A stretch of 64,000 bases of DNA, from the NCBI GenBank assembly GCA_964527765.1, contig CAZGQR010000002.1, positions 50,986 through 114,985 of the forward strand. The letters run 5' to 3'. This DNA is from an uncultured Planctomycetia bacterium (GTDB lineage Bacteria; Omnitrophota; Gorgyraeia; Tantalellales; Tantalellaceae). Shown here one piece after another: positions 1 through 64,000 of the stretch; positions within the stretch are counted from its first letter, which is position 1; every line of letters starts with the position of its first letter. Both the position numbers and the translations under genes were made by a program. Under the pieces are notes generated by a model. It did not search any database, was not told where the DNA came from, and worked only from the letters and a program-made list of their open reading frames with translations.

Positions 1-774
1 CATGGAGGCCACCAGACCGATCGATATCAATATCAGCGGGAAACTCATCGCGGTGAGAGGGTTTACCATCACGGCCCCTATAGCCATCGTTGCTATTACA
101 GAACCGACATAGGATTCGAAAAGGTCCGCTCCCATCCCGGCCGTGTCCCCGACATTGTCACCTACATTATCCGCTATGACCCCGGGATTTCGCGGATCGT
201 CTTCCGGGATACCGGCTTCGACCTTGCCGACAAGATCGGAACCCATATCCGCGGCTTTAGTGTAAATACCGCCGCCCACGCGCGCGAAAAGAGCTATGGA
301 GCTGGCGCCGAGGGCAAAACCGGTTATGATCGAAGTTTCCTTGGTGATCACGTACCATATGCCCACGCCCATAACACCCAGGGCGGCGACGGTTATGCCC
401 ATGACGGATCCGCCCTTGAAGGCGACATTAAGCGCTTCGGCGGGGCCGGAAGTCCTGGCAGCTTCGCAGGTCCTCGCGCCGGATCTGGTAGATGCCTTCA
501 TTCCGATAAAGCCGGCCAGCATCGAACAGAAAGCGCCGGAGACATATGCTATGGCCGTATAAAGAGAAAGGAACCTTGCTATTACGATGAACAGTATTGC
601 CATGAAAATGAGGATTATACGGTATTCATTCCTCAGGAAGACCATCGCGCCTTTATGGACTTCGTGAGAGATGTCGCGCATTTTTTCAAGACCTTCCGGT
701 CTTCGCAGGACCGTCATGAACGTTACTACGGCGAACAGGATACCGGCAAACCCGAGTACGGGAATAATTATCAT
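1..774 (-). CDS. hppA: K+/H+-translocating membrane pyrophosphatase (HppA). N-terminal ~258 aa; C-terminal part runs off the window edge.
   Basis: Reverse-strand translation from ATG at 774 reads MIIIPVLGFAGIL...GGGIYTKAADMGSDLVGKVEAGIPEDDPRNPGVIADNVGDNVGDTAGMGADLFESYVGS, including the V-PPase signature GDNVGD and DPRNP. Not in the ORF track because it has no stop inside the window. Confidence 0.85.
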   Translation of the reverse strand, partial: MIIIPVLGFAGILFAVVTFMTVLRRPEGLEKMRDISHEVHKGAMVFLRNEYRIILIFMAILFIVIARFLSLYTAIAYVSGAFCSMLAGFIGMKASTRSGARTCEAARTSGPAEALNVAFKGGSVMGITVAALGVMGVGIWYVITKETSIITGFALGASSIALFARVGGGIYTKAADMGSDLVGKVEAGIPEDDPRNPGVIADNVGDNVGDTAGMGADLFESYVGSVIATMAIGAVMVNPLTAMSFPLILISIGLVASM

Positions 775-797
775 AGATCACTCCTTATTTTACAGGA

Positions 798-1172
798 TCA
801 TCCGACGCTTTTCTTGACGTACTTCAAGATCTCATCGGGCCATATGAACTTCGAAAGGACCTTATCCGCTCCTTCTTTCTTTGCCTGTTCGATGAGCTCA
901 TTGGATATAAAAGCGGTAAGCATGAATATAACAACGTCCGCTTTAACTTCCTTTATGCGTTTTAAAAGTTCCACACCGTTCATTTGCGGCATTTTGTAGT
1001 CGATAATGATAAGATCAAAATCCCCCTTTTTTACCATTTCCAGGGCTTGGAGGGGGTCGGTGGTGTAACTGACGTTGTAGTTGGAATCCAGCGTCAGAAC
1101 GTCCGACAGGGACTCACACATGTCCCTGTCATCGTCCACGAGCAATATTTTTGCTTTGGTCTTCTTGTTCAT
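798..1172 (-). CDS. Single-domain response regulator (CheY-like receiver)
   Basis: 124 aa; LLVDDD...DLIIIDYKMP...MLTA receiver motifs; no output domain; ends 4 nt from the upstream kinase gene. Confidence 0.8.
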   Translation of the reverse strand: MNKKTKAKILLVDDDRDMCESLSDVLTLDSNYNVSYTTDPLQALEMVKKGDFDLIIIDYKMPQMNGVELLKRIKEVKADVVIFMLTAFISNELIEQAKKEGADKVLSKFIWPDEILKYVKKSVG

Positions 1173-2950
1173 CTTGGCAGAATTTTTGAGGAAGGCAGTT
1201 TTATGATAAAACAGGTGCCTTTTTCGCTTGTCTCCTCCAGGTAGAGGTGGCCGCCGTTCGCCTCTATTATGGATTTGGAAATAGGCAGCCCCAGCCCCGT
1301 GCCCGTTATTTTGGAGCTGTAAAACAGGTTGAATATCTTTGTCTGGACGCTTTCCATTATCCCGTGGCCCGTATCGCAGATGCGGATGCAGACTTTTGAG
1401 TCGTCGTCGGACGGGAACACCTTTATTATCAGTTTGCCCTTGCTCCCCATGGCCTGTATCGAATTAAGGACCAGGTTCCGCAGCACGCTGTAAAGCTGGT
1501 GGAAATCCATGAACACCATCAGGGCTTCTTCTTTCTCAAAGGAGACTTCTCTTTCTATGCTTTCCGGTGTATCCATGTCCTTGAGGACCGCTTCTATGCA
1601 TTCTTTCACCGAAACGGTCGAGGCCATTTCCGCTTTTACGCGGGAGTAACTGAGGATACTTTCAAGGATGTTACTGGAAAGCTTTATTTTATCTTCCAGC
1701 ATCCGCAGCCTTTTTTCGAACAGTTCCCTGTTTTCGCTGCCTTCTTTACGCAGAAGGAATACGGAATTGTTTATAATGCTGAGCGGGGTCCTGAGCTCAT
1801 GCGCGATCTGCCCGGCCAGTTTTCCCAGCACCGCCAGTTTGTCTTTTTCGACCATCTTCTGGCTCATGATCTGTATCTGCCGGGTTTTCATTTTCACGGT
1901 GGCGTTCAACGATGTCACCCACAAGAGCCCCATCAATACCAGCATTATGCCCGTGATCCCCCCGATGATCATGGCGACCATTTTCCAGGGGAAGGCTTCT
2001 ACAAGGTACAGCCCGAACCACTTTCTTCTGAGCCTGTCCAGTGTACCGTTTTTATCAAGTGTCGTTATGCCCCGGTTGATCTCTTTCAAGAGGGCCGTCT
2101 CGTTTTTTCTCACGGCCAGCGCGTATTTATAAGCCTGGCCTACCGGGGGGCCGACGATCTTGATATTTTTGATCTTTTTCTGCTGGATATAGAACAGGGC
2201 CACGTCTTTTTCCGCTATGACGGCCGTGACTTCTTTGTTTTTCAGCTTGGAGAGAGCTTCAAAGACCGATTCGGTTTCAAGCAGTTTTATGCGCTCGTCT
2301 TTTTGCAGTTCGTTTATGATGAGGCAGCTTTTACACACACCTACGACCGTGCCCCTGAGCGATTTTACGGAATTGACGTAACGGTTGGTCGTTTCAACGA
2401 ATATGGCAAAATCGATCTCCGCCACCGGCTCCGAATAGTCCATGTATCTTTCGCGTTCCTTGTAAACAGGGGCGCCTATGAGCCCGTTGATATGCCCCGC
2501 TCTCAGCTCCGACAGGCATTTTTCCCAGGGCATCAATTTTATGGTGATGTCTTTGTTGATGGTGGCGGAAAGTATCTTTACGAGGTCGATGGAATAACCG
2601 GTAGGTTCCTCCTCAACTACGGTAACGGTGACCAGTTCCTGGCGGGCATCCAGCGCCGAAAGGGTCTGTTCGGGGAAGTAAGAGTACGGAGCGAACTTGG
2701 CATTTCCCGCGAATACAACGGTCTTTTTCCTGATCCCCGGCTCTCTCGTGGCCTCCGTCAATTCACGCGCCTTTTCGCGTGTCATCCGCGCCTTTTCCTG
2801 GGCCTCTTTCTTTGCTTCTATTTCCATCTGCCACCCGGGTGTCGTTTTTTCTCCGGGGTTCCCCTCGGCCGCTATCTCCGGGGGCGCAATAAAGCCGGCG
2901 GAAACGACGATAACCGTCAGTAGTATGAACAGGGACAAAAACTTCCGCAT
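1169..2950 (-). CDS. Sensor histidine kinase with periplasmic solute-binding (SBP_bac_3-like) domains
   Basis: 593 aa; N-terminal signal/TM segment, two periplasmic substrate-binding-like segments, a second TM, a HisKA H-box (HELRTPLSII) and a HATPase_c G-box (DTGHGI...GTGLGL). Confidence 0.8.
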   Translation of the reverse strand: MRKFLSLFILLTVIVVSAGFIAPPEIAAEGNPGEKTTPGWQMEIEAKKEAQEKARMTREKARELTEATREPGIRKKTVVFAGNAKFAPYSYFPEQTLSALDARQELVTVTVVEEEPTGYSIDLVKILSATINKDITIKLMPWEKCLSELRAGHINGLIGAPVYKERERYMDYSEPVAEIDFAIFVETTNRYVNSVKSLRGTVVGVCKSCLIINELQKDERIKLLETESVFEALSKLKNKEVTAVIAEKDVALFYIQQKKIKNIKIVGPPVGQAYKYALAVRKNETALLKEINRGITTLDKNGTLDRLRRKWFGLYLVEAFPWKMVAMIIGGITGIMLVLMGLLWVTSLNATVKMKTRQIQIMSQKMVEKDKLAVLGKLAGQIAHELRTPLSIINNSVFLLRKEGSENRELFEKRLRMLEDKIKLSSNILESILSYSRVKAEMASTVSVKECIEAVLKDMDTPESIEREVSFEKEEALMVFMDFHQLYSVLRNLVLNSIQAMGSKGKLIIKVFPSDDDSKVCIRICDTGHGIMESVQTKIFNLFYSSKITGTGLGLPISKSIIEANGGHLYLEETSEKGTCFIIKLPSSKILPR

Positions 2951-2987
2951 ATTTAACCAGCTGTTTCTTTTATGAATTAAGGTATTT

Positions 2988-4145
2988 TTGAGAATATTGG
3001 CCGTTCGTATTACTCATAATTATATATTGCCGACCGGTGTTATGCAAGCCCCATTAATCATGCGGGTTGAGTTGCTCTTGTCAGGGGGAAATGCTACAAT
3101 AGGCGGAACAGGCGCGGGCAGGATAAGTAAAGATTTCACTTATTGGCGCATGGATGTTAAAATAAGTTCTGGCAGATATCCGCAATCGTTTGTTGGGAAG
3201 AATATGGTGAACGAGAACGCGTTAAAAGCTGTATTTAGAGGTTCATTGAAGCTCCGGCCCACGGAATCCTGCCTCGTAGTTACCGACACGGCCAAAGAAG
3301 CTATAGGTCGCGCCTTTTATGAATACGCCTGCCGCATAACTCCACGGGCCAGGATCGTTGTGATGGATCCGACGAAAGAGCACGGCGTCGAACCGCCGCA
3401 GGATGTCAGCCGGGAAATGCTGCGGCACGACGTCCAGATACTGGTGACGGATAAGTCCCTGACCCATACCCGCGCCAGGAGGGAAGCTACCGCAAAAGGG
3501 GCCAGGATAGCAACGATGCCGTCCATAACCGAGGATATCGCGAACAGGTGCCTTGATATCGATTACAACGCGCTTAAGAAAGAATCAACCCGTATTTACG
3601 ACATACTGAGAAAGACCCTGAAGGTGCGCGTGGTCACGGAATTAGGGACGGATATCACGTTTACGGTCGGGGCGAGCGAATTTTTCGGCAAAGAGGGCGG
3701 GGCGTTTGATTATCCCGGGGCTTTCGGGAATCTGCCGGAGGGAGAGATATCCTTCGGGCCCGACACATGCGAGGGGGTGTATGTTGTCGATGCGTCATTT
3801 CCGGACCTGGGGCTTCTAGAATCTCCTCTTACGTTCAGTGTAACCGGATGCAGGGTTCGTGATATCACGGGCGCGCGCGCCCGTGAAGTGATCCGGCGCC
3901 TGGACCGCGTCGGCCCGGGGGCGTACCGGGTGGCGGAACTGGGCATAGGGCTCAATCCCAAGGCGAAGGTGATCGGAAACATCCTGGAGGACGAAAAGGT
4001 CATAGGGACGGCGCATATAGCCGTCGGGAACAACCTTTCCTACGGCGGGGATAACGACGTTCCGCTGCATCTGGACGGGGTGATCACCGGACCGGACATT
4101 TACGCGGACGGCAAAAAGTTGATGGAAAAAGGAAGATTTGTCTGA
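2988..4145 (+). CDS. M29-family aminopeptidase (AmpS/PepS-like)
   Basis: GIGLNPKAKVIGNILEDEKVIGTAHIAVGNN and the overall layout look like thermophilic aminopeptidase T/S. The true start may be the internal ATG at 3204 (MVNENAL...). Confidence 0.6.
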   Translation: MRILAVRITHNYILPTGVMQAPLIMRVELLLSGGNATIGGTGAGRISKDFTYWRMDVKISSGRYPQSFVGKNMVNENALKAVFRGSLKLRPTESCLVVTDTAKEAIGRAFYEYACRITPRARIVVMDPTKEHGVEPPQDVSREMLRHDVQILVTDKSLTHTRARREATAKGARIATMPSITEDIANRCLDIDYNALKKESTRIYDILRKTLKVRVVTELGTDITFTVGASEFFGKEGGAFDYPGAFGNLPEGEISFGPDTCEGVYVVDASFPDLGLLESPLTFSVTGCRVRDITGARAREVIRRLDRVGPGAYRVAELGIGLNPKAKVIGNILEDEKVIGTAHIAVGNNLSYGGDNDVPLHLDGVITGPDIYADGKKLMEKGRFV

Positions 4146-4200
4146 TATTGCCATTCCCGCGGGAGCGGGGATCTATGAAAAAATCAGGGAACGGGAGAAC

Positions 4201-4923
4201 ATGAAAAAAGCGGTCGCTATAATCCTTGCCGGCGGCACCGGCGAGCGCATGAGGGGGACGATACCCAAACAGTTTTTGGAATTGGGCGGCAGGCCCGTTA
4301 TTGCGCGCACGCTCGAGCAGTTCGAAAGGAACGCCTTGATCTCACGTATCGTAGTTGTCTGTCATAAAGATCATGTGGAGGAACTGGAAGGACTTGTAAG
4401 GCAAAACGGGATCAAAAAGGTCTGCACGATCGTCCGGGGAGGGAAGACCAGACAGGAATCCTCCTTTATCGGCGTGAAAAGCTGCCCGCCGGATACGGAA
4501 CTCGTCCTTATCCACGATGCCGTGAGGCCCTTCGTTGATGAAAGGATCATCAAGGATACCCTGTCGGCGGCCGGGAAATCGGGGGCGGCGGGGCCCGTTA
4601 TCGATGCGGCCGATACCATAATCATAAAAAGGGGGGATTTCATCGAGGGTATCCCGGACAGGGAAGACGTTAAAAGGATGCAGACCCCGCAGGGCTTCCG
4701 TTACGGGACGATACTTAAGGCCCACCAGTGGGCCCTGAAGAACGGCATTAAAGACTCCACGGATGATTGCGGCCTGGTCCTGGGCACGGGCGCGCCCGTG
4801 AAAGCGGTGAATGGCTCCGCGAGAAATATCAAGATCACTGACCGGGCTGACATGTTTCTTGCGGAAAGGCTTGTCTCCCCGGGAAAAGGCCGGACAGGGA
4901 AGAAGGGGGATATCGGCGGATGA
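4201..4923 (+). CDS. IspD/TarI-family sugar-phosphate cytidylyltransferase
   Basis: MKKAVAIILAGGTGERMRGTIPKQFLELGGRPVI...; the GT-A nucleotidyltransferase fold motifs GxGxR and PKQFL resemble ribitol-5-P/MEP cytidylyltransferases. Its position inside the glycan cluster argues for a glycan precursor role over isoprenoid synthesis. The track ORF begins at 4138; the ATG at 4201 has a GGGAG RBS. Confidence 0.7.
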   Translation: MKKAVAIILAGGTGERMRGTIPKQFLELGGRPVIARTLEQFERNALISRIVVVCHKDHVEELEGLVRQNGIKKVCTIVRGGKTRQESSFIGVKSCPPDTELVLIHDAVRPFVDERIIKDTLSAAGKSGAAGPVIDAADTIIIKRGDFIEGIPDREDVKRMQTPQGFRYGTILKAHQWALKNGIKDSTDDCGLVLGTGAPVKAVNGSARNIKITDRADMFLAERLVSPGKGRTGKKGDIGG

Positions 4924-6329
4924 AAAGGGACGTAAGCGTCATTCTGGTCTGCCTGATCGTTGTTGTTTTTTTCATTCGTATCGGGAGTTTCAGCAGGGAA
5001 CACAATTTTACCTACGATGAGGTGGTATATTCCACGCTTGCCGCTCAAATAAGCGAAAATCCCGCGAATTACAACACAATGGGGCTTTATCAGCGGGACT
5101 CGCAGAAAGGGCGGGAACTGCCGGAATATTTCAAAGAGCCCCTGTTCAAGCACCCGCCTTTATTTGCGCGGCTCATCACGTTCAGCTACGGGCTGTTCGG
5201 GAGGACATATTTTTCCGCTTTCAAGGTATCGCTGTTCTTCGGGATCCTTTTGATAGCCCTTGCATATCTTTTGGGCTCGGCGCTGTTCGATAACAGGACC
5301 GGCGTGTACGCGGCTTTCCTCATGTCGATAGAACCGGTTATCTGGGTATCCTCACAGAAGATATGGATGGAGACGACGCTTGCCTTTTTCACCGTTTTGT
5401 CGCTTTATCTCTTTGCGCGCTCGATCAAGAAGTATAACCCTTATTTTATGATATCAAGCGGTGTATCCGCGGGGCTTGCCCTTCTTACCAAGTATCCCGG
5501 GATATTGGCTGTGGGGATAATCTTTTTGTATGCCTTGTGCGGTGAACGCTGGCTTTTCAGGAAGAAGACCTTTATTTTCAGCCTGCTCATTCCCTTTGCG
5601 ATGCTCGTGCCGTGGCTGGAATGGAATTACAGGATATACGGAACGGGGCTTTTTACGGCAAACGTGGAAATAGGTCAGATCCTGGGAAAGGTAGATCTTT
5701 TGATGAAGGATTTCTGGGGAATTTTTATCCTCGCAGCTGTAGTGTTAGTGTGTTTAATGGTAGTAAAGAAAAAGTCCCCGGATTTTTATGGGCGGATCTT
5801 GCTGCCTAAATTGAAAGTTTTTGAACGGATATTCATTATCGCCTTATTCTTCGCCGTTATTTTTATATTGCGGGGACATATTATCAACGCTTTGGACCTT
5901 GTTCATGTGCCCAGGGCAGGGTGGGAAATGGGTATGTTCTACAATGAACCCTGGTATTTTTATCTCGGGAGGCTTGCTGAGCTTTCGCCTTTTTACATTT
6001 TTTCTTTCGGCGGCCTGCTTCTCCTCATTTTTGACCGGCGGCATTCAAGGGAGTATTCGTTTCTTTTTCTTGTCTCCGCCGTCATTCTCGCGTTTTATAT
6101 TTTATGGGGGAATTACCAGTGCAGGTATGTCTCTGCCGCGGTGGTGCCCCTGATGGTGCTATCCTCCAAAACGCAATTGTTTATCGCGGATGCTTTCGGC
6201 AGGTTCCGTTCGAAACAGATGAGGTATGTGGCATATGCCTGCGCTTTATTGATCGTGGCGTACGCCGCTCTGAAGACACTGCGGATAGATATCATTTTGG
6301 CTGTTCCGAATAATATCTGTTATTTTTAG
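4920..6329 (+). CDS. GT39/GT83-type polyprenyl-phosphate-sugar glycosyltransferase (ArnT/PMT-like), polytopic membrane protein
   Basis: 469 aa and about 11 predicted TM segments; N-terminal region FKHPPLFARLITFSYGLFG is typical of the PMT_2/ArnT family. Confidence 0.65.
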   Translation: MKRDVSVILVCLIVVVFFIRIGSFSREHNFTYDEVVYSTLAAQISENPANYNTMGLYQRDSQKGRELPEYFKEPLFKHPPLFARLITFSYGLFGRTYFSAFKVSLFFGILLIALAYLLGSALFDNRTGVYAAFLMSIEPVIWVSSQKIWMETTLAFFTVLSLYLFARSIKKYNPYFMISSGVSAGLALLTKYPGILAVGIIFLYALCGERWLFRKKTFIFSLLIPFAMLVPWLEWNYRIYGTGLFTANVEIGQILGKVDLLMKDFWGIFILAAVVLVCLMVVKKKSPDFYGRILLPKLKVFERIFIIALFFAVIFILRGHIINALDLVHVPRAGWEMGMFYNEPWYFYLGRLAELSPFYIFSFGGLLLLIFDRRHSREYSFLFLVSAVILAFYILWGNYQCRYVSAAVVPLMVLSSKTQLFIADAFGRFRSKQMRYVAYACALLIVAYAALKTLRIDIILAVPNNICYF

Positions 6330-6341
6330 CTGAATCACAAG

Positions 6342-7814
6342 ATGATCATAACTCCTTTTGGCAGAAAGGTCGTAAGAGGCGGCGCGTGGGTCTTTGTGAC
6401 GCGTGCCCTTGTTCAATTAATCGCTTTCGTACGTACTATTGTTTTAGCCCGGCTTCTCGCCCCCAATGATTTCGGCCTTTTCGGCATAGCGCTTTTAATG
6501 CTGTCGATGTTCAGCGCCTTTTCGCAGACCGGATTTCGCCAGGCGTTGATCCAGAAAAAGGAAAATACGGATCTTTACTTAAATACAGCCTGGACGCTCG
6601 GCGTAATAAGAGGCGGGTTAATCGCTATTGTGCTTTTTTTCGGAGCGCCTTACGTGTCGGTTTTTTTCGAGGCCCCGGCTGCCGCGCCTATCCTGCGGAT
6701 TATAGGGCTGGCCATTATCTTGGAAGGTTTGACCAATGTTGCTGTTGTGTATTTTGAGAAGGAACTCCAGTTCCATAAGTATTTTGTTTATCAGCTAACC
6801 GGTGTGATTGTCGACCTGACCGTGGCCGTCAGCGCCGCTTTTATTCTTCGCAGCGCCTGGGCGCTTATTTTCGGTTATCTGGCCGGCGCACTGACAAGAT
6901 GCGTCATCTCATACGTGATCGATCCGTACCGCCCGAAAATAAGTTTTGAGATCGACAGGGCAAAAGAGCTTTTCGGCTTCGGTAAATGGGTCCTCGGGTC
7001 AAGCATATTGGCTTTTCTGATCCTGCACGGTGATGATATCTTCGTGGGCAGACTATTGGGAGCAACAGCTCTGGGTCTTTATCAAATGGCTTACCTTATT
7101 TCCAATCTGCCGGCTACGGAAATAACCAACATAGTTGCCCAGGTCACGTTCCCGGCTTATTCAAAAATGCAGGATGATATACCAAGGTTGAGAGATAATT
7201 ACTGGAAGATCCTCAATATTACGACGTTTTTGTCCTTTCCCGCGACGGGCTTGATATTCGTGCTGGCGCCGGATTTCACGAGAATATTTTTAGGGGAAAA
7301 GTGGATGCCCATGGTACCCGCGATACAGGTGCTGGTGTGGTGGGGAGGCATAAGGTCGATGACAGGGGTGAACGGGTCGCTGTTCCGGGCCGTTAAAAAA
7401 CCGGACATCGCCACCAAGCTGAGCGGCCTGAGGTTGCTTATTCTGGTCATTCTGATTTATCCACTGATTGTTAGACTGGGAATAGTGGGAGCGTCTTTGG
7501 CCGTACTCGTATCCTCGGTAGCGGTAATACCGGCTTCAGTCTGGATTGTCGCTAAGGATGTTCTGAAAAGTGGAAAAAGCTTTATTCTCAAGGCAGCGTT
7601 TATTCCTTTTCTCAGCACCATTACCGTAATTTTGCTGGGCTCTTTTTTTATACCGCATAAACTTTCCGTTCCCGGTTTCTTGTCATTTGCTCTCGCAATG
7701 ATGGTCGGTTATGTTTTGCTGGCTTATGCGCTCGATAAGATCTTAAAACACGGGATGTGGGTTAATTTGAGGTTCCTGTTGTTGCATATGATAAGGCGGG
7801 AAGATGAAACTTGA
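6342..7814 (+). CDS. Wzx-type oligosaccharide flippase (MOP superfamily, polysaccharide biosynthesis protein)
   Basis: 490 aa, 12-14 TM helices, polysaccharide_synt architecture, located in the glycosyltransferase cluster. Confidence 0.7.
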   Translation: MIITPFGRKVVRGGAWVFVTRALVQLIAFVRTIVLARLLAPNDFGLFGIALLMLSMFSAFSQTGFRQALIQKKENTDLYLNTAWTLGVIRGGLIAIVLFFGAPYVSVFFEAPAAAPILRIIGLAIILEGLTNVAVVYFEKELQFHKYFVYQLTGVIVDLTVAVSAAFILRSAWALIFGYLAGALTRCVISYVIDPYRPKISFEIDRAKELFGFGKWVLGSSILAFLILHGDDIFVGRLLGATALGLYQMAYLISNLPATEITNIVAQVTFPAYSKMQDDIPRLRDNYWKILNITTFLSFPATGLIFVLAPDFTRIFLGEKWMPMVPAIQVLVWWGGIRSMTGVNGSLFRAVKKPDIATKLSGLRLLILVILIYPLIVRLGIVGASLAVLVSSVAVIPASVWIVAKDVLKSGKSFILKAAFIPFLSTITVILLGSFFIPHKLSVPGFLSFALAMMVGYVLLAYALDKILKHGMWVNLRFLLLHMIRREDET

Positions 7815-8631
7815 TCGCCCGATTTTTATTGTCGGACACGCGCGGGGAGGCACTACGCTCCTCGCGGCGATAATTAACTGGCATTCTCAGGTCGGCCCTC
7901 GACACAGGAGCCTGGGCGAATTTAATGATATAAACGGTTTTCTCGCTTCGATCCTGGGTTCGCGCAAACATCTTGATTATTCGGAATATCTGGAGAAAAA
8001 AGAAGTGTGGTTTGATTATTTTCCGGGAAAAGATGTTTTTACCCATATGGGAAGAGAATTAATAGTTGAGGAACTGGTTCTTGATGATGCGCAGATCGAT
8101 GAATTAGTATCACGGCTGATAGTTGATTTCCGCCAGGAGCGCTTTTTATGCAAAGCCCCCACAAATTCTTTCCGGGTGAAAGTGATCCCGAAGATATTTC
8201 CCGGCGCAAAGGTGATCGCTGTGTACAGGGACGGTCCCTCTGTTGTCAGCTCCTGGGGGCAAAGGTCCTATGGTTTCGGCAAACCCGTTTTTTGGGGAAA
8301 AGAAAGACATATAAGACTTGGGTATAGGACAGGCATCAAAATATTCGCAAGGAAATGGAATGAGACCCTGGAATATCTGGAGTCTTGCAGGGAGCAAATG
8401 GGATTCATGGCTGTGCGGTATAGCGATCTGGTTGAAAACACATCAGAAACGCTGGAAAAGCTGATGAATTATCTGGAGCTGCCCGTCGAGGATTATATTT
8501 ACCGGGTAAAGCTGAAGAACCGCAATCCTCAGTGGAAAGAGAAGGTCCCCCGGCGATATCACAGGTTTTTGCTCGAAGAGACCGAAAAGGGAAGAAAATT
8601 TTTAGAGGCAATCGGAGAGAATGATACGTAA
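7804..8631 (+). CDS. Sulfotransferase-family protein
   Basis: N-terminal FIVGHARGGTTLL matches the 5'-PSB P-loop-like PAPS-binding motif of the Sulfotransfer_1/3 families; 275 aa. Confidence 0.6.
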   Translation: MKLDRPIFIVGHARGGTTLLAAIINWHSQVGPRHRSLGEFNDINGFLASILGSRKHLDYSEYLEKKEVWFDYFPGKDVFTHMGRELIVEELVLDDAQIDELVSRLIVDFRQERFLCKAPTNSFRVKVIPKIFPGAKVIAVYRDGPSVVSSWGQRSYGFGKPVFWGKERHIRLGYRTGIKIFARKWNETLEYLESCREQMGFMAVRYSDLVENTSETLEKLMNYLELPVEDYIYRVKLKNRNPQWKEKVPRRYHRFLLEETEKGRKFLEAIGENDT

Positions 8632-9307
8632 AATAATGCGAAAATTTAAGAACGCCTTTAGATCTGCGGCAAGGGCTTTTTTATGCATTGTATCGCTTGA
8701 ACACGCCGCTAAGGGTGGAGGCGGAAGACAGGCAGCCACGAAATTGGACGGCATAAGAAAGGATCACATAGGCAGATATCTTTTTGCATGCCAGTTCATA
8801 AAAAAGGACGATGTGGTATTAGACTGCGCTTGCGGGACGGGTTACGGGGCTTCGATCCTGGCGAACAGGACCGGAGCGTCAAAGGTCATAGCTGTTGATA
8901 AGGACAAAAAAGCCATAGATTATGCGCGGAAATATTATTCTACCCCCGGGGTAAATTACAGAAGAGAAGACATTTTTATGTTTAATGCTCCAAATGCCTA
9001 TTTTGATGTTATAATTTCACTTGAAACTATTGAGCATTTGGACGGGACCGCTATCATGAAATATTTTCACGATAAGTTAAAGCCCAAAGGCCTGCTTATT
9101 GTTTCCACGCCAAATGAAGAAAAAGTTCCGTTCAATAAAAGAGATTTTCCATTTCATTTGAGGCATTATACTCTCGAAGAATTTTCTGAGCTGTTGATTG
9201 ATAATGGTTTTGCGATAAAAGGCAGATTTACGCAATATAGCCGTGATATGCAAAAAGTTTCCGAGGGATGGGGCGGCTTATACAATATTGCCGTGGCGGA
9301 AAAATAG
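8621..9307 (+). CDS. Class I SAM-dependent methyltransferase
   Basis: Motif I VLDCACGTGYGASILA, followed by an acidic post-I loop (VDKDKKAIDYA). Confidence 0.75.
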   Translation: MIRKIMRKFKNAFRSAARAFLCIVSLEHAAKGGGGRQAATKLDGIRKDHIGRYLFACQFIKKDDVVLDCACGTGYGASILANRTGASKVIAVDKDKKAIDYARKYYSTPGVNYRREDIFMFNAPNAYFDVIISLETIEHLDGTAIMKYFHDKLKPKGLLIVSTPNEEKVPFNKRDFPFHLRHYTLEEFSELLIDNGFAIKGRFTQYSRDMQKVSEGWGGLYNIAVAEK

Positions 9308-9329
9308 AAAAAAAGAAGGCTGATATAAC

Positions 9330-10295
9330 ATGATCTTGAAAAGAGCTAAAAAGATACTCGAGTTCCAGGTCAAAGCGGTTGAAGGCCTGATGAAGAAAAT
9401 GGATAATAATTTCGTCAAAGCGGTCAAGATAATCCTATCCTGTAAAGGCCGGGTGGTCCTTACCGGCATGGGAAAGCCCGGGATCATAGCACAAAAAATA
9501 TCCGCCACTTTTTCCTCGACAGGTATCCCGAGTTTATTCCTGCATCCGGCCGAGGCTGTCCATGGGGATCTTGGCAGGGTCACCAGGGATGACGTTATAG
9601 TTGCTTTGTCGGACAGCGGGGAGACGGAAGAGCTTATAAAACTTATTCCGATCTTAAAGGAGATCGGCGCGAAGATCGTTGCTATCAGCGGCGATCCTAG
9701 ATCGACCTTAGCGAAATATTGTAATTGCCTGCTGGATGTCGGCGTGAAGAAAGAAAAAGGCCTTTTAGGCGTTATACCGAGCGCGGCTACCACAGCTATG
9801 CTGGCGATGGGAGACACCCTTGCCCTTATACTTGTCGAGCAGCGGGGGCTTAAGATCGAGGATTTTGCTTTTTACCATCCGGGAGGCACTATCGGCAAAA
9901 GGTTGCTTAAAGTCAAGGATATCATGCGGAAGGGAGCGACGCATGCTATCGTAAAAGAGAAAGAGCCCGTTAAGGAAGTGCTGCTAAAGATAACAAAAGC
10001 GCGCGCGGGAAGCGCAACTGTCGTTGACAATAAAGGCCGCCTGGCCGGCATTTTCACTGACGGCGATCTAAGGCGCAAGATCGAGATAGACCGGGATCTT
10101 CTGGGTAAAAAAGTTAAAGACGTGATGACAAAAAAACCCGTAACCTTAAGAGAAGAGGACCTGGCTGCGGAAGCGCTGAAGATACTCAGGGAGAAGAAGA
10201 TCGACGAAGCGCCTGTAATTGATAAGAACCGGAAGCCGGTAGGGCTGGTGGATGTCCAGGATCTCCTGAAGGCCGGGATCGTGGAAAACACATAG
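9330..10295 (+). CDS. kpsF: Arabinose-5-phosphate isomerase KpsF/GutQ (SIS domain + tandem CBS)
   Basis: SIS-domain motifs GRVVLTGMGKPGIIAQKISATFSSTGIPS...HGDLG followed by a C-terminal CBS pair; 321 aa, the typical KpsF size. Confidence 0.85.
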   Translation: MILKRAKKILEFQVKAVEGLMKKMDNNFVKAVKIILSCKGRVVLTGMGKPGIIAQKISATFSSTGIPSLFLHPAEAVHGDLGRVTRDDVIVALSDSGETEELIKLIPILKEIGAKIVAISGDPRSTLAKYCNCLLDVGVKKEKGLLGVIPSAATTAMLAMGDTLALILVEQRGLKIEDFAFYHPGGTIGKRLLKVKDIMRKGATHAIVKEKEPVKEVLLKITKARAGSATVVDNKGRLAGIFTDGDLRRKIEIDRDLLGKKVKDVMTKKPVTLREEDLAAEALKILREKKIDEAPVIDKNRKPVGLVDVQDLLKAGIVENT

Positions 10296-10319
10296 TTATC
10301 AGAAGAGGAGATTTATCCT

Positions 10320-11729
10320 ATGTTGTTAAAGAAATTATACGATATTCTGGTGAAAATATATTTTGACATTATAAGGGACCCCCTCGTTGCCGTCTGCGGC
10401 AGGCTTAAAAAGGTTCCCAAGAAACTCGTACTTGACATGGACTGGTACCACTGGTGCCTTACCGAACAGGAAGAGCGCCTGAACCTGCATTCGCATCCCT
10501 TGATCTCCAGGTATGCCGATTTTATACGGATCGAAAGATCCCAGGTCTTTAAGAAAAAAGATCCCCCTTTGGAGATAAGCCAGGCTGATTATAAGGGGTT
10601 TACTTACGGCGGATTTAATTTGTGGGGCATTTGCAAGGCCACTATACTTTCGAATCTTGGAGCATTGAAGATCGAGCCGGAAAATCCGGGACATCTTAAG
10701 GAAGTCCAAAGAGTATATGGCGAAGCGGTCGTGGGCATAGAGAATATCAGGAAGCTTTTTAAGCGCCTGAGGCCGGATACCGTTTTTGTCTGCCAGGGAG
10801 GCGTTTTTGACAGCAGGTGCATTATTGAGGTAGCCAGGCGCGCCGGCATTAATGTTGTGGGGGTCGAGAACTCGATGATCGGGGGTTTTATTATTTTCGA
10901 TAATCTTAGCGGGCTTATAATAAACCGGTATTCGCTCGCCCGCCTTGGTTCAGAGATACTTGAAACGTGGCAGGTAACTGATTCGGACAGGAAAAAGGTG
11001 TTTGAGATGTGGCGCCGGAAGCTGTCCGAAAAGGCCGATGAACACAAAACCGGAGGGGTTGACGGGGCGGAAGAGATAAGAAAGGCCCTGGATATACCGG
11101 AGGGAAAAAGCCTCCTGCTTTTGTTGACGCAGGTAAGGACAGATGCCTCGATAGCGCTTGATTCCACGCTGTATGAAGATCCGGTGGATATGATAGTGGA
11201 GGTAGCGAAAAGCATCCGTGATTCAGAGGACACGTTACTTTTAATACGTCTCCACCCCAAGGAGTTTATGGGGAAAGCCCCGAACGGGATCCCTTATAAT
11301 AGGATGACGTATAACCTCTTAAGGGAGAGGGGCATAGACCGCATGCCGAACGTAAAAATAGTGGAAGACCCCAGATACAACACTTATACTTTAATGGAAA
11401 TAGCGAATGCCGGGGTCACTATCAATTCGCAGGCGGGGTTTGAGATGTGTCTTCTCGGCAAGCCGGTCATGGTATGCGGCAACGCGTTCTACGGCAATAA
11501 GGGTTTCACCGTTGACCTGGGACATCCCGCGGCCCTCAAGCCGACACTTGATTTTCTGGTCCACAAGGCGGAGATGTCGCCCGGGCAGCATGAACGGGCG
11601 TTGAATTTCCTTCATTTCCTTTACACAAGACACCTGTTCGATCATAAATTATCGATCAACCAGGAACGCCTTGCCGAGATCTTCGGAATACGGCCGATGC
11701 CTGGGGTGGGCCGGAAAGATCGGCGCTAA
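10320..11729 (+). CDS. Capsule polysaccharide biosynthesis protein family (KpsC/KpsS-like putative beta-Kdo transferase)
   Basis: 469 aa; conserved RLHPKE (HP motif) and GNAFYG; adjacent to kpsF. I could not verify the family assignment. Confidence 0.4.
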   Translation: MLLKKLYDILVKIYFDIIRDPLVAVCGRLKKVPKKLVLDMDWYHWCLTEQEERLNLHSHPLISRYADFIRIERSQVFKKKDPPLEISQADYKGFTYGGFNLWGICKATILSNLGALKIEPENPGHLKEVQRVYGEAVVGIENIRKLFKRLRPDTVFVCQGGVFDSRCIIEVARRAGINVVGVENSMIGGFIIFDNLSGLIINRYSLARLGSEILETWQVTDSDRKKVFEMWRRKLSEKADEHKTGGVDGAEEIRKALDIPEGKSLLLLLTQVRTDASIALDSTLYEDPVDMIVEVAKSIRDSEDTLLLIRLHPKEFMGKAPNGIPYNRMTYNLLRERGIDRMPNVKIVEDPRYNTYTLMEIANAGVTINSQAGFEMCLLGKPVMVCGNAFYGNKGFTVDLGHPAALKPTLDFLVHKAEMSPGQHERALNFLHFLYTRHLFDHKLSINQERLAEIFGIRPMPGVGRKDRR

Positions 11730-11738
11730 AGGAGAATA

Positions 11739-12669
11739 TATGTCACAGGTTTTTGTTTCCGTGGTCATTCCCGTGCTGAATGATGCGCAAAGACTCGCTG
11801 TATGCCTCGGGGCCTTGCGGGCACAGACCTACCCGAAGGACCTTTTTGAGGTCATAGTCGTGGACAACGGTTCAACTGATGACATAAAAAGCGTTATTGA
11901 CGAGTTTAAGGATTTTACTTTTGTTTTGGAGACCGGCCGGGGTCCTGCCGCGGCAAGGAATAAAGGCGTTACTTTAGCCAGGGGCGAGATCATAGCTTTT
12001 ACCGATGCGGATTGCGTACCGGCGCCTGACTGGATCGAAAAAGCCGTTAAAAGCATGTCAAATGTTCCGAAATGCGATGTTATCGCCGGAAAAGTCGAAT
12101 TATTTTTCAAGGATGCGAATAACCCGAAGATCGTGGAACTTTACGAAAGTATCTGGGCATTTCAGCAGGAAAGATGTGTTGAAAAATCACGTTTCGGCGT
12201 AACCGCAAATCTTATTACCTATAAACAGGTCTTTAAAGATGTGGGTCTGTTTGACAGCAATACCTTTAAAACGGCCGCGGGAGAGGACAGGGAGTGGGGG
12301 AATCGGGTGTTCTCATCCGGACGCAGGATCGTCTACGCGGACGATGTACGGGTCGCCCACCCGGCTGTGTCTTCCTGGAAAGAGTTATTCAATAAGGAGA
12401 TCAGGATAGCCCGCGGGAATTTTCTGTTTGCCGGAGAGAAGACCTTACCAACACGGGAATATTTTTCAATCACGGTTAAAAGAGCGTCAGAAGTTCTTGA
12501 AAGCATAGTGCGTTTTTGGTCGGATAAAAGAGTAAAAGGGAAACGCCAGAAGATCGCCGTTATTTTTGTGCAAATATGCATGAGGTTTGTGGGATTTTTT
12601 GAAAGAACGCGATTGCGGTTGTCCGGAAAAGATAATGAAGAAAATAAGCGTCATAATCCCGACATATAA
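11739..12669 (+). CDS. GT2-family glycosyltransferase
   Basis: VSVVIPVLNDAQRL...VIVVDNGSTDD...FTDADC (DxD); RBS GGAGAA upstream of the ATG at 11739. The track ORF begins earlier, at 11671. Confidence 0.8.
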
Positions 12670-13489
12670 CAGGCCCGACCGTCTCAGGCGGTGCCTTGAG
12701 AGTGTTGCCCGGCAGACCCTTTCAAAGGAAGATTTTGAGGTTTTTATCATGGATGACGGGTCTGAACGGGACAATAGACCCGTGGTCGACGAGTTTTCCG
12801 GCGAGATGGACCTGACCTACGTGAAGTGCGAGAAAGAAGGACCCGCCGCCTCACGGAACAAGGGACTGAAGAGAGCAAATGCTCCTGTTGTTGCCTTTGC
12901 CGATGACGATTGCGTGCTTGATGAGGGCTGGTTATCCGCTATTCATGAAGGATTTGAGCGTCATCCCGGGATATCGTGCCTGAAGGGCAGGACCCTCGCG
13001 TTTGAACCCAATGAATTCGCCGGGGCCTGTGAAAAATATATTTATGGTTCAAAAAAGTCCCATGCGACGAACAATATCGCCTACAGGAAAGAGGTTTTTG
13101 GCGATATCGGCGGTTTTGACACGCGGTATCGTGGCGCTGCCGGCGAGGACGTGGATCTCAAGTGGCGGTTTTTGAAAGCGGGATACAAGAGGCTGTATTC
13201 GGAAGATATGGTGGCGTACCATCCGCATGAAGATTCGATGCCCGCCTTTAAGGATAAATGCTACAGGGTCGGTAACGGTTTAGGGGTTTTTGTAAGAAAA
13301 TATATCTTCAGGGATCCGCTATTGGCTATCGGCGCCTTTATTTATGATATAAGATATCTGCCGCTGAGCTGGTATTTTTTGTTGTTTAAAAAAGAAAGTC
13401 ATTCTTCATTTTCATTAAGGGCGGTGCGTTCTGCGCTGATCCTGAAGGGATTTTTGGATTCTTTCAAAATTAAGAATAAGGAAAAATGA
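12635..13489 (+). CDS. GT2-family glycosyltransferase
   Basis: KKISVIIPTYNRPDRLRRCLESVARQT...FADDDC; the track ORF begins at 12587, but MKKIS at 12635 is the likely start. Confidence 0.8.
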   Translation: MKKISVIIPTYNRPDRLRRCLESVARQTLSKEDFEVFIMDDGSERDNRPVVDEFSGEMDLTYVKCEKEGPAASRNKGLKRANAPVVAFADDDCVLDEGWLSAIHEGFERHPGISCLKGRTLAFEPNEFAGACEKYIYGSKKSHATNNIAYRKEVFGDIGGFDTRYRGAAGEDVDLKWRFLKAGYKRLYSEDMVAYHPHEDSMPAFKDKCYRVGNGLGVFVRKYIFRDPLLAIGAFIYDIRYLPLSWYFLLFKKESHSSFSLRAVRSALILKGFLDSFKIKNKEK

Positions 13490-14613
13490 GGATCTTATAC
13501 ATAACCAGGAAATTTCCGCCTTCTATCGGCGGGATGCAAAGACAGAGTTACGAGTTTTATAACGCTCTTAAGGAAAAGGAAGAAGTTTTTTTGGTTTCAT
13601 GGGGGCATTCCCAGAAGTTTCTGCCGTTTTTCCTTGCGATAGCCGCGGTTAAAGGAGCGTATCATATTCTACGGCATAAAGCGGATGTTGTGCAGGTCGG
13701 GGATATGGTACTTGCGCCCCTGGGTTTTATGTTTAAATTATTTTTCCGAAGGACTGTTTTTGCGATGTCGCACGGTAAGGATACGTACTTCAATAATGCG
13801 CTGTATCAGTACTGCATTCCCGGTTTCGCAAAGAGGCTTGACGGGATAATATGCGTAAGCGATTTTTTAAAGCAGGTTCTTGTGTCCAGGGGTCTGGATC
13901 CGGGAAAGTTGTTTGTTGTGAATAACGGCATGAACGCTGCGGATTATACTGAGATCCGCGATAAGATAGCGGCCGTGAACGAAATAGAGCTGAAATACGG
14001 GATAGACCTGGAAAATAAAAAGATAATCCTGTCGGTGTCCCGGCTGGTGAAAAGAAAAGGGCTTTCGCATTTCGTGAAAAACATATTCCCTCATATTGTC
14101 AAGGGCGTCCCGGATGCGGTGTTATTGCTGGCAGGCGAAGATGCCGGAAGAGAGACCAGGAAAGAAAAAGACGCGATCACGGAGATCGCGAAAAGACTTA
14201 ACATCGATAACAGGGTATTTTTCCTCGGTAACATCAGGGACAGGGGGCTGCTTGGCCGGATTTATTCGATCTCTGACGTACTGATAATGCCGAATATCGT
14301 GGTAAAAGGCGAGAGTGAAGGTTTCGGGATCGTGGCCCTGGAAGCTTCCGTGAGCAGGGTTCCGGTTATCGCTTTCAGCGTGGGCGGCATCCCGGATGCC
14401 GTGAAGAACGGAGAGAACGGTATATTGGTAAAAAAGGGCGATAACGATGGATTTGCGCAAGCCGTAGAAAGAATTCTAATCGATGAAAAAACGAGAATGG
14501 ATCTGGGCAATAAGGCCAGGGAATTTGTTAAGAAAAATTATGATTGGAACGTATTAATGAACAGATATGTTGAAATCTTAAAAAAGGCCCGAGGATCCCG
14601 CCGGGTCACTTAA
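13486..14613 (+). CDS. GT4-family (GT-B) glycosyltransferase
   Basis: MRILYITRKFPPSIGGMQRQ... and the C-terminal EGFGIVALEASVSRVPVIAFSVGGIPDAV (EX7E-like motif). Confidence 0.8.
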   Translation: MRILYITRKFPPSIGGMQRQSYEFYNALKEKEEVFLVSWGHSQKFLPFFLAIAAVKGAYHILRHKADVVQVGDMVLAPLGFMFKLFFRRTVFAMSHGKDTYFNNALYQYCIPGFAKRLDGIICVSDFLKQVLVSRGLDPGKLFVVNNGMNAADYTEIRDKIAAVNEIELKYGIDLENKKIILSVSRLVKRKGLSHFVKNIFPHIVKGVPDAVLLLAGEDAGRETRKEKDAITEIAKRLNIDNRVFFLGNIRDRGLLGRIYSISDVLIMPNIVVKGESEGFGIVALEASVSRVPVIAFSVGGIPDAVKNGENGILVKKGDNDGFAQAVERILIDEKTRMDLGNKAREFVKKNYDWNVLMNRYVEILKKARGSRRVT

Positions 14614-15576
14614 TCACATATTTAATTCCATTCTTTTTATCTTGCTCAGCGTATCTTCAACTAATCTTCTATTCGCGGATATCAGATCGGCCAGCATCCC
14701 CAGGAGGAATATCTGAAAGCCCAGGATCAGAAGAACGGCGGACAATATCAGCGACTGGACATGTCCGGCCGCTCCCTTGTTGATTATATAAAAGTAAAGG
14801 AATCTCAATCCGACCAGAAAACCCGCGAGGAAGATCGTTCCACCGAGCCGCGCAAAGACCTTTAACGGTTTGTACATGGTGTAGACCCTTAACAGGGTAG
14901 CTGCGGACCTGAGCAGGTATTCCGGAACGCTCTTGAAAAGGCGGGACTTCCTGAGGTCCGGGTTAGTGGAGACCTCGATATTCTCCACGGCAAGGCCTTT
15001 ATTGCCCGCCGCGATTATGGTTTCGAGAGTATAGGTGAACTCGGAGATGACATTTAATCTTATGGCGGCCTCCTTGCTGTAGGCCCTGAAACCGGTAGTG
15101 GCATCGGGGATATCGAGCCCCGAAAGGTACTTGACGACCTTGCTGCCGGTGCGCTGCAGTCTCTTTTTTATAAGGGAAAAATGCCTGATCTCCTCTATTT
15201 TTCTGTTCCCGATGACTATATCGGCCTTTTTTTCGATAATAGGCCGTACCAGTTTTTCTATGTCTTTGCCTTTATACTGGTTGTCGGCGTCCGTGTTCAC
15301 GATGATATCCGCGCCAAGCCTGAGCGCGGCATCTATCCCTGTTGCGAAGACGACGGCAAGACCCCTTCTTTTTTTGAGGCTTACGATGTGGCCGGCGCCG
15401 TTCTCCGCGGCTGCGCCGGCGGTATTGTCCGTGCTTCCGTCGTTTATCACGAGCGTCTCGATCTCGGAGACCCCCGGTATGGTCTTTGGCAGGCCTTTTA
15501 GCGTTACAGGCAGGGTTTTCTCCTCGTTGTAGCAGGGTATCTGGATGATCAGTTTATATTTTTCCATAAAAGTCAC
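14614..15576 (-). CDS. GT2 polyprenyl-phosphate glycosyltransferase (GtrB/ArnC/DPM-synthase-like) with C-terminal TM helices
   Basis: IIQIPCYNEEKTL...VINDGSTDNT...NTDADNQ followed by two C-terminal TM segments. This pairs logically with the GT39 enzyme at 4920-6329. Confidence 0.75.
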   Translation of the reverse strand: MTFMEKYKLIIQIPCYNEEKTLPVTLKGLPKTIPGVSEIETLVINDGSTDNTAGAAAENGAGHIVSLKKRRGLAVVFATGIDAALRLGADIIVNTDADNQYKGKDIEKLVRPIIEKKADIVIGNRKIEEIRHFSLIKKRLQRTGSKVVKYLSGLDIPDATTGFRAYSKEAAIRLNVISEFTYTLETIIAAGNKGLAVENIEVSTNPDLRKSRLFKSVPEYLLRSAATLLRVYTMYKPLKVFARLGGTIFLAGFLVGLRFLYFYIINKGAAGHVQSLILSAVLLILGFQIFLLGMLADLISANRRLVEDTLSKIKRMELNM

Positions 15577-15757
15577 CTTTGGATATTAAGAACTTTTCAA
15601 ATGTTCGCGTATTATAGATTTAAGATTATCATATTTGTTCCCGAAAAACAAGATGATAAAAATCACACTGACCGTTGCTATACGTCCGATTTATGCGGTA
15701 TAATATACTGGCCGGCACGCGCTCGCTTCTGTGGACCTGAAGCAAGGAGGTATTCCC

Positions 15758-16387
15758 ATGAAGGGCATGATTATCGTTTTGGTCTTTGCGCTCATTTGTT
15801 TTATGAGCCCGGGCTCTCATGCCGCTAATGAGATCCGTTTTGACTTCGAGGGGACGAACCAGGGCTGGATAATCCCCGATTGGGCCTATTATCAAAGTGA
15901 CCATAAAGCCAAAACCGTCGAGGTAAGCGATAAAGAGGTATCGCACGGCAAAAACTCCCTGGCGGTGATGTGTGAATTTCCGGGCGACGAATGGACGGCG
16001 GCACTTGTTGAGTGGAAAAGAGAGGTAGATCTAAGCGGGTATGATACTATCTCCGTCGATGTGTATGTTCCCAAAGGGGCGCCCAGGGCGCTTTTGAAGG
16101 GCAGGATCATACTGACCGCGGGGGAGGGGTGGCATTTCACCGAGATGAAAAACGCGGTTTACCTCAAACCCGGAAGATGGACCACCATAAAAGCAAAACT
16201 CGAATCCGAAGCGCCTGCGGAAGGCGAACCCTCGGATTGGAAAGGCAGGGGCGACAAAGCCCTTTATAAAAATATCGATAATATAAAGAAGATCGCCGTC
16301 AGGATAGAGTATGACGCCGCACCCCCTCACAGGATGGGCCCCAGATATCACGGTCCTATCTATATCGATAATGTAGTCATAAAATAA
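15758..16387 (+). CDS. Secreted hypothetical protein (signal peptide; beta-sandwich/CBM-like)
   Basis: AGGAGG RBS 8 nt upstream; MKGMIIVLVFALICFMSPGSHA signal peptide; no recognisable catalytic motif. Confidence 0.45.
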   Translation: MKGMIIVLVFALICFMSPGSHAANEIRFDFEGTNQGWIIPDWAYYQSDHKAKTVEVSDKEVSHGKNSLAVMCEFPGDEWTAALVEWKREVDLSGYDTISVDVYVPKGAPRALLKGRIILTAGEGWHFTEMKNAVYLKPGRWTTIKAKLESEAPAEGEPSDWKGRGDKALYKNIDNIKKIAVRIEYDAAPPHRMGPRYHGPIYIDNVVIK

Positions 16388-16407
16388 AGCTGAAGAGGGC
16401 AGGATCC

Positions 16408-17211
16408 ATGAAGAAAAAGATTCTCATAGGGATCCTTGTTCTGGCCCTGGTCTTTACGCTCGGCAAGAACAAGATCATAGAGATATTCGTTGAAAGAAGT
16501 TGCACCTCCATACTGGGCGCGAAGCTGGACATCCGGAGCATGAGAATAGGGATACTCAGGACGGCCATAGACATCAGGGGGATGAAACTGTATAATCCGG
16601 AAGGTTATCCTGACGAGCTTATGGCGGACATACCCGGGATCTATGTCGACTACAGTTTGCCGAGATTACTGAAAGGAACGGTGCATCTGAAGGAACTGAA
16701 GTTTTATCTGAAAGAGTTCAATATCATCAAGAACAGCAACGGAGAGGTGAACGTGAATTCCCTTAAGCCCGTTAGGACCAAAACGAACGGGAAAAAAATG
16801 GAACAGCAGGAAAAAGACAAGACCCCGGATATAGAGATAGATATATTGTATCTTAAGGCCGATGATGTTTTTTATAAGGACTATACAAAGGATCCTGTGG
16901 AAGTGCAGGATTTCAAAGTCGGCATCAACGAAAGATATGAGAATATCAGCGATCCGTATACCCTGGTGAGACTGATCATAGCCAGGGTCATCCGCAATAC
17001 GGCCGCATCAGGGCTTATAAACGTGCCCATGGCAGAGGTGCAGAAGGTCATGGGAAGTGTTTACCAGGTGGGGGCCAGTGCGGTCGAAGGGACTACCGGT
17101 ACCGCCGGGAAACTGGTAAAAGAAGCGGGCGGCACGGTAAAAGCGCTCCGGGAAGGACTGGGGGAGGCCATTGCGGGCCCTTTTTCACGCGAGGGATCCG
17201 GGAAGCAGTAA
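16408..17211 (+). CDS. Hypothetical protein with N-terminal signal anchor
   Basis: 267 aa ORF with a hydrophobic N-terminus (ILIGILVLALVF) and good coding periodicity; function unknown. Confidence 0.4.
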   Translation: MKKKILIGILVLALVFTLGKNKIIEIFVERSCTSILGAKLDIRSMRIGILRTAIDIRGMKLYNPEGYPDELMADIPGIYVDYSLPRLLKGTVHLKELKFYLKEFNIIKNSNGEVNVNSLKPVRTKTNGKKMEQQEKDKTPDIEIDILYLKADDVFYKDYTKDPVEVQDFKVGINERYENISDPYTLVRLIIARVIRNTAASGLINVPMAEVQKVMGSVYQVGASAVEGTTGTAGKLVKEAGGTVKALREGLGEAIAGPFSREGSGKQ

Positions 17212-17324
17212 CGTATTGAAAAATCTATCGACAAATCAAGATGCTTATTGTAGAATTTATATCACCTAACAATGTGGTTTTCTTCATCATGCAAGCGGCA
17301 TTTTTGCGGGAACGGAGATGATAT

Positions 17325-17684
17325 ATGAAAGAACATAATATACTGGTCGTTGACGATAACAAGGATTTTGCTGACGTTTTTTGCGATATATTGAAGGCCA
17401 ATGATTACAAGGCCGAAAGTTGTTACGGCGGCGCCCGGGCAGTGGAAATGGCGAAAGAGAACACCTATGATATAATGTTCCTGGATATAAGGATGCCGGA
17501 CATGGACGGCATCCAGACCCTCAAAGTGATCAAGAAGATCCGCCCGGAGACCATCGTCATCATGATGACCGGATATTCTGTGGACGAGATGGTCCATAAG
17601 GCGCTCGAAGAAAAGGCATCCGAGATAATATACAAACCTTTCGAAATAGATAAGGTCCTGAGTTTGATAAAGGACACCGCGTAG
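17325..17684 (+). CDS. Single-domain response regulator (CheY-like)
   Basis: ILVVDDN...DIMFLDIRMPDMDG...MMTG receiver motifs; 119 aa. Confidence 0.8.
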   Translation: MKEHNILVVDDNKDFADVFCDILKANDYKAESCYGGARAVEMAKENTYDIMFLDIRMPDMDGIQTLKVIKKIRPETIVIMMTGYSVDEMVHKALEEKASEIIYKPFEIDKVLSLIKDTA

Positions 17685-17696
17685 ATCCGCAAGGCT

Positions 17697-18479
17697 ATGA
17701 GAGGGAGCCTTTTAAATCCTTACCGAGAATTATTCACACATTCCGCGTGCAGGCGTTTTTTTCCGTATCTTTTGACAATTCTTATGTTCTCGGCGTGTAT
17801 TTCCATGCCCGCCGAAGCGTATGTTGACGAAAACAGGTTCTTCTCTTATAAAAGGTTCATCCTCAACAAGGATTTTGTCGGCAGCATTCCCGCTGACGGA
17901 AGGGTGCAAAAGACCCTGAACATTTTCGTGGCCGATTTCAAAAACGCCCTGGAAGCTATTTCCGACGGGCGCCCGGAAGAGGCAAAAAGAGATCTGCTGA
18001 AGGCGCGCGAGACCTGGCCCGAGTATTTCGGCGTGGATTTTTTGCTGGCACGCATCTATGAAGATCAGGGCGATTACGGGACCGCAGCGCGATACTATAA
18101 AAGCTATCTGAATAAACTCAAGGATCTGCATGCCGGAAGGTACCGCATTTCCGGACCGCTGATACGCGGCATCACCGCCTCCGGCATTGAAGAATATCAT
18201 TCCGCGCATGAACTTATTGAACGGCGGCTGGCCCGTTACGGTATCAGCCTGGGCGTCGTGCGTCCGGTTTTTACGCCCCCCAGGGTCCTGTTACCTTCTT
18301 TGCTGGTCATGGCCGCAGCCGGCGCTTACGCGATGATATACTACTGGTTATGGCCATATGTAAAAAGAAGGCGCTTGATCAGCAATCCGCCCGAGGGGTT
18401 CTGGATATGCAGGTATTGTGACACGGCTAATCCCGATCTTTGCAAGGAATGCGGAAAATGCGGCCACCCCCGGGAATAA
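17697..18479 (+). CDS. Membrane protein with periplasmic TPR-like segment and C-terminal zinc-ribbon
   Basis: Signal/TM region, TPR-like WPEYFGVDFLLARIYEDQGDYGTAARYYKSY, a second TM, and a cytoplasmic CRYCDTANPDLCKECGKCGHP. Confidence 0.4.
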   Translation: MRGSLLNPYRELFTHSACRRFFPYLLTILMFSACISMPAEAYVDENRFFSYKRFILNKDFVGSIPADGRVQKTLNIFVADFKNALEAISDGRPEEAKRDLLKARETWPEYFGVDFLLARIYEDQGDYGTAARYYKSYLNKLKDLHAGRYRISGPLIRGITASGIEEYHSAHELIERRLARYGISLGVVRPVFTPPRVLLPSLLVMAAAGAYAMIYYWLWPYVKRRRLISNPPEGFWICRYCDTANPDLCKECGKCGHPRE

Positions 18480-18500
18480 GCGTTACCGGTTTCATCTGAT

Positions 18501-19259
18501 ATGGATAAGGAAAAGTTGTTCAATTATTGTTTTGGCTGCCCGGCAGAGATCTTCCCGGAAACAGCGATCATAACCCCCGTTCTTCCGGTAAAAAGCTTCA
18601 AGGAGCACTGTGATGAGGCGGCGCCTTTCAGCGGCCGGTTATATTCGGGCATGATGGCCGTAAAGAACGGCGTGGAGTTTGCCGTGATCCATTGCGGCAT
18701 GGGGGACCGTTTCATGGGGGACGCAGTCCTTCTCATGGATATCGCTCCGGTACGCAGGATAGTTTTCGCCGGGACTTGCGGGGGGCTGAACGGATGCAGG
18801 ATAGGCGATCTCATAGCGTGCCGGAACGCTTTTAACGGAGAGGGTTTTTCCAGATACCATGCGGACTCGTTTGACATGAAAAAGGTTTTTGATACCGGCG
18901 AGCTGATACCCGCCGCTCCCGCTTATACGGAAAGTTTAATAGGGTTTTTGTCCGAACGGGCGCCGGGCGGAGCGGTTTTTAGGACCGGTGACATCTTCAC
19001 GATAGGATCGCTTATGGCGGAGGAACGGAAGAACGTGATCGGCATAGAAGAAAAGGGTTTCAAGGGGATAGACCTTGAGCTCTCAGCCGTGTATCATGCC
19101 GCGCGCAGGATCGGCCGTGAGGCGACGGGCCTGGCGCTTGTCAGCGACCTGCCCCTGCAAAGGCCGATATGGGATCAACCGGCTCAAAAGGAGAAGAACG
19201 GTTACGGTAACGGGCTAAGGCAACTGGTACGTTTTTCCGCGGAATTCGCTGTCCTTTGA
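18501..19259 (+). CDS. PNP/UDP-1-family nucleoside phosphorylase/hydrolase (MTAN/futalosine-hydrolase-like)
   Basis: GMGDRFMGDAVLLMDIAPVRRIVFAGTCGGL is a typical PNP_UDP_1 core. Confidence 0.5.
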   Translation: MDKEKLFNYCFGCPAEIFPETAIITPVLPVKSFKEHCDEAAPFSGRLYSGMMAVKNGVEFAVIHCGMGDRFMGDAVLLMDIAPVRRIVFAGTCGGLNGCRIGDLIACRNAFNGEGFSRYHADSFDMKKVFDTGELIPAAPAYTESLIGFLSERAPGGAVFRTGDIFTIGSLMAEERKNVIGIEEKGFKGIDLELSAVYHAARRIGREATGLALVSDLPLQRPIWDQPAQKEKNGYGNGLRQLVRFSAEFAVL

Positions 19260-19282
19260 AGAAGGGGCAGAAAGGAGATGAA

Positions 19283-19837
19283 ATGAAGAAGGAAGCGCTG
19301 GTAGTTCTTGCTGAAGGATTTGAAGAGATAGAAGCGATCACCCCCGTGGATGTCCTTCGCCGGGCAGAGGTGAATGTTATCGTGGCCGGTCTCGGGGGGA
19401 ACTCCGTAACCGGCGCGCACGGTGTCGCGATAATAACCGATATTGCCTTTGATGATTACGGGTCTCTCCCCGATGCCGTGGTATTTCCCGGAGGACTGCC
19501 GGGCGCCGAGAAGCTCGCGTCTTCGGTAAAGGTAAAAGATATGATCCTGAAGATGAATTCCGAACAGAGGCTGATCGCCGCGATATGCGCTTCACCGGCG
19601 CTGGTCCTTGCTCCGGCGGGTATCTTGAGCGGCAGGACGGCGACCTGTTATCCGGGGCTGGAAAAGAATTTTTTGCCGGACGTAAAGTTTGTGAAGGAAA
19701 AAGTCGTTCAGGACGGCAACATCATCACCAGCCGCGGGCCCGCGACGGCGCTGGATTTCGCCCTTAAGATCGCAGAGAATCTCGCAGGAAAGGCCAAAGC
19801 GGACATGCTCGCCCAGCAGGTGCTTTTCAATACATAG
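19283..19837 (+). CDS. DJ-1/PfpI-family protein (YajL-like)
   Basis: MKKEALVVLAEGFEEIEAITPVDVLRRA...AAICASPALVL, with the nucleophile-elbow Cys. Confidence 0.8.
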   Translation: MKKEALVVLAEGFEEIEAITPVDVLRRAEVNVIVAGLGGNSVTGAHGVAIITDIAFDDYGSLPDAVVFPGGLPGAEKLASSVKVKDMILKMNSEQRLIAAICASPALVLAPAGILSGRTATCYPGLEKNFLPDVKFVKEKVVQDGNIITSRGPATALDFALKIAENLAGKAKADMLAQQVLFNT

Positions 19838-19845
19838 ATCACGGC

Positions 19846-21048
19846 TTAAATGCTGCGGTGCCTGATGGCGTCTTCGCCGAACCTGTCCAGGATACGGTCA
19901 AGAGCTTTATGGAGCCTTTCCTTTTTTATCATCCGGTCGGAGCCCCGGTCGAACAGGTCTCCCTGATGCGAGGGATCGAGAAGATTCGATACGCGGACCC
20001 CGACCAGTCTTATCGCCTTGTTCCTTAGATCAAAGCTCTCCAGATTTCGCACGGATGTTCCATAGATGATGTCTACGAAGTTTGTGGATGTTTTGATCGT
20101 AGCGGATCTGGTATGGGTCCTGAAATCGGCAAATCTTATTTTCAACGTAACGGTCCGTCCTTTCAGTCCGGATTTGCGCAGGCGGCGGGAGACCTTTTCG
20201 CTCAGGAACATCAGTGTATCCATGATCTCGTTCTTTTCGAGGGTATCCCGTTCAAATGTGTGTTCATTGCTGATCGATTTCACGATGTCGGTTGTTTCCA
20301 CCCGGCGCGGATCGATACCGCCGGCAAGTTTCCAGGCATGCTCGCCGTTTTTTCCGAAGATGCCCTCAAGTTCCCTTACATTTTGTCTCGCCAGGTCGCC
20401 GATAGTATGGATCCCCATTTCTTTGAGCGCCGCGCGCGTCCTTTCACCGATGCCCCACAGCTTTTCCACCGGCAGGGGATGAAGGAAGCCCAGCAGGCCC
20501 TTTTGGTCCACCGCTATCATTCCGTCCGGCTTGCCGAGGTCCGAGGCTATTTTTGCGGTCATCTTGTTAGGCGCCAGCCCCACGGAAGCCGTGAGACCGG
20601 TCTCTTTTTTGATCGCGGTCTTGATCCTGCGGCAGGTCTCCAGCGGCGAGCCGAAAAGGCGCCAGCTGCCCGTTATATCCATGAAGGCCTCATCGATACT
20701 GACCGGCTCTATTTCGGGGGTGAACCTTTCCAGGATCCCGAATATCTTATGGGATATCCGGGCGTATTTCGCCATGTCTACCGGCAGGAACACCGCACCC
20801 GGACACCTTTTGTAAGCGGTTGAAATGGGAAGGGCGGAATGGATTCCGAATCTTCTGGCTTCGTATGAACAGGCCGCGACAACACCCCTGCCTTTCCCCC
20901 CTTTTGGATCTGCGCCTACAATGACCGGTTTGTCCCTGCAGGCGGGATTATCGCGCTGTTCTACGGACGCGAAAAAGGCGTCCATGTCGACATGGGCAAT
21001 GTATCTTTCCTTGGCGTTCATGGTATATTTGGCCGGTTTTATGGTCAT
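19846..21048 (-). CDS. dinB: DNA polymerase IV (Y-family translesion polymerase)
   Basis: YIAHVDMDAFFASVEQRDNP...; the 400 aa and domain order are typical of DinB. Confidence 0.9.
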   Translation of the reverse strand: MTIKPAKYTMNAKERYIAHVDMDAFFASVEQRDNPACRDKPVIVGADPKGGKGRGVVAACSYEARRFGIHSALPISTAYKRCPGAVFLPVDMAKYARISHKIFGILERFTPEIEPVSIDEAFMDITGSWRLFGSPLETCRRIKTAIKKETGLTASVGLAPNKMTAKIASDLGKPDGMIAVDQKGLLGFLHPLPVEKLWGIGERTRAALKEMGIHTIGDLARQNVRELEGIFGKNGEHAWKLAGGIDPRRVETTDIVKSISNEHTFERDTLEKNEIMDTLMFLSEKVSRRLRKSGLKGRTVTLKIRFADFRTHTRSATIKTSTNFVDIIYGTSVRNLESFDLRNKAIRLVGVRVSNLLDPSHQGDLFDRGSDRMIKKERLHKALDRILDRFGEDAIRHRSI

Positions 21049-21128
21049 TTAAGATTGTACCACAACATGTTGACAATGATCAGGATTTTACCTATAATTA
21101 AAATTCACCGGATGATTTTTAAGTACGC

Positions 21129-21540
21129 TCCCCGGTAGCTCAATGGTAGTAGCGACTGGCTGTAAATGAGGCCATGACTTATGGAGCGACAGCGAACATA
21201 AGTCATGCGACCGAATTTATCCCGAGCCATAAGTTTTGCGAAGCAAAACAAAATAATCTGGCGAGGGATGAATGTTGCAGCTTCCAAGGGAAACCTTGGT
21301 TGAAAAATTGGGTGAATTCAGGGAATCCTACGGCAGAAATGCTATGGAAACCGTGAGCAAAGCCTGCTGAAGAGACGTTGTGTAAGCAGGAATGTGCAGA
21401 GACTAAGGGATGAGGATCTCTACCAATAAGCCCTGCAAGCGCCCAATACCCTTAGGGGTAATGAGATAGTCCTACCCTTACGGAAACGTAAGAAGGTTGT
21501 AACCAGTAGGTTGTTGGTTCGAGTCCAACCCGGGGAGCCA
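21129..21540 (+). tRNA. Intron-containing tRNA gene, most consistent with tRNA-Asn(GUU). Exon 1 is 21129-21163; exon 2 is 21500-21540 and ends in CCA.
   Basis: Exons: TCCCCGG-TA-GCTC..AGC-G-ACTGG-CTGT | TAA-CCAGT-AGGTT-GTTGG-TTCGAGT-CCAAC-CCGGGGA-G-CCA. The joined exons give a 76-nt cloverleaf with anticodon loop CUGUUAA, a U1:A72 pair, G73 and a TTCGAGT T-loop, all features of bacterial tRNA-Asn. The 5' exon ends in U and the intron ends in G, as group I splicing requires. An alternative junction would give Thr(UGU). Confidence 0.6.
21164..21499 (+). ncRNA. Group I self-splicing intron (336 nt) inserted in the tRNA anticodon loop
   Basis: Contains the conserved core elements R (GTGCAGAGACTA, around 21394) and S (GAGATAGTCC, around 21461). 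A P9-like hairpin CTTACG-GAAA-CGTAAG lies just before the terminal G; a P1-like pairing is possible between the exon end and GGCCA near the intron 5' end. There is no homing-endonuclease ORF. Confidence 0.65.
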
Positions 21541-21547
21541 AATTTAA

Positions 21548-21586
21548 CCCCTTGCGATCAAATAGATCGCAAGGGGTTTTGTTTTT
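21548..21586 (+). terminator. Rho-independent terminator after the tRNA
   Basis: ACCCCTTGCGATC-AAATA-GATCGCAAGGGG followed by TTTTGTTTTT. Confidence 0.7.
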
Positions 21587-21627
21587 GAAACAAAAAATGA
21601 TATACTTGGGTAAAAAAGGAGGTAGAT

Positions 21628-22017
21628 ATGGATGCCGCGGTGTTTATCGCCAGGATTTTTGGCCTGCTTTATCTTGTCGCTGCTATAGGCATGATGGCGA
21701 ACAGGGAATTTTATCAGAAAGTCATGGAAGATTTCTGTAAAAATTCAACCCTGGTCCTTTATGGCGGGCTGCTCGCGCTTATTATGGGAGTCGTGATCAT
21801 CCTGATCCATAATGTATGGGTGGCTAACTGGACCGTGATAATCACGATCATAGGTTGGGCCGGGCTTATCAAGGGTATATGGATAATAGTCTTTCCAGGC
21901 ACGGTCTCCAGGTTCATGCAGGCCTACCAAAAAAATGAAAACCTGATAATGGTTCATTCGATCGCAGCGCTTATCCTTGGCGCTGTTTTGACTTTTTTTG
22001 GATTTTTCGCGGGATAA
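21628..22017 (+). CDS. Small hypothetical membrane protein (4 TM)
   Basis: 129 aa, strongly hydrophobic with coding periodicity; AAAGGAGG RBS upstream. Confidence 0.45.
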   Translation: MDAAVFIARIFGLLYLVAAIGMMANREFYQKVMEDFCKNSTLVLYGGLLALIMGVVIILIHNVWVANWTVIITIIGWAGLIKGIWIIVFPGTVSRFMQAYQKNENLIMVHSIAALILGAVLTFFGFFAG

Positions 22018-22070
22018 GGCACTTTCCCAAAAAACTCCGGGACTTGCAATCCCGGGGAACCGTTAAGTAA

Positions 22071-22096
22071 AAAAGCCGCCCTTGGCGGCTTTTTTA
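22071..22096 (+). terminator. Rho-independent terminator
   Basis: AAAAAGCCGCC-CTTG-GGCGGC followed by TTTTTTAT; a second hairpin CCGGGA..TCCCGG lies at 22036-22060. Confidence 0.7.
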
Positions 22097-22161
22097 TCCG
22101 GATCGCCTTCCCGGGCATATTTTATTTGGGATTTGCCGTTTTAATGGGTATAATTTAGCAT

Positions 22162-23901
22162 ATGAAAATACACAGGATCGGCAGATTAATATTTATCATA
22201 ATAACCCTGGGTATTTTTTCCATAATTTTCGAGGACGCGGCATTGCGGGTGCCGTTTCTCGGCCCTGTCGGCCACGCTCTTGATTTTGTCATTTTCTTCC
22301 TGTTCATATTCGCGTTCCTGGCGAGGCTCTCCAGGACCCGGAATAAAATAAAATTCATAAAGAGAAGCATTTTCGGAATAATCCTTATTACGGTCCTTTT
22401 CCTGTCGTTCATGTACGCCAAGTATTTCTATTTTTTTGTGGGATCGCACCCGTGGCACAAGATCCCCGTCAGTATTTTCCTGGTAGCGATCCTTTTCATC
22501 GCTCTCAATGCGTTCCTTCACATGGATAAGCTAAGGGCCTTTTTCCGTTATTTTTCCATACGCCCGGCCCGGACCATCTTTCTGAGTTTCATCATAGTGA
22601 TACTGGCAGGCACGGTGCTTTTGATGATGCCGTTCTCGGCCTCTTACCAAGTAAGGGTGGGGTTCATCGACGCCTTGTTCACGGCGACCTCCGCTATGTG
22701 CGTCACGGGGCTTGTCATAGGCAATACCGCCACCATGTTTTCCGGTTTTGGGAAATTGGTCATAATGCTCCTGATACAGACCGGAGGGCTCGGCATCATG
22801 ATCCTGGCGGTTTTTGTCGCGTTCCGTGTGGGGCGGAAACTGACTTCCCAGGACAAGATTGCAATGTCCCACATGCTGGATGACACCGGCATGAAAAACC
22901 TCGCCCAGCGCGTCAGGAACATCATTTCATTCACGGTTTTCTTCGAGGCATGCGGAGCTCTGTTTTTATTTGCCCCCTTCAAAGAGTCGGTCGGGGGGAG
23001 CATGAAAGCCGCGTTCTTTGCCGTGTTCCATTCGATCTCCGCTTTCTGTAATGCGGGTTTTGCGCTCTTTTCGGATAATCTGGAGCAATTCAGCTCTTCC
23101 GTTCCGGTCAACCTGACCGTGGCGGGTCTTATTATTGCGGGCGGCATCAGCTTTATCGTTATAAGCGACCTGTTCGGAAATCTTAAAGCCAGGGCCAAAA
23201 GAAGGTTTTTTCAGGGAAAGCAGAAACCATCGGGGCTGACCCTGAACACTAAAATAGTGCTCGCAGTGACTATTATCCTGCTTGTTTCAGGGACGCTGCT
23301 TATTTACGCCTTTGAATATGACTCCAATTTACGGTCGCTTGATATAAAAACGGGATGCCTGGAAGCTTTTTTTCAGACGGTGACCCTGCGCACGGCAGGC
23401 TTCAATACGATGGATATCTCCGGACTGCAGGGCGCCACATATTGCCTTATGATATTATTCATGTTCATAGGGGGCGCCGCCGGTTCTACTGCGGGCGGCA
23501 TCAAGGTAAACACCGTAGGGGTCTTATGGGCGCACATAAGATCCATTTTTGCCAACCGGGACGAAGTCGTGCTGATGAAACATTCGATACCTAAAAGCAT
23601 GATCAGCCAGGCTTTTTTAGTGGTGTTCCTGTCCCTGGGAGCCCTGTTTATTGGAGTCCTGATCCTGGCCCTGATCGAGCAGAGGGAAGTCATTAAGGTC
23701 GTATTTGAGGCTGTTTCCGCGTTCGGAACGGTGGGCCTCTCGACGGGTATAACCCCGCAGCTGGCCGGCGTAAGCAAAATAGTGATCATCCTCCTTATGA
23801 TCATCGGCAGGCTGGGGCCACTGACGCTTATTGCTATCCTTTCCGGAAAAGCCGAGCGCTCCCGCCTGGAATATCCTGTAGGGAAAGTCAACATAGGTTA
23901 G
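22162..23901 (+). CDS. trkH: TrkH/KtrB-family K+ transporter with an N-terminal extension of about 130 aa (extra TM helices)
   Basis: The core begins near RPARTIFLSFIIVILAGTVLLMMP; selectivity-filter-like GLVIGNTATM and TAGFNT are present; 579 aa versus about 450 typical. Confidence 0.75.
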   Translation: MKIHRIGRLIFIIITLGIFSIIFEDAALRVPFLGPVGHALDFVIFFLFIFAFLARLSRTRNKIKFIKRSIFGIILITVLFLSFMYAKYFYFFVGSHPWHKIPVSIFLVAILFIALNAFLHMDKLRAFFRYFSIRPARTIFLSFIIVILAGTVLLMMPFSASYQVRVGFIDALFTATSAMCVTGLVIGNTATMFSGFGKLVIMLLIQTGGLGIMILAVFVAFRVGRKLTSQDKIAMSHMLDDTGMKNLAQRVRNIISFTVFFEACGALFLFAPFKESVGGSMKAAFFAVFHSISAFCNAGFALFSDNLEQFSSSVPVNLTVAGLIIAGGISFIVISDLFGNLKARAKRRFFQGKQKPSGLTLNTKIVLAVTIILLVSGTLLIYAFEYDSNLRSLDIKTGCLEAFFQTVTLRTAGFNTMDISGLQGATYCLMILFMFIGGAAGSTAGGIKVNTVGVLWAHIRSIFANRDEVVLMKHSIPKSMISQAFLVVFLSLGALFIGVLILALIEQREVIKVVFEAVSAFGTVGLSTGITPQLAGVSKIVIILLMIIGRLGPLTLIAILSGKAERSRLEYPVGKVNIG

Positions 23902-23936
23902 TGACGGCAGTTGCGGATAAAGGAGGCGATTTGGTG

Positions 23937-24929
23937 ATGAAGAGGCGCAAGACCCTGATCGTGGACGGGAAAACAGTGAAAAGTCTGATCACTGTCAGGG
24001 GGGCGATAAGGGAAGTGGAGAAGGCCTTTAAGCTTTTTGGCGAAGGTAAGGTGCAGATGCCCCCTAAAGTCTACATACATCTTAATAAATATAAGGGGGA
24101 TTTTCGGGCAATGCCCGCGTATGTCGAGGGCCTGGAAAAGTGCAGTATAAAATGGGTGAACGTGCACCCCGAAAACAGAAAGAAAGCGCTCCCGACGGTC
24201 ATGGCGATCATAATACTGAGCGATCCGGCGAACGGTTTTCCGCTCTCTGTGATGGATGCCACATATGTGACAGCTTTAAGGACCGGGGCGGCAGGCGGTG
24301 TCGCGGCTAAATATCTTGCCAGGAAAGATTCAAAGAGCGTCGCCCTTGTCGGCTGCGGCGTACAGGCCCAGACCCAGCTCGCGGCTTTGAACGAGAATTT
24401 TAATATCGAACGCGTCAGGATATGGGGACACCTGCGCTCGGAAGCCGCCGGGTTCAAAAGAAAGGCAAGCGGGATCGGGGATTTTAAAATGGAGATCTCG
24501 AAGACGATCAAGTCGTGCGTCGAGGACAGCGACATAATAGTTACGACCACGCCTTCGCGCCGGCCGCTCGTCAGATCGGGGTGGCTCAAAAGAGGCGCGC
24601 ATGTAAACGCCATCGGGGCGGATGCAAAAGGCAAGCAGGAGCTGGATCCGAAGATATTGAAAAAAGCGAAGATCGTGGTAGACGCCTGGGAGCAGGCTTC
24701 GCACAGCGGCGAGATAAACGTGCCGCTTGCTGAGCGCCAGATATCGAAAAAGGACATATACGCCGATATCGGGGAAGTGGTCGCCGGCAAAAAGAAAGGA
24801 AGGACAAGCGGAAAAGAGATCACTGTTTTCGATTCGACCGGACTCGCCATACAGGACACGGCTGTCGCGAATGTTGTATATAGGGAAGCTAAAAGGCGCA
24901 GGAAAGGCCGGTATGTGAGTTTTCTGTAA
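23937..24929 (+). CDS. Ornithine cyclodeaminase/mu-crystallin-family protein
   Basis: Rossmann-like GCGVQAQTQL...; overall OCD_Mu_crystall layout; AAAGGAGG RBS before the ATG at 23937. The track ORF begins at 23901. Confidence 0.7.
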   Translation: MKRRKTLIVDGKTVKSLITVRGAIREVEKAFKLFGEGKVQMPPKVYIHLNKYKGDFRAMPAYVEGLEKCSIKWVNVHPENRKKALPTVMAIIILSDPANGFPLSVMDATYVTALRTGAAGGVAAKYLARKDSKSVALVGCGVQAQTQLAALNENFNIERVRIWGHLRSEAAGFKRKASGIGDFKMEISKTIKSCVEDSDIIVTTTPSRRPLVRSGWLKRGAHVNAIGADAKGKQELDPKILKKAKIVVDAWEQASHSGEINVPLAERQISKKDIYADIGEVVAGKKKGRTSGKEITVFDSTGLAIQDTAVANVVYREAKRRRKGRYVSFL

Positions 24930-24979
24930 TATCAGGGTTCTCACCGGCCGCCGCGCGCCGGGCAAGGCAGGAGACAGAT

Positions 24980-27109
24980 ATGGCAAAAATTAACCTTCCT
25001 AAAAAAGTCAGAAAAAGAGACGCCTCGGTTGTCAGATTCAACAGGGAAAAGATCCTAAAGGCGATCGAAAAGGCCGCGTTTGAAGTCCTGAAGAAAAAAG
25101 CCGATGCCCGTGCCGTATCTCAGACGGTGACCGACCGGGTGACCGATAAACTGTCCTCCCTGTATAAAGGTAAGATCCCGAGCGTCGAATCCATCCAGGA
25201 TATCGTGGAGATGGCCCTGATGAGCGAGGGGTACAGCCACATAGCCAGAAGCTATATCTTGCACCGGGAAAGGCATGCCGAGATCAGACAGGCGAAGTCG
25301 GCTCTGGGCCTCAAGGATGACCTGAAACTGCCGATAAATACCATAGAGGTATTGAAAAGAAGATATCTTCTGAAAGATGATAACAGGGATCTGGTAGAGA
25401 CCCCGAGCGAGCTCTTCAGGAGGGTGGCTTCGGCTGTTGCCCGGGCGGAGAAGGGCCTGAAGTCAGGGCCCGGCGTCAGGGAAACCGAAGAGAATTTCTA
25501 CGGGATGATGCGGGACCTGGAGTTCATGCCGAATTCGCCGACTCTCATGAACGCGGGCACTTCCCTGGGGCAGCTTTCCGCCTGTTTTGTCCTTCCGGTG
25601 GAGGATTCCATGGAAGGGATATTCGAAGCGCTGGGGAACATGGCCCGGATCCACCAGAGCGGAGGCGGCACCGGATTCAGTTTTTCAGGATTGAGGCCAA
25701 AAGGCGATCTTGTGAGCTCCACAAAGGGGGAGGCTTCCGGTCCGGTCTCGTTCATGAGCATATTTGACAAAGCCACGGGGATCATTGTCCAGGGCGGCAG
25801 AAGGCGCGGCGCCAACATGGGAATACTGCGCTGCGACCATCCCGACATCGTCGAGTTTATCGGAGCAAAGATAGAAAAGGACAAGTTCAGCAATTTTAAT
25901 CTGTCGGTGGGCATAACCGATAAGTTCATGGGAGCCGTCAGGAAGAACGGGGAATTTGACCTGGTGAATCCCCGCACCGGGCGAAGAGCGCGCAGGATAA
26001 AGGCAAGGGCCGTCTTTGATCTCATGGTCAACGCGGCCTGGAGGACAGGCGATCCGGGGCTGGTATTTCTGGACACGATAAACAGAAAAAACCCCACTCC
26101 GAGTATCGCAAGGATCGAAGCGACGAACCCCTGCGGGGAGCTGCCCCTCCTTCCGTATGAGAGCTGCAACCTGGCCTCTATAAATCTTGCGAAGATGGTG
26201 AAAGGGAGGTCCCCGGACTGGCGGAAGCTCGGGGACCGCGTGAGGTGGGGGATCCGGTTCCTGGATAATGTGATAGAGGTCAACAGGTTCCCTTTGGCGG
26301 AAATAAAAAGAATCACTTTCGCGAACAGGAAAGTAGGTCTCGGAGTAATGGGGTTTGCGGACATGCTTATAAAGCTGGGCATACCTTACGGTTCAAAAGG
26401 GGCCATCGAGCTTGCGGAAAAACTCATGCGGTTCATACACAGGCAGTCCATAAACGCCTCGGCGGGGCTGGCCGGGGAAAGAGGGGTTTTCCCGAATTTC
26501 AGAAAGTCCATCTACGCGAAAAGAAATTTGAGGCTGCGTAACGCCACGGTCAATACGATCGCTCCTACCGGCACGATAAGCATAATTGCCGGCTGTTCCA
26601 GCGGGATAGAGCCGCTGTTCGCCGTGAGTTTCGTGCGCAACGTGCTGTCCGGGGCGGAACTTTTTGAGGTCAACCCGATGTTCGAGAAGGCCGCCAGGGA
26701 AAAGGGCATTTACAGCAGGAAGATCCTCGCCGAGATCGCCGGAAAAGGTTCTTTAAAAGACATAAAAAATATCCCGGAGGGCCTGAAACGCGTTTTTGTC
26801 ACGGCGTTCGATATAAAAGCCGAAAAACACCTTCAGACCCAGGCAGCCTTCCAGAAGTATACGGATAATTCCGTTTCCAAGACGATAAACCTGCCTCCGG
26901 AGGCGACGATCGAGGACGTAGAGAAGATATACATGATGGCGCATAAATTAAAATGCAAGGGCATAACCGTTTACAGGTACGGGAGCAAGGATAACCAGGT
27001 GCTGACCTTCGGTTTCGGGGGGAAGGGCGGACAAGTAGGCGAGAGCGATTTACTTACCACCGATGCCGAATATTCCGGGGGATGCATGGCGCGCGCGTGC
27101 CCGTTTTAG
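24980..27109 (+). CDS. nrdJ: Adenosylcobalamin-dependent (class II) ribonucleotide reductase with N-terminal ATP-cone
   Basis: ATP-cone (VVRFNREKILKAIEKA), PTLMNAG, thiyl-radical region TNPCGELPL, and a C-terminal CxxC pair; 709 aa. Confidence 0.85.
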   Translation: MAKINLPKKVRKRDASVVRFNREKILKAIEKAAFEVLKKKADARAVSQTVTDRVTDKLSSLYKGKIPSVESIQDIVEMALMSEGYSHIARSYILHRERHAEIRQAKSALGLKDDLKLPINTIEVLKRRYLLKDDNRDLVETPSELFRRVASAVARAEKGLKSGPGVRETEENFYGMMRDLEFMPNSPTLMNAGTSLGQLSACFVLPVEDSMEGIFEALGNMARIHQSGGGTGFSFSGLRPKGDLVSSTKGEASGPVSFMSIFDKATGIIVQGGRRRGANMGILRCDHPDIVEFIGAKIEKDKFSNFNLSVGITDKFMGAVRKNGEFDLVNPRTGRRARRIKARAVFDLMVNAAWRTGDPGLVFLDTINRKNPTPSIARIEATNPCGELPLLPYESCNLASINLAKMVKGRSPDWRKLGDRVRWGIRFLDNVIEVNRFPLAEIKRITFANRKVGLGVMGFADMLIKLGIPYGSKGAIELAEKLMRFIHRQSINASAGLAGERGVFPNFRKSIYAKRNLRLRNATVNTIAPTGTISIIAGCSSGIEPLFAVSFVRNVLSGAELFEVNPMFEKAAREKGIYSRKILAEIAGKGSLKDIKNIPEGLKRVFVTAFDIKAEKHLQTQAAFQKYTDNSVSKTINLPPEATIEDVEKIYMMAHKLKCKGITVYRYGSKDNQVLTFGFGGKGGQVGESDLLTTDAEYSGGCMARACPF

Positions 27110-27163
27110 CGGGAGCGGCTCCCGGTCCAGCGGAAAATACGATAGCACGAGGGAGGTACGATC

Positions 27164-27598
27164 ATGAAATTAACGAGTCCGGAATTCGAAAATAAGGGAT
27201 CCATACCCTCAAAATTCACATGTGAGGGGGAAGACGTAAGCCCCGAACTTATTATCGATGATATCCCGCAAGATGCCGGGAGCCTGGCGCTGATCGTGGA
27301 TGATCCTGACGCCCCCATGGGGACCTGGGTCCACTGGGTGGTCTATGACATGCCCGCGATCTCAAAGATCGACGAGGGCGCTGTCCCGGGCAAACAGGGC
27401 ATCAACGATTTCGGAAAGAAAGACTACGGAGGGCCCTGTCCGCCGTCAGGGCGGCATCGCTACTTTTTCAAGCTATATGCCCTGGACAAGGAACTCGATC
27501 TGGATGAAGGGATCGACAAAAAAGCGCTGGAAAAAGCGATGGACGGGCATATACTCGCCCAGGCCGAACTGGTAGGGTTATATCAGCGCGGAAAATAG
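27164..27598 (+). CDS. YbhB/YbcL-family PEBP (Raf-kinase-inhibitor-like) protein
   Basis: LIVDDPDAP...WVHWVVYDM...GYGGPCPPSGRHRYFFKLYALD are classic PEBP motifs. Confidence 0.85.
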   Translation: MKLTSPEFENKGSIPSKFTCEGEDVSPELIIDDIPQDAGSLALIVDDPDAPMGTWVHWVVYDMPAISKIDEGAVPGKQGINDFGKKDYGGPCPPSGRHRYFFKLYALDKELDLDEGIDKKALEKAMDGHILAQAELVGLYQRGK

Positions 27599-27619
27599 AG
27601 CGGATTAGAGAGTCAAGGT

Positions 27620-27964
27620 ATGCATATTGACGCCTACTCATTCGGTTCCATGACAGTTAACGGCAGGACGTATACCTCGGATCTCATTGTCTTTCCTGAC
27701 AGGGTAGCTTCCGGCTGGTGGCGGATCGAGGGACACTCCCTGAGCGCGGAAGACCTGAAGGATGTCATAGTTTATAAGCCGGAAGTCCTGATCGTCGGCA
27801 AGGGCGCTTCCGGATGCATGAAGGTCCCCTTGTCCACGAGAAAAGCCCTGGAAGATAAGAACATCGAGATCATCGACAGGAATACGGGCGAAGCCTATGC
27901 CCTTTTTAATGAAGAGATCAAAAAGGGCAGGAGGGCTGTAGGCGCGTTCCATCTTACGTGTTAA
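27620..27964 (+). CDS. Mth938-like domain protein (DUF498)
   Basis: 114 aa; ...PEVLIVGKGASG...IEII pattern typical of the Mth938/NDUFAF3-like fold. Confidence 0.5.
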   Translation: MHIDAYSFGSMTVNGRTYTSDLIVFPDRVASGWWRIEGHSLSAEDLKDVIVYKPEVLIVGKGASGCMKVPLSTRKALEDKNIEIIDRNTGEAYALFNEEIKKGRRAVGAFHLTC

Positions 27965-28041
27965 ACCCGGCCTATTTCTTCAAGTCTTGAAAGAGCTTAC
28001 CGCCCCGGTTTATATATCCCGAGATTTACATGTTATTGCCC

Positions 28042-28091
28042 TTGACAGGGGAAAGAAAATGATGTAAAATTGATAATGGAAACCATTTTCA
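28042..28091 (+). promoter_or_regulatory. Sigma70 promoter (TTGACA-17-TAAAAT) with an overlapping Fur-box-like palindrome, upstream of the fur-family gene
   Basis: -35 TTGACA at 28042-28047, a 17-nt spacer, -10 TAAAAT at 28065-28070. Immediately after comes TGATAATGGAAACCATTTTCA at 28071-28091; GATAATGG...CCATTTTC is a near-perfect inverted repeat resembling the Fur consensus GATAATGATAATCATTATC. Confidence 0.6.
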
Positions 28092-28110
28092 ATAAGGAAG
28101 GCGGATAAAA

Positions 28111-28581
28111 ATGCCGGGGAGAAGAGTTACGGGCCTGCACCGGTGGCATGGAAGGTTCAGGGGGTGCGGCTACAGGATGACCGTTCCGAGGCAGGCGATA
28201 CTGGACGTTTTAACTAAGACATCCAAGCACCTGAGCGCCGAGGATATATACTTTGAAGTCCATAAGATCTATCCCCATGTCGGGCTTACAACGGTCTATC
28301 GCACGCTGGAACTTCTTGTCCAGATGGACCTGATCTTTAAGTTTGATTTCGGGGACGGCAGGGCGCGGTATGAACTGGCAGAAGGGCCGAAAGGCGCTCA
28401 TCACCACCATTTGATATGCGTGAAGTGTAAAAGGGTAATAGATTATACCGATTTCATGGATGAAGAGGCGGAGTTTCTGAAAAGAGCGGAGAAGGGCCTT
28501 GCCAAAAAGTATAAGTTCGAGGTAAAGGGCCATCTTATCCGATTTTACGGATTATGCGAGAAATGTAAAAGTAAAAAGTGA
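28111..28581 (+). CDS. fur: Fur-family metalloregulator (Fur/Zur/PerR type)
   Basis: DNA-binding helix region, HHHHLICVKCKRVIDY...GLCEKCK with both CxxC pairs; the actual start may be 28156 (MTVPRQAILDVL). Confidence 0.8.
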   Translation: MPGRRVTGLHRWHGRFRGCGYRMTVPRQAILDVLTKTSKHLSAEDIYFEVHKIYPHVGLTTVYRTLELLVQMDLIFKFDFGDGRARYELAEGPKGAHHHHLICVKCKRVIDYTDFMDEEAEFLKRAEKGLAKKYKFEVKGHLIRFYGLCEKCKSKK

Positions 28582-28588
28582 AGGGAAG

Positions 28589-28981
28589 GTGAGTACGATG
28601 CCAGGTGGAGACAGAACTGGTCCAAGGGGCTTAGGGCCCATGACGGGTAGAGCTGCCGGATATTGCGCCGGCTATTCCGTTCCCGGGTACATGAACCCGG
28701 TTACCGGAAGGGGATGGTTTGCTTATGGCAGAGGCCGCGGCGGCGGCCGCGGATGGCGGAACTGGTACTATGCCACGGGCATGCCCGGCTGGCAGAGAGC
28801 CGCGTACGGTTATCCGGCTTTTGGAGCGGGAACATATCCCTATCCGCCGGAACCGACGGTCGACGAGGAAAAAAGTATGCTGAAGGAAGAAGCGGAAATG
28901 CTCAAACAGCAGCTTGAGGACATCCAGGACCGTATAAGCACTCTCGAAAAAGCCCGGGATTCAGAAGAGAAAAAGAAGTAA
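28589..28981 (+). CDS. DUF5320-like Gly/Arg-rich small protein with C-terminal coiled coil
   Basis: MPGGDRTGPRGLGPMTGRAAGYCAGY...GRGRGGGRGW; KEEAEMLKQQLEDIQDRISTLEK coiled coil; strong GGAGG-type RBS. Confidence 0.55.
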   Translation: MSTMPGGDRTGPRGLGPMTGRAAGYCAGYSVPGYMNPVTGRGWFAYGRGRGGGRGWRNWYYATGMPGWQRAAYGYPAFGAGTYPYPPEPTVDEEKSMLKEEAEMLKQQLEDIQDRISTLEKARDSEEKKK

Positions 28982-29004
28982 GAGCTAAAGAGGAGGTATT
29001 TTCA

Positions 29005-29385
29005 ATGCGGATAGCCATATCTACAGATGGGGATAGTGTATCCCCGCATTTCGGGCGCTGTCCTTCTTTTACTATTGTTGATATTGAGGAAGGTAATATA
29101 ATAAAGAAAGAGACCGTCGACAATCCGGGGCACCATCCGGGTTTCCTGCCCCAGTTTTTGCGCGAAAGAAACGTTAATTATATCATTGCCGGCGGAATGG
29201 GACAAAGGGCGGTTCAGTTGTTCGCGCAAGAGGGGATCGAGATAATAGTCGGGGTCAGCGGTACGATCGATGACGTCATACGGAAGATCGCGAACGGCAC
29301 TCTCGAAGGAGGAGAGAGTTTATGTGAACCCGGCGCGGGAAAAGGATACGGGGTGGACAAGACCGAATGCGAGCATGAGGAATAG
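29005..29385 (+). CDS. NifX/NifB-C/NafY-like (dinitrogenase FeMo-cofactor-binding fold) domain protein
   Basis: MRIAISTDGDSVSPHFGRCPSFTIVDIEEG...NVNYIIAGGMGQRA; a single-domain 126 aa protein. Confidence 0.75.
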   Translation: MRIAISTDGDSVSPHFGRCPSFTIVDIEEGNIIKKETVDNPGHHPGFLPQFLRERNVNYIIAGGMGQRAVQLFAQEGIEIIVGVSGTIDDVIRKIANGTLEGGESLCEPGAGKGYGVDKTECEHEE

Positions 29386-29444
29386 AGAGTTCCCGTAAAC
29401 ATCCATCGGCCGAGGGCCCGAATTTTAACGAAGGAGGTAAGTTT

Positions 29445-29810
29445 ATGAAGATTTGCGTAACGGCACAGGGTGATAACCTGGATGCGCAGGTGGACCCCAG
29501 GTTCGGAAGGTGCCAGTACTTTATTTTTGTCGATACGGATACGCTCCAGTTTGAGGCGGTCGAGAATCCCAGCGCCGATGTCATGGGGGGAGCCGGGGTC
29601 GTGTCAGGCCAGCTCGTGGCGGGAAAACAGGTCAAAGCGGTGCTTACCGGCAATGTCGGACCCAACGCTTTTCAGACGCTGCAGGCGGCAGGGATCGATA
29701 TCATCACCGGCGCTTCCGGCAGCGTGAAAGAGGCGGTCGAGAAGTACGGGAAAGGCGAATTGAAGTCTACGGGGGATCCTACCGTCGGCCCCAAGTTCGG
29801 AGTACAGTAA
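29445..29810 (+). CDS. NifX/NifB-C-like domain protein (second copy)
   Basis: MKICVTAQGDNLDAQVDPRFGRCQYFIFVDTDT...VKAVLTGNVGPNA. Confidence 0.75.
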   Translation: MKICVTAQGDNLDAQVDPRFGRCQYFIFVDTDTLQFEAVENPSADVMGGAGVVSGQLVAGKQVKAVLTGNVGPNAFQTLQAAGIDIITGASGSVKEAVEKYGKGELKSTGDPTVGPKFGVQ

Positions 29811-29840
29811 ATAACGGATATTTTAAATCGGAGGTGTGAT

Positions 29841-30059
29841 ATGCCATTGGGAGATGGAACAGGCCCCCGCGGCCGGGGGCCGGGGACCGGAAGAGGTATG
29901 GGTAGAGGCGGCGGACGCGGACCCGGAGGAAGGCCGGGCGCCGGACCCGGCGGCAACTGTGTGTGCCCGAGCTGCGGAACAAAAGCTCCCCACAGGCCGG
30001 GAGTTCCCTGTGCTTCGATGAATTGTCCGAAATGCGGCGCGGGGATGGTAAGGGCATAG
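29841..30059 (+). CDS. Small Gly/Arg-rich protein with C-terminal CxxC...CxxC zinc ribbon (DUF5320-like N-terminus)
   Basis: [30 protein letters not shown]...[27 protein letters not shown]; GGAGG RBS upstream. Confidence 0.45.
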
Positions 30060-30062
30060 CAT

Positions 30063-30911
30063 ATGATCATATCGATTGCCAGCGGAAAAGGCGGCACCGG
30101 AAAGACCACGGTGGCCACGAGTCTCGCTCTTTCAATAGAGCGCGCCGTTCAATTTTTAGACTGTGATGTTGAAGAACCGAACGCGCACATCTTCATAAAG
30201 CCTGATATCGAGAGCACGCAGGCTGTTTTTATTCCCGTGCCCGAGATCGACGAATCCAAATGCGATTATTGCGGCAGGTGTCAGGAAGTCTGCGTTTACA
30301 ACGCGATCGCCGTTATCCCTCCCGCGGAAAAACCCGTCCGCGCGGGAAAAACGCTTATTTTCCCGGAGCTGTGTCACGGGTGCGGCGCCTGTTCTTATTT
30401 TTGCCCGAAAGGAGCCATAAAGGAGGTCAATAGACAAATAGGCGTTGTCGAAAAAGGCAAAAAGGAGGGACTGGAGTTCGTGCACGGCAGGCTCAATATC
30501 GGGGAACCGATGGCTCCGCCGCTGGTAAGAGCGGTCAGACGACATGTCGATCGCGCAAAAACCGTTATAATCGATGCTCCCCCGGGGACATCCTGCCCGG
30601 TCATCACTTCCATAAAGGATACGGATTACTGTATTCTTGTTACCGAACCCACTCCCTTCGGGCTTTACGACCTGATCCTGGCGGTCGAAGTTTTGAAGAA
30701 ACTGAAGATCCCTTTCGGTGTTATTATTAACCGCGCCGGCCTGGGCAACGATGAGACCGATAAGTATTGCAGGAAAGAGAATATCCCCGTTCTCATGAAG
30801 ATACCGTTCAGCAGGGAGATCGCAGCGGCTTATTCCAGGGGCACTGCTGTTGTCGAAGCATTCCCCGAGTATAGAGAACGCTTTATGAAAGTATTTAAGG
30901 ATATAAAATAG
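30063..30911 (+). CDS. MinD/Mrp-superfamily P-loop ATPase with inserted 2x[4Fe-4S] ferredoxin domain
   Basis: Deviant Walker A IASGKGGTGKTT; CDYCGRCQEVCVYNAI and CHGCGACSYFCPKGAI cluster motifs. Confidence 0.8.
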   Translation: MIISIASGKGGTGKTTVATSLALSIERAVQFLDCDVEEPNAHIFIKPDIESTQAVFIPVPEIDESKCDYCGRCQEVCVYNAIAVIPPAEKPVRAGKTLIFPELCHGCGACSYFCPKGAIKEVNRQIGVVEKGKKEGLEFVHGRLNIGEPMAPPLVRAVRRHVDRAKTVIIDAPPGTSCPVITSIKDTDYCILVTEPTPFGLYDLILAVEVLKKLKIPFGVIINRAGLGNDETDKYCRKENIPVLMKIPFSREIAAAYSRGTAVVEAFPEYRERFMKVFKDIK

Positions 30912-30912
30912 A

Positions 30913-31770
30913 ATGAAAGAGTTAGTGATCATAAGCGGTAAAGGCGGAACGGGTAAGACCATACTTACCGCGGCTTTCGCCTCTTTGGCCGAAAACAAGG
31001 TAATGGCTGATTGTGATGTGGACGCGGCGGACCTGCATCTCGTTTTAAAGCCTGCCGTAAAAGAGCGCCACCTGTTCAAGAGCGGGATGACGGCGCTTAT
31101 AGACAAGGGTCTCTGTACGGGGTGCGGGAAGTGTATCGATGTTTGCCGCTTTGATGCCATAGGCGAAGACTTTGTCGTGGATGCTGTCGCCTGTGAGGGC
31201 TGCGCTTTTTGCAGCCATGCGTGCCCGGAAGGGGCCATAAGGATGGAAGAGAACACCGCGGGTCAGTGGTTCATCTCCGACACGAGATTCGGTCCCATGG
31301 TCCACGCAAAACTGGGCATTGCCGAGGAAAATTCCGGCAAGCTTGTGAGCCTGGTCAAGAAAAAAGCCAGGGAGATAGCCGAGAGGCGGAACCTGGAATG
31401 GATAATTGTTGACGGCGCCCCCGGGATAGGGTGCCCGGTCATTGCCTCTATTTCCGGCGTCAGCTGCGCGCTGGTAGTGACCGAGCCGACCGTCTCGGGC
31501 CTGCACGATGCCGACCGGGTAATAAAAGTGGCCAGGCATTTCGGCGCCCCCGTAAGACTTGTGATCAATAAGTATGATTTAAATCCCGAGATGACGGAAA
31601 AGATCGAGGGATATTGCCGGGAGAACGATATACCGCTCGTAGGGAAAATACCTTTTGATGAATCTGTCGTAAAAGCTGTGGTGAGAGCTGAAACAGTGAT
31701 AGAATATTCTCACGGGCCGGCAGGACAGGAGATCAGGAAAATATGGGACAAGTTAAAAGTTGAAATTTAG
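30913..31770 (+). CDS. MinD/Mrp-superfamily P-loop ATPase with inserted ferredoxin domain (second copy)
   Basis: ISGKGGTGKT; CTGCGKCIDVCRFDAI and CEGCAFCSHACPEGAI. Confidence 0.8.
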   Translation: MKELVIISGKGGTGKTILTAAFASLAENKVMADCDVDAADLHLVLKPAVKERHLFKSGMTALIDKGLCTGCGKCIDVCRFDAIGEDFVVDAVACEGCAFCSHACPEGAIRMEENTAGQWFISDTRFGPMVHAKLGIAEENSGKLVSLVKKKAREIAERRNLEWIIVDGAPGIGCPVIASISGVSCALVVTEPTVSGLHDADRVIKVARHFGAPVRLVINKYDLNPEMTEKIEGYCRENDIPLVGKIPFDESVVKAVVRAETVIEYSHGPAGQEIRKIWDKLKVEI

Positions 31771-31786
31771 GGCCGGCGCCTGAAAA

Positions 31787-32416
31787 ATGAAATATATCCC
31801 CAAGTTAAATGATACGGAAATAGAAGATAATCACCGGCACTTTGAAGAAAGGGCCTCCGTCTATAAAAGAAAAGGGCTTGATTTCATGAAAAGCCGGGAG
31901 TTTATTATCGGGACCGCCGGCCCGCTGAAAGGCAGAGTGCTGGAGATAGGCGCGGGCAACGGCCATACCACGCTGGCGCTGGTGAAAATGGGATACAGGT
32001 TCACGGCGGTAGATAACGACAGGGAATCCCTGAAAATAACGGCCATGAACCTCGCTTACGAGAAAGCGCTGGATAGCGTCGAGCTTTATGTCATGGACGG
32101 GAGGTCGCTGACTTTCGCGGACGGCAGTTTCGACAGCGTAGTCATGGTGAACCTGTTCCATCACGTGAGTGACGTGGAAAGACTCCTTTCGGAAGCGGAC
32201 AGGGTTTTATGCGAAGGCGGCAAGCTTGTCCTGGCTGATTTTAACGGAAAAGGGATGGAAATAATAGGTTCCGTTCACGGACAGGAAGGGCGCACCCACG
32301 AAGATTCCGGCGTCAGCCGGGGCCGGGTATATTCTTACTTAAACGGTCTCGGCTACAAAACCGAAAGATACGACGAAGATCATCACTGGATCCTGATAGC
32401 GAAAAAAGCAAAATAG
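31787..32416 (+). CDS. Class I SAM-dependent methyltransferase
   Basis: VLEIGAGNGHTTLAL, motif I, Methyltransf_11-like. Confidence 0.7.
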   Translation: MKYIPKLNDTEIEDNHRHFEERASVYKRKGLDFMKSREFIIGTAGPLKGRVLEIGAGNGHTTLALVKMGYRFTAVDNDRESLKITAMNLAYEKALDSVELYVMDGRSLTFADGSFDSVVMVNLFHHVSDVERLLSEADRVLCEGGKLVLADFNGKGMEIIGSVHGQEGRTHEDSGVSRGRVYSYLNGLGYKTERYDEDHHWILIAKKAK

Positions 32417-32632
32417 ATGCAAGTAAGGGGTATGCGCAAAATGGCCTGCAAATGGTTCGATGTCTGCCCGCTCAAGAGATTTTACGAAGAAGGCAGGCTG
32501 CATGAAAAGTGGGTCAGGGGTTACTGCAAGGGCGATCATTCAAGATGCGTGAGGAAGAAGATGGAAGAAGACGGGACATATCACCCCGATAACATGCTCC
32601 CGGACGGAACGATCGATAAGAACCTGCGATGA
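32417..32632 (+). CDS. Small Cys/His-rich protein (71 aa), overlapping the radical SAM gene by 4 nt
   Basis: MACKWFDVCPLKRFYEEGRLHEKWVRGYCKGDHSRCVRKK; Cys at positions 11, 17, 37 and 44; its stop overlaps the downstream start (ATGA). Confidence 0.45.
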   Translation: MQVRGMRKMACKWFDVCPLKRFYEEGRLHEKWVRGYCKGDHSRCVRKKMEEDGTYHPDNMLPDGTIDKNLR

Positions 32633-33405
32633 CCAAAAGAAAATATAAATATATTTACGGACCGGTGCCTTCGTGGCGGCTCGGAAGTTCTCTCGGGGTG
32701 GACCCCATCCAGGGCAGGGAAAAGGTCTGCTCGTTCGATTGTCTTTATTGCCAGCTCGGCAGGACCGAGATCTTTACCGCCAGAAGAAAGAAGTTCGTCG
32801 CCACCTCCGAGGTCATGAAGGAAATAAATTCCCTGCCCCCGGTCAAGATCGATTACATAACGTTTTCAGGGATGGGCGAACCCACCCTGGCCAAAAATCT
32901 GGGCGAGATGATAAGGGCGGTCAAGAGGGCCAGGAAGGAAAAAGTGGCGGTGCTTACGAACGCCTCTCTTATGTACAGGAAAGATGTCCGGAGGGACCTG
33001 TTAAAAGCCGATCTTGTGGCGGTCAAGATGGACGCTTCTTCGGAAAAACTGTTGCGTAAAGTGAACAAGCCCACCGGGGGCATTACATTGGGGCGCATTG
33101 TAAGGTCCATAAAGGATTTTAAGGCCGCGTATAAGGGAAAACTTGCCCTGCAGATCATGTTCGTGAAAGAGAACGAGAAATACGCGAAAGAAATAGCGGG
33201 GATAGCGAAAGAGATCGGTCCGGACGAAGTTCAGATCAATACTCCCCTGCGGCCATGCGCAGTAAAGCCTTTAACAAGAAATAAGATCAGCAGGATCAAA
33301 AAGTATTTTCAGCCGTTGAATGCCGTTTCCGTTTATGAAAGCAGGCGTAAGAAGGTCAGGCCGATCAGCACGGAGGAAACCCTGAAAAGGAGAGGTAAGA
33401 TATAA
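32629..33405 (+). CDS. Radical SAM protein
   Basis: CSFDCLYCQ (Cx3Cx2C), with YGPVPSWRLGSSLGV at the N-terminus; 258 aa. Confidence 0.75.
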   Translation: MTKRKYKYIYGPVPSWRLGSSLGVDPIQGREKVCSFDCLYCQLGRTEIFTARRKKFVATSEVMKEINSLPPVKIDYITFSGMGEPTLAKNLGEMIRAVKRARKEKVAVLTNASLMYRKDVRRDLLKADLVAVKMDASSEKLLRKVNKPTGGITLGRIVRSIKDFKAAYKGKLALQIMFVKENEKYAKEIAGIAKEIGPDEVQINTPLRPCAVKPLTRNKISRIKKYFQPLNAVSVYESRRKKVRPISTEETLKRRGKI

Positions 33406-33851
33406 TGGGCACGATGAAATCGAAGAAGTTTAGTTACAGGTGTTCCGTCAGGTGGGCGGGAGAGAAAAAGGGCATACTCTCATCGGCGGGCAAGCCGGAT
33501 ATCGAGGTGGCCACGCCCCCCGAATTCAGGGGCCATGCGGGCATGTGGACCCCCGAAGAACTGTTCGTCGCTTCGGTCAATATCTGTATCAAGACCACGT
33601 TTCTGCATTATGCCGAGAAGAACAGTTTCGAGATCCTGAGCTATGAAAGCGACGCGGAAGGGGTCCTGGAAAAAGTAGGGGACCGGTTCATGTTCTCGGA
33701 GATAAATGTCAGGCCCAGGATCCGTGTCAGATCAGGCGCCGAGATCGATAAGGCAAAGGAATTTATAGGGCTTTCAGAGAAGAACTGTCTTATTTCCAAT
33801 TCCGTGGAATCCAGGGTCGAAGTTCTTGCTGAGATCAGCGCGGGAGGTTAG
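33405..33851 (+). CDS. OsmC/Ohr-family protein
   Basis: 148 aa; WTPEELFVASVNICIKTTFLHYA is the typical OsmC core. Confidence 0.65.
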   Translation: MGTMKSKKFSYRCSVRWAGEKKGILSSAGKPDIEVATPPEFRGHAGMWTPEELFVASVNICIKTTFLHYAEKNSFEILSYESDAEGVLEKVGDRFMFSEINVRPRIRVRSGAEIDKAKEFIGLSEKNCLISNSVESRVEVLAEISAGG

Positions 33852-34170
33852 AATGGCGGATTTTAAACAGATAGATGAAGCGAGGAGCCTGCTGGGGCTT
33901 GATGAAGATTCGACCCTGCAGGAAATAAGGAAGGCTTATCGAAGGCTTGCCTTGAAATATCATCCCGATAAGTGCAAGGAGAAAGACAAAAAGAAGTGCG
34001 AGGAAATGTTCAAAAAGATAAATCACGCCAATGGCATCATCCTGTCTTACTGCGCGAATTACAGGATCTCTTTTAAGGAAAAAAGCGTCAAGGAAACAAC
34101 GATGGATAAGGAGCTGTACGACCACCTGAAAAGGTTCTACGACGGCTGGTGGGGAAACCTGGATTTATGA
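33852..34170 (+). CDS. J-domain (DnaJ-like) protein
   Basis: LQEIRKAYRRLALKYHPDK carries the HPD motif; GGAGG RBS before the ATG at 33852. Confidence 0.75.
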
Positions 34171-34790
34171 GCGATTTTTTTGACGAGCATTACAAGCAGT
34201 ACGACGCATGGTACGACAGGAATAAATTCGCTTATTTGTCGGAACTGGAGGCCGTGAAGAAAGCCCTTCCCCGAGAAGGTCACGGGCTGGAGGTCGGGGT
34301 CGGTTCCGGGAGGTTCGCCGCTCCGCTGGGGATCGCGGTGGGCATCGACCCCTCGAAAAAAATGGTGGAACTTGCCAGGAAAAGGGGAGTGGACGCCCGC
34401 CCGGGCTCAGGTGAGGACCTTCCGTTTGAAGATGCCACCTTCGATTACGTGGCGATAATCGTTACATTGTGCTTTGTCGGCGATCCCGGACAGGTTATAG
34501 GGGAATCAGCAAGGGTCCTGAAGGGCCGCGGGAGGATCATCATCGGGATAGTGGATAAAGACAGCTTCCTGGGCGAGTCCTACCGGGAGAAAAAAAGCGT
34601 GTTTTACGGCCGCGCGCATTTCTTCAACGTTAAAGAAGTCACGTTAATGCTCAAGGAAGCGGGATTTGGCGAGTTCTCGTATTATCAGACCTTGTTTGAC
34701 CTGCCGGATAAAATGAGCTCCGTTGCGGAACCGCGGGAAGGTTTTGGCAAAGGCGGTTTTGTCGTTATCAGCGGGGTCAGACGCGGATGA
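34166..34790 (+). CDS. Class I SAM-dependent methyltransferase (Methyltransf_11)
   Basis: LEVGVGSGRFAAPLG motif I; the track ORF starts at 34149. Confidence 0.7.
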
Positions 34791-34875
34791 CCTATTTCTT
34801 TTCTTATCCCGGAGTATGGTGTATAATTTAACCGTTCATCGTGAAGCGTTTTTTTAATGTTACAAGGTCATCCGT

Positions 34876-36711
34876 ATGAAGTTAAAAAGAGAACTCGTTC
34901 TTCTTGACGTTTTCTGCGTTGCATCGGGTGCGATGATAAGTTCCGGGATTTTTATACTGCCGGGACTCGCTCATGCTCTTGCGGGGCCGTCCGCCGTCAT
35001 TTCCTATTTCCTGGCGGGTCTTTTGGCGATGGCGGGAATGCTCAGCCAGGCGGAACTCGTGTCCGCCATGCCAAGAGCGGGCGGCACGTATTTTTACGTT
35101 ACGCGCAGCATGGGCCCCGCCTTCGGGACGATCGACGGCCTTCTCACGTGGCTTTCAATATCGCTCAAGAGCTCCTTCGCACTCGTTGGCATGGCCGCCT
35201 TCACCAGCCTCGCGGTAGGGATCGACGCCCGCCTGATAGCTCTCGGGTTTTGCCTTTTTTTCATTACTATTAACTATATCGGCATAAAAGAAGCCGGCAG
35301 GGTCCAGGTCGGCATCGTAGTTGTCCTGCTGGCGCTTCTGATCGCGTATGTGATAAAGGGGATACCTGCTGTCGGAATGGATAATTTCCGGCCGTTCGCG
35401 CCTTACGGGATCACCGCGATCTTTTCTACCGCCGGGTTTGTGTTTGTTTCGTATGGAGGGCTGCTTAAGGTCGCGAGCATCGCGGAAGAGGTAAAAAATC
35501 CCGGGAAGATCGTGCCGCTCGGCATGATACTTTCTCTCGCGGTTGTGGGGGTTCTGTACACGCTGGTCGTTTTTGTGACGTCGGGTGTCCTGGGCGCCGA
35601 ACAGCTCGATCATTCTATGACGCCGATCTCGGACGGAGCCGGGGTATTCCTCGGCGAATGGGGGAGAATAGCCCTCGGTGTAGCCGCCATACTCGCGTTC
35701 GTGTCGACAGCCAATGCCGGCATCATGGCGGCCTCAAGGTATCCTTTGGCGCTCAGCCGAGACCATCTTCTTCCCGACATCTTCGGCAATGTCAGCAAGA
35801 GATTTCAAACGCCGGATGTCTCTATATTGTTCACCGGAATTATCATAATGTCTGCCCTCTTTCTCGATCTGTACGTCCTTGTCGAAGTCGCGTCCACGGT
35901 GCTTATCCTTACCTTCATATTCTCCTGCCTGTGCGTGATAATCATGCGGGAGAGTAAGGTGCAGAACTATCAGCCGAGATTCAGGGCTCCGCTGTATCCC
36001 TGGGTACAGCTTGCGGGTATTTTCGGTTGCTGGCTCATGGTGGTCAACATGGGGAAAGAGGCCCTCTTCATCGGTTCCGTTCTCTTTGCATGCGGCCTGG
36101 CGGTATTTTGGTTCTATGGCCGCTTAAGGGCCAGGAAGGATTTTGCGCTTCTGCACTTGATAGAGAGGATAACGGCAAAAGAACTGGTCAATGTTTCCCT
36201 CGAATCGGAGCTCAAGGAGATAATCAGGGAAAGGGACGAGGTCATAAAAGACAGGTTCGACCACAGTGTCGAAGAGGGCATAGTCCTGGATATCGATGGG
36301 TCCATGACCATGCATGAGTTCTTCGGGCTTGCCGCGAAAAAAATGTCTGAAAAACTTGGCATGGACAGTTCCGATCTTCTGCGCCTGCTGCTTGAAAGGG
36401 AGAAGCAAAGCAGCACGGTACTGAGTCCCGGCCTGGCAATACCGCACATTATAATCGACGGTCTCCAGACCTTTCTTATACTTCTGGCCAGATGCAAAGC
36501 GGGTATCATTTTTCCGGGCAAGGAGAGAAAGGTACATACCGTTTTCGTGATAGCCGGCACCAAGGATGAGAGGAATTTTCATCTCCGCACTTTATCGGCT
36601 ATAGCGCAGATCGTCCAGGACCCGCGTTTTGAGAGAAAATGGATGAGCGCGAAAAACACCGAAGCTCTTCGTGACATCGTCCTGCTCGGGAAACGCAGGC
36701 GCCATCACTGA
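34876..36711 (+). CDS. APC-family amino-acid permease fused to a C-terminal PTS EIIA-type-2 (PtsN-like) domain
   Basis: 12-TM APC core (GAMISSGIFILPG...). The C-terminal ~150 aa has LGMDSSDLLRLLLEREKQSSTVLSPGLAIPHIIIDG, with the conserved His of EIIA(Fru/Ntr). Confidence 0.7.
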   Translation: MKLKRELVLLDVFCVASGAMISSGIFILPGLAHALAGPSAVISYFLAGLLAMAGMLSQAELVSAMPRAGGTYFYVTRSMGPAFGTIDGLLTWLSISLKSSFALVGMAAFTSLAVGIDARLIALGFCLFFITINYIGIKEAGRVQVGIVVVLLALLIAYVIKGIPAVGMDNFRPFAPYGITAIFSTAGFVFVSYGGLLKVASIAEEVKNPGKIVPLGMILSLAVVGVLYTLVVFVTSGVLGAEQLDHSMTPISDGAGVFLGEWGRIALGVAAILAFVSTANAGIMAASRYPLALSRDHLLPDIFGNVSKRFQTPDVSILFTGIIIMSALFLDLYVLVEVASTVLILTFIFSCLCVIIMRESKVQNYQPRFRAPLYPWVQLAGIFGCWLMVVNMGKEALFIGSVLFACGLAVFWFYGRLRARKDFALLHLIERITAKELVNVSLESELKEIIRERDEVIKDRFDHSVEEGIVLDIDGSMTMHEFFGLAAKKMSEKLGMDSSDLLRLLLEREKQSSTVLSPGLAIPHIIIDGLQTFLILLARCKAGIIFPGKERKVHTVFVIAGTKDERNFHLRTLSAIAQIVQDPRFERKWMSAKNTEALRDIVLLGKRRRHH

Positions 36712-36780
36712 TTTGTCTCGAATTTTCCGGCTGTTATTTTACCCCTCCGCAACGCTTTAAGGCGAGTCCAAAAATTCCGC

Positions 36781-36846
36781 TTGACAAGCCGATATAAAAG
36801 TATTATATTTGTGAAATCCGGAACGAAGTCTGTGAATATTATCACA
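36781..36846 (+). promoter_or_regulatory. Sigma70 promoter (TTGACA-17-TATATT) followed by a Rex operator (TGTGAATATTATCACA) immediately upstream of rex
   Basis: -35 at 36781-36786 and -10 at 36804-36809. An inverted repeat TGTGAA-N4-ATCACA at 36831-36846 matches the Rex consensus TTGTGAA-N4-TTCACAA; an extra half-site TTGTGAAAT lies at 36809. Confidence 0.6.
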
Positions 36847-36847
36847 A

Positions 36848-37480
36848 ATGATCATGAATGGAAAGAAAATACCCGAAAGCACCATCTCCCGTCTTTTTGT
36901 CTACCTGAGAGAGATTGCCGAACTTGCCAAATTGAACATACGCACGATCTCGTCCGCTGAATTGGGGGAGAGGACCAACCTGAGCGACGCTCAGGTCAGG
37001 AAGGATCTCGGGTATTTCGGGCAGTTCGGCGTGAGCGGTTCGGGTTATGATACGGCTGAACTTAAGAAAGCGCTGGAAAAGATACTCGGCAAGGACAAGA
37101 CCTGGAATGTCGCAGTTGTGGGCGTGGGGCATCTTGGTTCGGCCCTGCTTTCCTATACCGGGTTCGAGAGGCACGGGCTTGAAATAGTGGCCGCGTTTGA
37201 TACCGATCCGGAAAAGGTCGGCAAGCTGGACGGCCTGACCGTGCGGGCGATAGACGAGCTCCCGAAAACGGCGGCCGATAAAAAGATATCCATTGCCATC
37301 ATAGCGGTCCCGGCCGAAAACGCGCAGGAAGTAGCGGAGAGACTGGTCGGTGCGGGAGTTAAATGTATACTGAATTTCGCGCCCGTCAGCTTGAATACCC
37401 CGGAGGACGTTAAAGTCAAGAATGTCGATCTCTCGCGGGAGCTGGAAACATTATCGTATTTTCTGGTGAATAAAAAATAG
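36848..37480 (+). CDS. rex: Redox-sensing transcriptional repressor Rex
   Basis: PESTISRLFVYLREI..., the Rossmann region VAVVGVGHLGSALL, and ILNFAP; closely resembles Bacillus Rex. Confidence 0.9.
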   Translation: MIMNGKKIPESTISRLFVYLREIAELAKLNIRTISSAELGERTNLSDAQVRKDLGYFGQFGVSGSGYDTAELKKALEKILGKDKTWNVAVVGVGHLGSALLSYTGFERHGLEIVAAFDTDPEKVGKLDGLTVRAIDELPKTAADKKISIAIIAVPAENAQEVAERLVGAGVKCILNFAPVSLNTPEDVKVKNVDLSRELETLSYFLVNKK

Positions 37481-37495
37481 GCCAAAGATCCGAAA

Positions 37496-38530
37496 ATGCT
37501 GCACATCTCCAACAAAAATTTTGTAAAGCTGCTGGGATCCCTGAAAAGGGATTACCGGGTCTACGTGCCCGTGAAGAAAGACGACCAGCGGTTCTACCGG
37601 GAATATACGGAATTCAGCGATGACATCGTGATCGGCGAAGTAAGAGCTTTCGAACCTCTCAAGGCTTTTTTTACGCGCGCAAGGGAAAAAGTAGCGGAGG
37701 ATTTCAAGCCGGACATACCCCATGCCGGCGACAAGCCGTTCGCCATCGTGGGCGTGAAGGCCTGCGACCTGAAAGGCCTTAAAATCCAGGATCATGTCTT
37801 CATGGACCACGATTACAAGGACCCTTTTTATGCCAGGACCCGTGAAGCAAATCTCATTATCTCGGCGGATTGCACCTGCGCGATAGAAACGTGTTTCTGT
37901 CTCGCGGTGGGCGTGGAGCCGCATCCGAGGGAAGATTTCGATATCAATCTTTCAACAACGGACGACGGATTTCTCATCGAAACGGGATCGGAAAAAGGGG
38001 AAAGGATCGTTGAGAAAAATCTTTCGCTCTTTCAGGAGGCAAGCGACAGGTTCATCTCCAGGAGGGACAGGAAAAGAGAAAATGTCATCAAGGAAGTGGA
38101 GAAAAATATCAGGGAGAACGGCGTTCCGGACGAGCAACTTTTTGAAGGGATCGTCGAAAGGAATTACGAGTCGGATATATGGAACGACGAAGCCCAGACC
38201 TGCGTGGAATGCGGAGCGTGCACTATCATATGCCCGACCTGCCACTGTTTTCTTCTTTACGATCAGAAGGACGAGCAGCGGATGGCGCGCCTGCGCATAT
38301 GGGATTCCTGCATGATAAAAGACTATGCCAGGGTCGCCGGCGGCGGCAATCCGAGAAAGAAACTATGGATGCGGCTCCGGAACAGGTTTGAGAAAAAGTT
38401 TGACTTCTTTCCGAAAGCGGCGGACATATACGCCTGTACCGGGTGCGGACGCTGCATATCGGCGTGTCCCGCGAAGATCGACATAAGAGAGGTTCTTAAA
38501 AGGCTGGTTACCGGCAATGAAGAAAAGTGA
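37496..38530 (+). CDS. Fe-S subunit, AsrA/HydB(sulfhydrogenase beta)-like 4Fe-4S dicluster protein
   Basis: CTCAIETCFC, CVECGACTIICPTCHCF and CTGCGRCISACP cluster motifs. Confidence 0.65.
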   Translation: MLHISNKNFVKLLGSLKRDYRVYVPVKKDDQRFYREYTEFSDDIVIGEVRAFEPLKAFFTRAREKVAEDFKPDIPHAGDKPFAIVGVKACDLKGLKIQDHVFMDHDYKDPFYARTREANLIISADCTCAIETCFCLAVGVEPHPREDFDINLSTTDDGFLIETGSEKGERIVEKNLSLFQEASDRFISRRDRKRENVIKEVEKNIRENGVPDEQLFEGIVERNYESDIWNDEAQTCVECGACTIICPTCHCFLLYDQKDEQRMARLRIWDSCMIKDYARVAGGGNPRKKLWMRLRNRFEKKFDFFPKAADIYACTGCGRCISACPAKIDIREVLKRLVTGNEEK

Positions 38531-39344
38531 GAACATATACAGGCCCATCGAGGCGGAAGTGCTTGAGGTCATAACCGAAAGCCGGACCATCAAGACGTTC
38601 AAGCTTAAACCCAGGGAAGATCTGACCTTTGTGGCCGGCCAGTTCATCGAGCTGACCATTCCCGGCGTGGGGGAGGCGCCGTTCACCCCTTCATCGAATC
38701 CCGCGATCAAGGAAACGATGGAAGTGACGATAATGAAGGCGGGCAAGGTCACCGAAAAGGTCCACCAGCTGGCCAAAGGCGATATTGTCGGGTTGAGGGG
38801 CCCTTACGGTGACGGCTACCCCATGGACCATTTCGCGGGCAAGGAAGTACTGGTCTTCGGCGGGGGTGTCGGCCTCGCGCCGCTGAGAAGCCTGATGCAC
38901 GCGCTTTTTAACAGGATAGATGATTTCAAGAAGATATATTTCAGATATGGCTCGAAGACCCCCGGGGATATCATATATAAGGAAGAGATCAGGAAATGGG
39001 AAAAAAGAAAAGACCTGGATTACAGGATAACCGTCGATGCCGGGGATGATAAGTGGAAAGGGCACGTAGGGCTGGTCACGACGATCTTGGACGACAAGAT
39101 GGGCATGGACTTCGGCTCGGCGATAGCGGTTGTCTGCGGTCCGCCGATAATGATGAAATTCGGGACCTCCAAACTCTTGGAGCTGGGTTTCAGGGAAGAA
39201 AATATATATCTCTCCATGGAGAAGAACATGTCCTGCGGCCTCGGCAAGTGCGGGCATTGCAGGATAGGGACATACTATGCCTGTAAGGACGGCCCTGTTT
39301 TTACTTATGACAAGATAAAGGATTTTCACGGAATATGGGACTAG
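38517..39344 (+). CDS. FAD/NAD(P)-binding oxidoreductase subunit (PyrK/AsrB/HydG-like) with C-terminal [2Fe-2S]
   Basis: FAD_binding_6/NAD_binding_1 layout (RPIEAEV...GQFIEL..., VLVFGGGVGLAPL) and CGLGKCGHCRIGTYYAC. Confidence 0.75.
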   Translation: MKKSENIYRPIEAEVLEVITESRTIKTFKLKPREDLTFVAGQFIELTIPGVGEAPFTPSSNPAIKETMEVTIMKAGKVTEKVHQLAKGDIVGLRGPYGDGYPMDHFAGKEVLVFGGGVGLAPLRSLMHALFNRIDDFKKIYFRYGSKTPGDIIYKEEIRKWEKRKDLDYRITVDAGDDKWKGHVGLVTTILDDKMGMDFGSAIAVVCGPPIMMKFGTSKLLELGFREENIYLSMEKNMSCGLGKCGHCRIGTYYACKDGPVFTYDKIKDFHGIWD

Positions 39345-39913
39345 ACGGTATGGATACAAGCGCCGAACAGATCCACCAGGGAAAGATAAACACCGAGCCG
39401 AAGAAGGGTAAGGACAAACGGCTTTTTATCGATCTCGATGTCTGCGCTTCCGGGGAGTGCAAGGAATGCGTCGTCAAGTGCAGTTATTTTTACCACCGCC
39501 AGACCGTGAATAACGGTATCATTTCTATCATAGAGCTTGCCGCGTATGCGCTTGTCTGCCGCAGGTGCGAAGAGCCGCATTGTGTCAATGCCTGTCCGGT
39601 AGAGGCGCTTGAGCAAGAGAAGGAGAAGGACAAGTTTCTGGTAAGGCACAACATGCGGTGTATCAGCTGCGGGTCGTGCTCGCATGCGTGCCCTTACGGC
39701 ACGATATACCCGGAGGCCGTGCCCCTGCTTGTCCACAACTGCGATTTCTGTCTGGACAGGAGGGATGAGAAAGATGAACCGCTTTGCATAACCACCTGTC
39801 CTTACGGGGCGTTGAGCCTGAAAAAGGGCGATATTGAACTGGATGAGAATACTTTTCTCGTGGGGGATAACCTGATAGTCCATTCCACGCACTGGGACCG
39901 GGAGAAGGCATGA
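39335..39913 (+). CDS. Poly-ferredoxin (HycB-like, about four [4Fe-4S] motifs)
   Basis: CRRCEEPHCVNACP, CISCGSCSHACPYG, CDFCLDRRDEKDEPLCITTCPYG. Confidence 0.75.
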   Translation: MGLDGMDTSAEQIHQGKINTEPKKGKDKRLFIDLDVCASGECKECVVKCSYFYHRQTVNNGIISIIELAAYALVCRRCEEPHCVNACPVEALEQEKEKDKFLVRHNMRCISCGSCSHACPYGTIYPEAVPLLVHNCDFCLDRRDEKDEPLCITTCPYGALSLKKGDIELDENTFLVGDNLIVHSTHWDREKA

Positions 39914-40833
39914 TATACGTATTGTATCTTTTATTTTTCGGTTTTTTCCTGACGGCCGCCGTGGGCCTTTTTGCCAGCTGGATCGACAGGAAAGTAACGG
40001 CGCGCGTGCAGTACCGCGTCGGGCCGCCCGTTCTCCAGCCGCTTATCGATATCATAAAACTCCTCGGCAAGGAGACACTTGTCCCGGCGGGCGCTTCAAA
40101 AACGACCTTTCTGCTGGCTCCGGTCCTGGGTCTGGGGAGCGTGATACTGGTCTCGACGCTTTTGTGGGTGAACGATATAAATGTGGGACAGGGTTTTATG
40201 GGGGATATAATAGTGGCCTTATATCTTTTGACGATACCTTCCATAAGCATTATAATCGGGGGTTTTGCTTCGGCCAATCCGCTGGCCAGTCTGGGTGCGT
40301 CCCGGGAGATGAAACTCATCCTCGGATATGAACTCCCGTTCGTTCTTGCGATGCTGGTCCCCGTGATAAAGGCCGGTTATTCTATCAGGATAGGGGATAT
40401 TCTTCTTTTTCAGGCCCGGAGCGGGGTAATAGCCGGAAACCCCTCAGGCATACTGGCTCTGGTGGTGGCCCTGATGTGCGTGCAGGCGAAACTGGCTCTG
40501 GTGCCTTTTGATATCCCCGAGGCCGAAACGGAGATCTCGGGAGGAGCGCTCATCGAATATTCGGGGGCCGGTCTTGCGGTCTATCGCCTCATGAAGAACA
40601 TGCTTCTTTTTACGCTGCCGTTCTTCCTGATAATACTTTTTATGGGCGGTTTAAGGTTCGACGGCATCCATCTATTGTACGGCGTGTTGAAATACGTAGG
40701 GCTTGTGGCCCTGATAACGGTCATAAGGAATACCAATCCGCGGGTCAGGATCGACCAGGCCGTCAAATTCTTCTGGGGACCCATGACGGTCATCGCGGCA
40801 ATAGCGGTAGTGCTGGCTTTTAAAGGTTTATAA
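39910..40833 (+). CDS. Group-4 hydrogenase membrane subunit (NuoH/HycD/EchB/MbhM-like)
   Basis: WIDRKVTARVQYRVGPP is the complex-I subunit 1 signature; 8 TM helices. Confidence 0.85.
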   Translation: MIYVLYLLFFGFFLTAAVGLFASWIDRKVTARVQYRVGPPVLQPLIDIIKLLGKETLVPAGASKTTFLLAPVLGLGSVILVSTLLWVNDINVGQGFMGDIIVALYLLTIPSISIIIGGFASANPLASLGASREMKLILGYELPFVLAMLVPVIKAGYSIRIGDILLFQARSGVIAGNPSGILALVVALMCVQAKLALVPFDIPEAETEISGGALIEYSGAGLAVYRLMKNMLLFTLPFFLIILFMGGLRFDGIHLLYGVLKYVGLVALITVIRNTNPRVRIDQAVKFFWGPMTVIAAIAVVLAFKGL

Positions 40834-40851
40834 GTATAGTAAAGAGGCCAT

Positions 40852-41277
40852 ATGAGTTTCAAGTTGAAAGCACTTTTAAAATCTCCGTGGGTGTTCCATC
40901 TCTCGACGGGCAGTTGCAACAACTGCGACATCGAGATACTGGACTGCCTTACCCCGAGGTTTGACATCGAAAGGTTCGGGATGCTTCTCGCCCCGAGCAT
41001 AAAACATGCGGATGTTCTTCTGGTCACGGGATCCTGTAACAGAAAATCCGCCGAGAGACTGAAGAGACTGTACGAACAGGCGCCCAAACCCTGCCTGGTG
41101 GTCGCGATAGGGGAGTGTTCCCTTTCGAGAGGGATGTTCATACACAGCTATAACTGTCCCGTGCCGTTGGATAAGATCATTCCCGTGGACGTGTACATCC
41201 CGGGCTGTCCGCCTAAACCGGAAGCCATCATCGCGGGCGTGGTGAAGCTGATAGAAAAAGTGAAGAGCGGAAAATGA
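40852..41277 (+). CDS. [NiFe] hydrogenase small subunit (NuoB/HycG/MbhJ-like)
   Basis: GSCNNCDIE...GSCN...GCPPKP carries the NuoB-type proximal cluster cysteines. Confidence 0.85.
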   Translation: MSFKLKALLKSPWVFHLSTGSCNNCDIEILDCLTPRFDIERFGMLLAPSIKHADVLLVTGSCNRKSAERLKRLYEQAPKPCLVVAIGECSLSRGMFIHSYNCPVPLDKIIPVDVYIPGCPPKPEAIIAGVVKLIEKVKSGK

Positions 41278-41747
41278 CGCGCAAAGAGATCTTAAAGAAC
41301 ATACAGGAAAAGTTCAAGAAGGATATAATCGATGTTTTCGACAAGCATCCGAAACGGGTGTATATCGAGATCAAACCCGGATCGATAGTCAAGATCGCCG
41401 GTTATATGTTCAAAGAACTGGGCACAAGGTTCAATATAGCCACGGGGGTGGATCTAAGAGAGCATATGGAGATCCTGTACCATTTCACCGACGAGGATAT
41501 AAACCTGTTGATCTCCCTGAGGGTGAAACTGCCCAAGGATAAATTAGAGATAGATTCGCTTGCTCCTGTTTTCGAAGGCGCGAACTGGATAGAAAGGGAG
41601 ATGCACGAACTTCTGGGTATCACTTTTAAAGGGCATCCTGACATGAGAAGGCTGCTTCTGCCGGACGAATGGCCCGAGGGCGTGTATCCCTTGAGGGCCG
41701 ACTATGAGGAATGGGACGAAAAGGCGATAAGGGACAGGGGATTATAG
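41274..41747 (+). CDS. NuoC/MbhK-like 30 kDa subunit
   Basis: 157 aa; ...NWIEREMHELLGITFKGHPDMRRLLLPDEW is a Complex1_30kDa motif. Confidence 0.8.
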   Translation: MTRKEILKNIQEKFKKDIIDVFDKHPKRVYIEIKPGSIVKIAGYMFKELGTRFNIATGVDLREHMEILYHFTDEDINLLISLRVKLPKDKLEIDSLAPVFEGANWIEREMHELLGITFKGHPDMRRLLLPDEWPEGVYPLRADYEEWDEKAIRDRGL

Positions 41748-41750
41748 AAA

Positions 41751-42935
41751 ATGGCGAAGACAATAGTGCCGATAGGACCGTATCACCCGCTTCAGGAAGA
41801 GCCTGAGTTTTTCAGTCTCACCATGGAGGGCGAGAAGGTCGTCGATATCGACGTCCAGGTCGGCTACAACCACAGGGGCATAGAAAAGCTCTCCGAGATG
41901 AAGACCTTCGACCAGTCCACTTTTGTCATAGAAAGGATCTGCGGAATATGTTCGACAAGCCATCCCTTCGCTTACACAAGGGCGGTCGAGGATATAATCC
42001 CCGTTGAGGTCCCCGAAAGGGCAAAATACATAAGGACGGTAATAGCCGAAGGCGAGAGGGTGCACTCGCACCTTTTGTGGCTCGGGCTCGCGGGGCATTT
42101 CCTGGGATACAATACGGTCTACATGTGGGCATGGAAGCTGAGAGAAGAGATCCTGGACGTCATGGAGATACTCTCCGGCAACAGGAACAATTACGCCATG
42201 TTCAAGCCCGGAGGAGTGAGAAGGGATTTCAAGCCCGAGGACATACCGCTCGTTATCGAAAAACTTGATTCCATTGTTCCTACCATGGAGATGCTTAAAA
42301 AGGCCGTGATAGACGATCCCGTTCTCCACGCCAGGACGAAGGGGATAGGCGTTCTGACAAAAGAGGCGGCCATAGATTTCTGCGCGCTCGGCCCCACTTC
42401 GCGCGCTTCCGGGGTGGCAAGGGACGTGAGAAAAGATTCCCCGTACGGGGCTTACGATAAGATCGAATGGGAGATGATAGTGAGGCATAACGGGGACGTC
42501 TTCGATAAGGTGGTGGTAAGGATACTGGAGATCCTGGAGTCAATAAAGATAATGAAGACCTGTCTTCTGGAACTGCCCTCCGGTGAAATAGACGCCAAAC
42601 TGAAGAGCATCCCTCCGGGAGAGGGTATCGGCCACGTTGAAGCGCCGAGGGGAGAGACCTTTCATTATGTAAGAAGCGACGGCACGAACAGCCCGGTCAG
42701 GCATAAGGTAAGAGCGCCCACGTTCATGAACCTTCCGACCTATAAGGCCACTGTCGTGGGAGAGACGATATCGGACGCGACGATAATCCTCGCGGCCATA
42801 GACCCGTGTTATTGCTGTACGGAGAGGATGGCGGTGCGTGACGTGAAGGGAAAGAAACTCTATAACGGGGAGGATCTGATCCGGCTTTCCCGGGAAAAGA
42901 CCGAGAAGATGAAGCAGAAGAAAGGGCTGAAATGA
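41751..42935 (+). CDS. Group 4 [NiFe]-hydrogenase large subunit (NuoD/HycE/MbhL/EchE-like)
   Basis: N-terminal L1 motif RICGICSTSH and C-terminal DPCYCCTER (DPCxxCxxR); both Ni-Fe ligand cysteine pairs are intact. Confidence 0.85.
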   Translation: MAKTIVPIGPYHPLQEEPEFFSLTMEGEKVVDIDVQVGYNHRGIEKLSEMKTFDQSTFVIERICGICSTSHPFAYTRAVEDIIPVEVPERAKYIRTVIAEGERVHSHLLWLGLAGHFLGYNTVYMWAWKLREEILDVMEILSGNRNNYAMFKPGGVRRDFKPEDIPLVIEKLDSIVPTMEMLKKAVIDDPVLHARTKGIGVLTKEAAIDFCALGPTSRASGVARDVRKDSPYGAYDKIEWEMIVRHNGDVFDKVVVRILEILESIKIMKTCLLELPSGEIDAKLKSIPPGEGIGHVEAPRGETFHYVRSDGTNSPVRHKVRAPTFMNLPTYKATVVGETISDATIILAAIDPCYCCTERMAVRDVKGKKLYNGEDLIRLSREKTEKMKQKKGLK

Positions 42936-43534
42936 ACGGCGAGATCAAGGTCCGCATACAGGAAATGTCCGGGATCATCTCCGAGATGATCGATCTCGTT
43001 TTCCGGGGCTTTATGGAAAATGATATGCATATTCTTGACAAGAGCCTGGACAAGGAACGCGCGCTCGACGATCTGGAAAAAGAGATCACCGCCGGTATCG
43101 TGAAACTTTCCAAAGGGCTCAGCGACAGGGAAAGAAAGAAGCTTGTTATAGCGGGGCAGATCGCCGAGAATATCGAGCGCATGGGCGATGAACTGCGCTA
43201 TCTGACCGAACGCATCGAGCTCAAGATCGCGGATAAGCTTTATTTCAGCGATAAAGGGGTCGAGCAGTATAAGGAAGTTTTTGAGAAGATGCAGAGGTCG
43301 GTGAGCCTGATCGTGAGGTTCCTGGGTGACGATGATGCCGAGGTCCTGGATAAGGTCCTGGAGAACGGCGACCAGATCAAGGAATTGATCGAAAGATACA
43401 GGGCCGAGCATATCGACCGTCTGGCCAGGGGGATATGCGAGCCGAGGGCGGCGAACATGTATTTTGACATGCTTGATTTTACCGGGAACATCGCCAGGCA
43501 CTGCACGAATATAGCGAGGATCTCCAAAAAATAA
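42932..43534 (+). CDS. PhoU-domain protein (two PhoU-like repeats)
   Basis: QIAENIERMGDELRYL and FTGNIARHCTNIARI resemble the paired PhoU E(D)-x3-D/ERIGD...HATNIA motifs. Confidence 0.45.
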   Translation: MNGEIKVRIQEMSGIISEMIDLVFRGFMENDMHILDKSLDKERALDDLEKEITAGIVKLSKGLSDRERKKLVIAGQIAENIERMGDELRYLTERIELKIADKLYFSDKGVEQYKEVFEKMQRSVSLIVRFLGDDDAEVLDKVLENGDQIKELIERYRAEHIDRLARGICEPRAANMYFDMLDFTGNIARHCTNIARISKK

Positions 43535-45186
43535 TGACAATACCCGAACTTTTCAGATTAGATAATTTGTCCGTTTTTGTAGGCATATTCATCGGTGTTT
43601 TCTCGCTGCTGGTCATCTTTTATTCTTTCGGCTTTATGCGCGGAAGAAAAGGGCTGGTGAGGTATTACCTGTATCTCGTTCTCACTTTTCTCGCCTCGCT
43701 CGGCACGGTCTTTTCCAATAACCTCATACTCTTTATTGTCTTCTGGGGATTTCTGGGGCTTCTTTTATACCTCCTGATCGGTTTCGGGCAGAGAGATGGT
43801 ACCGCTTATACGGCCAAGAAGGCGTTCATAATAATCGGGGGGACCGATGCCTTTATGCTGCTGGGGCTGGCTTTTATCTGGCATATTGCGGGAACGTTCC
43901 AGATGGATAAGATAAGCATTGCCCTGGATTCCAGGTCCGCGATCCTTGCGTACATATGCCTTGCGGCGGGAGCGTTCGCCAAGACCGGGGCGATGCCTTT
44001 TCATACCTGGGTTCCCGATACGGCCGAGGACGCGCCCACGCCGGTGGCTGCGTTCCTCCCGGCTTCCCTGGACAAGCTCCTGGGGATATATTTCCTTGCC
44101 AGGATATCCCTGGACATGTTCCGGATGAACCTGGGCATGAATACGTTCCTGATGGTAGTGGGCAGCGTCACTATCGTGGCCGCGGTCATGATGGCGCTCA
44201 TCCAGCATGATATGAAAAGGCTTCTGGGGTATCATGCGGTAAGTCAGGTCGGGTACATGGTCCTGGGTATCGGCACCGGCAACCCCGTCGGCATCGCGGG
44301 GGGAGTGTTCCACATGCTGAACAACGCGATATACAAGTCGTGCCTTTTTCTTTCCGGCGGCGCGGTGGAAAAAAAGGCGGGGACGACCGACCTGGAAAAA
44401 CTGGGCGGCTTTGCCAGGATCATGCCCATTAGTTTCCTGACGTTCCTGATAGCGTCGTTCTCGATATCGGGGGTTCCGCCCTTCAACGGGTTCGCTTCGA
44501 AGTGGATGATTTATCAGGGGGTGATAGAAACGGCCTCGGGTGGCGGACGGCTGTGGGTGGTATGGCTCGTTGCCGCCGTGTTCGGAAGCGCCCTGACGCT
44601 GGCGAGTTTCATGAAGCTTGTGCATACCGTGTTTCTCGGCCAGCCTTCCCGCGAGGCGCGCGAAAGAAGGTCCGAGATGAGGGATACCAGTCCTTCCATG
44701 CTGATCCCCTCGATGATACTTGCTTTCCTTTGCGTGATCTTCGGCGTTTTTGCTTACCGGATCCCTCTTAAGATGTTCATATTCCCGAGTCTGGGAGGAG
44801 AAGCGGGATTTACCGGCATATGGGATCCGTCCCTGGCCACGGCTCTGATAATCGTGGGTGTAGCGATAGGGTTGGTTATCTACCTGATCGGCACTGCTTT
44901 AAAGACGAGAACGACGGAAGTGTTCATCGGCGGAGAGATCCTGGAGAAGAAACCCGACATGAGGATTTCCGGGACCGAGTTTTATGAGACCATCAGGGAA
45001 ATGGGGTGCCTTAAGGCCATATACGCCCTGGCGGAGAAGAAAGTGTTTGATATATATGAAGTCGGCGTCAAGTTCACGCTTGCTTTTAACAGGGTATTGC
45101 GTTACATTCACAACGGAGTGCTCCTTACGTACCTGTCCTGGTGTCTTTTGGGGATGGTGATACTCTTTTACGTTCTGGTAAGGTGA
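43534..45186 (+). CDS. Mrp/complex-I antiporter-like subunit (MrpA/D, NuoL/M, MbhH-like proton-conducting membrane transporter)
   Basis: 550 aa, about 14 TM; HAVSQVGYMVLGIG and WVPDTAEDAPTPVAAFL (conserved Proton_antipo_M motifs). Confidence 0.8.
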   Translation: MTIPELFRLDNLSVFVGIFIGVFSLLVIFYSFGFMRGRKGLVRYYLYLVLTFLASLGTVFSNNLILFIVFWGFLGLLLYLLIGFGQRDGTAYTAKKAFIIIGGTDAFMLLGLAFIWHIAGTFQMDKISIALDSRSAILAYICLAAGAFAKTGAMPFHTWVPDTAEDAPTPVAAFLPASLDKLLGIYFLARISLDMFRMNLGMNTFLMVVGSVTIVAAVMMALIQHDMKRLLGYHAVSQVGYMVLGIGTGNPVGIAGGVFHMLNNAIYKSCLFLSGGAVEKKAGTTDLEKLGGFARIMPISFLTFLIASFSISGVPPFNGFASKWMIYQGVIETASGGGRLWVVWLVAAVFGSALTLASFMKLVHTVFLGQPSREARERRSEMRDTSPSMLIPSMILAFLCVIFGVFAYRIPLKMFIFPSLGGEAGFTGIWDPSLATALIIVGVAIGLVIYLIGTALKTRTTEVFIGGEILEKKPDMRISGTEFYETIREMGCLKAIYALAEKKVFDIYEVGVKFTLAFNRVLRYIHNGVLLTYLSWCLLGMVILFYVLVR

Positions 45187-45190
45187 TGAT

Positions 45191-45748
45191 ATGGTAGAGC
45201 TTTATGTATTGCTTGTTCTGATGATCATCGGCGCCTTGATCGCGATCGAGATAAAAGATCTGCTTTCCTCCGTGATAGCGGTGGGCGCCGCGGGGCTTGC
45301 GCTTTCGATAATCTTTTTGATACTTAAGGCGCCGGACGTGGCTATCACTCAGCTGGTCGTCGAGATATTGGCCCTGATCATACTGGTCAGGGGGACCCTC
45401 AAGAGGGATCTGCCTTTTTCAACGACGGGCAGGTGGCTTCTGAACACTATTATCACCGCGTGTTTTGTGGTCATATTTCTGGCGGTGGGGATGAAATGCT
45501 TTAAGGACCTGCCTGAATTCGGCTATCCGATAATGAAGGTCGCCGGTACCTATATCCAGGAAGGGCTCCAGAAGACAGGCGCCGTCAATCTTGTGGCTTC
45601 GGTGATACTGGACTTCAGGGCTTATGACACGCTCGGCGAGGCGACTATCCTTTTCACGGCTGTTATAGGTGTTCTGGCGATCGTGAGGAAGATAGGCAGG
45701 AAAAAGGTGGACGAAGAGATCAGGGAAGAAGACGAGGAAGAAATATGA
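45191..45748 (+). CDS. MnhB-related N-terminal domain protein (DUF4040; MbhD/E-like)
   Basis: Hydrophobic 185 aa; LSSVIAVGAAGLALSIIFLILKAPDVAITQLVVE pattern. Confidence 0.55.
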   Translation: MVELYVLLVLMIIGALIAIEIKDLLSSVIAVGAAGLALSIIFLILKAPDVAITQLVVEILALIILVRGTLKRDLPFSTTGRWLLNTIITACFVVIFLAVGMKCFKDLPEFGYPIMKVAGTYIQEGLQKTGAVNLVASVILDFRAYDTLGEATILFTAVIGVLAIVRKIGRKKVDEEIREEDEEEI

Positions 45749-46221
45749 GCAGGGAACGCGAAAAAGGCATGTCACTGATCGTGAAGACGATAACCCGCCT
45801 CACGGTAGGGCTTATATTTCTTTACGGGGTTTACATAGTGACTCACGGGCATCTTTCGCCCGGCGGCGGTTTTGCCGGCGGGGTGATCATAGCGCTGTCG
45901 TTCGTCCACCTCATGCTGGCGTACGGCAAGGAAAAGGCTTTTGAGAAGCTCTCGAGGGCCGCCGCTTCGCTGTTTGAGGATGCCGGGGCGATACTTTTCC
46001 TGAGTATCGCTCTTCTGGGGTTTACCGGGGGCTATTTCTTTCTTAACTTCATATCCAAAGGTCAGCCTTTTAAGCTGTTCAGCGCGGGGATCATCCTGCC
46101 CTGCAACATAGCCATAAGCCTGAAGGTCGGCGCCGGGATCTTTGCGATAGTCGTTGCGCTTGTTCTCTTGGAGTTTGAACTGGAAGAAGAGAAAAAGGAA
46201 GAGAAAAAAGGAAAAAGATGA
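45745..46221 (+). CDS. Na+/H+ antiporter MnhB-subunit-like protein
   Basis: TRLTVGLIFLYGVYIVTHGHLSPGGGFAGGVIIA is characteristic of the MnhB domain. Confidence 0.7.
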   Translation: MSREREKGMSLIVKTITRLTVGLIFLYGVYIVTHGHLSPGGGFAGGVIIALSFVHLMLAYGKEKAFEKLSRAAASLFEDAGAILFLSIALLGFTGGYFFLNFISKGQPFKLFSAGIILPCNIAISLKVGAGIFAIVVALVLLEFELEEEKKEEKKGKR

Positions 46222-46556
46222 GCATCTATCTGCTTTGCCTGATAATTTTTAGTCTGGGCATTTACTGCGTCGTACGGAAACGTAACGTCATCAAGATCAT
46301 AATAGGCGTCATCATACTGGAATACGCGGTCAACCTGTTCTTTGTGCTTGTGGCTTACCGTGTTAACGGCCGCGCTCCGATATTTTCGGCGGAGCAGGAA
46401 GTGCTGAACATGGTGGACCCGCTGCCGCACGCGCTGGTGCTTACCGCGATCGTTATCGGGCTGGCGACCACCGCTCTGCTTGTGGGGATCGCCATGCGAC
46501 TTTATGAAAAATACAGGACTTTTGATATCACGAAGATAAGGGAGCTAAAGGGATGA
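46218..46556 (+). CDS. MnhC/NuoK-like subunit
   Basis: 112 aa, 3 TM, in the NuoK/MrpC size class. Confidence 0.65.
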   Translation: MSIYLLCLIIFSLGIYCVVRKRNVIKIIIGVIILEYAVNLFFVLVAYRVNGRAPIFSAEQEVLNMVDPLPHALVLTAIVIGLATTALLVGIAMRLYEKYRTFDITKIRELKG

Positions 46557-48058
46557 TGCCGGCAGAGAACATAATACCGCTTTTTGTCGCCGTAGCGCTT
46601 GCCGGGGCCTTTATTGTCGCTCTTGCAGGCGGGAAGGTGAGGTGGGCGCCCGACGCGCTGGGGAACCTCTTCACGCTGGCCCTGACGGTCTTATCCGTCG
46701 TATCGGTGCTGGCGGTAAGGCAGTACGGGGTTCTTGTCTACAGCGTCGGCGCGTGGAAGCCTCCCGTGGGCATAGCGATGGTGCTGGACGGCTTGACCTC
46801 GTTCATGCTGGTGACCGTGAACCTGATGGCGTTTATCATAACCGTTTTTTCGGTGAATTACATGGAGAAATACACCTCCAAATGGAAATTCTATTGCCTG
46901 TTCCTGCTGATGGTGGCGGGCATGAACGGCGTCATTATAAGCGGTGACATGTTCAATCTGTTCGTGTTCCTGGAGATCGCTTCCGTCGCGAGTTACGCCC
47001 TGGTCGCGTTCGGGACGGAACGCCAGGAGCTTGAAGCGGCTTTTAAATACGCGGTCATGGGCACCGTGGGATCGCTTTTCACTCTTCTCGGCATCGTCTT
47101 TCTGTACAGTTATACCTCTACGCTTAACATGGCGGACATGGCGCAGGTCCTGATCCAGAAAGGTGGGAAGGACATCACTCTCATGGTGAGCGTCTTGTTC
47201 ATAATGGGGTTCGGCCTGAAGGCGGCGCTCGTTCCGTTCCACGCCTGGCTTCCGGATGCCCATCCTTCGGCTCCCGCGCCGATATCGGCCATGCTCTCGG
47301 GTGTGTTGATAAAATCACTCGGTATCTACGCCCTGTGCAGGGTATTCTACAACGTGATCGGCATAGACCAGGCCGTTTCTTCCGTGCTGCTTTTCCTTGG
47401 CGCTTTGTCCATGGTGGTCGGGGTGTTCCTGGCCATAGGCCAATGGGATTTCAAACGCCTTCTGGCGTATCACTCCATAAGCCAGATAGGCTATGTTGTT
47501 CTCGGGATCGGACTGGGGACCCCGCTCGGCATCCTGGGCGGCCTCTTCCATCTTTTTAATCATTCCGTGTTCAAATCGCTGCTCTTTTTGAATTCCGGGG
47601 CCGTGGAATATTCGACCGGGACGCGCGACCTGAAGGAGATGGGAGGACTGGCATCAAAGATGCCGCTGACAGGAACGACAAGCCTTATAGCTTCGATGTC
47701 CATCGCCGGGATCCCGCCTTTCAACGGGTTCTGGAGCAAGCTGATCATAATAATAGCGGCGGTTCAGGCCGGCAGGTACGGGTACGCGTTCTGGGCCGTT
47801 GTAGCAAGCGTGCTGACCCTGGCGTCCTTCATGAAGGTCATGAAGTACGCCTTTCTGGACAGGCTGAAGGAAAAATGGAACGCGGTGAAAGAAGTGCCCG
47901 TTTTCATGAAGTTGTCCATGAGTGCCCTGGCGCTTATTTGCATTCTGGGAGGGGTCTTACTTGTCGGAGCCCTTAATGATGCTTTTCTTGAACGGGCGAC
48001 CGATGTTCTTCTGGAGGGGACAAAGTACGCGGCCATTGTTTTTAAGGGGATCGGGTAA
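46553..48058 (+). CDS. MrpD/NuoN-like antiporter-type subunit
   Basis: 501 aa; HAWLPDAHPSAPAPISAML and HSISQIGYVVLGIG motifs. Confidence 0.8.
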   Translation: MMPAENIIPLFVAVALAGAFIVALAGGKVRWAPDALGNLFTLALTVLSVVSVLAVRQYGVLVYSVGAWKPPVGIAMVLDGLTSFMLVTVNLMAFIITVFSVNYMEKYTSKWKFYCLFLLMVAGMNGVIISGDMFNLFVFLEIASVASYALVAFGTERQELEAAFKYAVMGTVGSLFTLLGIVFLYSYTSTLNMADMAQVLIQKGGKDITLMVSVLFIMGFGLKAALVPFHAWLPDAHPSAPAPISAMLSGVLIKSLGIYALCRVFYNVIGIDQAVSSVLLFLGALSMVVGVFLAIGQWDFKRLLAYHSISQIGYVVLGIGLGTPLGILGGLFHLFNHSVFKSLLFLNSGAVEYSTGTRDLKEMGGLASKMPLTGTTSLIASMSIAGIPPFNGFWSKLIIIIAAVQAGRYGYAFWAVVASVLTLASFMKVMKYAFLDRLKEKWNAVKEVPVFMKLSMSALALICILGGVLLVGALNDAFLERATDVLLEGTKYAAIVFKGIG

Positions 48059-48059
48059 A

Positions 48060-48557
48060 ATGAAAAGCAGAATAGTTTTATTTGTCCTGGCGTATTTAAT
48101 CTGGTGTTTCTTGAACTGGGTGCCGGACTGGCAGCATCTCCTGGTCGGGGTCTTTGCGGCGTTTCTTGTCGCGTTTCTGACCGGCGATCTTTTCATGACC
48201 AGGCCGCGGATCCTGAAGAACCCCCGGCGCTACTGGTATTTTATGGCGCAATACATACCCAGATTTTTATGGGAATGTTTCAAGGCGAACATCGACGTGG
48301 CATACCGTGTTATTCACCCGAAACTCCCCATAAATCCGGGGATCGTCAAGGTCAAGACGAAATTAAAAACGGATACGGCCCTTACGTTCCTGGCCAATTC
48401 GATAACGCTTACGCCGGGGACCATGAGCGTGGATATAGACAGGGAAAAAGGGGTCCTGTACATACACTGGATCAATGTGAAAGAGACGGACGTTGAGGCC
48501 GCGACCGAGGCCATTGTCGGAAGGTTTGAGAGGATACTCGCAAGGATTTTTGAATAA
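48060..48557 (+). CDS. MnhE (MrpE)-like subunit
   Basis: MKSRIVLFVLAYLIWCFLNWVPDWQHLLVGVFAAFLVAFLTG is the typical MnhE N-terminus; the track ORF starts earlier (47922) in the same frame. Confidence 0.65.
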   Translation: MKSRIVLFVLAYLIWCFLNWVPDWQHLLVGVFAAFLVAFLTGDLFMTRPRILKNPRRYWYFMAQYIPRFLWECFKANIDVAYRVIHPKLPINPGIVKVKTKLKTDTALTFLANSITLTPGTMSVDIDREKGVLYIHWINVKETDVEAATEAIVGRFERILARIFE

Positions 48558-48568
48558 AGGAATGACGA

Positions 48569-48939
48569 ACATGAAAATAATAAGATGGTTTTTAGGGGCG
48601 GTTGTTTTGATAGTCATCATCGCCATGGTCGTCGTAAGGCCGTTTCCTTTTCTTTTTTATCCCGATCTTCCTTATATAGGCGTTCTCGGCAGGGCCATGT
48701 ACATACTTGTCCTGGCGTGCGCCTTGTGCCTTTACCGGGTGTTCATGGGGCCCACAGGCGCCGACCGGATCGTAGCTATCGATATATTCGGTATCATGAT
48801 AATCGGTTTCTGCGCGGTGCTTACCATTTCGACCGGCAGATCATGGTACATAGATATAGGGATAGCCTGGGCACTGCAGAGTTTCATAGCCACGCTCGCG
48901 CTTTCAAAATATCTGGAAGGAAAGGGTTTCGATGAGTGA
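48569..48939 (+). CDS. MnhF (MrpF)-like subunit
   Basis: MKIIRWFLGAVVLIVIIAMVV... 3 TM; its position between the mnhE-like and mnhG-like genes supports the call. Confidence 0.55.
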
Positions 48940-49267
48940 TATTATAGGGCTGGTATTTATAGCTGTCGGTCTTGCTTTTGACTTTTTCGGGTGTCTCGGC
49001 CTCGTAAGGCTCCCGGATGTTTATAACCGCCTGCAGGCCGCGACGAAAAGCGTTACCCTGGGGACGTGCAGTATCCTTTTCGGGACGTTCCTGATCGTGG
49101 GGGCCAATGCCGCGGGGCTGAAATCTCTTCTTTGTATCATATTTATTTTGCTGACCTCGCCTGTGGCGGCGCATGCGGTGGCAAGAGGCGCCCACAGGGC
49201 CGGATTCAAACTATGGGATAAAAGCGTTATTGACAGGTACGCTGAGGACAAGGAAGGCGAGATATAA
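48932..49267 (+). CDS. MnhG (MrpG)-like subunit
   Basis: MSDIIGLVFIAVGLAFDFFGCLGLVRLPDVYNRLQAATKSVTLG is the typical MnhG/PhaG N-terminus. Confidence 0.75.
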   Translation: MSDIIGLVFIAVGLAFDFFGCLGLVRLPDVYNRLQAATKSVTLGTCSILFGTFLIVGANAAGLKSLLCIIFILLTSPVAAHAVARGAHRAGFKLWDKSVIDRYAEDKEGEI

Positions 49268-49903
49268 ATGAGAATACCGAAGCCGAAGATAAGAGAGATA
49301 ATAGAAGCCGTGAAAGCGCTTATCAAAGGTCCGTATACGTCAAGGTTCCCCAAGGTCGGGCATGAGCCGTATCCGAGTTTCCGGGGGCAGCCGAAGTATA
49401 ACGACGAGAAATGCGTGGGGTGCCTGGCCTGCGTGCATGTCTGTCCGGTCGGGGCGCTTGATTTTAAGGATTCCGCCGATCCCAAGGATCCCAAAAGGAC
49501 GTTATACCACCACACGGATACCTGTATATTCTGCGGACAGTGTGAGGCTGCGTGCATAGCCGATAACGAGGGAATAAAGCTTTCCAGGGACTGGGAACTT
49601 TCTTTCTTTGAAAGAAAAGAAGCCACGGAGAGCATCGAAAAAGAACTGCAGCTGTGCGAGATATGCGGCGATCCCATCGCCTGCAAGGATCATTTAAAAT
49701 GGATATCTCAAAAGTTAGGTGAATTGACCTATTCAAGCCCTACCTTGTATCTGTCCCGTCTTAAAAGTCTCGGCATCGTAGATGAGAATATTATTTCCGC
49801 GATGAAGGATTACGGTCGTTCCGACAGGACAAAGATCCTCTGCGCCCGCTGCAGGAGGGAAACGACTCTTACCACGAAAGAGTCCGAAACGACTAAAAAG
49901 TAA
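49268..49903 (+). CDS. NuoI/HycF/MbhN-like 2x[4Fe-4S] ferredoxin subunit
   Basis: CVGCLACVHVCPVGAL and CIFCGQCEAACIA. Confidence 0.75.
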   Translation: MRIPKPKIREIIEAVKALIKGPYTSRFPKVGHEPYPSFRGQPKYNDEKCVGCLACVHVCPVGALDFKDSADPKDPKRTLYHHTDTCIFCGQCEAACIADNEGIKLSRDWELSFFERKEATESIEKELQLCEICGDPIACKDHLKWISQKLGELTYSSPTLYLSRLKSLGIVDENIISAMKDYGRSDRTKILCARCRRETTLTTKESETTKK

Positions 49904-49928
49904 CCGTAAAGGACAGGATTTCCTCAGG

Positions 49929-50411
49929 ATGAAGAATAATATGCCGGAAGTGTCTAAAATTCTTTCGAAAGTGTTTAAAGGCAGGACCGTTATCGTCGGC
50001 ATGGGCAACGTTCTCAAGGGGGACGATGCTTTCGGTCCGAGGCTGGTCGAAAGGCTGAAGGGCGATGCAAAAGCCGTGTGCATAGACGCGGGAAGCGCAC
50101 CTGAGAATTATACGGGCAAGATAATAAAGGAAAGACCCGAGACGATCATTATCGCCGATGCGGTACATCTGGGGCTGAAGCCCGGGGAGTGCGACGTTTT
50201 AAGAAAAGACGATATCGTCAGGAGCGGATTTACGACGCATGATATTTCTCCGGTCATGTTCATCGAATATCTGGAAAACCAAACGGGAGCGGATATTTAT
50301 ATGCTGGCTGTCCAGCCGGAGACTGTCGGCTTTGGAGAAGAGATGTCCGACAGCGTTAAAAAGGCGCTTGAGGAGATCTCTGTACTGATAAAGGAGGCGC
50401 AAGATGCATGA
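49929..50411 (+). CDS. hycI: Hydrogenase maturation endopeptidase (HycI/HybD family)
   Basis: VIVGMGNVLKGDDAFGPRLVERL...IDAG...IIADAV are the canonical motifs. Confidence 0.85.
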   Translation: MKNNMPEVSKILSKVFKGRTVIVGMGNVLKGDDAFGPRLVERLKGDAKAVCIDAGSAPENYTGKIIKERPETIIIADAVHLGLKPGECDVLRKDDIVRSGFTTHDISPVMFIEYLENQTGADIYMLAVQPETVGFGEEMSDSVKKALEEISVLIKEAQDA

Positions 50412-50646
50412 AACACATTTGATAGAGCCCGTGATAAAGGGCATATCCGAGCATGCCCGGAAAGAAGGAGCAGGATCGGTGAGCAAGGTCAGGCTGAAAG
50501 TAGGGGCCCTTACCTGCGTCAGGGAGGACTCCTTCAGGGAGACTTTCAGTGTCCTGGCGAAGGGGACCGTTCTCGAGAATGCGGAACTGGAGATCACGTT
50601 CTTCCCGGGCTCGAGGGTCGAAGTGGTGTCGTTCGATATTGATTAG
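50404..50646 (+). CDS. HypA-like N-terminal (nickel-binding) domain protein lacking the zinc-finger domain
   Basis: 80 aa; starts MHETHLIEPVI... like the MHE Ni site of HypA, but no CxxC...CxxC follows. Confidence 0.4.
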   Translation: MHETHLIEPVIKGISEHARKEGAGSVSKVRLKVGALTCVREDSFRETFSVLAKGTVLENAELEITFFPGSRVEVVSFDID

Positions 50647-50654
50647 ATCACTGA

Positions 50655-50722
50655 TGTTCGAATTGTTTTCGGGAACCATGCCCGCTCGGTCGTTCGACGT
50701 CCCGCTCGAAACAATTCAAACA
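50655..50722. repeat. Long imperfect inverted repeat (16-17 bp arms, about 35-nt spacer)
   Basis: TGTTCGAATTGTTTTCG ... CGAAACAATTCAAACA, in the 100-nt gap between the hypA-like and hypF-like genes. Confidence 0.5.
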
Positions 50723-50746
50723 TCAACAAACGAATAAATAAATATT

Positions 50747-51826
50747 ATGAACAGGACAATACTCGCGCTCGGCGCGGACATAAAGAACAGATCTCTTCTG
50801 GGAAGAGGGCGGGAACTGCGCTTCGGACCCGATATAGGGGACCTGAGCGATGCCGCGAACTATGAAAGGTTCCGGAAGGAAGCGGCGCTTCTGGCGAAGA
50901 GAGCCGGCACCAGGCCGGGTATCGTCGCCTGTGACCTTCACCCGGGATATTTCTCGGCCAGGTTCGCGAAGGACGGCCGGAAATGGTTCGCTAAAAATTA
51001 CAGGACCGTTCCTGTCCAGCATCACCACGCGCACGTAGCGAGCGTGATGCAGGAATACGGCCTGGAAGGTCCTGTCATAGGCGTGTCTTTTGACGGGACG
51101 GGTTACGGGACGGACGGGAACATATGGGGCGGTGAGTTCCTCATTGTCGATAAAGCCGGGTTTAAAAGGGCGGGTCATCTCAGGTACCGCATGATGCCCG
51201 GAGGCGACAGGGTGGTCTCCGAACCGTGGAGGATGGTACTGAGCATACTGGGGGAAAAGGGAGCCGGTTTGATCAAAAAGGTGGATCGAAAGAATAAAGA
51301 TCTTGTCCTGGCAATGATGTCAGGGAATATAAACTCACCGCTGACTTCAAGCGCGGGACGCCTTTTTGATGCCGCTGCCGCACTTCTGGGTGTATGTGAA
51401 TACGCCTCGCGCGAAGCGGAAGGCCCCGTAAAGCTTGAATCCATGTGTGAAGGAAACGTAGAGGAAAGTTACGGATTTGAGATATTAAAAGATGATGACC
51501 GCGATGTAATAGATACCGGGGGTTTGTTCCTGGGGATGGCCGCTGATATGAAAAAAGGTAAAGACAAGGGAGTTATAGCCGCCAGGTTCCACAATTCCAT
51601 GGCTGAAGTTATCGTTAAGACGGCCGGGAGGATATCGAAACGTTCCGGCATCATGGATATCGCGCTGAGCGGTGGGGTCTTTCAGAACGATCTCTTAAGG
51701 ACCGGGGTCATGAAAAGATTGGGCCGTTCGGGTTTCAAGGTGTTCATCAACAGTTCCATCCCTGTCAACGACCTGAACATAGCATTGGGGCAGTATTATG
51801 TGTCTGGCAATTCCTGCAAGAGTTGA
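50747..51826 (+). CDS. hypF: HypF C-terminal (Kae1/YgjD-like carbamoyl-transfer) domain protein; the acylphosphatase, Zn-finger and YrdC parts of canonical HypF are absent
   Basis: 359 aa; ILALGADIKN... and IALSGGVFQNDLL match the HypF C-terminal domain; canonical HypF is about 750 aa. Confidence 0.6.
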   Translation: MNRTILALGADIKNRSLLGRGRELRFGPDIGDLSDAANYERFRKEAALLAKRAGTRPGIVACDLHPGYFSARFAKDGRKWFAKNYRTVPVQHHHAHVASVMQEYGLEGPVIGVSFDGTGYGTDGNIWGGEFLIVDKAGFKRAGHLRYRMMPGGDRVVSEPWRMVLSILGEKGAGLIKKVDRKNKDLVLAMMSGNINSPLTSSAGRLFDAAAALLGVCEYASREAEGPVKLESMCEGNVEESYGFEILKDDDRDVIDTGGLFLGMAADMKKGKDKGVIAARFHNSMAEVIVKTAGRISKRSGIMDIALSGGVFQNDLLRTGVMKRLGRSGFKVFINSSIPVNDLNIALGQYYVSGNSCKS

Positions 51827-52055
51827 GAGTATCGAAAAGAGCGCTGCCGTCGTGGATTTCGGCGGCGTGCGTAAAAAGATCTCGCTTGGGGTCCTGAGCG
51901 GCGTGAAAAAGGGAGATCATGTCCTGGTCCATGCCGGGTTCGCGATAGGAAAAGTAGAGAGGGAAGAGGCGGAGGACACGCTGAAAGTATTGCGGGAGCT
52001 GAAGGAGGCGGTGAGAGAAGAAAGCGGCATGGCGGGGACAGGCCCTTTTAACTGA
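51798..52055 (+). CDS. hypC: Hydrogenase assembly chaperone HypC
   Basis: MCLAIPARV..., N-terminal Cys2, 85 aa. Confidence 0.85.
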   Translation: MCLAIPARVESIEKSAAVVDFGGVRKKISLGVLSGVKKGDHVLVHAGFAIGKVEREEAEDTLKVLRELKEAVREESGMAGTGPFN

Positions 52056-52056
52056 T

Positions 52057-53067
52057 ATGAAGAAGATAAAGCTGATGGAAGTATGCGGGACGCATACAAT
52101 GGCGATCGCGAAGGCGGGTATCAAAAAACTCCTTCCCGAGGGAATAGAGCTCATCTCCGGTCCGGGTTGCCCCGTATGCGTGACCTCCCAGGAAGATATC
52201 GACAGGGCGATAAAGATCGCCGGCGTGAAGGATGTCATCATGGCTACCTTCGGCGACATGATGCGGGTGCCGGGAAGCCTGGGGAGCCTCGAGGATATTA
52301 AAAGACGCGGTGCGGATGTGCGGATCGTGTACTCATGCATCGATGCGCTGGATATGGCAGAAAAGAACCCTTCCAAAAAAGTCGTTTTCATGGGGGTCGG
52401 TTTTGAGACGACCTCTCCCACCGTGGCGGCGACCGTGATAGAGGCAAAAAGGCGGAAGGCGCGGAATTTTTTCGTCCTGTCGGATTTCAAGCTTATTTTC
52501 CCGGCTCTTGAGGCTATCGCCGGGTCCGGCAGGGTCGGGGTGGACGGCTTTTTGTGCCCGGGGCATGTCAGTGTCATCACGGGGAGCGTTCCTTATGAAA
52601 GAATAGCGAAGCGCTACGGGAAGGCCTGCGTTATAACAGGGTTTGACGATGCTGATATTATAAAGGGAATAAAGCGCCTCGTCGACCAGATACAGAGAAA
52701 CGAGAGCGAGGTCGAGATCGAGTACAGAAGGGCTGTCGGCAAAGAAGGCAATGTTACCGCAAAGAAGGTCTTGCGCGCGGTGTTCAAACCGGGCCCGGCG
52801 CGGTGGAGAGGGCTTGGGAAGATAGAAAAAAGCGGCCTTAAGTTAAGGAAAACATATGAGAGGTTCGATGCCGAGAAAGAATTTAAGATCAAAATCCCCA
52901 GACCGAAGCCGCATAAGGGCTGCATATGCGGGGATGTTCTCCAGGGGATAAAGTCGCCTGTTGACTGCAAACTGTTCGGGAAAAAATGTGACCCCCGCAG
53001 TCCCGTGGGGCCCTGCATGGTTTCCTCGGAAGGCACTTGCGCGGCATATTTTAAGTACGGGGCATAG
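52057..53067 (+). CDS. hypD: Hydrogenase formation protein HypD
   Basis: CGTHT, GPGCPVCV and FETT motifs; 336 aa. Confidence 0.9.
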   Translation: MKKIKLMEVCGTHTMAIAKAGIKKLLPEGIELISGPGCPVCVTSQEDIDRAIKIAGVKDVIMATFGDMMRVPGSLGSLEDIKRRGADVRIVYSCIDALDMAEKNPSKKVVFMGVGFETTSPTVAATVIEAKRRKARNFFVLSDFKLIFPALEAIAGSGRVGVDGFLCPGHVSVITGSVPYERIAKRYGKACVITGFDDADIIKGIKRLVDQIQRNESEVEIEYRRAVGKEGNVTAKKVLRAVFKPGPARWRGLGKIEKSGLKLRKTYERFDAEKEFKIKIPRPKPHKGCICGDVLQGIKSPVDCKLFGKKCDPRSPVGPCMVSSEGTCAAYFKYGA

Positions 53068-53068
53068 T

Positions 53069-54061
53069 ATGGCACACAAAAATATAACCCTGGCTCACGG
53101 CAACGGCGGCAGGCTCATGCACGAGCTTATTGACGTGTTCCGTTCGAAGTTCTCGAACAGGATACTGGATGAATTATCGGATGCCGCCGAGATCCGTTTG
53201 CGGGAAGACCGGCTGGCCTTCAGCACGGATTCGTTCGTGGTAAAACCCCTGTTTTTCCCCGGCGGCGATATAGGTAAACTCGCCGTTCATGGCACGGTAA
53301 ACGATATATCCATGAAAGGCGCAAAGCCGCTGTTCATCTCTCTTGCCTTAATTCTCGAGGAGGGACTTGAGCTTTCCGTGCTTGAGAGAATAGTCTCTTC
53401 CATAAAACAAGCTTCCCGTAAAGCCGGGGTCAAGGTCGTTACGGGCGATATAAAGGTCGTTGAAAAAGGCGCCGCCGATAAGATCTTCATAAATACTTCC
53501 GGTATAGGCGTTATCGGTCATTCCGGGAAAAGTGTAGGTTCCAGGGCGCGAAAGGGCGATTCTGTCGTGATCAACGGCGGGATAGCCGAGCACGGGATGG
53601 CGATCCTGAATGCCAGGGAGGGTCTGGGTTTTGAATCCGGTATAAGAAGCGATTGCCGCAACCTGAACTTTGAAGTTGAGAGGTGCCTTAAGGCGTCAAG
53701 GAATATAAGTGTCATGCGCGACCCTACAAGAGGGGGGCTTGCCACGGCGCTGAACGAGATAGCGTCCGCCTCAAATCTTGGCATAGAGATCCACGAAAAG
53801 GATATACCGGTCAAGCCGGGGGTAAAAAGATTGTGTGATGTTCTGGGGCTTGACCCCCTGTACATCGCCAATGAGGGAAAATTCGTCTGTTTTGTCAAAG
53901 AAAAGGACGCGCCGAAGATAGAGCGCTCGATGGGTCGGGGCGCCCGGATCATAGGAAAAGTCACTTCCGCCCACAAAAAAGAGGTCCGTCTGCGGACACG
54001 GATCGGTTCAAGCCGTATCCTGCCGGCCCTGGAATCGGATCAACTCCCCCGCATCTGCTGA
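53069..54061 (+). CDS. hypE: Hydrogenase maturation protein HypE
   Basis: MAHKNITLAHGNGG...; PurM-like fold; ends in the conserved ...PRIC; the track ORF (52961) begins earlier in frame. Confidence 0.85.
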   Translation: MAHKNITLAHGNGGRLMHELIDVFRSKFSNRILDELSDAAEIRLREDRLAFSTDSFVVKPLFFPGGDIGKLAVHGTVNDISMKGAKPLFISLALILEEGLELSVLERIVSSIKQASRKAGVKVVTGDIKVVEKGAADKIFINTSGIGVIGHSGKSVGSRARKGDSVVINGGIAEHGMAILNAREGLGFESGIRSDCRNLNFEVERCLKASRNISVMRDPTRGGLATALNEIASASNLGIEIHEKDIPVKPGVKRLCDVLGLDPLYIANEGKFVCFVKEKDAPKIERSMGRGARIIGKVTSAHKKEVRLRTRIGSSRILPALESDQLPRIC

Positions 54062-54075
54062 TATCGAAAAAAGCT

Positions 54076-54121
54076 TGACGTCGGGCAACAACTGTGTTAC
54101 GATTTTGAAAATCGTAACACA
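54076..54121 (+). promoter_or_regulatory. Promoter (TTGACG-17-TACGAT) overlapped by a perfect 27-bp palindrome, a candidate NikR operator
   Basis: GTGTTACGATTTT-G-AAAATCGTAACAC at 54095-54121 overlaps the -10, directly upstream of the nikR GTG start at 54134. The half-site GTAACAC/TAACACG recurs twice, at 54569-54576 and 54588-54596, upstream of the porin gene. Confidence 0.55.
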
Positions 54122-54133
54122 AGGAGATCCAAA

Positions 54134-54550
54134 GTGGCGGAATTAATGCGTTTCGGCGTATCGCTGGAAAAAGACCTTCTTGATAAGTTTGACAGGATTA
54201 TCAGGATCGAAAATTATTCCAACCGTTCCGAAGCCATCCGCGACCTGATAAGGGAAAAGCTTGTCAGGAAAGAGTGGAAGGGAAAAGCCGAGGTAGCCGG
54301 AGCCGTTATCCTCGTTTATGATCATCACAAAAGGGACCTTTTGAATTCTCTCGTGGATATCCAGCACGACTTTCATCACCTGATCATCGCCAACCAGCAT
54401 GTTCACCTGGACCATCACAATTGTCTTGAGATCATTGTGGTCAAGGGAAAGCCCGGAGAGATCGAAAAACTTGCCCACAAATTAAAATCCGCCAAGGGGG
54501 TCAAACACGGCCAGCTTACGGCGGCTACGACAGGAAAAGAACTGGCATAA
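54134..54550 (+). CDS. nikR: Nickel-responsive regulator NikR (ribbon-helix-helix + ACT-like metal-binding domain)
   Basis: VSLEKDLLDKFDRIIRIENYSNRSEAIRDLIRE is an RHH region; the C-terminus has HHLIIANQHVHLDHHNC with His/Cys Ni ligands. Confidence 0.85.
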   Translation: MAELMRFGVSLEKDLLDKFDRIIRIENYSNRSEAIRDLIREKLVRKEWKGKAEVAGAVILVYDHHKRDLLNSLVDIQHDFHHLIIANQHVHLDHHNCLEIIVVKGKPGEIEKLAHKLKSAKGVKHGQLTAATTGKELA

Positions 54551-54622
54551 AAATTTTTTTGAGATGCAATAACACGAATATGGTATTTGTAACACGGATA
54601 AAAAAGTAAGGAGGAGAAAGAG

Positions 54623-56047
54623 ATGTTTTTCAGGAAAGCCGTTACGGTTATCGGCGCGACGAGCATGTTTTTATTTTTTTGTATCTCTGCCTTCGGGGCG
54701 GATGTGCCGTCGAATGCGGAACTTCTCAAGGAACTCAGAGAGATGCGAAAAATAATAAAAAAGCAGGATGAAAGGATCGCGGTGCTGGAAAAACAGCTGC
54801 AGGAACAAAGTAAAGCGGTGGAAGAACAGCAAAGTGCGAGTGACGCCCGTAAGCGGGAAATGGACCTTTTACACGGCAAAGTCGCGGAAACGCAAAAGGC
54901 CCTGGCGGTGAGGGAAGCGGCGCCGGCGGACGCGCGCAAGGAAGAGCTGGACCGCTTGCGCGGCGTAGCGGAAGCCTTCGAGGGACTCATTATCAACGCG
55001 GGGATAACCGCTGTCGGGCAGGGCACGCCGGACGCCAATAACGCCGGCGGAGGGGAAGACTCCAGATTCGACGGGTCGTACTCGGTGGATGTTGAACTTG
55101 AGAAACAGTTCGACGATTATGGGCTGGCATTTATTCATCTGGAAGCCGGCCAGGGCGATACCATAGAAGGGGACCTGGCGGTTTTCAGCAATGTCAATAG
55201 GGACGCCGGGGATTCAAACGCGCATGTCGACGTGACGGAAGCCTGGTACGAGCACTTTCTGTTTGACAGGCAGGTGATAATCACGGGCGGGAAACTTGAC
55301 GCCTCGGGCTTTATCGATACCAACGAGTACGCGAACGATGAGTGTTCGCAGTTCCTCGGGCGCATGTTCAGGAATTCCGACGCGATCGATTGGCCTGACG
55401 ATAATGCCCTGGGCGGGCGGATAATGCTTGCCCCGGAAATGCTGAAGGCCTTTGAGCTTGATGCCGTTTACATGGACGAGGACGGCGACTGGGAGGAGAT
55501 ATTCAACAAACCGTTTGCCGGCGTTCAGCTTAATTTCATGCCGGCCAGGGCGTTTGACTACGACGAGGATATGTGGGGAGGCAACTACCGCGTGTACTTC
55601 TGGTATAACGGGGCGGACCATACCAAGTGGAAAGACGCCGAAAAGACGAAGGAGACCAACTGCGGCGTCGGCCTGAGCTGTGACCAGATGCTTACGGAAG
55701 TTTTCGGCCTGTTTGGCCGGTTCGGATGGCAGAATCCCGAAGTGAGCGTTCTGGAATATCACTGGTCCGTCGGCGGGCAGATGACCGGTCAATATTGGAA
55801 CAGGGAAAGGGATGTTGTCGCCGTGGCTGTGGGGCAGGCGATCCCCGGCAAGGAATACGGCGATGCCGGTAATCCTCATGACAACGAAACACACCTCGAA
55901 GCTTACTACGCTTATAAAGTGAATGACCATCTTACCCTGTCTCCCGATATGCAGTTTATCTGGGATCCCAACGGCGTGGGAAACAGCGCCGACGGCGACA
56001 ACGATTGTATATTTGTATATGGCGTAAGAGGCCAGGTCGATTTTTAA
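54623..56047 (+). CDS. Outer-membrane beta-barrel protein (porin-like) with N-terminal signal peptide and coiled-coil segment
   Basis: Signal peptide MFFRKAVTVIGATSMFLFFCISAFGA; a coiled-coil of about 100 aa; alternating beta-strand pattern; a C-terminal ...YGVRGQVDF with a terminal Phe (beta-signal). Confidence 0.55.
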   Translation: MFFRKAVTVIGATSMFLFFCISAFGADVPSNAELLKELREMRKIIKKQDERIAVLEKQLQEQSKAVEEQQSASDARKREMDLLHGKVAETQKALAVREAAPADARKEELDRLRGVAEAFEGLIINAGITAVGQGTPDANNAGGGEDSRFDGSYSVDVELEKQFDDYGLAFIHLEAGQGDTIEGDLAVFSNVNRDAGDSNAHVDVTEAWYEHFLFDRQVIITGGKLDASGFIDTNEYANDECSQFLGRMFRNSDAIDWPDDNALGGRIMLAPEMLKAFELDAVYMDEDGDWEEIFNKPFAGVQLNFMPARAFDYDEDMWGGNYRVYFWYNGADHTKWKDAEKTKETNCGVGLSCDQMLTEVFGLFGRFGWQNPEVSVLEYHWSVGGQMTGQYWNRERDVVAVAVGQAIPGKEYGDAGNPHDNETHLEAYYAYKVNDHLTLSPDMQFIWDPNGVGNSADGDNDCIFVYGVRGQVDF

Positions 56048-56061
56048 AAAAGGGGGGAAAG

Positions 56062-56697
56062 ATGCATATACCGGATGGTTTTTTGACCGCCAGCACATGG
56101 GTGCCCGCCTGGGTCCTGTCCGCAGGCGGTATCGGGTATTGCCTGAGAAAGACGGGGGAGATACTTAGAGACAGGATGATCCCCTTGATGGGGGTCATGG
56201 CGGCTTTTATTTTCGCGGCGCAGATGCTTAACTTTCCCGTAGTCGGGGGCACGTCCGGCCATCTGCTGGGGGGAGTACTGGCCGCGGTTCTGCTCGGGCC
56301 GTATGCCGGAGCTCTCGTGATAACAGTGGTTTTGATCGTCCAGTGTTTTGTTTTTCAGGACGGGGGAGTGACGGCGTTGGGCGCCAACGTATTTAATATG
56401 GCTATTGTCGGAGCTATGGGGGGATATTTTCTCTACGGTTTTCTAAGGCGGGGCATAAAGGGCACTGCCGGTCTTATTGTGGGGGCCGGTGTTGCCGCAT
56501 GGGCGTCCGTGGTCGTTGCTTCGATCGTTTGCGCGGTTGAACTTGCCTTATCGGGTACCTCGCCGATAAGGATCGCGTTGCCGGCCATGGCGGGTATCCA
56601 CGCGCTCATAGGTATAGGAGAAGCGATCATAACCTGCCTGGTCGTGTCGTTCGTCGCGAAGGTAAGGCCCGACCTGATATATAAGATCGCAGAATGA
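56062..56697 (+). CDS. cbiM: ECF-transporter substrate-capture component CbiM/NikM (Ni/Co)
   Basis: N-terminus MHIPDGFL, with the conserved Met1-His2 metal-binding start; about 6 TM. Confidence 0.85.
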   Translation: MHIPDGFLTASTWVPAWVLSAGGIGYCLRKTGEILRDRMIPLMGVMAAFIFAAQMLNFPVVGGTSGHLLGGVLAAVLLGPYAGALVITVVLIVQCFVFQDGGVTALGANVFNMAIVGAMGGYFLYGFLRRGIKGTAGLIVGAGVAAWASVVVASIVCAVELALSGTSPIRIALPAMAGIHALIGIGEAIITCLVVSFVAKVRPDLIYKIAE

Positions 56698-56753
56698 GAT
56701 CATGTAAACCCCGCCGGAGAGGCCTGCCTTCCCCGGCGGGGCAAGAAGGAGAG

Positions 56754-57047
56754 ATGACGATGAAAAAGAAGGAAATATTTTTCGGTATCCTGGCAGCGCT
56801 TTTTTTGGCCGTAATGCTTTCTCCGTTCGCTTCTCCCTGGCCGGACGGTCTGGAAAAAGTTGCCGAGGATAAAGGGTTCCTGGAAAAGGGCGAGGGCGAG
56901 CCCCTTCTTATTTCGCCCGTTCCCGATTATGTCTGGCCGAAACTGGAAAACGAAAAGGTCGCTACAGCGGTCGCCGGCGCGGCCGGAACGCTGATCACGT
57001 TCGGAGGAGGCATTGCCCTGGCGGCCCTTATCAAACGGCGGGGCTGA
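56754..57047 (+). CDS. PDGLE-domain small membrane protein (CbiN/NikL-like auxiliary component)
   Basis: MTMKKKEIFFGILAALFLAVMLSPFASPWPDGLEKV contains the PDGLE motif; a TM helix lies at each end. Confidence 0.7.
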   Translation: MTMKKKEIFFGILAALFLAVMLSPFASPWPDGLEKVAEDKGFLEKGEGEPLLISPVPDYVWPKLENEKVATAVAGAAGTLITFGGGIALAALIKRRG

Positions 57048-57822
57048 TACATTGCGGCATCATTTTATAGACGAATACAGTGACGGGGGAAGTTTCATTC
57101 ACCGGCTGGACCCGAGAGCGAAACTCGCGGGCCTTCTCATGTTCATATTATTCGTGATAAGCACGCCCCCGGACTCTTTTATCTGTTTCGCGCTTTACGG
57201 CGCGCTTATCTGCGGCTTGATCTTGCTATCCGGCATACCTCCGGCGTTTATGATCAAAAGATCCCTGTGCATATTCCCGTTCGTGTTTCTGGTCGCCATG
57301 TTCATTCCTTTTTTCAGGGAAGGGGAGATCGTCTGGACGGGATCTTTCGGCCCGATGCATCTTGCGGTTACGCGCGACGGCCTGATGGTCTTTTGGAACG
57401 TTCTTTCCAAGGGATACCTGAGCGTTCTGTGCCTGATCCTCCTTATGAGCAGCACCGGGTTCGTTGACCTTTTAAAGGGGATGGAAAGATTAAAGCTGCC
57501 GGGACTTTTTATCATGATACTTTCGTTCATGTATCGCTATATTTTTCTGGTGGAAGATGAATTGATGATCATGAAACGGGCAAAAGATTCCCGGTCGACA
57601 GGAGGGTCGAGGTGGTTTCACATAAGGGCCCTGGCCAATATAATAGGGGTACTGTTCATAAAAAGCTATGAAAGAGCGGAAAACGTTTATCTTGCCATGT
57701 GCTCGAGAGGATTTAACGGCTGTGTGAATACTTTGAACGTTTTCCGGTTAAGGGCCGGCGATTGGGGTTTTCTGGTTACCCTGGCCGGCGTGTTGGCGGG
57801 GATCCGCTTTGCATGGGGATAA
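57013..57822 (+). CDS. cbiQ: ECF transporter transmembrane (T) component CbiQ
   Basis: HRLDPRAKL... and overall CbiQ topology. The start is uncertain: the track ORF overlaps the upstream gene, and a later start near 57052 is possible. Confidence 0.75.
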   Translation: MPWRPLSNGGADTLRHHFIDEYSDGGSFIHRLDPRAKLAGLLMFILFVISTPPDSFICFALYGALICGLILLSGIPPAFMIKRSLCIFPFVFLVAMFIPFFREGEIVWTGSFGPMHLAVTRDGLMVFWNVLSKGYLSVLCLILLMSSTGFVDLLKGMERLKLPGLFIMILSFMYRYIFLVEDELMIMKRAKDSRSTGGSRWFHIRALANIIGVLFIKSYERAENVYLAMCSRGFNGCVNTLNVFRLRAGDWGFLVTLAGVLAGIRFAWG

Positions 57823-58579
57823 GATGCGCAAAAAAGTCATCAAGATCAGGGAATTAAGTTATAAGTATCCCGACGGGACAAGGGCGCTGGATAATGTTGA
57901 CATGGATGTCTTCGAAGGCGATTCTGTCGGGATCATTGGCCCCAACGGGGCGGGGAAATCCACGCTCCTGTTCCATCTCAACGGTATTTTGGAGGGACAA
58001 GGGCGGATCAGCATAATGGGCATGGAAATAGAGAAACAGAACCTGGCTTATATCAGGAGCAAGGTGGGGCTGGTTTTTCAGAATCCGGATGACCAATTGT
58101 TCATGCCCACGGTTTTTGATGACGTGGCGTTCGGTCCGATCAACATGAAATTGACAGAGGATCAGGTCAGGGAGACGGCCAGTAAGGCCCTGTCGGATGT
58201 GGACATGTCAGATGCCGCCGGACGCTCCTCACATCATCTGAGTTTCGGAGAAAAGAAAAGGGTCTCATTGGCGACAGTTCTGTCCATGCATCCGGAAATA
58301 TTGGCTTTGGACGAGCCCACCAGCAATCTGGACCCAAGACACAGGCGGGAATTGATAAGCCTTCTTAGGCAGCTGCCTCTCACAAAGGTGATCACGACCC
58401 ACGACCTGGAACTGGTCGTGGACACATGTTCGAGGGTCGCGTTGATGGACGGCGGAAGAGTGGTCGCCTCGGGCGCAACCAGGGACATGCTTGCAAATAA
58501 GCACCTGCTTGAATCTCATCATCTTGAAGTTCCGGCTTCACTTCTGCGCGAACGATCGTACCTTAACTCCCGAATATAA
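57809..58579 (+). CDS. cbiO: ECF transporter ATPase CbiO
   Basis: Walker A GPNGAGKST, signature LSFGEKKRVSLA, Walker B ILALDEPT. Confidence 0.85.
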   Translation: MHGDKMRKKVIKIRELSYKYPDGTRALDNVDMDVFEGDSVGIIGPNGAGKSTLLFHLNGILEGQGRISIMGMEIEKQNLAYIRSKVGLVFQNPDDQLFMPTVFDDVAFGPINMKLTEDQVRETASKALSDVDMSDAAGRSSHHLSFGEKKRVSLATVLSMHPEILALDEPTSNLDPRHRRELISLLRQLPLTKVITTHDLELVVDTCSRVALMDGGRVVASGATRDMLANKHLLESHHLEVPASLLRERSYLNSRI

Positions 58580-58692
58580 AAACATTTTATTTTATTGCTT
58601 TAAAGCGAATCATTGATAAAATAGTAGATATCAAGTGAGACTCCTCGCTTTTTTGCGAAAGCGGGCAAAAGGCGCATTGAATAAGGAGAAAT

Positions 58693-60798
58693 ATGATGGA
58701 TGAAAGAGCCGAAGAAAAAGACATCAGGACGGCAGCGGATATTTATGGCGAAAATGTCTTCAGCCTCAGGACCATGCGCAATTATCTTTCGGATAAGGCG
58801 TTCAATTCCCTGAGGTCGACCATAAAGGAAGGCCGCTCTCTGGACCCGGAGATCGCCAGCGAGGTGGCCGATGCCATGAAGACCTGGGCCGTTTCCAAGG
58901 GGGCGACTCACTTCACCCACTGGTTCCAGCCTCTGACCGGCGCCACTGCCGAGAAACACGATTCGTTCATCATGCCGGATCAGGAGGGGGGAGCTATTCT
59001 CAAATTTTCGGGAAAAGAACTTATAAAAGGCGAGCCGGACGCGTCGAGCTTTCCTTCAGGGGGTTTGAGGGCGACATTTGAAGCGCGCGGATATACGGCA
59101 TGGGATCCGACCAGCCCCGCTTTCATCAAAGAAGGCAAGAACAGCGCTACCCTATGTATCCCGACGGCGTTTTATTCATATCACGGAGAGGCGCTTGATA
59201 AGAAGACCCCGCTACTCAGGTCCAGGGACGTGCTTTCCAAACAGGTCTGCCGGCTCGGGAAGCTCTTCGGTATCGATGTGGAGAACAAGCGCGCGTACGC
59301 GGAACTCGGCCCCGAACAGGAATATTTTCTTGTCGACAGGAAACTTTACGGCAAAAGGCTTGATCTTATCCAGACGGGCAGGACGCTTTTCGGGAGAAAA
59401 CCGGCGAAGCACCAGCAAATGGGAGATCACTATTTCGGCGCTATCAAGGGCCGCGTGCTGACATTCATGGAAGATGTTGACCGCGAGCTGTGGAGACTCG
59501 GGATACCCGCGAAGATCCGCCATAATGAGGTCTGCCCGGGGCAGTACGAAATAGCTCCCATTTTCGAGGAGCTGAATCTCTCCGTGGACCATAACATGAT
59601 GATAATGGAAACGTTGCGGCAGGTCGCGGAACGCCACGGATTCGTGTGTCTCCTGCATGAAAAACCTTATGCCGGCGTGAACGGTTCCGGCAAACACATC
59701 AATTGGTCCATCTGCGGTCCTGACGGAAAGAACTGGCTGAGCCCCGGCGATGATCCCCACGAGAACGCCAAGTTCCTTACGATCATCTGCGTCCTGATGA
59801 AGGCCATTGATAAATATGCGGGACTGCTCAGGGCTTCCGTTGCTTCCGCCGGAAATGACCACCGGCTCGGCGCGAACGAAGCACCCCCTGCGATCCTTTC
59901 CGTCTTTTTAGGCGGGCCGCTGCGCGACGTGATAGACCAGATCGAACGGGGCGGCGCAAAGAGCTCTCCCAAAAGCGGAGTTATAGAGATAGGCATGACG
60001 TCCCTTGCGCCGATGCCTCGCGATATAACCGACCGGAACAGGACATCTCCCTTTGCCTTTACGGGGAACAAGTTCGAGTTTCGTGCGGTCGGATCGAATC
60101 AGAGTTGTGCGGGGGCAAGCGTCGTTCTGAACACCATTGTTGCCGATGTGCTGGACGAGGTCTGCGCGAAACTGGAGTCTGACGCGGAAAGCGGGAAAGA
60201 TTTCAACGAATCTCTCCAGGCGGTTCTTCAGGACATCGTAAAAAAACACAAGCGTATTCTGTTTGACGGCGACAATTACAGCGAAAAGTGGCAAAAGGAG
60301 GCCAAAAGACGCGGGCTTCCCAATCTCAAGACCACCCCTGAGGCGCTTGAAATGCTGCAGGACAAAAAGACCGTTGAACTGTTCGAAAAGCACGGAGTGC
60401 TTTCAAAAGGAGAGCTCAGGTCCCGTTATGAGATATATAAGGGACAGTACGAGAAGATCATCGATATAGAGGCCAGGTGCGCCTTGACCATGGCCAAGAC
60501 CATGATCGTCCCCGTGGCGATCGAATATCAGAATGATCTCGCGGAGACAATAGAGGATGTACAGAGCTGCGGCTGTAAACCGAGAGAGACCAGAAAAATG
60601 CTTAAAGAAGTATGCGGCCTGACCGAAAAGTCCCTGGCCGGCATCAGGAAACTCGAGAATGCCATCGAAAGCGGCTCCACGCCGGAGATGATAACCGGCA
60701 TGAACGAGCTGCGGGATACAGTGGATGCCCTTGAAGGCCTGATGCCCGAGAGTATATGGCCGCTGCCTTCCTACGCCAAGATGATGACGCAGGCTTAA
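58693..60798 (+). CDS. glnN: Glutamine synthetase type III (GlnN)
   Basis: 701 aa; N-terminal region ...VADAMKTWAVSKGATHFTHWFQPLTG is conserved in GSIII. Confidence 0.85.
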   Translation: MMDERAEEKDIRTAADIYGENVFSLRTMRNYLSDKAFNSLRSTIKEGRSLDPEIASEVADAMKTWAVSKGATHFTHWFQPLTGATAEKHDSFIMPDQEGGAILKFSGKELIKGEPDASSFPSGGLRATFEARGYTAWDPTSPAFIKEGKNSATLCIPTAFYSYHGEALDKKTPLLRSRDVLSKQVCRLGKLFGIDVENKRAYAELGPEQEYFLVDRKLYGKRLDLIQTGRTLFGRKPAKHQQMGDHYFGAIKGRVLTFMEDVDRELWRLGIPAKIRHNEVCPGQYEIAPIFEELNLSVDHNMMIMETLRQVAERHGFVCLLHEKPYAGVNGSGKHINWSICGPDGKNWLSPGDDPHENAKFLTIICVLMKAIDKYAGLLRASVASAGNDHRLGANEAPPAILSVFLGGPLRDVIDQIERGGAKSSPKSGVIEIGMTSLAPMPRDITDRNRTSPFAFTGNKFEFRAVGSNQSCAGASVVLNTIVADVLDEVCAKLESDAESGKDFNESLQAVLQDIVKKHKRILFDGDNYSEKWQKEAKRRGLPNLKTTPEALEMLQDKKTVELFEKHGVLSKGELRSRYEIYKGQYEKIIDIEARCALTMAKTMIVPVAIEYQNDLAETIEDVQSCGCKPRETRKMLKEVCGLTEKSLAGIRKLENAIESGSTPEMITGMNELRDTVDALEGLMPESIWPLPSYAKMMTQA

Positions 60799-60807
60799 AC
60801 TAATACC

Positions 60808-61524
60808 GTGAAAAAATCATCCGAAAAAGAATATCTTGCTACGCTGACCAAGATCAGCAGGGCCATAACGTCCGACCTTTACCTTGAAGACATACTGAAG
60901 CTTATTGTCAACCTTACGGCCAGTGTCATGAAAGCCAAGATATGTTCTTTGTGGCTCCTTGATGAAGAGACCCGGGAACTTAAGATAAGAGCTACCCAGG
61001 CGATGAGCCAGGGATATTTGAAGGACAGGACATTGAAGGTAGGAGAAGGCATTGTCGGTCTTGTGTTCAGGGAAAAGAAACCGATGGTGATCTCCGATGT
61101 TTCCAAGGACAAGAGATACAAGGAAAAGAAGCTTGCGGGAAAAGAAGGCCTTGTTTCGATGCTCAGCGTTCCCATGCTGGTCAAGGACAGGAGTATCGGA
61201 GTTATAAACGTATATACCGTAAAGCCGTACAAGTACACAAAGAGCGACATAAACTTATTAAGCGCGGCTGCCAATCAGGCGGCGGCAGCTATCGAGAATA
61301 CCGAACTCATGGTCAAGACCAAGGTCATACAGGAGGAGCTCGAGGCCAGGAAAAAGATCGAAAAAGCTAAGGGTATCCTGATGAGAGAGCAGGACCTGTC
61401 GGAGGATGAGGCCTACGCGCTTATAAGAAAATCCAGCATGAACAAGCGTATTTCCATGAAAGACGTCGCCGAAGCGATAATACTCTCTTTTGATATCAGA
61501 AGGCCCGAGAAAAAACGGTCATAA
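60808..61524 (+). CDS. GAF-ANTAR RNA-binding antitermination regulator
   Basis: N-terminal GAF domain; C-terminal ANTAR EARKKIEKAKGILMREQDLSEDEAYALIRKSSMNKRISMKDVAEAII. Confidence 0.8.
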   Translation: MKKSSEKEYLATLTKISRAITSDLYLEDILKLIVNLTASVMKAKICSLWLLDEETRELKIRATQAMSQGYLKDRTLKVGEGIVGLVFREKKPMVISDVSKDKRYKEKKLAGKEGLVSMLSVPMLVKDRSIGVINVYTVKPYKYTKSDINLLSAAANQAAAAIENTELMVKTKVIQEELEARKKIEKAKGILMREQDLSEDEAYALIRKSSMNKRISMKDVAEAIILSFDIRRPEKKRS

Positions 61525-61532
61525 GGAGGGAT

Positions 61533-61928
61533 ATGAGAAAAGTACTGGTGTTGGTCATTTTCCTGGCTCTGCCGCTTACGGGTTGTGCCATATTTGAGGT
61601 TCAGGGCCTGAAGGATAAAGTGGATGTCCTGGAAGAAAAGGTGGCTTCTATTGAAGATCAGATGGGGGAAAAAGGCGAAGGGATCACCTATACTTCAACG
61701 GCCGAGGCCGAAAAACCGGGCAGACGGGAACCCGTCGTTTCAATGTCCAATAAAGAAGTGCAGATCGCTCTCAGCAATGCCGGGTATTACGGCGGGCCGA
61801 TCGACGGCAAACTGGGGCCGAAGTCCAAAAAAGCCATCAAGGGATTTCAGGCTGATAACGGGCTCAAGGTTGATGGCATTGCCGGCTCCAAAACCAAGAG
61901 AGCGCTCATACGTTATTTGACAAAATAA
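61533..61928 (+). CDS. Lipoprotein with peptidoglycan-binding (PG_binding_1) domain
   Basis: Signal peptide plus lipobox LTGC; SNAGYYGGPIDGKLGPKSKKAIKGFQADNGLKVDGIAGSKTKRAL. Confidence 0.75.
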   Translation: MRKVLVLVIFLALPLTGCAIFEVQGLKDKVDVLEEKVASIEDQMGEKGEGITYTSTAEAEKPGRREPVVSMSNKEVQIALSNAGYYGGPIDGKLGPKSKKAIKGFQADNGLKVDGIAGSKTKRALIRYLTK

Positions 61929-62006
61929 GTTTTTTCTCTTGACTAATCGCGTAAAATCGTAGATAATTATCAAGCTGGTACGATATTGGTATCAAAAAGG
62001 AACAAA

Positions 62007-63434
<1,428 letters not shown>

Positions 63435-63452
63435 TCCGGCGCAGGGTATGTA

Positions 63453-63486
63453 AAAACGCCCGAGGTTTTCCTCGGGCGTTTTTTTC
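63453..63486 (+). terminator. Rho-independent terminator after gdhA
   Basis: AAAAACGCCCGAGG-TTTTC-CTCGGGCGTTTTTTT. Confidence 0.8.
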
Positions 63487-63556
63487 TACACATTATACAG
63501 GATATATTATATAGTATTATAATTATAGTCGGACATAAGACATAAGAGGACAATTT

Positions 63557-64000
63557 ATGGATAGCGTTTCTTTGGGGCTTGCGTTTTTAGCCGGTATTCT
63601 TTCTTTTCTGTCCCCCTGCGTGTTGCCGCTCGTGCCGGGCTATATTTCGTTTTTGTCGGGCGTATCCCTGGAGGAACTGCGGGAAGGCACGCGGCGCAGG
63701 GAAGTTGCCCTGAAAGCAGGCCTGACCTCCGTGTTCTTTGTTATGGGATTTTCGATCGTCTTCGTGGCACTGGGTGCCTCCGCTTCCTTTATCGGTAAAT
63801 TGCTGGCGGATCATATCGTAGTATTGACCAGGATAGCCGGAATAGTGATCGTGATCCTGGGACTGCATCTGGTAGGGATCCTTAAGGTCGGGTGGCTTAA
63901 TTATGAAAAACGTCTGAATATAGGGCGGTTCCATCCCGGTTTTTTCGGCGCCTTGCTGATCGGTTTGGCTTTCGCTTTCGGCTGGACCCCCTGCATCGGA
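63557..64000 (+). CDS. ccdA: Cytochrome c biogenesis/thiol-disulfide transporter CcdA/DsbD-family protein (3' end beyond window)
   Basis: MDSVSLGLAFLAGILSFLSPCVLPLVPGYISF... and a second Cys in ...FGWTPCIG; the ORF is open to the end of the window, so it is not in the track. Confidence 0.75.
   Translation, partial: MDSVSLGLAFLAGILSFLSPCVLPLVPGYISFLSGVSLEELREGTRRREVALKAGLTSVFFVMGFSIVFVALGASASFIGKLLADHIVVLTRIAGIVIVILGLHLVGILKVGWLNYEKRLNIGRFHPGFFGALLIGLAFAFGWTPCIG

What the first reader, a model, noticed from the sequence alone, without database searches (positions are those of the whole stretch)
21129..21540. tRNA gene (probably tRNA-Asn GUU) split by a 336-nt group I intron in the anticodon loop
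The sequence shows a 76-nt cloverleaf only if 21164-21499 are removed.

The intervening block carries the group I catalytic-core signatures R (GTGCAGAGACTA) and S (GAGATAGTCC). A P9-like GAAA-tetraloop hairpin precedes the terminal G. The 5' exon ends in U and the intron ends in G, as group I splicing requires.

Bacterial tRNA group I introns are known mainly in tRNA-Leu(UAA) and tRNA-fMet of cyanobacteria and in tRNA-Ile/Arg of a few proteobacteria. Identity elements here (U1:A72, G73, loop CUGUUAA) point to Asn, a host tRNA I do not know as an intron site. The insertion point would be between anticodon positions 35 and 36.

An alternative junction (after U33) would give Thr(UGU), and that is the junction the best P1-like pairing (UGGCU with GGCCA) favours, so the two criteria disagree.
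Basis: partly seen in the sequence, partly recalled or inferred. Interest (0 to 1): 0.75.

Follow-up and report, generated by a model that had tools for sequence, protein, structure and literature searches.

The report
Group I intron splitting tRNA-Asn gene
A tRNA-Asn gene of an uncultured Omnitrophota bacterium is interrupted in its anticodon by a self-splicing group I intron of a kind already described in 2020-2026, so the call is right but ordinary; the one unusual detail is that a small mobile repeat has landed inside the intron.

Summary
Window 21129-21540 is a tRNA-Asn(GUU) gene split between anticodon positions 35 and 36 by a 336-nt group I intron (21164-21499). Rfam Intron_gpI scores 71.3 bits. 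Intron-aware ARAGORN gives the same junction. The spliced product is 76/76 identical to uninterrupted tRNA-Asn genes at the same dinB-adjacent position in related genomes.

The true guide sequence is GCAGCU at 21277-21282; it pairs with exon GGCUGU and places the U.G wobble at U35.

The intron is subgroup IA-like (P7.1 between P7 and P3'), not IC3. Its core is about 72% identical to published Nitrospirota tRNA-Asn 35/36 introns. This intron site was catalogued in 2020, and self-splicing was shown in vitro in 2026, so it is not a new host tRNA.

Modestly new points: the phylum (Omnitrophota); a presence/absence and HNH-endonuclease decay series among relatives; and the L1 insert. The insert is a single-arm derivative of a multi-copy GIY-YIG nuclease cassette/MITE family with a strongly covarying hairpin, for which I found no description.

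The parts
21070..21098 (+). Sigma-70-type promoter TTGACA-17 nt-TATAAT, about 30 nt upstream of tRNA position 1
   Evidence: 12/12 consensus match; it is the only promoter-like site in 20950-21700. Function is inferred.
21129..21163 (+). 5' exon of tRNA-Asn(GUU): positions 1-35, ending in anticodon G34 U35
   Evidence: ARAGORN -i. Exon 1 plus exon 2 is 76/76 identical to the intact tRNA-Asn genes of L007 and L010.
21164..21499 (+). Group I intron, 336 nt, subgroup IA-like, no intact endonuclease ORF
   Evidence: Rfam RF00028 at 71.3 bits. 54-pair model: 97.4% of cells paired and 15 compensatory pairs. The 60-aa ORF at 21174-21356 has no Pfam match.
21158..21163 (+). P1 5' strand (exon GGCUGU); U21163 forms the splice-site U.G wobble
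   Evidence: The MFE fold of 21150-21305 pairs 21158-21165 with 21275-21282, z = -7.3. Exon and guide sequences are invariant in all 7 homologues.
21164..21276 (+). 113-nt insertion in loop L1. Single-arm ('short form') derivative of a GIY-YIG cassette/MITE family: AAAUGAG, hairpin A 21170-21212, CGAAUUUA, hairpin B 21220-21268
   Evidence: L1 is 7-9 nt in N. japonica and L014 but 113 nt here. 60 distinct homologous copies elsewhere. Hairpin A: 12/14 pairs compensatory. Full cassettes carry a 76-aa GIY-YIG ORF.
21277..21282 (+). Internal guide sequence GCAGCU (P1 3' strand); G21277 pairs with U21163
   Evidence: TTGCAGCTTCC is conserved in all relatives and in the published Nitrospirota, Bipolaricaulota and Patescibacteria tRNA-Asn introns.
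21284..21299 (+). P2 hairpin with GAAA tetraloop
   Evidence: 6 bp, 2 pairs compensatory.
21308..21314 (+). P3 5' strand (pairs with 21440-21446)
   Evidence: 7 bp; pair 21309:21445 occurs as U:A, U.G and C:G.
21318..21356 (+). P4-P5-P5a domain: P4 21318-23/21351-56; P5 21327-28/21346-47; P5a 21332-35/21340-43 with GAAA loop. CCUAC...UAUGG resembles an 11-nt tetraloop receptor.
   Evidence: The receptor resemblance is my reading of the sequence and is untested.
21357..21395 (+). P6 (21357-59/21393-95) and P6a (21363-68/21385-90)
   Evidence: Pair 21359:21393 covaries A:U <-> G:C in 3 versus 4 sequences.
21398..21404 (+). P7 5' strand AG(A)GACU with bulged A21400, within element R; pairs with 21468-21473 (element S). 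Presumed guanosine-binding site.
   Evidence: 6 bp; 5 pairs are invariant and 1 is lost in the Nitrospirota sequences. The G-site role is inferred from the canonical group I architecture.
21406..21434 (+). P7.1 insertion between P7 and P3' (stem 21406-09/21431-34), characteristic of subgroup IA
   Evidence: Two of 4 pairs are compensatory (AG/CU <-> GA/UC). Rfam aligns it as a 32-nt insertion relative to the consensus.
21447..21460 (+). P8 hairpin
   Evidence: 5 bp; the closing pair covaries U:A <-> C:G.
21477..21492 (+). P9 hairpin with GAAA tetraloop
   Evidence: 6 bp, 5 pairs compensatory.
21499..21499 (+). Omega-G, last nucleotide of the intron
   Evidence: G in 7/7 homologues, directly before TAACC.
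21500..21540 (+). 3' exon: tRNA positions 36-76, including G73 and an encoded CCA
21546..21588 (+). Intrinsic terminator: 14-bp stem followed by a T tract

Best explanation
Window 21129-21540 is the tRNA-Asn(GUU) gene of a Candidatus Omnitrophota bacterium. It has its own promoter and terminator. A 336-nt group I intron of the already described tRNA-Asn 35/36 (IA-type) family interrupts it between anticodon nucleotides U35 and U36.

Proposed mechanism (inferred from the canonical group I pathway and from published in-vitro splicing of family members):

1. The precursor folds so that exon GGCUGU (21158-21163) pairs with guide GCAGCU (21277-21282), forming P1 with a U21163.G21277 wobble.
2. Exogenous guanosine bound in P7 attacks after U21163.
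3. G21499 then occupies the same site, and the freed U35 3'-OH attacks after G21499. This joins the exons into the loop CUGUUAA and releases a 76-nt tRNA that already ends in CCA.

The 113 nt between the splice site and the guide sequence (21164-21276) are not ancestral intron. They are a two-hairpin, single-arm derivative of a multi-copy Omnitrophota GIY-YIG cassette/MITE that inserted into loop L1. L1 is the same permissive loop that holds an HNH homing endonuclease gene, or its remnants, in relatives. P1 is predicted to close around the insert.
For: Shown by tool results:

- Rfam Intron_gpI 71.3 bits, E 4e-16.
- ARAGORN -i calls tRNA-Asn(gtt) with i(36,336).
- The spliced sequence is 76/76 identical to the intact tRNA-Asn genes of L007 and L010. 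Ten relatives carry an intact tRNA-Asn(GUU) at the same dinB-adjacent position, and L025, L027, L014 and L012 carry the split form at the same site.
- The P2-P9 model with the P3/P7 pseudoknot has 97.4% of cells paired and 15 of 54 pairs compensatory. No shuffle of 500 reaches the observed values, and slid controls give 31-42%.
- The guide sequence and omega-G are invariant in 7/7 sequences.
- The MFE fold closes P1 around the insert, z = -7.3.
- Consensus promoter and terminator flank the gene.
- The core is 72-73% identical to published Nitrospirota tRNA-Asn 35/36 introns classed IA1.

From the literature: members of this intron type self-splice precisely at 35/36 in vitro (PMC13011429).

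For the insert.
Against: - There is no expression or splicing evidence for this locus.
- P1 and the guide sequence never vary, so P1 has no covariation support.
- P10 is weak (2-3 bp, AAC/GUU).
- The 113-nt L1 insert abuts the 5' splice site and could slow or impair P1 docking. P4 carries a G x G mismatch in the Omnitrophota sequences.
- I could not check whether the genome has a second, intact tRNA-Asn gene.
- I did not run subgroup covariance models. 'IA' rests on the P7.1 insertion and on homology to published IA1-labelled sequences.
Confidence: 0.9

Rival explanations
1. The gene is tRNA-Thr(UGU), with the intron inserted after U33 (junction shifted by two bases), as the UGGCU/GGCCA pairing suggested.
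For: A spliced variant 21161|21498 is scored as tRNA-Thr(tgt) by ARAGORN. ARAGORN and tFind make this same call for some family members.
Against: - That junction would make the intron end in U, not G.
- GGCCA lies in the lower stem of inserted hairpin A, which also occurs at 60 unrelated sites.
- The conserved guide GCAGCU pairs with GGCUGU and places the wobble at U35.
- Intact orthologues at the same position read CUGUUAA and match the Asn junction 76/76.
- U1:A72 and G73 fit Asn.
- The published sequencing of spliced products supports 35/36.
Confidence: 0.01
2. The intron is real but no longer splices, for example because the mobile insert in L1 disturbs P1. On this reading the locus is a tRNA pseudogene and another copy supplies tRNA-Asn.
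For: - The insert starts exactly at the 5' splice site.
- No endonuclease is left in the intron.
- P10 is weak.
- The rest of the genome is not visible from the window.
Against: - Every core helix is intact, and all positions invariant in the family are retained.
- The exons are identical to intact orthologues from genomes whose DinB is only about 69% identical.
- The promoter is a perfect consensus and a strong terminator follows.
- P1 is predicted to close over the insert.
- Relatives tolerate 169-225 nt in the same loop.
- No other tRNA of any kind is found in the 64-kb window.
Confidence: 0.08
3. The 113-nt L1 segment is an ancestral, functional peripheral domain of the intron (a P1 extension), not a mobile insertion.
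For: It folds into two stable hairpins inside L1. Hairpin B has a conserved tandem G.A motif that it shares with other short-form copies.
Against: - The closest intron relatives lack it: L1 is 9 nt in L014, and L025, L027 and L012 hold HNH remnants instead.
- The same module occurs in intergenic spacers in both orientations, after tRNA-Pro genes, in inverted pairs, and around GIY-YIG ORFs.
Confidence: 0.03

Closest known systems
tRNA-Asn(GUU)/tRNA-Asp(GUC) group I introns at anticodon position 35/36 ('Asn.4Ug' of Williams 2020, bioRxiv 10.1101/2020.01.27.920355; Nakagawa et al. 2026, mSystems, PMC13011429)
   Same: - Same host tRNA, same insertion point, U-1 and omega-G.
- Same conserved guide GCAGCUUCC followed by a GAAA-capped P2.
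- Same core sequence: 72-73% identity to the three Nitrospirota entries of Table S5.
- Same P7.1 insertion and the same Asn/Thr annotation ambiguity.
- L1 is the site of the HNH endonuclease gene. The L012 ORF is 48% identical to the ORF of Patescibacteria GCA_000503835.1.
   Different: - The host phylum is Omnitrophota. The published survey of complete genomes found 35/36 introns in Patescibacteria, Cyanobacteriota, Nitrospirota, Bacillota_A, Bipolaricaulota and Pseudomonadota; the only Omnitrophota entry seen is an fMet IC3 intron.
- L1 here carries no HNH gene but a 113-nt GIY-YIG-cassette/MITE derivative.
- No splicing experiment exists for this member.
Classical bacterial tRNA group I introns of subgroup IC3 (Anabaena/Nostoc tRNA-Leu(UAA) 34/35; Azoarcus tRNA-Ile(CAU); Agrobacterium tRNA-Arg(CCU); cyanobacterial tRNA-fMet)
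   Same: - Self-splicing intron in the anticodon loop.
- U.G wobble in a P1 built from anticodon-stem/loop nucleotides.
- GAAA tetraloops on P2 and P9.
- Compact core without P5abc.
   Different: - Different host tRNA and insertion position.
- This intron has a P7.1 insertion between P7 and P3' that IC3 introns lack.
- Its homologues are classed IA1 rather than IC3.
Subgroup IA phage introns (T4 td, Twort orf142-I2), from my own knowledge of the literature
   Same: Extra pairing(s) between P7 and P3' (P7.1/P7.2). Endonuclease genes are housed in peripheral loops.
   Different: Those introns sit in protein-coding genes of phages. Sequence similarity to phage records here is marginal: two 60-nt matches, E about 1e-4.
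Palindromic MITEs and free-standing GIY-YIG homing-endonuclease genes (for example Correia elements of Neisseria and the T4 seg genes), for the L1 insert only, from my own knowledge
   Same: - Short multi-copy elements with terminal inverted repeats and T|A-type flanks.
- They lie in intergenic spacers in either orientation.
- A small GIY-YIG nuclease gene is wedged between conserved genes.
   Different: - Here the roughly 57-nt arms are themselves covarying hairpins with an invariant 13-nt loop.
- The cargo is a 76-aa GIY-YIG protein enclosed in a second hairpin (CCCCACACCCAG...CTGGGTGTGGGG).
- I found no description of this family in Rfam or in the searched literature. Transposition or homing has not been shown.

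Membership tests
Group I intron (Rfam RF00028) | Covariance-model score at or above the curated gathering threshold | tested here: met
   71.3 bits against 50, E 4e-16, model positions 1-253. The relative L014 scores 77.5 bits.
Group I intron (Rfam RF00028) | Conserved core helices P3-P8 with the P3/P7 pseudoknot | tested here: met
   54 pairs in 11 helices, 97.4% of cells paired, 15 pairs compensatory, 0/500 shuffles reach the observed values, slid controls 31-42%.
Group I intron (Rfam RF00028) | P1 helix with a U.G wobble at the 5' splice site, formed with an internal guide sequence | tested here: met
   GGCUGU (21158-63) pairs with GCAGCU (21277-82), including U21163.G21277. The MFE fold contains it and it is conserved 7/7, but it is invariant, so there is no covariation support.
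Group I intron (Rfam RF00028) | 3'-terminal guanosine (omega-G) | tested here: met
   G21499; G in 7/7 homologues.
Group I intron (Rfam RF00028) | Guanosine-dependent self-splicing | not testable with these tools
   Shown in vitro for Patescibacteria tRNA-Asn/Asp 35/36 introns (PMC13011429), not for this sequence.
tRNA-Asn(GUU) 35/36 intron family (Asn.4Ug) | Host gene is tRNA-Asn(GUU) | tested here: met
   The spliced product is 76/76 identical to the intact syntenic tRNA-Asn(GUU) genes of L007 and L010. U1:A72 and G73 are present.
tRNA-Asn(GUU) 35/36 intron family (Asn.4Ug) | Insertion between anticodon nucleotides 35 and 36 | tested here: met
   Of the junctions tested, only 21163|21500 yields tRNA-Asn(GUU), and its product, with loop CUGUUAA, matches the intact genes.
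tRNA-Asn(GUU) 35/36 intron family (Asn.4Ug) | Sequence homology of the intron to published members | tested here: met
   72-73% identity over 231 aligned core positions to three Nitrospirota entries of Table S5. The motif GCAGCUUCC-P2-GGUUGAAAAAUYGGGUGAAUUCAGGGAA is shared.
tRNA-Asn(GUU) 35/36 intron family (Asn.4Ug) | HNH homing endonuclease gene in L1 (present in a minority of members) | tested here: not met
   There is no HNH remnant in the window's L1. It is present in the relative L012 (48% identical to the Patescibacteria ORF) and degraded in L027 and L025. Most published members also lack it, so this is not a disqualifying feature.
Subgroup IA | Extra pairing(s) P7.1/P7.2 between P7 and P3' | tested here: met
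   A 29-nt insertion at 21406-21434 has a 4-bp stem with 2 compensatory pairs. A second stem (P7.2) is not clearly resolved.
Subgroup IA | Best score with subgroup-specific covariance models | not tested
   The models are not available here. Published homologues are labelled IA1 in Table S5 of PMC13011429.
Subgroup IC3 (classical bacterial tRNA introns) | No insertion between P7 and P3'; IC3-type core | tested here: not met
   The P7.1 insertion is present, and the homologues are classed IA1 while the tRNA-Leu and tRNA-fMet introns in the same table are IC3.
tRNA-Thr(UGU) with a 33/34 intron | Junction after U33 that gives loop CUUGUAA, with omega-G | tested here: not met
   The intron would end in U, and the orthologous intact genes read CUGUUAA.

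The most novel reading that the evidence does not exclude
The 113-nt L1 insert is a derivative of a so far undescribed, Omnitrophota-wide family of mobile GIY-YIG nuclease cassettes. Each cassette has roughly 57-nt covarying hairpin arms with an invariant 13-nt loop, and a 76-aa ORF enclosed in a second hairpin. The cassettes spawn ORF-less MITEs and insert at T|A(A) sites: stop codons inside conserved operons, tRNA 3' ends and, here, the exon-intron junction of a self-splicing intron.

On this reading the same intron loop has been colonised independently by two endonuclease types (HNH and GIY-YIG), and the hairpin arm is the recognition element of the nuclease.
Probability: 0.45. Interest if true: 0.5.

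Novelty: new member of a known kind. Interest (0 to 1): 0.3.

Why it matters
For the finding itself the value is mostly corrective. Default tRNA finders miss this gene: ARAGORN reports no tRNA in 64 kb. Genome-completeness and tRNA-complement estimates for Omnitrophota MAGs will therefore wrongly report tRNA-Asn as absent unless intron-aware tools and comparison with intron-less orthologues are used. The 2026 paper makes the same point for Patescibacteria.

It extends the tRNA-Asn 35/36 IA intron family to another phylum of ultra-small bacteria. Within one syntenic locus it also shows a full homing-cycle series: intron-less, HEG-bearing, HEG-decaying and HEG-less alleles. Nakagawa et al. found HEG-bearing IA introns at 35/36 only in Patescibacteria and suggested that draft genomes might reveal more, which bears on their horizontal-transfer question.

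The GIY-YIG cassette/MITE family seen in passing may be a useful new example of a structured mobile element. It needs its own study.

Tried and rejected
- **All 5'/3' junction combinations giving 75-77 nt.** Only 21163|21500 combines U-1, omega-G and identity to the intact orthologues. The Thr and Tyr alternatives were rejected.
- **RNAalifold's P6 register.** I rejected G84:C124 etc. in favour of the Rfam-consistent register, because pair 21359:21393 covaries A:U <-> G:C. RNAalifold also paired the guide region with the 3' end, a P10-like plus omega-G pairing; I did not adopt it because it competes with P1.
- **Rfam at permissive E-values on the L1 module and on L014/L011.** No family matched.
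- **Reading the module as a hammerhead-like or riboswitch-like cis-regulatory RNA.** Rejected for three reasons: the core does not fit a hammerhead, copies lie in both orientations relative to genes (21 co-directional, 15 antisense), and G.U and A.C mismatch counts in the stems are equal.
- **Literature search for the 13-nt loop sequence and for GIY-YIG with hairpin inverted repeats.** Only coincidental hits.
- **Viral-contig scan with the module pattern.** One hit, without the stem, so chance. About half of the 121 metagenome pattern matches were also chance matches without a stem.
- **Pfam/NCBIfam on the HNH-like ORFs.** Only a sub-threshold HNH hit (E 0.021) for the published Patescibacteria ORF, and none for the locus-truncated L012 ORF. 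The HNH label therefore rests on the paper's assignment and 48% identity.
- **tblastn of window proteins against module-bearing contigs to test shared lineage.** Uninformative.
- **Filled/empty-site comparison of the PNP/DJ-1 spacer, L014 versus the window.** Too diverged to define exact element ends or a target duplication.
- **blastn of the intron core against phage records.** Two marginal 60-nt matches, not followed.
Full report
**Observation.**
- The region reads as the first-stage reader described.
- ARAGORN in default mode finds no tRNA anywhere in the 64-kb window. With introns allowed it calls tRNA-Asn(gtt) at 21129-21540 with a 336-nt intron at position 36.
- Rfam's group I intron model matches 21260-21493 on the + strand at 71.3 bits (gathering score 50, E 4e-16, full model length). 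It is the only Rfam family that reaches its threshold in the window.
- Elements R (21394-21405) and S (21463-21472), the GAAA-capped P9 (21477-21492), U21163 and G21499 are all present.
- The identical 412-nt precursor occurs in two independent assemblies, L001 and L002.

**Host tRNA and junction.**
- The protein next door (19846-21048, minus strand, a DinB/IMS-family polymerase) finds its best relatives in Candidatus Omnitrophota MAGs, at up to 75% identity.
- Ten of those loci carry an uninterrupted tRNA-Asn(GUU) at the same place, divergent from dinB. L025 and L027 carry a split gene with introns of 394 and 459 nt at the same site, L014 carries a shorter intron, and L012 carries the 5' exon followed by an intron that is cut off by the locus end.
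- Joining 21129-21163 to 21500-21540 gives a sequence 76/76 identical to the intact genes of L007 and L010.
- Among the junctions tested, only 21163|21500 gives tRNA-Asn(GUU), with U-1 and omega-G. Its product, with loop CUGUUAA, matches the intact genes.
- The extra U in the D arm (GCUC AAUGGUA GUAGC) is shared by intact orthologues. It is a lineage trait, not decay.

**Intron anatomy.** I aligned the core of the window intron with L025, L027, L014 and three Nitrospirota tRNA-Asn 35/36 introns copied from Table S5 of PMC13011429. In window coordinates:

| Element | Coordinates | Note |
|---|---|---|
| P1 | 21158-63 / 21277-82 | |
| L1 insert | 21164-21276 | |
| P2 | 21284-89 / 21294-99 | GAAA loop |
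| P3 | 21308-14 / 21440-46 | |
| P4 | 21318-23 / 21351-56 | |
| P5 | 21327-28 / 21346-47 | |
| P5a | 21332-35 / 21340-43 | GAAA loop |
| P6 | 21357-59 / 21393-95 | |
| P6a | 21363-68 / 21385-90 | |
| J6/7 | 21396-97 | GC |
| P7 | 21398-21404 / 21468-73 | bulged A21400 |
| P7.1 | 21406-09 / 21431-34 | |
| P8 | 21447-51 / 21456-60 | |
| P9 | 21477-82 / 21487-92 | GAAA loop |
| omega-G | 21499 | |

On seven sequences this 54-pair model, including the P3/P7 pseudoknot, has 97.4% of cells paired. Fifteen pairs show changes on both sides, no shuffle of 500 reaches the observed values, and slid controls give 31-42%. The segment between P7 and P3', which Rfam treats as an insertion, forms P7.1 with compensatory changes. 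That is the subgroup IA hallmark (from my knowledge of the Michel-Westhof classification), and the published homologues are labelled IA1.

**The P1 conflict.**
- Every family member carries UUGCAGCUUCC just before P2.
- GCAGCU pairs with exon GGCUGU: G21277.U21163, C:G, A:U, G:C, C:G, U.G.
- The distance between the splice site and this guide (loop L1) is 7 nt in Nitrospira GCF_900169565.1 and 9 nt in L014. It is 33 and 97 nt in two other Nitrospirota, 113 nt here, and 169 and 225 nt in L025 and L027.
- An MFE fold of 21150-21305 closes P1, extended by A21164:U21276 and A21165:U21275, around two hairpins, with z = -7.3.
The two criteria therefore do not disagree.
- P10 is weak (AAC of the 3' exon with GUU 21274-76). 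This is my reading and is untested.

**What is known.**
- Williams (bioRxiv 10.1101/2020.01.27.920355) raised the number of intron-interrupted bacterial tRNA classes from 4 to 21. Nakagawa et al. cite that study for the type 'Asn.4Ug'.
- Nakagawa et al. [quoted passage not shown] They showed precise GTP-dependent self-splicing in vitro, with an omega-G-to-C control. They also documented that ARAGORN and tFind often shift the boundary by two bases and call tRNA-Thr(UGU).
- They found 28 such introns in 4,934 complete genomes: 19 in Patescibacteria, 3 each in Cyanobacteriota and Nitrospirota, and 1 each in Bacillota_A, Bipolaricaulota and Pseudomonadota. Twenty-five of the 28 are IA.
- The window core is 72-73% identical to the Nitrospirota entries.
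- The finding is therefore a further member of a described family. Omnitrophota is not among the phyla listed for this site, and the only Omnitrophota entry seen in the table is an fMet IC3 intron. A search for 'group I intron' plus 'Omnitroph*' found nothing on this.

**Evolution at the locus.**
- L012's L1 holds an open reading frame, cut by the end of the locus, that is 48% identical (E 2e-32) to the ORF in the Patescibacteria GCA_000503835.1 tRNA-Asn intron. The paper assigns the tRNA-Asn HEGs to HNH, PF01844.
- L027 retains a shortened frame ending CSNCHREIHAGLLQLP that reads into the guide sequence. L025 has stop codons. L014 and the window have no trace.
- Together with the ten intron-less alleles, and with no correlation to DinB distance, this is the classical gain, decay and loss cycle of a homing intron (inference).

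**The L1 insert.** The insert is AAAUGAG, hairpin A, CGAAUUUA, hairpin B.
- It has homologues outside any intron: in L014 between the PNP and DJ-1 genes, and in L011.
- A metagenome scan with AAATGAG-N11-15-GAGYGAYAGCGAA returned at least 119 stretches. Sixty distinct copies have the full hairpin and a conserved 3' flank that was not in the pattern. The rest lack the stem and are chance matches.
- Hairpin A is supported by 12 of 14 compensatory pairs in 47 sequences, including the lower stem, which played no part in the selection.
- Copies lie in either orientation relative to flanking genes, often abutting stop or start codons, and four lie 2-3 nt after tRNA-Pro genes.
- In at least 15 places two copies face each other across a variable perfect hairpin, giving 163-237-nt MITE-like units. 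There are several per contig and they are usually flanked T|...|A.
- In L100 the central hairpin encloses a complete GIY-YIG ORF (PF01541, 41.9 bits).
- That ORF has 385 homologues at E <= 1e-10, and all named ones are from Omnitrophota.
- Seven distinct homologous cassettes, lodged between rpsD and rpoA, pyrB and pyrC, leuC and leuD, after smpB and elsewhere, all show the same arms around the ORF.
- I therefore read the window's L1 segment as a single-arm, ORF-less derivative of this cassette family that inserted at the T|A of the exon-intron junction. This step is inference; the exact ends could not be fixed.

**Mechanism and status.**
- Shown: homology, structure, junction, host identity and transcription signals.
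- Inferred: that the transcript self-splices by the standard two-step guanosine-initiated pathway to give a mature tRNA-Asn already ending in CCA, and that the L1 insert is tolerated.
- The main residual doubt, about 8%, is that the insert or the weak P10 has inactivated splicing. The intact core, the perfect exons and the consensus promoter argue against that.

**Verdict.** It is a new member of a known kind, of low to moderate interest. The side observation, the GIY-YIG cassette/MITE family, may deserve separate study.

Noticed in passing
window 21164-21276; L014 2166-2262; L011 c372-c219; L085-L203 (60 distinct copies): A two-hairpin module (AAATGAG, a 14-bp hairpin with invariant loop GAGCGAYAGCGAA, CGAATTTA, then a variable perfect hairpin) recurs in many metagenome contigs. 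It lies in intergenic spacers in both orientations. Hairpin A has 12/14 compensatory pairs. No Rfam family and no literature hit.
   Followed up: partly
L100 1985-2370; L209 931-1330; L205, L206, L208, L212, L213 around 900-1330; L146 8268-8700: Full versions of the element carry a 75-76-aa GIY-YIG nuclease ORF inside the central hairpin (CCCCACACCCAG...CTGGGTGTGGGG), flanked by inverted hairpin-A arms. The ORF has 385 homologues, and every named one is from Omnitrophota. The cassettes are wedged into conserved operons (rpsD-rpoA, pyrB-pyrC, leuC-leuD, after smpB). They look like a mobile nuclease cassette with MITE derivatives; mobility is not shown.
   Followed up: partly
L108 5113-5282, L111 1149-1364, L136 1619-1830, L144 8319-8536, L149 165-333, L155 (3 units), L161, L182, L185, L191, L195, L099: ORF-less units of 163-237 nt with two inverted hairpin-A arms, several per contig (7 arms in 15 kb of L155). 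They are usually flanked T|...|A, which suggests a TA or TAA target. No exact target duplication could be established.
   Followed up: partly
L132 977, L137 c7939, L140 3308, L190 c5251: Four module copies start 2-3 nt after the 3' end of tRNA-Pro genes. Together with the copy at the tRNA-Asn splice junction, this hints at a preference for tRNA-proximal T|A sites.
   Followed up: no
L012 c329-c1; L027 c2641-c2417; L025 c515-c347: The tRNA-Asn intron of L012 carries an open HNH-like ORF in L1 (cut by the locus end) that is 48% identical to the HEG of a Patescibacteria tRNA-Asn intron. L027 and L025 carry progressively decayed versions. The published survey found HEG-bearing IA introns at 35/36 only in Patescibacteria.
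   Followed up: partly
window 21129-21163 (D arm 21138-21153) and intact orthologues L005, L006, L007, L010, L024, L030, L036: tRNA-Asn of this clade has an extra U in the 3' strand of the D stem (GCUC AAUGGUA GUAGC, against GCUC AAYGGUA GAGC in L008, L015 and L031). The result is a 3-bp D stem or a bulge.
   Followed up: no
window 21327-21347: P5 reads CCUAC...UAUGG, close to the 11-nt GAAA-tetraloop receptor (CCUAAG...UAUGG). It could dock the GAAA loop of P9 or P2, as in the Azoarcus intron. This rests on sequence resemblance only.
   Followed up: no
Klebsiella phage phiKp_21 LC768485.1 2168-2236; Vibrio phage MG592553.1 63208-63267: Unannotated 60-nt stretches in two phage genomes match the P3-P5 region of the intron (77-81% identity, E about 1e-4). 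They may be unannotated group I introns.
   Followed up: no
L205 1232-1944: Downstream of smpB, two GIY-YIG genes flank a stretch that ends in GGACGCGGGTTCGATTCCCGCCACCTCCA, which looks like the 3' end of a tmRNA gene.
   Followed up: no

What the first reader, a model, noticed from the sequence alone, without database searches (positions are those of the whole stretch)
27965..31770. Fur-family-regulated cluster of small DUF5320-like proteins, tandem NifX/NifB-C-like proteins and tandem MinD-ferredoxin ATPases
Six consecutive, tightly spaced genes follow a fur-family regulator whose own promoter carries a Fur-box-like palindrome. The genes are 130 aa Gly/Arg-rich, two NifX/NifB-like domain proteins of 126 and 121 aa, a 72 aa Gly/Arg-rich protein with a zinc ribbon, and two P-loop ATPases with inserted 2x[4Fe-4S] ferredoxin domains of 282 and 285 aa. 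Each has a strong RBS.

NifX/NafY-fold proteins bind FeMo-co-type metalloclusters, and Mrp/MinD-type ATPases (NBP35/ApbC/CooC/HypB relatives) deliver metals or Fe-S clusters, yet no nitrogenase is encoded here. This layout suggests to me a dedicated metallocluster or metal-trafficking system of unknown client.

The [NiFe]-hydrogenase operon 5 kb downstream lacks hypB and has a zinc-finger-less hypA, so it is one candidate client. The two low-complexity G/R-rich proteins with CxxC ribbons are unusual and could be cluster-binding scaffolds or nucleic-acid-binding.
Basis: partly seen in the sequence, partly recalled or inferred. Interest (0 to 1): 0.7.

Follow-up and report, generated by a model that had tools for sequence, protein, structure and literature searches.

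The report
Fur-regulated orange-protein (ORP) gene cluster
This is a version of the already described but still unexplained "orange protein" (ORP) iron-sulfur gene cluster of anaerobes. Here it is a single operon that starts with its own Fur-type metal-sensing repressor, which ties this widespread system to iron control.

Summary
A Fur-family gene (28111-28581) sits behind a near-consensus σ70 promoter overlapped by a Fur box. It is followed by a DUF5320 protein, two NifX-fold proteins, a 72-aa Gly/Arg plus Cys-ribbon protein and two MinD-type ATPases with 2x[4Fe-4S] inserts.

This is not an unknown system. It is an orp ("orange protein complex") cluster as described in Desulfovibrio. NifX-2's best solved match is the D. 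gigas orange protein. Both ATPases map one-to-one (44% and 51% identity) onto the ATPase pair beside close relatives of that protein.

What differs from the published system:
- The regulator is a Fur-family clade with a canonical Fur box, not σ54/OrpR. That clade lies directly upstream of orp genes in 46 of 59 evaluable metagenome loci, often with a second box before them.
- DUF5320 is fused to the ORP domain in other phyla. [quoted passage not shown]
- The operon probably runs on to 34790 (two methyltransferases, radical SAM, OsmC, J-domain).

Most likely it is a metal-repressed Fe-S cluster handling or storage complex. The suggested hydrogenase client is unsupported. Verdict: new variant of a known kind, moderate interest.

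The parts
28042..28070 (+). σ70-type promoter: TTGACA (28042-28047), 17-nt spacer, TAAAAT (28065-28070)
   Evidence: 11 of 12 matches, one of the two best sites in 27000-37500. The same TTGACA-17-TAnAAT layout precedes fur in L006, L008, L009 and L048.
28071..28094 (.). Fur-box operator TGATAATGGAAACCATTTTCAATA, overlapping the -10 hexamer and the likely transcription start. Palindrome arms are 28070-28079 and 28083-28092 (9 of 10 complementary).
   Evidence: Unique in the window, with 0 expected by chance. It scores 37.9 bits against a PWM built from 77 of 80 homologous fur upstream regions and is the only window site at or above 15 bits. It matches the classical Fur box at 15 of 19 positions; the clade consensus matches at 18 of 19 (my count).
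28111..28581 (+). Fur-family repressor, 156 aa. It has a conserved N-terminal extension (WWHGRFRGxGYR), a TVYRTL recognition helix, an HHHHLxC motif and two CxxC pairs.
   Evidence: PF01475 3e-31. Best NCBIfam match is Bacillus-type Fur at 129 bits, below the 220-bit equivalog cut-off. Best solved-structure hit is a 151-aa Fur at 2e-28. Clade conservation is shown.
28598..28981 (+). DUF5320 protein, 127 aa. An N-terminal 85 aa Gly/Arg/aromatic/Pro-rich basic region (pI 10.0) is followed by an acidic coiled coil.
   Evidence: PF17253 5.5e-30. Composition. The same domain is fused C-terminally to the ORP domain in L012, L013, L014, L017, L022, L043, L056 and L069.
29005..29385 (+). NifX-fold ('Di-Nase') protein 1, 126 aa. 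It is a free-standing equivalent of the C-terminal domain of MrpORP/Orp9, with HFGRC, NPGHHPG and C-terminal CEH motifs.
   Evidence: PF02579 1e-25. It hits NF041136 MrpORP only at model positions 265-364, 3e-30. The motifs compare with CxHFGHCE, TPPPHxPG and CDH described in PMC6345978. It is 36-41% identical to the second NifX-like gene of the D. gigas-type clusters.
29445..29810 (+). NifX-fold protein 2, 121 aa: ortholog of the orange protein (ORP/Orp8)
   Evidence: Best solved structure is 2WFB, the D. gigas ORP, at 1.5e-20 over nearly the full length. It is 42-44% identical to close ORP relatives in L165 and L166.
29841..30059 (+). 72-aa protein: a DUF5320-type N-terminus and Gly/Arg linker, then a Cys ribbon CxCPxCG...H...PC...CPxCG (6 Cys)
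   Evidence: Conserved in 44 loci, usually just upstream of the first ATPase. 569 database clusters match at E<=1e-5. It is fused to the ORP domain in L008. It was missed by gene callers on the source contigs and is absent from the 15-billion-protein collection.
30063..30911 (+). MinD/Mrp-class deviant-Walker-A ATPase with an inserted 2x[4Fe-4S] ferredoxin domain, 282 aa. It is the ortholog of the first of the two ATPase genes beside ORP in the D. gigas-type clusters (the Orp3/Orp4 pair).
   Evidence: Pfam CbiA/ParA plus Fer4. Invariant cysteines and the GKGGTGKT motif are shown. It is 44-45% identical over the full length to the first ATPase of L165 and L166. AF2 model pLDDT is 80.7, and the nearest folds are MinD, FlhG, BchL, ApbC, NifH and Cfd1.
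30913..31770 (+). Paralogous MinD-ferredoxin ATPase, 285 aa: ortholog of the second ATPase gene of the pair
   Evidence: 34% identical to the first ATPase. 50-51% identical to the second ATPase of L165 and L166. The pair is adjacent in 73 of 80 genome loci.
31787..32416 (+). Class I SAM methyltransferase, 209 aa: a recurrent accessory member of the cluster
   Evidence: Methyltransf_11 4e-22. Orthologues above 100 bits lie inside orp clusters, usually just upstream of the first ATPase, in 11 loci (L006, L007, L011, L066, L069, L094, L106, L121, L136, L148, L161).
32441..32632 (+). 63-aa Cys-rich ORF (CKWFDVCP...YCKGD...C), function unknown
   Evidence: Called as a gene on the source contigs. 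No Pfam or NCBIfam hit. Homologues were found only in L005 and, fused to a uracil-DNA-glycosylase-like protein, in L025. Membership in the system is doubtful.
32629..33405 (+). Radical SAM protein, 258 aa, family unassigned
   Evidence: CxxxCxxC motif. The best NCBIfam hits (W-cofactor maturase, MoaA) fall far below their cut-offs. Homologues occur in 21 orp or fur loci; L018 and L023 score above 250 bits.
33405..33851 (+). OsmC/Ohr-family protein, 148 aa
   Evidence: PF02566 and NCBIfam peroxiredoxin-type hits. It overlaps the radical SAM stop codon by 1 nt. It is found near only one other locus.
33853..34170 (+). J-domain (DnaJ-like) protein, 105 aa
   Evidence: PF00226 1.7e-16. Homologues lie next to orp clusters in L115, L157 and L036.
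34167..34790 (+). Second class I SAM methyltransferase, 207 aa: last gene of the packed block
   Evidence: Methyltransf_11 5e-19. Homologues above 100 bits lie in or beside clusters in L115, L157, L118, L048, L018, L122 and L131.
34774..34803 (+). Terminator-like hairpin with a T-rich tail at the end of the block
   Evidence: It is followed by an 85-nt gap before the permease gene. This is a consensus match only.

Best explanation
The region is an orp-type ("orange protein complex") operon of an uncultivated anaerobe. Its nearest relatives are Omnitrophota MAGs.

Proposed layout and control:
- One σ70 promoter probably drives a 13-gene unit that begins with its own Fur-family repressor.
- With its metal bound (most likely Fe2+), the repressor should sit on the 21-24 bp Fur box covering the -10 hexamer and transcription start, and shut the operon off. 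It would release the DNA when the metal is scarce. This part is inferred.

Proposed complex:
- The two paralogous MinD/Mrp-class ATPases, each with a 2x[4Fe-4S] insert, should form an ATP-dependent heterodimer (inferred).
- Around it sit an orange-protein ortholog, a free-standing copy of the MrpORP Di-Nase domain, and two Gly/Arg-rich DUF5320-type partners, one of which carries a Cys ribbon.
- In other lineages these partners are fused to the ORP domain, like the cationic tail of IssA.

Proposed function (inferred): the NifX-fold proteins and the basic tails hold anionic iron-sulfide or metal-sulfide species. The ATPase-ferredoxin pair uses ATP and electrons to load, release or pass clusters to apo-proteins. 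The methyltransferases, radical SAM, OsmC and J-domain proteins would be accessory.

Shown here: identity and orthology of the parts, conservation of the cluster, the Fur-orp linkage, the conserved operator, and the fusions. Inferred: metal specificity, repression, the complex itself and its biochemical role.
For: - Orthology to the ORP system.
- Published biochemistry of the homologous complex. Orp3-Orp4-Orp8 co-purify, MrpORP transfers Fe-S to them, and its Di-Nase domain binds a [3Fe-4S] cluster (PMC6345978).
- Conservation of the core in 80 of 80 genome loci from bacteria and archaea: ATPase pair in 73, ORP-like in 69, second NifX in 67, DUF5320 in 38, 72-aa type in 34, true Mrp/NBP35 in up to 34.
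- Fur clade linkage: 46 of 59 evaluable loci have orp genes within 1.5 kb downstream.
- Operator: present upstream of fur in 77 of 80 loci, with consensus TGaTAATGAAAATCATTaTCAATA. A second copy lies between fur and the orp genes in more than 20 loci.
- Fur-like features: TVYRTL helix, HHHH motif and CxxC pairs; the best hits are bona fide Fur proteins.
- ORP-DUF5320 and ORP-Cys-ribbon fusions.
- Tail composition close to that described for IssA. Window tail: 85 aa with G 22, R+K 9, aromatic 16, P 10, one Cys, pI 10.0. IssA tail: 70 aa with G 15, cationic 7, aromatic 14, P 11, one Cys, pI 10.7.
- Tight packing of the block and a terminator-like site at 34774.
Against: - No function of any ORP complex is established. 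The published hypothesis is a role in cell division.
- The as-isolated D. gigas orange protein carries a Mo-Cu sulfide cluster, not Fe-S.
- The window has no Mrp/NBP35 partner.
- The IssA parallel rests on composition and domain architecture, not on sequence homology of the tails.
- Fur-type repression would raise the level of an Fe-S-rich complex under iron scarcity. That fits a mobilisation or assembly role (E. coli suf is a precedent, from general knowledge) but not simple storage.
- The box is a canonical Fur box, so this may be the cell's general Fur that merely resides beside orp.
- Only 4-8 of 80 genome orp loci have a Fur-family gene; 20 of 80 have a DUF134 gene instead.
- Co-transcription through to 34790 is not shown.
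Confidence: 0.6

Rival explanations
1. Cell-division or cell-pole positioning system. The two MinD-like ATPases act as membrane-associated spatial regulators, and the Fe-S and NifX parts only tune them to redox or metal state. This is the published working hypothesis for Desulfovibrio.
For: - Loss of OrpR gives morphological defects in D. vulgaris, and the Orp proteins are described as putatively involved in cell division.
- MrpORP is polar, and Orp3/Orp4 are reported to have a MinD-like C-terminal amphipathic helix.
- The window ATPase model ends in a helix at 269-281 (ERFMKVFKDIK), and its nearest solved fold is MinD.
Against: - No MinC, MinE, FtsZ or other division genes were recognised in the window or picked up near the clusters.
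- The conserved partners are all cluster-binding proteins or Mrp/NBP35 Fe-S carriers.
- A Fur-box regulator argues for a metal rather than a cell-cycle signal.
- Fold similarity is equally strong to NifH, BchL, ApbC, Cfd1 and CooC.
Confidence: 0.15
2. Molybdenum or tungsten sulfide (thiometalate) handling. The ORP-type protein binds Mo/W-S-Cu clusters for Mo/W storage, Mo-Cu detoxification or supply to Mo/W enzymes. The radical SAM protein would act in cofactor maturation.
For: - The orange protein as isolated holds an [S2MoS2CuS2MoS2] cluster.
- The window radical SAM's best, though weak, NCBIfam hits are a tungsten-cofactor maturase and MoaA.
Against: - Those hits are far below cut-off (55 bits against 380).
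- No mod/tup transporter, ModE or Mo/W enzyme genes turned up among the window genes annotated.
- The regulator and its box are Fur-type.
Confidence: 0.12
3. The regulator is a PerR-like peroxide or redox sensor rather than an iron sensor, and the operon is an oxidative-stress response. This would parallel the redox control by OrpR in Desulfovibrio.
For: - PerR models score second best (95 bits), and B. subtilis PerR is among the structure hits.
- The operon contains an OsmC/Ohr-type peroxidase.
- OrpR switches orp genes according to redox potential.
Against: - The recognition helix reads TVYRTL as in the Fur-type top hit, not TVYNNL as in B. subtilis PerR (the PerR sequence is from memory).
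- The operator carries the G and C that distinguish Fur boxes from PerR boxes, and the clade consensus matches the Fur box at 18 of 19 positions.
- Fur models and structures score best.
Confidence: 0.15
4. Maturation system for the downstream [NiFe] hydrogenase. The MinD-type ATPases would replace the missing HypB and work with the Zn-finger-less HypA.
For: - No HypB was found in the window, HypA is truncated and HypF is C-terminal only.
- Mrp/MinD-type 'ATPase-type HypB' of Thermococcus is among the sequence and fold matches.
Against: - Those matches are no better than those to MinD, NifH, ApbC or Cfd1.
- The ATPases are one-to-one orthologs of the ORP-cluster pair.
- The hydrogenase large subunit and HypD are essentially absent from the flanks of 160 related loci.
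- About 5.7 kb of other genes, plus a separate strong promoter at 36781 and a Rex-type regulator, separate the two units.
- HypB may simply lie outside the 64-kb window.
Confidence: 0.03
5. Nitrogenase-type complex cofactor (NifB-co or FeMo-co-like) assembly line: radical SAM plus NifX-fold carriers plus NifH-like ATPases.
For: PF02579 is the NifB/NifX/NafY domain. A radical SAM gene is in the block, and NifH and BchL are fold neighbours of the ATPase.
Against: - No nifHDK, nifEN or nitrogenase-like genes were seen in the window.
- The NifX-fold proteins group with ORP, MTH1175 and PH0822, not with NifX or NafY structures.
- The radical SAM protein gives no NifB hit.
- The radical SAM gene is present in only about a quarter of the clusters.
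Confidence: 0.03

Closest known systems
Orange protein (ORP) complex and orp operons of Desulfovibrio vulgaris Hildenborough (Orp3, Orp4, Orp5, Orp8, Orp9/MrpORP; Fievet 2011; PMC6345978; PMC8359166)
   Same: - An ORP/Orp8 ortholog is present.
- There are two adjacent paralogous MinD-type ATPases with 2x[4Fe-4S] motifs.
- A second Di-Nase domain like that of Orp9 and a small Cys-rich protein are present.
- The host is an anaerobe.
- The ORP-plus-two-ATPases core is shared.
   Different: - The genes form one collinear operon instead of two divergent ones.
- Control is by a σ70 promoter and a Fur-family repressor instead of σ54, OrpR and IHF.
- The Di-Nase domain is free-standing, and no Mrp/NBP35 domain is present in the window.
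- There are two DUF5320-type proteins.
- Extra methyltransferase, radical SAM, OsmC and J-domain genes follow.
- Equivalence of the 72-aa protein to Orp5 was not tested.
IssA, the thioferrate iron-sulfur storage protein of Pyrococcus furiosus (PMC5524996)
   Same: - It has the same IPR003731/PF02579 globular domain.
- That domain is associated with a basic, Gly/Arg/aromatic/Pro-rich, probably disordered segment of very similar composition.
- MTH1175, placed in the IssA clade by its authors, is a near-top match of the window's ORP-like protein.
   Different: - In the window the tail-like segment is on separate polypeptides (DUF5320 and the 72-aa protein) and is followed by a coiled coil or a Cys ribbon.
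- The text search of the IssA paper found no mention of an operon or an Mrp-type ATPase.
- Thioferrate binding is untested here.
Mrp/NBP35/ApbC/Cfd1 Fe-S carrier ATPases, and NifH/BchL
   Same: They share the SIMIBI-class fold, the deviant Walker A with a signature lysine, and probably dimer-dependent function (inferred). They are fold neighbours of the window ATPase. True Mrp genes are frequent members of related clusters.
   Different: - The window ATPases carry a ferredoxin domain inserted after the P-loop region. No solved structure in the searches has this.
- They lack the Mrp CxxC motif.
- They have an invariant Cys in DAPPGTSC instead.
Classical Fur and Fur-box control of Fe-S assembly genes (for example E. 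coli suf; general knowledge)
   Same: The Fur-family fold and metal-site residues are present. The 19-bp GATAATGATAATCATTATC-type box overlaps the promoter. Autoregulation is likely.
   Different: - The protein scores below the NCBIfam equivalog cut-offs for Fur.
- It has a clade-specific N-terminal extension.
- Its gene is physically tied to orp genes across several phyla.

Membership tests
ORP (orange protein) operon/complex | Single-domain PF02579 protein orthologous to the orange protein (Orp8; D. gigas ORP) | tested here: met
   2WFB is the best solved match (1.5e-20, full length). The window protein is 42-44% identical to proteins that are 68-74% identical to D. gigas ORP.
ORP (orange protein) operon/complex | Two adjacent paralogous MinD-type ATPases, each with two [4Fe-4S] ferredoxin motifs (Orp3/Orp4) | tested here: met
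   One-to-one best matches of 44-45% and 50-51% identity to the ATPase pair in the D. gigas-type clusters L165 and L166.
ORP (orange protein) operon/complex | MrpORP/Orp9: an Mrp/NBP35 P-loop domain fused to a Di-Nase domain | tested here: not met
   Only the Di-Nase part is present. NF041136 is hit at model positions 265-364 with 106 bits against a 450-bit cut-off. No Mrp-type gene is found in the window by tblastn. Split Mrp plus Di-Nase genes are common in relatives.
ORP (orange protein) operon/complex | Small Cys-rich Fe-S protein (Orp5 / Dde_3197 type) | tested here: inconclusive
   A conserved 72-aa, six-Cys protein is present. The small Cys protein in the D. gigas-type clusters is a Zn_ribbon_8 protein with no detected similarity to it.
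ORP (orange protein) operon/complex | σ54 promoter with the OrpR enhancer-binding protein and IHF | tested here: not met
   A σ70-type promoter and a Fur-family gene are found instead. No σ54 activator lies next to the cluster in the window.
ORP (orange protein) operon/complex | Physical complex of the gene products | not testable with these tools
   Needs co-purification. Domain fusions in relatives support interaction of ORP with the DUF5320, Cys-ribbon and Di-Nase parts.
Fur family (iron-responsive Fur proper) | Fur domain with a winged helix, a structural CxxC...CxxC site and His-rich regulatory sites | tested here: met
   PF01475 108 bits. C103, C106, C149, C152, H40, H97-100 and H141 are invariant among five orthologs from different phyla.
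Fur family (iron-responsive Fur proper) | Cognate Fur-box operator at a regulated promoter | tested here: met
   28071-28094. The window site matches at 15 of 19 positions and the clade consensus at 18 of 19 to GATAATGATAATCATTATC (consensus from general knowledge; my count).
Fur family (iron-responsive Fur proper) | Scores as a Fur equivalog in NCBIfam | tested here: not met
   Best score is 129 bits against a 220-bit cut-off (TransRegFurBacil). PerR scores 95 against 180 and Zur 37 against 167.
Fur family (iron-responsive Fur proper) | Fe2+-dependent DNA binding and repression | not testable with these tools
   Requires EMSA, footprinting or expression data.
IssA-type iron-sulfur storage protein | IPR003731/PF02579 domain followed on the same chain by a cationic Gly/aromatic-rich tail | tested here: not met
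   Both window NifX-fold proteins lack such a tail. The tail-like sequence is on separate DUF5320 proteins. Fused forms do exist in related loci.
IssA-type iron-sulfur storage protein | Forms thioferrate nanoparticles and reconstitutes ferredoxin | not testable with these tools
   Biochemical property (PMC5524996).
DUF5320 (PF17253) | Match to the Pfam model above the gathering score | tested here: met
   The 130/127-aa protein scores 104.9 bits against a cut-off of 27. The 72-aa protein gives no hit itself at E<=0.01, although about 13 of its 120 listed homologues carry PF17253.
NifX/NafY/NifB nitrogenase cofactor proteins | Association with nitrogenase or nifEN genes, and a NifB-type radical SAM domain | tested here: not met
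   No nif genes were seen among the window genes annotated. The radical SAM protein gives no NifB hit.
HypB-type Ni-insertion ATPase | Genomic or functional coupling to [NiFe]-hydrogenase maturation genes | tested here: not met
   The hydrogenase large subunit and HypD are essentially absent from 160 related loci. Similarity to ATPase-type HypB is generic.

The most novel reading that the evidence does not exclude
The orange-protein complex and IssA may be two faces of one ancient, widespread anaerobe system for storing and mobilising iron sulfide. This would be a further general Fe-S handling machine beside ISC, SUF and NIF. In this reading:
- NifX-fold ORP domains plus detachable or fused cationic DUF5320 tails nucleate anionic Fe-S species.
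- The Orp3/Orp4 ATPase-ferredoxin heterodimer, with Mrp/NBP35 and a J-protein where present, reductively releases clusters to apo-proteins.
- In several phyla the cell's Fur gene is built into the operon, so the store is opened when iron runs short.
Probability: 0.2. Interest if true: 0.75.

Novelty: new variant of a known kind. Interest (0 to 1): 0.45.

Why it matters
The ORP cluster is among the most widespread conserved gene sets of strict anaerobes. The ATPase family alone returned more than 8000 hits at 1e-10, from Omnitrophota and Dehalococcoidia to Methanosarcina and Asgard archaea. Even so, its function has stayed open since 2011.

Two results here make that question more testable:
- A Fur-family clade with a canonical Fur box is hard-wired to orp genes in several phyla. 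This predicts a simple and easily tested signal (iron) for a system whose only known regulator so far was a redox-sensing σ54 activator.
- DUF5320, a family of unknown function, turns out to be a separable tail of the ORP domain with the chemistry of the IssA thioferrate-binding tail. This links two literatures and suggests concrete binding experiments.

If neither prediction holds, the locus is simply one more orp cluster.

Tried and rejected
- Literature search for DUF5320 gave nothing relevant. Searches for COG1149, COG1433 and for the Fur regulon combined with the NifX domain name found no paper on this linkage. No ORP-complex papers after 2021 are in the library. Fievet 2011 itself is not held.
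- I tried to obtain the D. vulgaris orp locus. The single genome-contig scan returned only the 80 best loci, none from Desulfovibrio. As a proxy I used close relatives of the D. gigas ORP found through its PDB sequence. Orp5 and Orp7 equivalence therefore stays untested.
- Looser Fur-box patterns in the window gave only weak, probably chance sites. One example is 1966-1986, inside a histidine-kinase gene.
- Hydrogenase client idea: rejected on co-occurrence.
- NifB-like cofactor line: rejected.
- The first control in the operator PWM test was contaminated, because random segments overlapped the operators themselves. I relied instead on the site positions and the whole-locus scan.
- Foldseek of the ATPase model only places it in the MinD/Mrp/NifH class. 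No solved structure has the ferredoxin insert.

Full report
**1. What is there.**

Pfam confirms them:
- a Fur-family protein (PF01475, 3e-31);
- a DUF5320 protein (PF17253, 5.5e-30);
- two Nitro_FeMo-Co/NifX-fold proteins (PF02579, 1e-25 and 4e-24);
- two CbiA/ParA-type P-loop ATPases with Fer4 domains.

The 72-aa ORF has no Pfam hit. The two ATPases are 34% identical. They share a deviant Walker A (SGKGGTGKT), two CxxCxxCxxxC motifs inserted after the P-loop region, and three further invariant cysteines (C34, C178, C236). The two NifX-fold proteins are 31% identical to each other.

The first five genes have GGAGG-type ribosome-binding sites. The ATPases follow with gaps of 3 and 1 nt.

**2. 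Promoter and operator.**

The best σ70-like site in 10.5 kb is TTGACA-17-TAAAAT at 28042-28070. The sequence TGATAATGGAAACCATTTTCA follows directly at 28071-28091. It is unique in the window, with none expected by chance. Its geometry is that of the classical Fur box. By my count it matches GATAATGATAATCATTATC (consensus from general knowledge) at 15 of 19 positions.

**3. It is the orange-protein (orp) cluster.**

NCBIfam gave the lead. The first NifX-fold protein matches the C-terminal Di-Nase domain of MrpORP (NF041136, 3e-30, model positions 265-364). The second NifX-fold protein has the Desulfovibrio gigas orange protein, 2WFB, as its best solved relative (1.5e-20, nearly full length).

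The literature describes the ORP complex of D. vulgaris as Orp3 and Orp4 (paralogous ATPases with two [4Fe-4S] motifs each), Orp5 (small Fe-S protein), Orp8 (orange protein) and Orp9/MrpORP. These are encoded by two divergent σ54/OrpR/IHF-dependent operons, and the function is still unclear.

I then searched with the D. gigas ORP sequence and fetched contigs of close relatives (68-74% identical). Their layout is [DUF134 regulator]-[Gly/Gln/Arg-rich protein]-ORP-ATPase-ATPase-NifX-Zn-ribbon. The window proteins are reciprocal best matches of these genes:

| Window protein | Match in L165/L166 | Identity |
|---|---|---|
| ATPase 1 | first ATPase | 44-45% |
| ATPase 2 | second ATPase | 50-51% |
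| NifX-2 | ORP | 42-44% |
| NifX-1 | second NifX | 36-41% |

The motifs of NifX-1 (HFGRC, NPGHHPG, C-terminal CEH) resemble the CxHFGHCE, TPPPHxPG and CDH motifs reported for the MrpORP Di-Nase domain.

The window lacks an Mrp/NBP35 gene. In many related clusters a true Mrp (PF10609, about 300-340 bits) sits next to a 112-aa NifX-1-like gene, which is a split MrpORP.

**4. Conservation.**

The ATPase family is very large, with more than 8000 hits at 1e-10. The nearest relatives are Omnitrophota MAGs. The window is identical to metagenome contigs of up to 240 kb.

A scan of one genome per species returned 80 loci. They come from Omnitrophota, Clostridia, Dehalococcoidia, Desulfobacterota, Planctomycetota and Acidobacteriota, and from archaea including Bathyarchaeia, Methanosarcina, Thor- and Heimdallarchaeota. 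Searching their six-frame ORFs with the window proteins gave these counts out of 80 loci:

| Component | Loci |
|---|---|
| ATPase pair | 73 |
| ORP-like gene | 69 |
| Second NifX-like gene | 67 |
| DUF5320 | 38 |
| 72-aa type | 34 |
| Low-scoring MinD-like (Mrp-like or other P-loop) ORF | 34 |
| Radical SAM | 15 |

The six-gene order is therefore a conserved unit, not a chance juxtaposition.

**5. The regulator is the distinctive part.**

The same Fur-first layout occurs in an Omnitrophota, a Clostridia, a WOR-3 and a Eubacteriales genome (L006, L008, L009, L048). These regulators are 51-70% identical to the window's. They share a conserved N-terminal extension, the TVYRTL helix, HHHH, and two CxxC pairs.

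A metagenome scan with their alignment returned 80 loci at 50-75% identity. In 46 of the 59 loci with at least 700 bp downstream, orp components follow within 1.5 kb on the same strand.

An operator of consensus TGaTAATGAAAATCATTaTCAATA was found upstream of fur in 77 of 80 cases. It ends about 15 nt before the start codon and matches the classical Fur box at 18 of 19 positions. In more than 20 loci a second copy lies in the spacer between fur and the DUF5320 or orp genes. The regulator therefore very probably controls the orp genes directly. In the window that spacer is only 16 nt, so a single promoter serves both.

The protein resembles bona fide Fur most closely: 129 bits to the Bacillus Fur model and 2e-28 to the top-scoring solved Fur. 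It stays below the equivalog cut-offs. A PerR-type sensor is not excluded, but the helix and box features favour Fur.

Among orp clusters in general the Fur type is a minority (4-8 of 80), and DUF134 genes are more common (20 of 80). In one locus feoB lies directly upstream of fur.

**6. DUF5320 and the 72-aa protein.**

Fusions in related loci:
- the ORP domain is fused to a Gly/Met/Arg repeat plus coiled coil that scores as PF17253 above the gathering cut-off in 8 of the 10 fused proteins scanned;
- in L008 (Clostridia) the ORP domain is fused to a Gly/Arg linker plus the very Cys ribbon of the 72-aa protein;
- in Desulfobacterales it is fused to tail, coiled coil and a second Di-Nase domain;
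- in L069 it is further fused to a ferredoxin.

The basic part of the window's DUF5320 protein is 85 aa with G 22, R+K 9, aromatic 16, P 10, one Cys and pI 10.0. It has almost the composition reported for the 70-aa tail of P. furiosus IssA: G 15, cationic 7, aromatic 14, P 11, one Cys and pI 10.7. That tail is proposed to wrap anionic thioferrate. This is an analogy of chemistry and architecture, not shown homology.

The 72-aa gene is real. It is conserved in 44 loci with an invariant CxCPxCG...H...PC...CPxCG pattern, and 569 database clusters match it. Gene callers missed it on every contig carrying this locus, and the exact sequence is absent from the 15-billion-protein collection although all of its neighbours are present.

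**7. Extent.**

After the second ATPase the same strand continues with gaps of -4 to 24 nt through six more genes:
- a SAM methyltransferase;
- a 63-aa Cys-rich ORF;
- a radical SAM protein;
- an OsmC-type protein;
- a J-domain protein;
- a second methyltransferase.

The block ends at a terminator-like hairpin at 34774.

The first methyltransferase is inside orp clusters in 11 other loci. Radical SAM homologues are in 21 loci, the second methyltransferase in about 7, and the J-domain protein in 3. The OsmC and Cys-rich genes are not conserved there. The likely unit is therefore 28071 to about 34800, with a firm core to 31770 and a variable accessory tail. Co-transcription is inferred only.

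**8. How it probably works.**

The statements below are inference, built on the parts list and on the published biochemistry of the homologous proteins. In that work Orp3-Orp4-Orp8 co-purify, receive Fe-S from MrpORP, and the Di-Nase domain binds a [3Fe-4S] cluster.

- The two ATPases should form an ATP-dependent heterodimer with four ferredoxin-type clusters.
- They may also share a further site. The AF2 model is least confident exactly at the invariant-Cys loop 174-181. That Cys lies 7 residues after the Walker B Asp, the same spacing as the cluster ligand Cys132 of NifH (from memory, untested).
- The NifX-fold proteins and basic tails would hold anionic metal-sulfide species.
- The operon would be repressed by the metal-loaded Fur protein and induced on metal scarcity. 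This resembles the Fur-repressed suf genes of E. coli (general knowledge).

My confidence is about 0.9 that this is an orp-type cluster, about 0.75 that the Fur-family protein represses it through the box, and about 0.4 that the role is Fe-S storage or transfer.

**9. Rivals.**

- A MinD-like cell-division role is the published hypothesis and cannot be excluded. The conserved partners and the Fur-type control argue against it.
- Mo/W-sulfide handling is suggested by the Mo-Cu cluster of the isolated orange protein, but nothing in the window's context supports it.
The window's hydrogenase large subunit and HypD are essentially absent from 160 related loci. The hydrogenase has its own promoter and a Rex-type regulator. 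The fold similarity to ATPase-type HypB is generic.
- A nitrogenase-like cofactor line is not supported.

**10. Verdict.**

Three points look new relative to the papers I could read:
- the Fur-type regulatory variant with its conserved single or double Fur box;
- DUF5320 as a separable tail of the ORP domain;
- the recurrent accessory genes.

I rate it a new variant of a known kind, with moderate interest.

Noticed in passing
window 29841-30059: The conserved 72-aa Gly/Arg plus Cys-ribbon gene is not called on any of the public contigs that carry this locus. Its exact sequence is absent from the 15-billion-protein collection, although every neighbouring protein is present. It appears to be systematically missed by gene finders at this locus.
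   Followed up: yes
L006 5529, L009 1627, L085 787, L086 1883, L090 862, L092 509, L093 6480, L097 1067, L100 4340, L102 613, L148 4105, L161 5519 and others: Many relatives carry a second Fur box in the spacer between fur and the first orp gene. This implies a separate, Fur-controlled promoter for the orp genes. The window has only a 16-nt spacer and one box.
   Followed up: yes
L012, L013, L014, L017, L022, L024, L029, L036, L043, L048, L056, L069, L008: Multi-domain fusions occur in relatives: ORP domain plus DUF5320; ORP plus Gly/Arg linker plus the 72-aa protein's Cys ribbon (L008); ORP plus DUF5320 plus a second Di-Nase domain (L013, L024, L029); ORP plus DUF5320 plus a 2x[4Fe-4S] ferredoxin (L069).
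   Followed up: yes
window 28111-28180 (residues 1-23 of the Fur-family protein): This Fur clade has a conserved basic and aromatic N-terminal extension (..WWHGRFRGxGYRxT..), conserved at 60% or more across 83 sequences. Its role is unknown.
   Followed up: partly
window 50404-54061: The hyp region is unusual. It has an 80-aa HypA-like ORF starting MHETH without the CxxC zinc knuckles, a 359-aa HypF consisting only of the C-terminal Kae1-like domains, and then HypC, HypD and HypE. No HypB was found among the ORFs scanned in the window.
   Followed up: partly
window 42932-43534: A PhoU-domain protein (200 aa) is encoded inside the group-4 membrane-bound [NiFe]-hydrogenase operon, between the large subunit and the first antiporter-like subunit.
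   Followed up: no
window 36781-37480: A second near-consensus promoter (TTGACA-17-TATATT) precedes a Rex-type regulator (Put_DNA-bind_N plus CoA_binding). This regulator heads the hydrogenase gene block, which suggests NADH/NAD+ control of that operon.
   Followed up: no
window 54134-58579: NikR, an OprB-family porin and a CbiM/PDGLE/CbiQ/ABC (Nik/Cbi-type) transporter follow the hyp genes. This is a nickel-supply module for the hydrogenase.
   Followed up: no
window 32441-32632; L025 4574-5338: The 63-aa Cys-rich ORF before the radical SAM gene (CKWFDVCP...YCKGD...C) recurs as the C-terminal domain of a uracil-DNA-glycosylase-like protein in a Thermoplasmatota MAG. It is therefore probably an independent small Fe-S or metal module rather than an orp component.
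   Followed up: partly
window 27620-27964: A DUF498 protein (PF04430) lies just upstream of the fur promoter. From memory this is the Mth938/NDUFAF3-type family, which is interesting next to a complex-I-like hydrogenase. It is not conserved with orp clusters elsewhere.
   Followed up: no
L110 148-1737: A FeoB-like ferrous-iron transporter gene (judged from the ORF sequence; not scanned against family models) lies directly upstream of the fur-orp unit in one metagenome locus. A CGGC-motif protein with its own Fur box precedes fur in L093 at 5270-5678.
   Followed up: partly
window 1966-1986: TGATCATGGCGACCATTTTCC resembles the operator at 17 of 21 positions, but it lies inside a histidine-kinase ORF and scores below 15 bits with the PWM. 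It is probably chance.
   Followed up: partly

Follow-up and report, generated by a model that had tools for sequence, protein, structure and literature searches.

A four-cysteine domain of anaerobes, encoded next to an orphan radical SAM enzyme in an ORP-like operon

In an Omnitrophota-like genome, a 63-residue protein encoded directly upstream of a radical SAM enzyme is a free-standing copy of an undescribed, all-helical four-Cys domain that is widespread in anaerobes. The domain occurs in bacteria and archaea, and all named source lineages among the 80 loci that we recovered are anaerobic. Judged by its residue pattern, it is a conserved folded domain that probably binds a metal. We propose, with moderate confidence, that it serves as an optional metal-binding accessory module of ORP/Mrp-type Fe-S neighbourhoods, with an Fe-S cluster favoured as the bound centre, and that it helps the enzymes of its operon. 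The gene had first been noticed in a sequence-only reading as a possible RiPP-like or small-metalloprotein maturation module; the small-metalloprotein part of that idea is probably right, given the four invariant Cys residues and the conserved fold.

The operon and its small gene

The window is the whole 64-kb stretch of DNA that we analyzed. Our ORF check of positions 31787-34790 located all six genes that the sequence-only reading had listed (a small ORF, a radical SAM gene, OsmC, a J-domain gene and two methyltransferases), and the Pfam assignments of both methyltransferases, Radical_SAM, OsmC and DnaJ were above the cut-offs. However, these genes form only the distal half of a 13-gene operon at about 28.1-34.8 kb. 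Because gaps of no more than 59 nt join seven upstream genes to the block, it is not a self-contained operon. The reading had overlooked an upstream half with a Fur-family gene and ORP-like (NifX-like and MinD-4Fe-4S) genes, which gives the small ORF its real context. The seven upstream genes run from the Fur-family regulator to the second MinD-type ATPase, followed by the six genes of the block, from MT1 to MT2, in this order:

27886-27902: terminator-like hairpin just upstream of the operon promoter
28042..28070, + strand: predicted sigma-70-like promoter preceding the operon, TTGACA-17-TAAAAT, 11/12 consensus matches
28111..28581, + strand: Fur-family metal-responsive regulator, operon gene 1 (PF01475, 108 bits)
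28589..28981, + strand: DUF5320 protein (PF17253, 105 bits)
29005..29385, + strand: NifX-like/orange-protein-like Nitro_FeMo-Co domain protein 1 (PF02579, 90 bits)
29445..29810, + strand: NifX-like/orange-protein-like Nitro_FeMo-Co domain protein 2 (PF02579, 85 bits)
29841..30059, + strand: 72-aa Gly-rich/Cys-rich ORF with CxCPxCG...PC...NCPxCG (from the ORF list)
30063..30911, + strand: MinD/ParA-type P-loop ATPase with inserted 2x[4Fe-4S] ferredoxin motifs, Orp3/Orp4-like (CbiA/ParA and Fer4)
30913..31770, + strand: second MinD/ParA-type ATPase with 2x[4Fe-4S] motifs (CbiA/ParA and Fer4)
31787..32416, + strand: class-I SAM methyltransferase MT1 (PF08241, 79 bits)
32441..32632, + strand: small four-Cys protein, 63 aa (71 aa if the start is 32417), a conserved undescribed domain
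32629..33405, + strand: orphan radical SAM enzyme, 258 aa (PF04055, CX3CX2C)
33405..33851, + strand: OsmC/Ohr-family protein (PF02566, 56 bits)
33853..34170, + strand: stand-alone J-domain protein, 105 aa, with a conserved C-terminal tail (PF00226, 60 bits)
34167..34790, + strand: class-I SAM methyltransferase MT2, the final gene of the operon (PF08241)
34774-34793: terminator-like hairpin after MT2

Of 80 related loci, 16 have this gene set preceded by a Fur-family gene. In sister operons, MT1 is immediately followed by the radical SAM gene, and the J-domain gene is paired with MT2 in every related locus that carries it. Judging from public gene calls, 33853 and 34167 are the probable starts of the J-domain gene and of MT2, which share an ATGA overlap. 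Every NCBIfam family scored below its cut-off on MT1, and so did all NCBIfam subfamilies on the OsmC/Ohr-family protein. The 72-aa Gly/Cys-rich ORF had no match in the Pfam search; it is possibly an Orp5-type small Fe-S protein and has a homologue at the same position (1465-1662) in the sister operon L171. The public gene call at that place in L171 is in the wrong frame, and the homologue is encoded in the right one.

The small ORF most likely starts at ATG 32441 and encodes 63 aa. An AAGGGG Shine-Dalgarno-like motif lies at 32425-32430, 10 nt 5′ of this ATG, the gene is called at 63 aa in public annotations of identical contigs, and the homologues are mostly 64-67 aa long. The gene that had been proposed is real, but its length of 71 aa is probably too great. 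With 166 cluster representatives matching at E<=1e-3 and 57-86% identity, it is far beyond a chance ORF. It ends in CTG CGA TGA, and the ATG of the radical SAM gene lies inside ATGA at 32629-32632. The stop/start overlap that had been described was thus borne out, at 4 nt, and it suggests that the four-Cys protein is co-produced with the radical SAM enzyme.

Conservation, neighbourhoods and fusions of the four-Cys domain

At least 564 matches, each confirmed by tblastn, come from contigs of one genome per species, and the family has 353 representatives when clustered at 50% identity. Its motif reads C-x5-C-P ... W-x3-Y-C-x6-C-x-R ... (H)PD-x-M-L-P-[DN]-G. Among 105 sequences, C3, C9, C29, C36, P10, Y28, R38 and H48 (numbered on the 63-aa form) show little or no variation; these include the four invariant Cys residues singled out earlier as Cys11, Cys17, Cys37 and Cys44 of the 71-aa version. 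The invariant residues span residues 3 to 56. The AlphaFold model (pLDDT 84) consists of three short helices and has no strands of three or more residues.

We found no known homologue. The HMM searches that the sequence-only reading had suggested for the small ORF gave no match in Pfam or NCBIfam, and the 105 members returned only noise from Pfam at E<=1 (UPF0203, MORN_2, Topo-V HhH). Searches of PDB sequences gave only noise at E>0.5, the model had no structural relative in the PDB, and the motif HPDNMLP was found in no paper in our literature search. A zinc ribbon, which the reading had also considered, is built from two CxxC knuckles on beta-hairpins, and it is not supported by the C-x5-C and C-x6-C spacings and the strandless model. 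The invariant Cys-Pro and a conserved aromatic shell may reflect a buried cluster site; read as a sequence, the four-Cys pattern would accommodate zinc or another thiophilic metal equally well.

ORP-type genes were present within 10 kb in 46 of the 80 four-Cys loci, with MinD-4Fe-4S genes in 29, NifX-like genes in 26 and Mrp-like genes in 32. The commonest immediate 5′ neighbour of the four-Cys gene was an Mrp/NBP35 Fe-S carrier (18/79 loci; PF10609, 319 bits, CPHC motif). About 40% of the loci had no ORP/Mrp gene in the available sequence, many of these contigs being short, and the contexts there were varied (ArsP-type permeases, ARMT1/DUF89, MBL, YggS and deformylase).

The same domain is also fused to the C termini of several enzymes. 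Fusions to family-4 uracil-DNA glycosylase (UDG), itself a [4Fe-4S] enzyme, account for eight full-length proteins and a truncated one among the 80 loci and were found in further cluster representatives. The domain is likewise C-terminal to MT1-like methyltransferases (P0337, P0342, P0381), to an MBL-fold protein (P0253) and to PS decarboxylase (P0246, L081), and the fused forms also adjoin Mrp-like genes, as in L052. The middle domain of the methyltransferase fusions showed no NifX similarity by BLASTP, and the four-Cys extension is absent from a review on the noncatalytic domains of DNA glycosylases. Several stand-alone members are named family-4 UDG by NCBI. However, PF03167, the alpha/beta UDG fold with motifs A and B, is absent from the window protein and the 105 members at E<=1, and the domain resembles only the C-terminal extension of the fused PF03167 family-4-type UDGs, so the name has been carried over from these fusions.

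The radical SAM enzyme and alternative explanations

The 258-aa radical SAM enzyme is an orphan from a large family and lacks an auxiliary-cluster domain. Its Cx3Cx2C motif, as recognized before, is C34-x3-C38-x2-C41, and a family-specific invariant N-terminal motif, YGPVPSWRLGSSLG(I/V)DP, lies ahead of the cluster loop. Pfam matched only PF04055 and, weakly, Fer4_12. The subfamily check that had been proposed gave only generic radical SAM matches: Pfam, NCBIfam and Cys conservation revealed no SPASM/twitch or RRE domain, SPASM-type NCBIfam models scored 25-55 bits against cut-offs of 250-400, and the best NCBIfam score was 55 bits against 380. The structure is a partial TIM-barrel core with viperin, LipA, PFL-AE, TYW1 and NifB as its best matches (TM 0.5-0.63). 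The likeness to TYW1 and to minimal radical SAM enzymes of the viperin/MoaA/PFL-activase type lies in this core, whereas the identity is just 13-22%. Nor does the enzyme belong to a housekeeping tRNA or rRNA modification family, an outcome that the sequence-only reading had allowed for. The TYW1/COG0731 wyosine synthase labelled by JGI can be rejected (TIGR03972, 21 bits against 318; second Cys triad absent), as can RlmN (16 bits against 290).

The four-Cys protein might be a lineage-specific partner of this enzyme, donating an auxiliary cluster in trans or acting as its private low-potential reductant, with translational coupling setting a 1:1 ratio. We regard such a partnership as unlikely, although the gene order is suggestive. 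In 15 of 79 loci, including L001 and L006 and all Omnitrophota-like, the small ORF is directly followed by a radical SAM gene; six of these pairs overlap by 4 nt as in the window, five more are separated by 0-1 nt, and a partnership confined to this lineage is therefore possible. In addition, the small ORF precedes two subtypes of the enzyme, the 258-aa type and one of ~316 aa (L007, L031), and the conserved Cys residues of the radical SAM family are limited to C34, C38 and C41 and a near-invariant Cys210. However, the small ORF was present in none of the 80 loci of the radical SAM family (38-62% identity), and of the small ORF's own 80 loci, 56 lack a nearby radical SAM gene. The closest sister operon, L171 (69% identical), is otherwise the same but lacks both the small ORF and OsmC, and its MT1 and radical SAM genes are only 1 nt apart; L172 and L173 are also without the small ORF. 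The fusion of the domain to unrelated enzymes argues against a dedicated partner as well. The pairing that the sequence-only reading had inferred, with co-occurrence as its own refutation criterion, was thus largely refuted: the small ORF is an optional gene of the operon and has no fixed tie to the radical SAM enzyme.

The other alternatives concern the chemistry of the four Cys residues. Cys4 sites are often zinc sites, and a structural, regulatory or nucleic-acid-binding zinc module that tethers, for example, UDG to DNA or to a partner, with the stand-alone form acting as a regulator, would account for the recurrent fusion to a DNA repair glycosylase and for the conserved K12 and R38. We nevertheless consider this rather improbable, since the charge is near balance (~13 K/R against 11 D/E by direct count), the 105 members have no zinc-finger or HTH Pfam match at E<=1, solved DNA-binding domains include no structural relative, all 80 loci are from anaerobic lineages, and a zinc or DNA role would not explain why the gene lies near Fe-S carriers. 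Even less probable is a thiol-disulfide relay, with two cycling Cys pairs, to OsmC-type peroxidases or other thiol enzymes in an oxidative-stress regulon. OsmC immediately follows the small ORF in L050 and L083, and in the window one gene separates them; 13 loci encode a Pyr_redox_2 disulfide reductase, thioredoxin is found nearby, and the Fur-family regulator might be PerR-like. However, the domain has neither a thioredoxin fold nor a CXXC motif, just 7 of the 80 loci contain OsmC, and the domain is most strongly associated with Mrp/ORP genes. A RiPP precursor or dedicated substrate, modified by the radical SAM enzyme and the methyltransferases, is highly improbable. The layout is superficially right, with a small Cys-rich ORF, a radical SAM gene and two methyltransferases joined by a stop/start overlap, and the position of the ORF directly 5′ of the radical SAM gene recalls radical SAM/SPASM systems (SuiB/SuiA, sactipeptides and ranthipeptides); in the structural comparison of the radical SAM core, SuiB itself appears as a distant match at rank 26. 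In contrast to such systems, the locus lacks SPASM/twitch, an RRE, a protease, an exporter and obligate co-occurrence of precursor and maturase. Nor does the protein show the conserved leader, variable core and clade restriction of a precursor: conservation extends over the full length (mean column identity of 65% in 105 sequences), members range from Omnitrophota to Asgard archaea, and enzymes of housekeeping type carry the domain as a fusion. We therefore reject the RiPP interpretation.

Relation to ORP clusters and proposed role

The ORP complex and MrpORP are Fe-S proteins and carriers of anaerobes (PMC6345978, PMC8359166). Orp3 and Orp4 are paralogous MinD-type ATPases, each with two [4Fe-4S] motifs, and an Mrp/NBP35 domain defines MrpORP (PMC6345978). 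Orp5, D. alaskensis Dde_3197, has been reported to bind [2Fe-2S] in work cited in PMC6345978. What ORP/Mrp-type clusters do in anaerobes is still unclear (PMC8359166). With the Desulfovibrio ORP cluster (Orp3, Orp4, Orp5, Orp8 and Orp9/MrpORP), the window operon shares two MinD-type ATPases with 2x[4Fe-4S] each, two Nitro_FeMo-Co/NifX-like (Orp8-like) proteins, DUF5320 and a small Cys-rich ORF, and both are restricted to anaerobes. However, the Mrp/NBP35 carrier that lies directly 5′ of the four-Cys gene in other genomes is absent here. In the 64-kb window we found no Mrp-type gene (tblastn gave weak matches to the MinD-4Fe-4S genes only, and the NCBIfam MrpORP model reached 42-50 bits against a cut-off of 450), no UDG or ARMT1 gene and no second copy of the small gene. 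The Desulfovibrio cluster is under sigma-54/OrpR control and its products form a physical complex of five proteins, whereas the window operon is headed by a Fur-family gene and a sigma-70-like promoter and additionally encodes MT1, the four-Cys protein, the radical SAM enzyme, OsmC, the J-protein and MT2. In the ORP literature that we searched, a radical SAM enzyme and methyltransferases are not mentioned, and the four-Cys protein is not among the described Orp proteins. Like Orp5/Dde_3197, it is small, Cys-rich, found in ORP-type clusters and presumed to be an Fe-S protein; its motif differs, however, and the Gly/Cys-rich ORF at 29841-30059 is the likelier Orp5 equivalent.

For the accessory-module explanation, which we favour, we suggest the following course. 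In this genome, the four-Cys gene would have been inserted between the methyltransferase and the orphan radical SAM gene of a Fur-led, ORP-like operon. The four invariant Cys residues most likely bind a metal centre, and we favour an oxygen-labile Fe-S cluster over zinc. The protein probably helps the Fe-S enzymes of the operon, for example by taking or relaying a cluster or electrons, and its modification by the operon enzymes is unlikely. J-proteins such as HscB assist Fe-S transfer, and the J-domain protein of the operon may be an HscB-like Fe-S helper. However, PS decarboxylase and methyltransferases are non-Fe-S enzymes, and fusions of the domain to them are not readily expected from a role in cluster delivery.

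A more specific proposal, to which we assign a low probability, is that the domain is a dedicated docking or cluster-acceptor adaptor of prokaryotic Mrp/NBP35-ORP Fe-S delivery and that, free-standing or attached as a C-terminal tag, it marks clients. The clients would be family-4 UDG, radical SAM enzymes and methyltransferases, and the outcome would be cluster insertion or redox control in anaerobes. Such an adaptor would be a prokaryotic counterpart, in its logic, of the client-targeting adaptors of eukaryotic cytosolic Fe-S assembly.

What is new here is an undescribed and misannotated four-Cys domain that moves with ORP/Mrp-type clusters and has been grafted onto several enzymes. Our analysis also draws attention to a large family of orphan radical SAM enzymes and to a conserved pair of J-protein and methyltransferase, which are additional members of these neighbourhoods, and it corrects the labels "uracil-DNA glycosylase" and "wyosine synthetase". 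At present, the domain stands as a modest, family-level annotation lead and does not represent a new natural-product system. If it does prove to be an Fe-S adaptor, it would provide a handle on the choice of Fe-S clients in anaerobic bacteria and archaea.

Organization of the operon

The six open reading frames (ORFs) named in the sequence-only reading were all found in the window, where they sit in the distal half of a block of 13 closely spaced genes. Pfam backed the annotated neighbours: two class-I methyltransferases (MT1 and MT2), a Radical_SAM core, OsmC and a J-domain. The block opens with a Fur-family regulator, followed by DUF5320, a pair of Nitro_FeMo-Co (NifX-like) genes and a Gly/Cys-rich ORF of 72 aa. 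Next come two MinD-type ATPases carrying ferredoxin-type 4Fe-4S motifs, then MT1 and the small four-Cys ORF, and finally the radical SAM gene, OsmC, the J-protein and MT2.

27886-27902: predicted terminator-like hairpin
28042-28070: predicted sigma-70-like promoter, 11/12 matches
29841-30059 (+): 72-aa ORF
31787-32416: MT1
32441-32632 (+): small four-Cys ORF
32629-33405 (+): radical SAM enzyme, 258 aa
33405-33851: OsmC
33853-34170: J-domain protein, probable start
34167-34790: MT2, probable start
34774-34793: predicted terminator-like hairpin

The stop-start overlap described earlier was confirmed: the small ORF ends in ...CTG CGA TGA, whose final ATGA (32629-32632) also supplies the ATG start codon of the radical SAM gene. 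The small ORF itself is present; however, its proposed length of 71 aa gave way to 63 aa, which is more likely because an AAGGGG motif lies 10 nt upstream of the ATG at 32441, the 63-aa form is the one called publicly on identical contigs, and homologues are mostly 64-67 aa long.

The 72-aa ORF is a second small Cys-rich ORF of the operon, with a DUF5320-like Gly-rich N-terminus followed by CxCPxCG...PC...NCPxCG. Its counterpart is kept in the closest sister operon (L171 1465-1662), where the public gene call is in the wrong frame. It is probably a candidate Orp5-type small Fe-S protein.

Genes lying outside the block bear no relation to it (TrkH, ornithine cyclodeaminase, ribonucleotide reductase, PEBP, DUF498, an amino-acid permease and Rex). 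Elsewhere in the window, a group I catalytic intron at 21260-21493 (+) matched the full-length Rfam model at gathering level (RF00028, 71 bits, E 4e-16). It lies in an interrupted tRNA at 21129-21540, for which ARAGORN with its intron option placed a 336-nt intron at position 36 and called Asn-GTT, an uncertain anticodon assignment; a clear T-arm and a ...GCCA 3′ end come after the intron.

In "orange protein" (ORP) clusters, MinD-type ATPases bearing two 4Fe-4S motifs (Orp3/4) are accompanied by the NifX-like orange protein Orp8, by Orp5, a small Fe-S protein, and by MrpORP, the Mrp/NBP35 carrier (PMC6345978). They are anaerobe-specific and tied to an anaerobic, Fe-S-rich lifestyle (PMC8359166). 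The upstream half of the window operon shares ORP gene content, including NifX-like and Orp3/4-like genes. However, the window has no Mrp gene, the operon is led by a Fur-family regulator rather than OrpR/sigma-54, and it has extra genes for which the described Desulfovibrio cluster offers no counterpart. The operon is a variant of the ORP-like cluster.

Neighbourhoods of the small ORF and the radical SAM gene

The radical SAM enzyme is an orphan. None of the NCBIfam subfamilies came near its cut-off. The TYW1 identity suggested by the JGI label was rejected (21 bits against a cut-off of 318), and the label "wyosine [tRNA(Phe)-imidazoG37] synthetase" carried by this family in public records is a mis-annotation. 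The predicted model (pLDDT 83, pTM 0.86) matched viperin, LipA, PFL-AE, TYW1 and NifB only generically (TM 0.5-0.63, 13-22% identity). The family is large: at least 7,997 candidates, of 8,000 scored, reached E<=1e-10, wider radical SAM relatives included. In close members (256-269 aa) an invariant YGPVPSWRLGSSLG(I/V)DP segment precedes the CX3CX2C loop, and only one further Cys, C210, is near-invariant.

Starting from the 80 best genome loci encoding the small protein, we called ORFs with a purpose-written script and scored each ORF against the proteins of the window. The radical SAM gene lay directly downstream at 15 of 79 loci, exclusively in Omnitrophota-like bins, and six of these had the same 4-nt overlap. 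Other direct downstream genes encoded an ARMT1/DUF89 phosphatase (9 loci), an ArsP-type permease (8 loci) or, at a few loci, MBL-fold, OsmC or UDG proteins. Directly upstream, an Mrp/NBP35-type P-loop ATPase (PF10609, 319 bits, CPHC motif) was commonest (18 loci), followed by MT1 (7 loci). ORP-type genes occurred within 10 kb of the small ORF at 46/80 loci.

Conversely, scanning metagenomes with the radical SAM family alignment yielded 80 loci (38-62% identity), and neither phmmer nor tblastn detected the small protein at any of them; many adjoin MinD-4Fe-4S, NifX-like, Mrp-like, MT2 and DnaJ genes. In the closest sister operon the radical SAM protein is 69% identical and the genes from Fur to MT2 follow one another as in the window, with a 1-nt gap between MT1 and radical SAM and with the small ORF and OsmC both missing. 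The small ORF is also missing from two further relatives (L172 and L173). The two genes are therefore not an obligate pair; they are co-members of a neighbourhood built around a conserved core, (MT1 or Mrp)-rSAM-...-DnaJ-MT2.

Several features of these neighbourhoods were recorded separately. The J-domain protein (~105 aa, with a conserved ...FYDGWW..LDL tail) stands alone, and MT2 always comes directly next, often overlapping (for example window 33853-34790; L007 15723-16703; L060 9832-10766; L171 4780-5723); this conserved pair occurred in 10/80 small-ORF loci and in sister operons. Seven Atribacterota loci (L016, L021, L023, L024, L034, L059 and L065), unlike the Omnitrophota context, have a split ArsP_1-type permease pair after the small gene and MBL-fold or Mrp-like genes before it. 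In L173 (6656-7933), within the same neighbourhood type, a cation-efflux (CDF) transporter carries a fused Nitro_FeMo-Co (NifX-like) domain, which hints at metal homeostasis.

The four-Cys family and its fusions

The small protein had no matches in Pfam, NCBIfam or PDB sequences, and a Pfam scan of 105 members at E<=1 returned nothing meaningful. The family is well populated, with 166 cluster representatives (57-86% identity), at least 564 confirmed matches in a one-genome-per-species collection and 353 representatives at 50% identity. Among the matches listed, source lineages were anaerobic throughout: bacterial members came from Omnitrophota, Atribacterota, Halanaerobiales (among them the cultured Halanaerobium kushneri), Bacteroidales (Anaerophaga thermohalophila), Cloacimonadota and Desulfobacterales, and archaeal members from Helarchaeota, Bathyarchaeia, Thermoplasmata, Woesearchaeota and others. 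Four Cys, a Pro after the second, a Tyr before the third and one Arg are invariant. The His of the HPDNMLPDG motif is invariant in close members only; tandem-duplicated divergent members keep the four Cys and lose the His.

At 8/80 loci the domain forms a C-terminal extension of a family-4-type uracil-DNA glycosylase (UDG; PF03167), with a ninth, truncated fusion at L045. An exhaustive family search added fusions to MT1-like methyltransferases (P0337, P0342 and P0381, the last aligning with window MT1 over residues 27-207, E 8e-6), to PS decarboxylase (P0246, L081) and to an MBL-fold C-terminus (P0253). Because it is grafted onto several enzymes and also free-standing beside Fe-S carriers, the domain resembles an all-purpose module for cofactor binding or docking. 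The UDG fusions also account for the NCBI name "uracil-DNA glycosylase" on stand-alone 64-78-aa proteins, a misnomer (P0009, P0014, P0046, P0053, P0067, P0083 and P0112). Stand-alone family-4-type UDG genes adjoin the small gene inside or beside ORP-like clusters of Cloacimonadota (L039, L073, L074) and archaea (L053, L061), and these UDG-like proteins may have a role beyond DNA repair.

Possible roles of the small protein

With moderate confidence, we propose a role for the small protein as an accessory, metal-binding module in ORP-type neighbourhoods, most likely carrying Fe-S; that it binds metal, that this is Fe-S rather than Zn and that it acts as a helper are all inferences. In this genome, the small ORF would have been inserted ahead of the radical SAM gene and would be co-translated with it, and its product would probably help Fe-S enzymes rather than serve as their substrate.

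It is unlikely that the small protein is a partner or reductant dedicated to the radical SAM enzyme in this lineage, a role compatible with the Omnitrophota-only adjacency and at odds with the sister operons. Somewhat less probable still is a Zn or DNA-related domain, for all the fusions to UDG. We consider it improbable that the protein relays thiol-disulfide exchange together with OsmC and disulfide reductases. The RiPP-like layout proposed from sequence, with the small protein as precursor or modified substrate, has the least to commend it: the genes overlap in the window, but they form no obligate pair, and we regard this role as very improbable.

The finding is not a new natural-product system. 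Within the libraries and literature available to us, the four-Cys domain is undescribed, and it offers a solid lead for annotation and family definition, with a testable Fe-S adaptor hypothesis.
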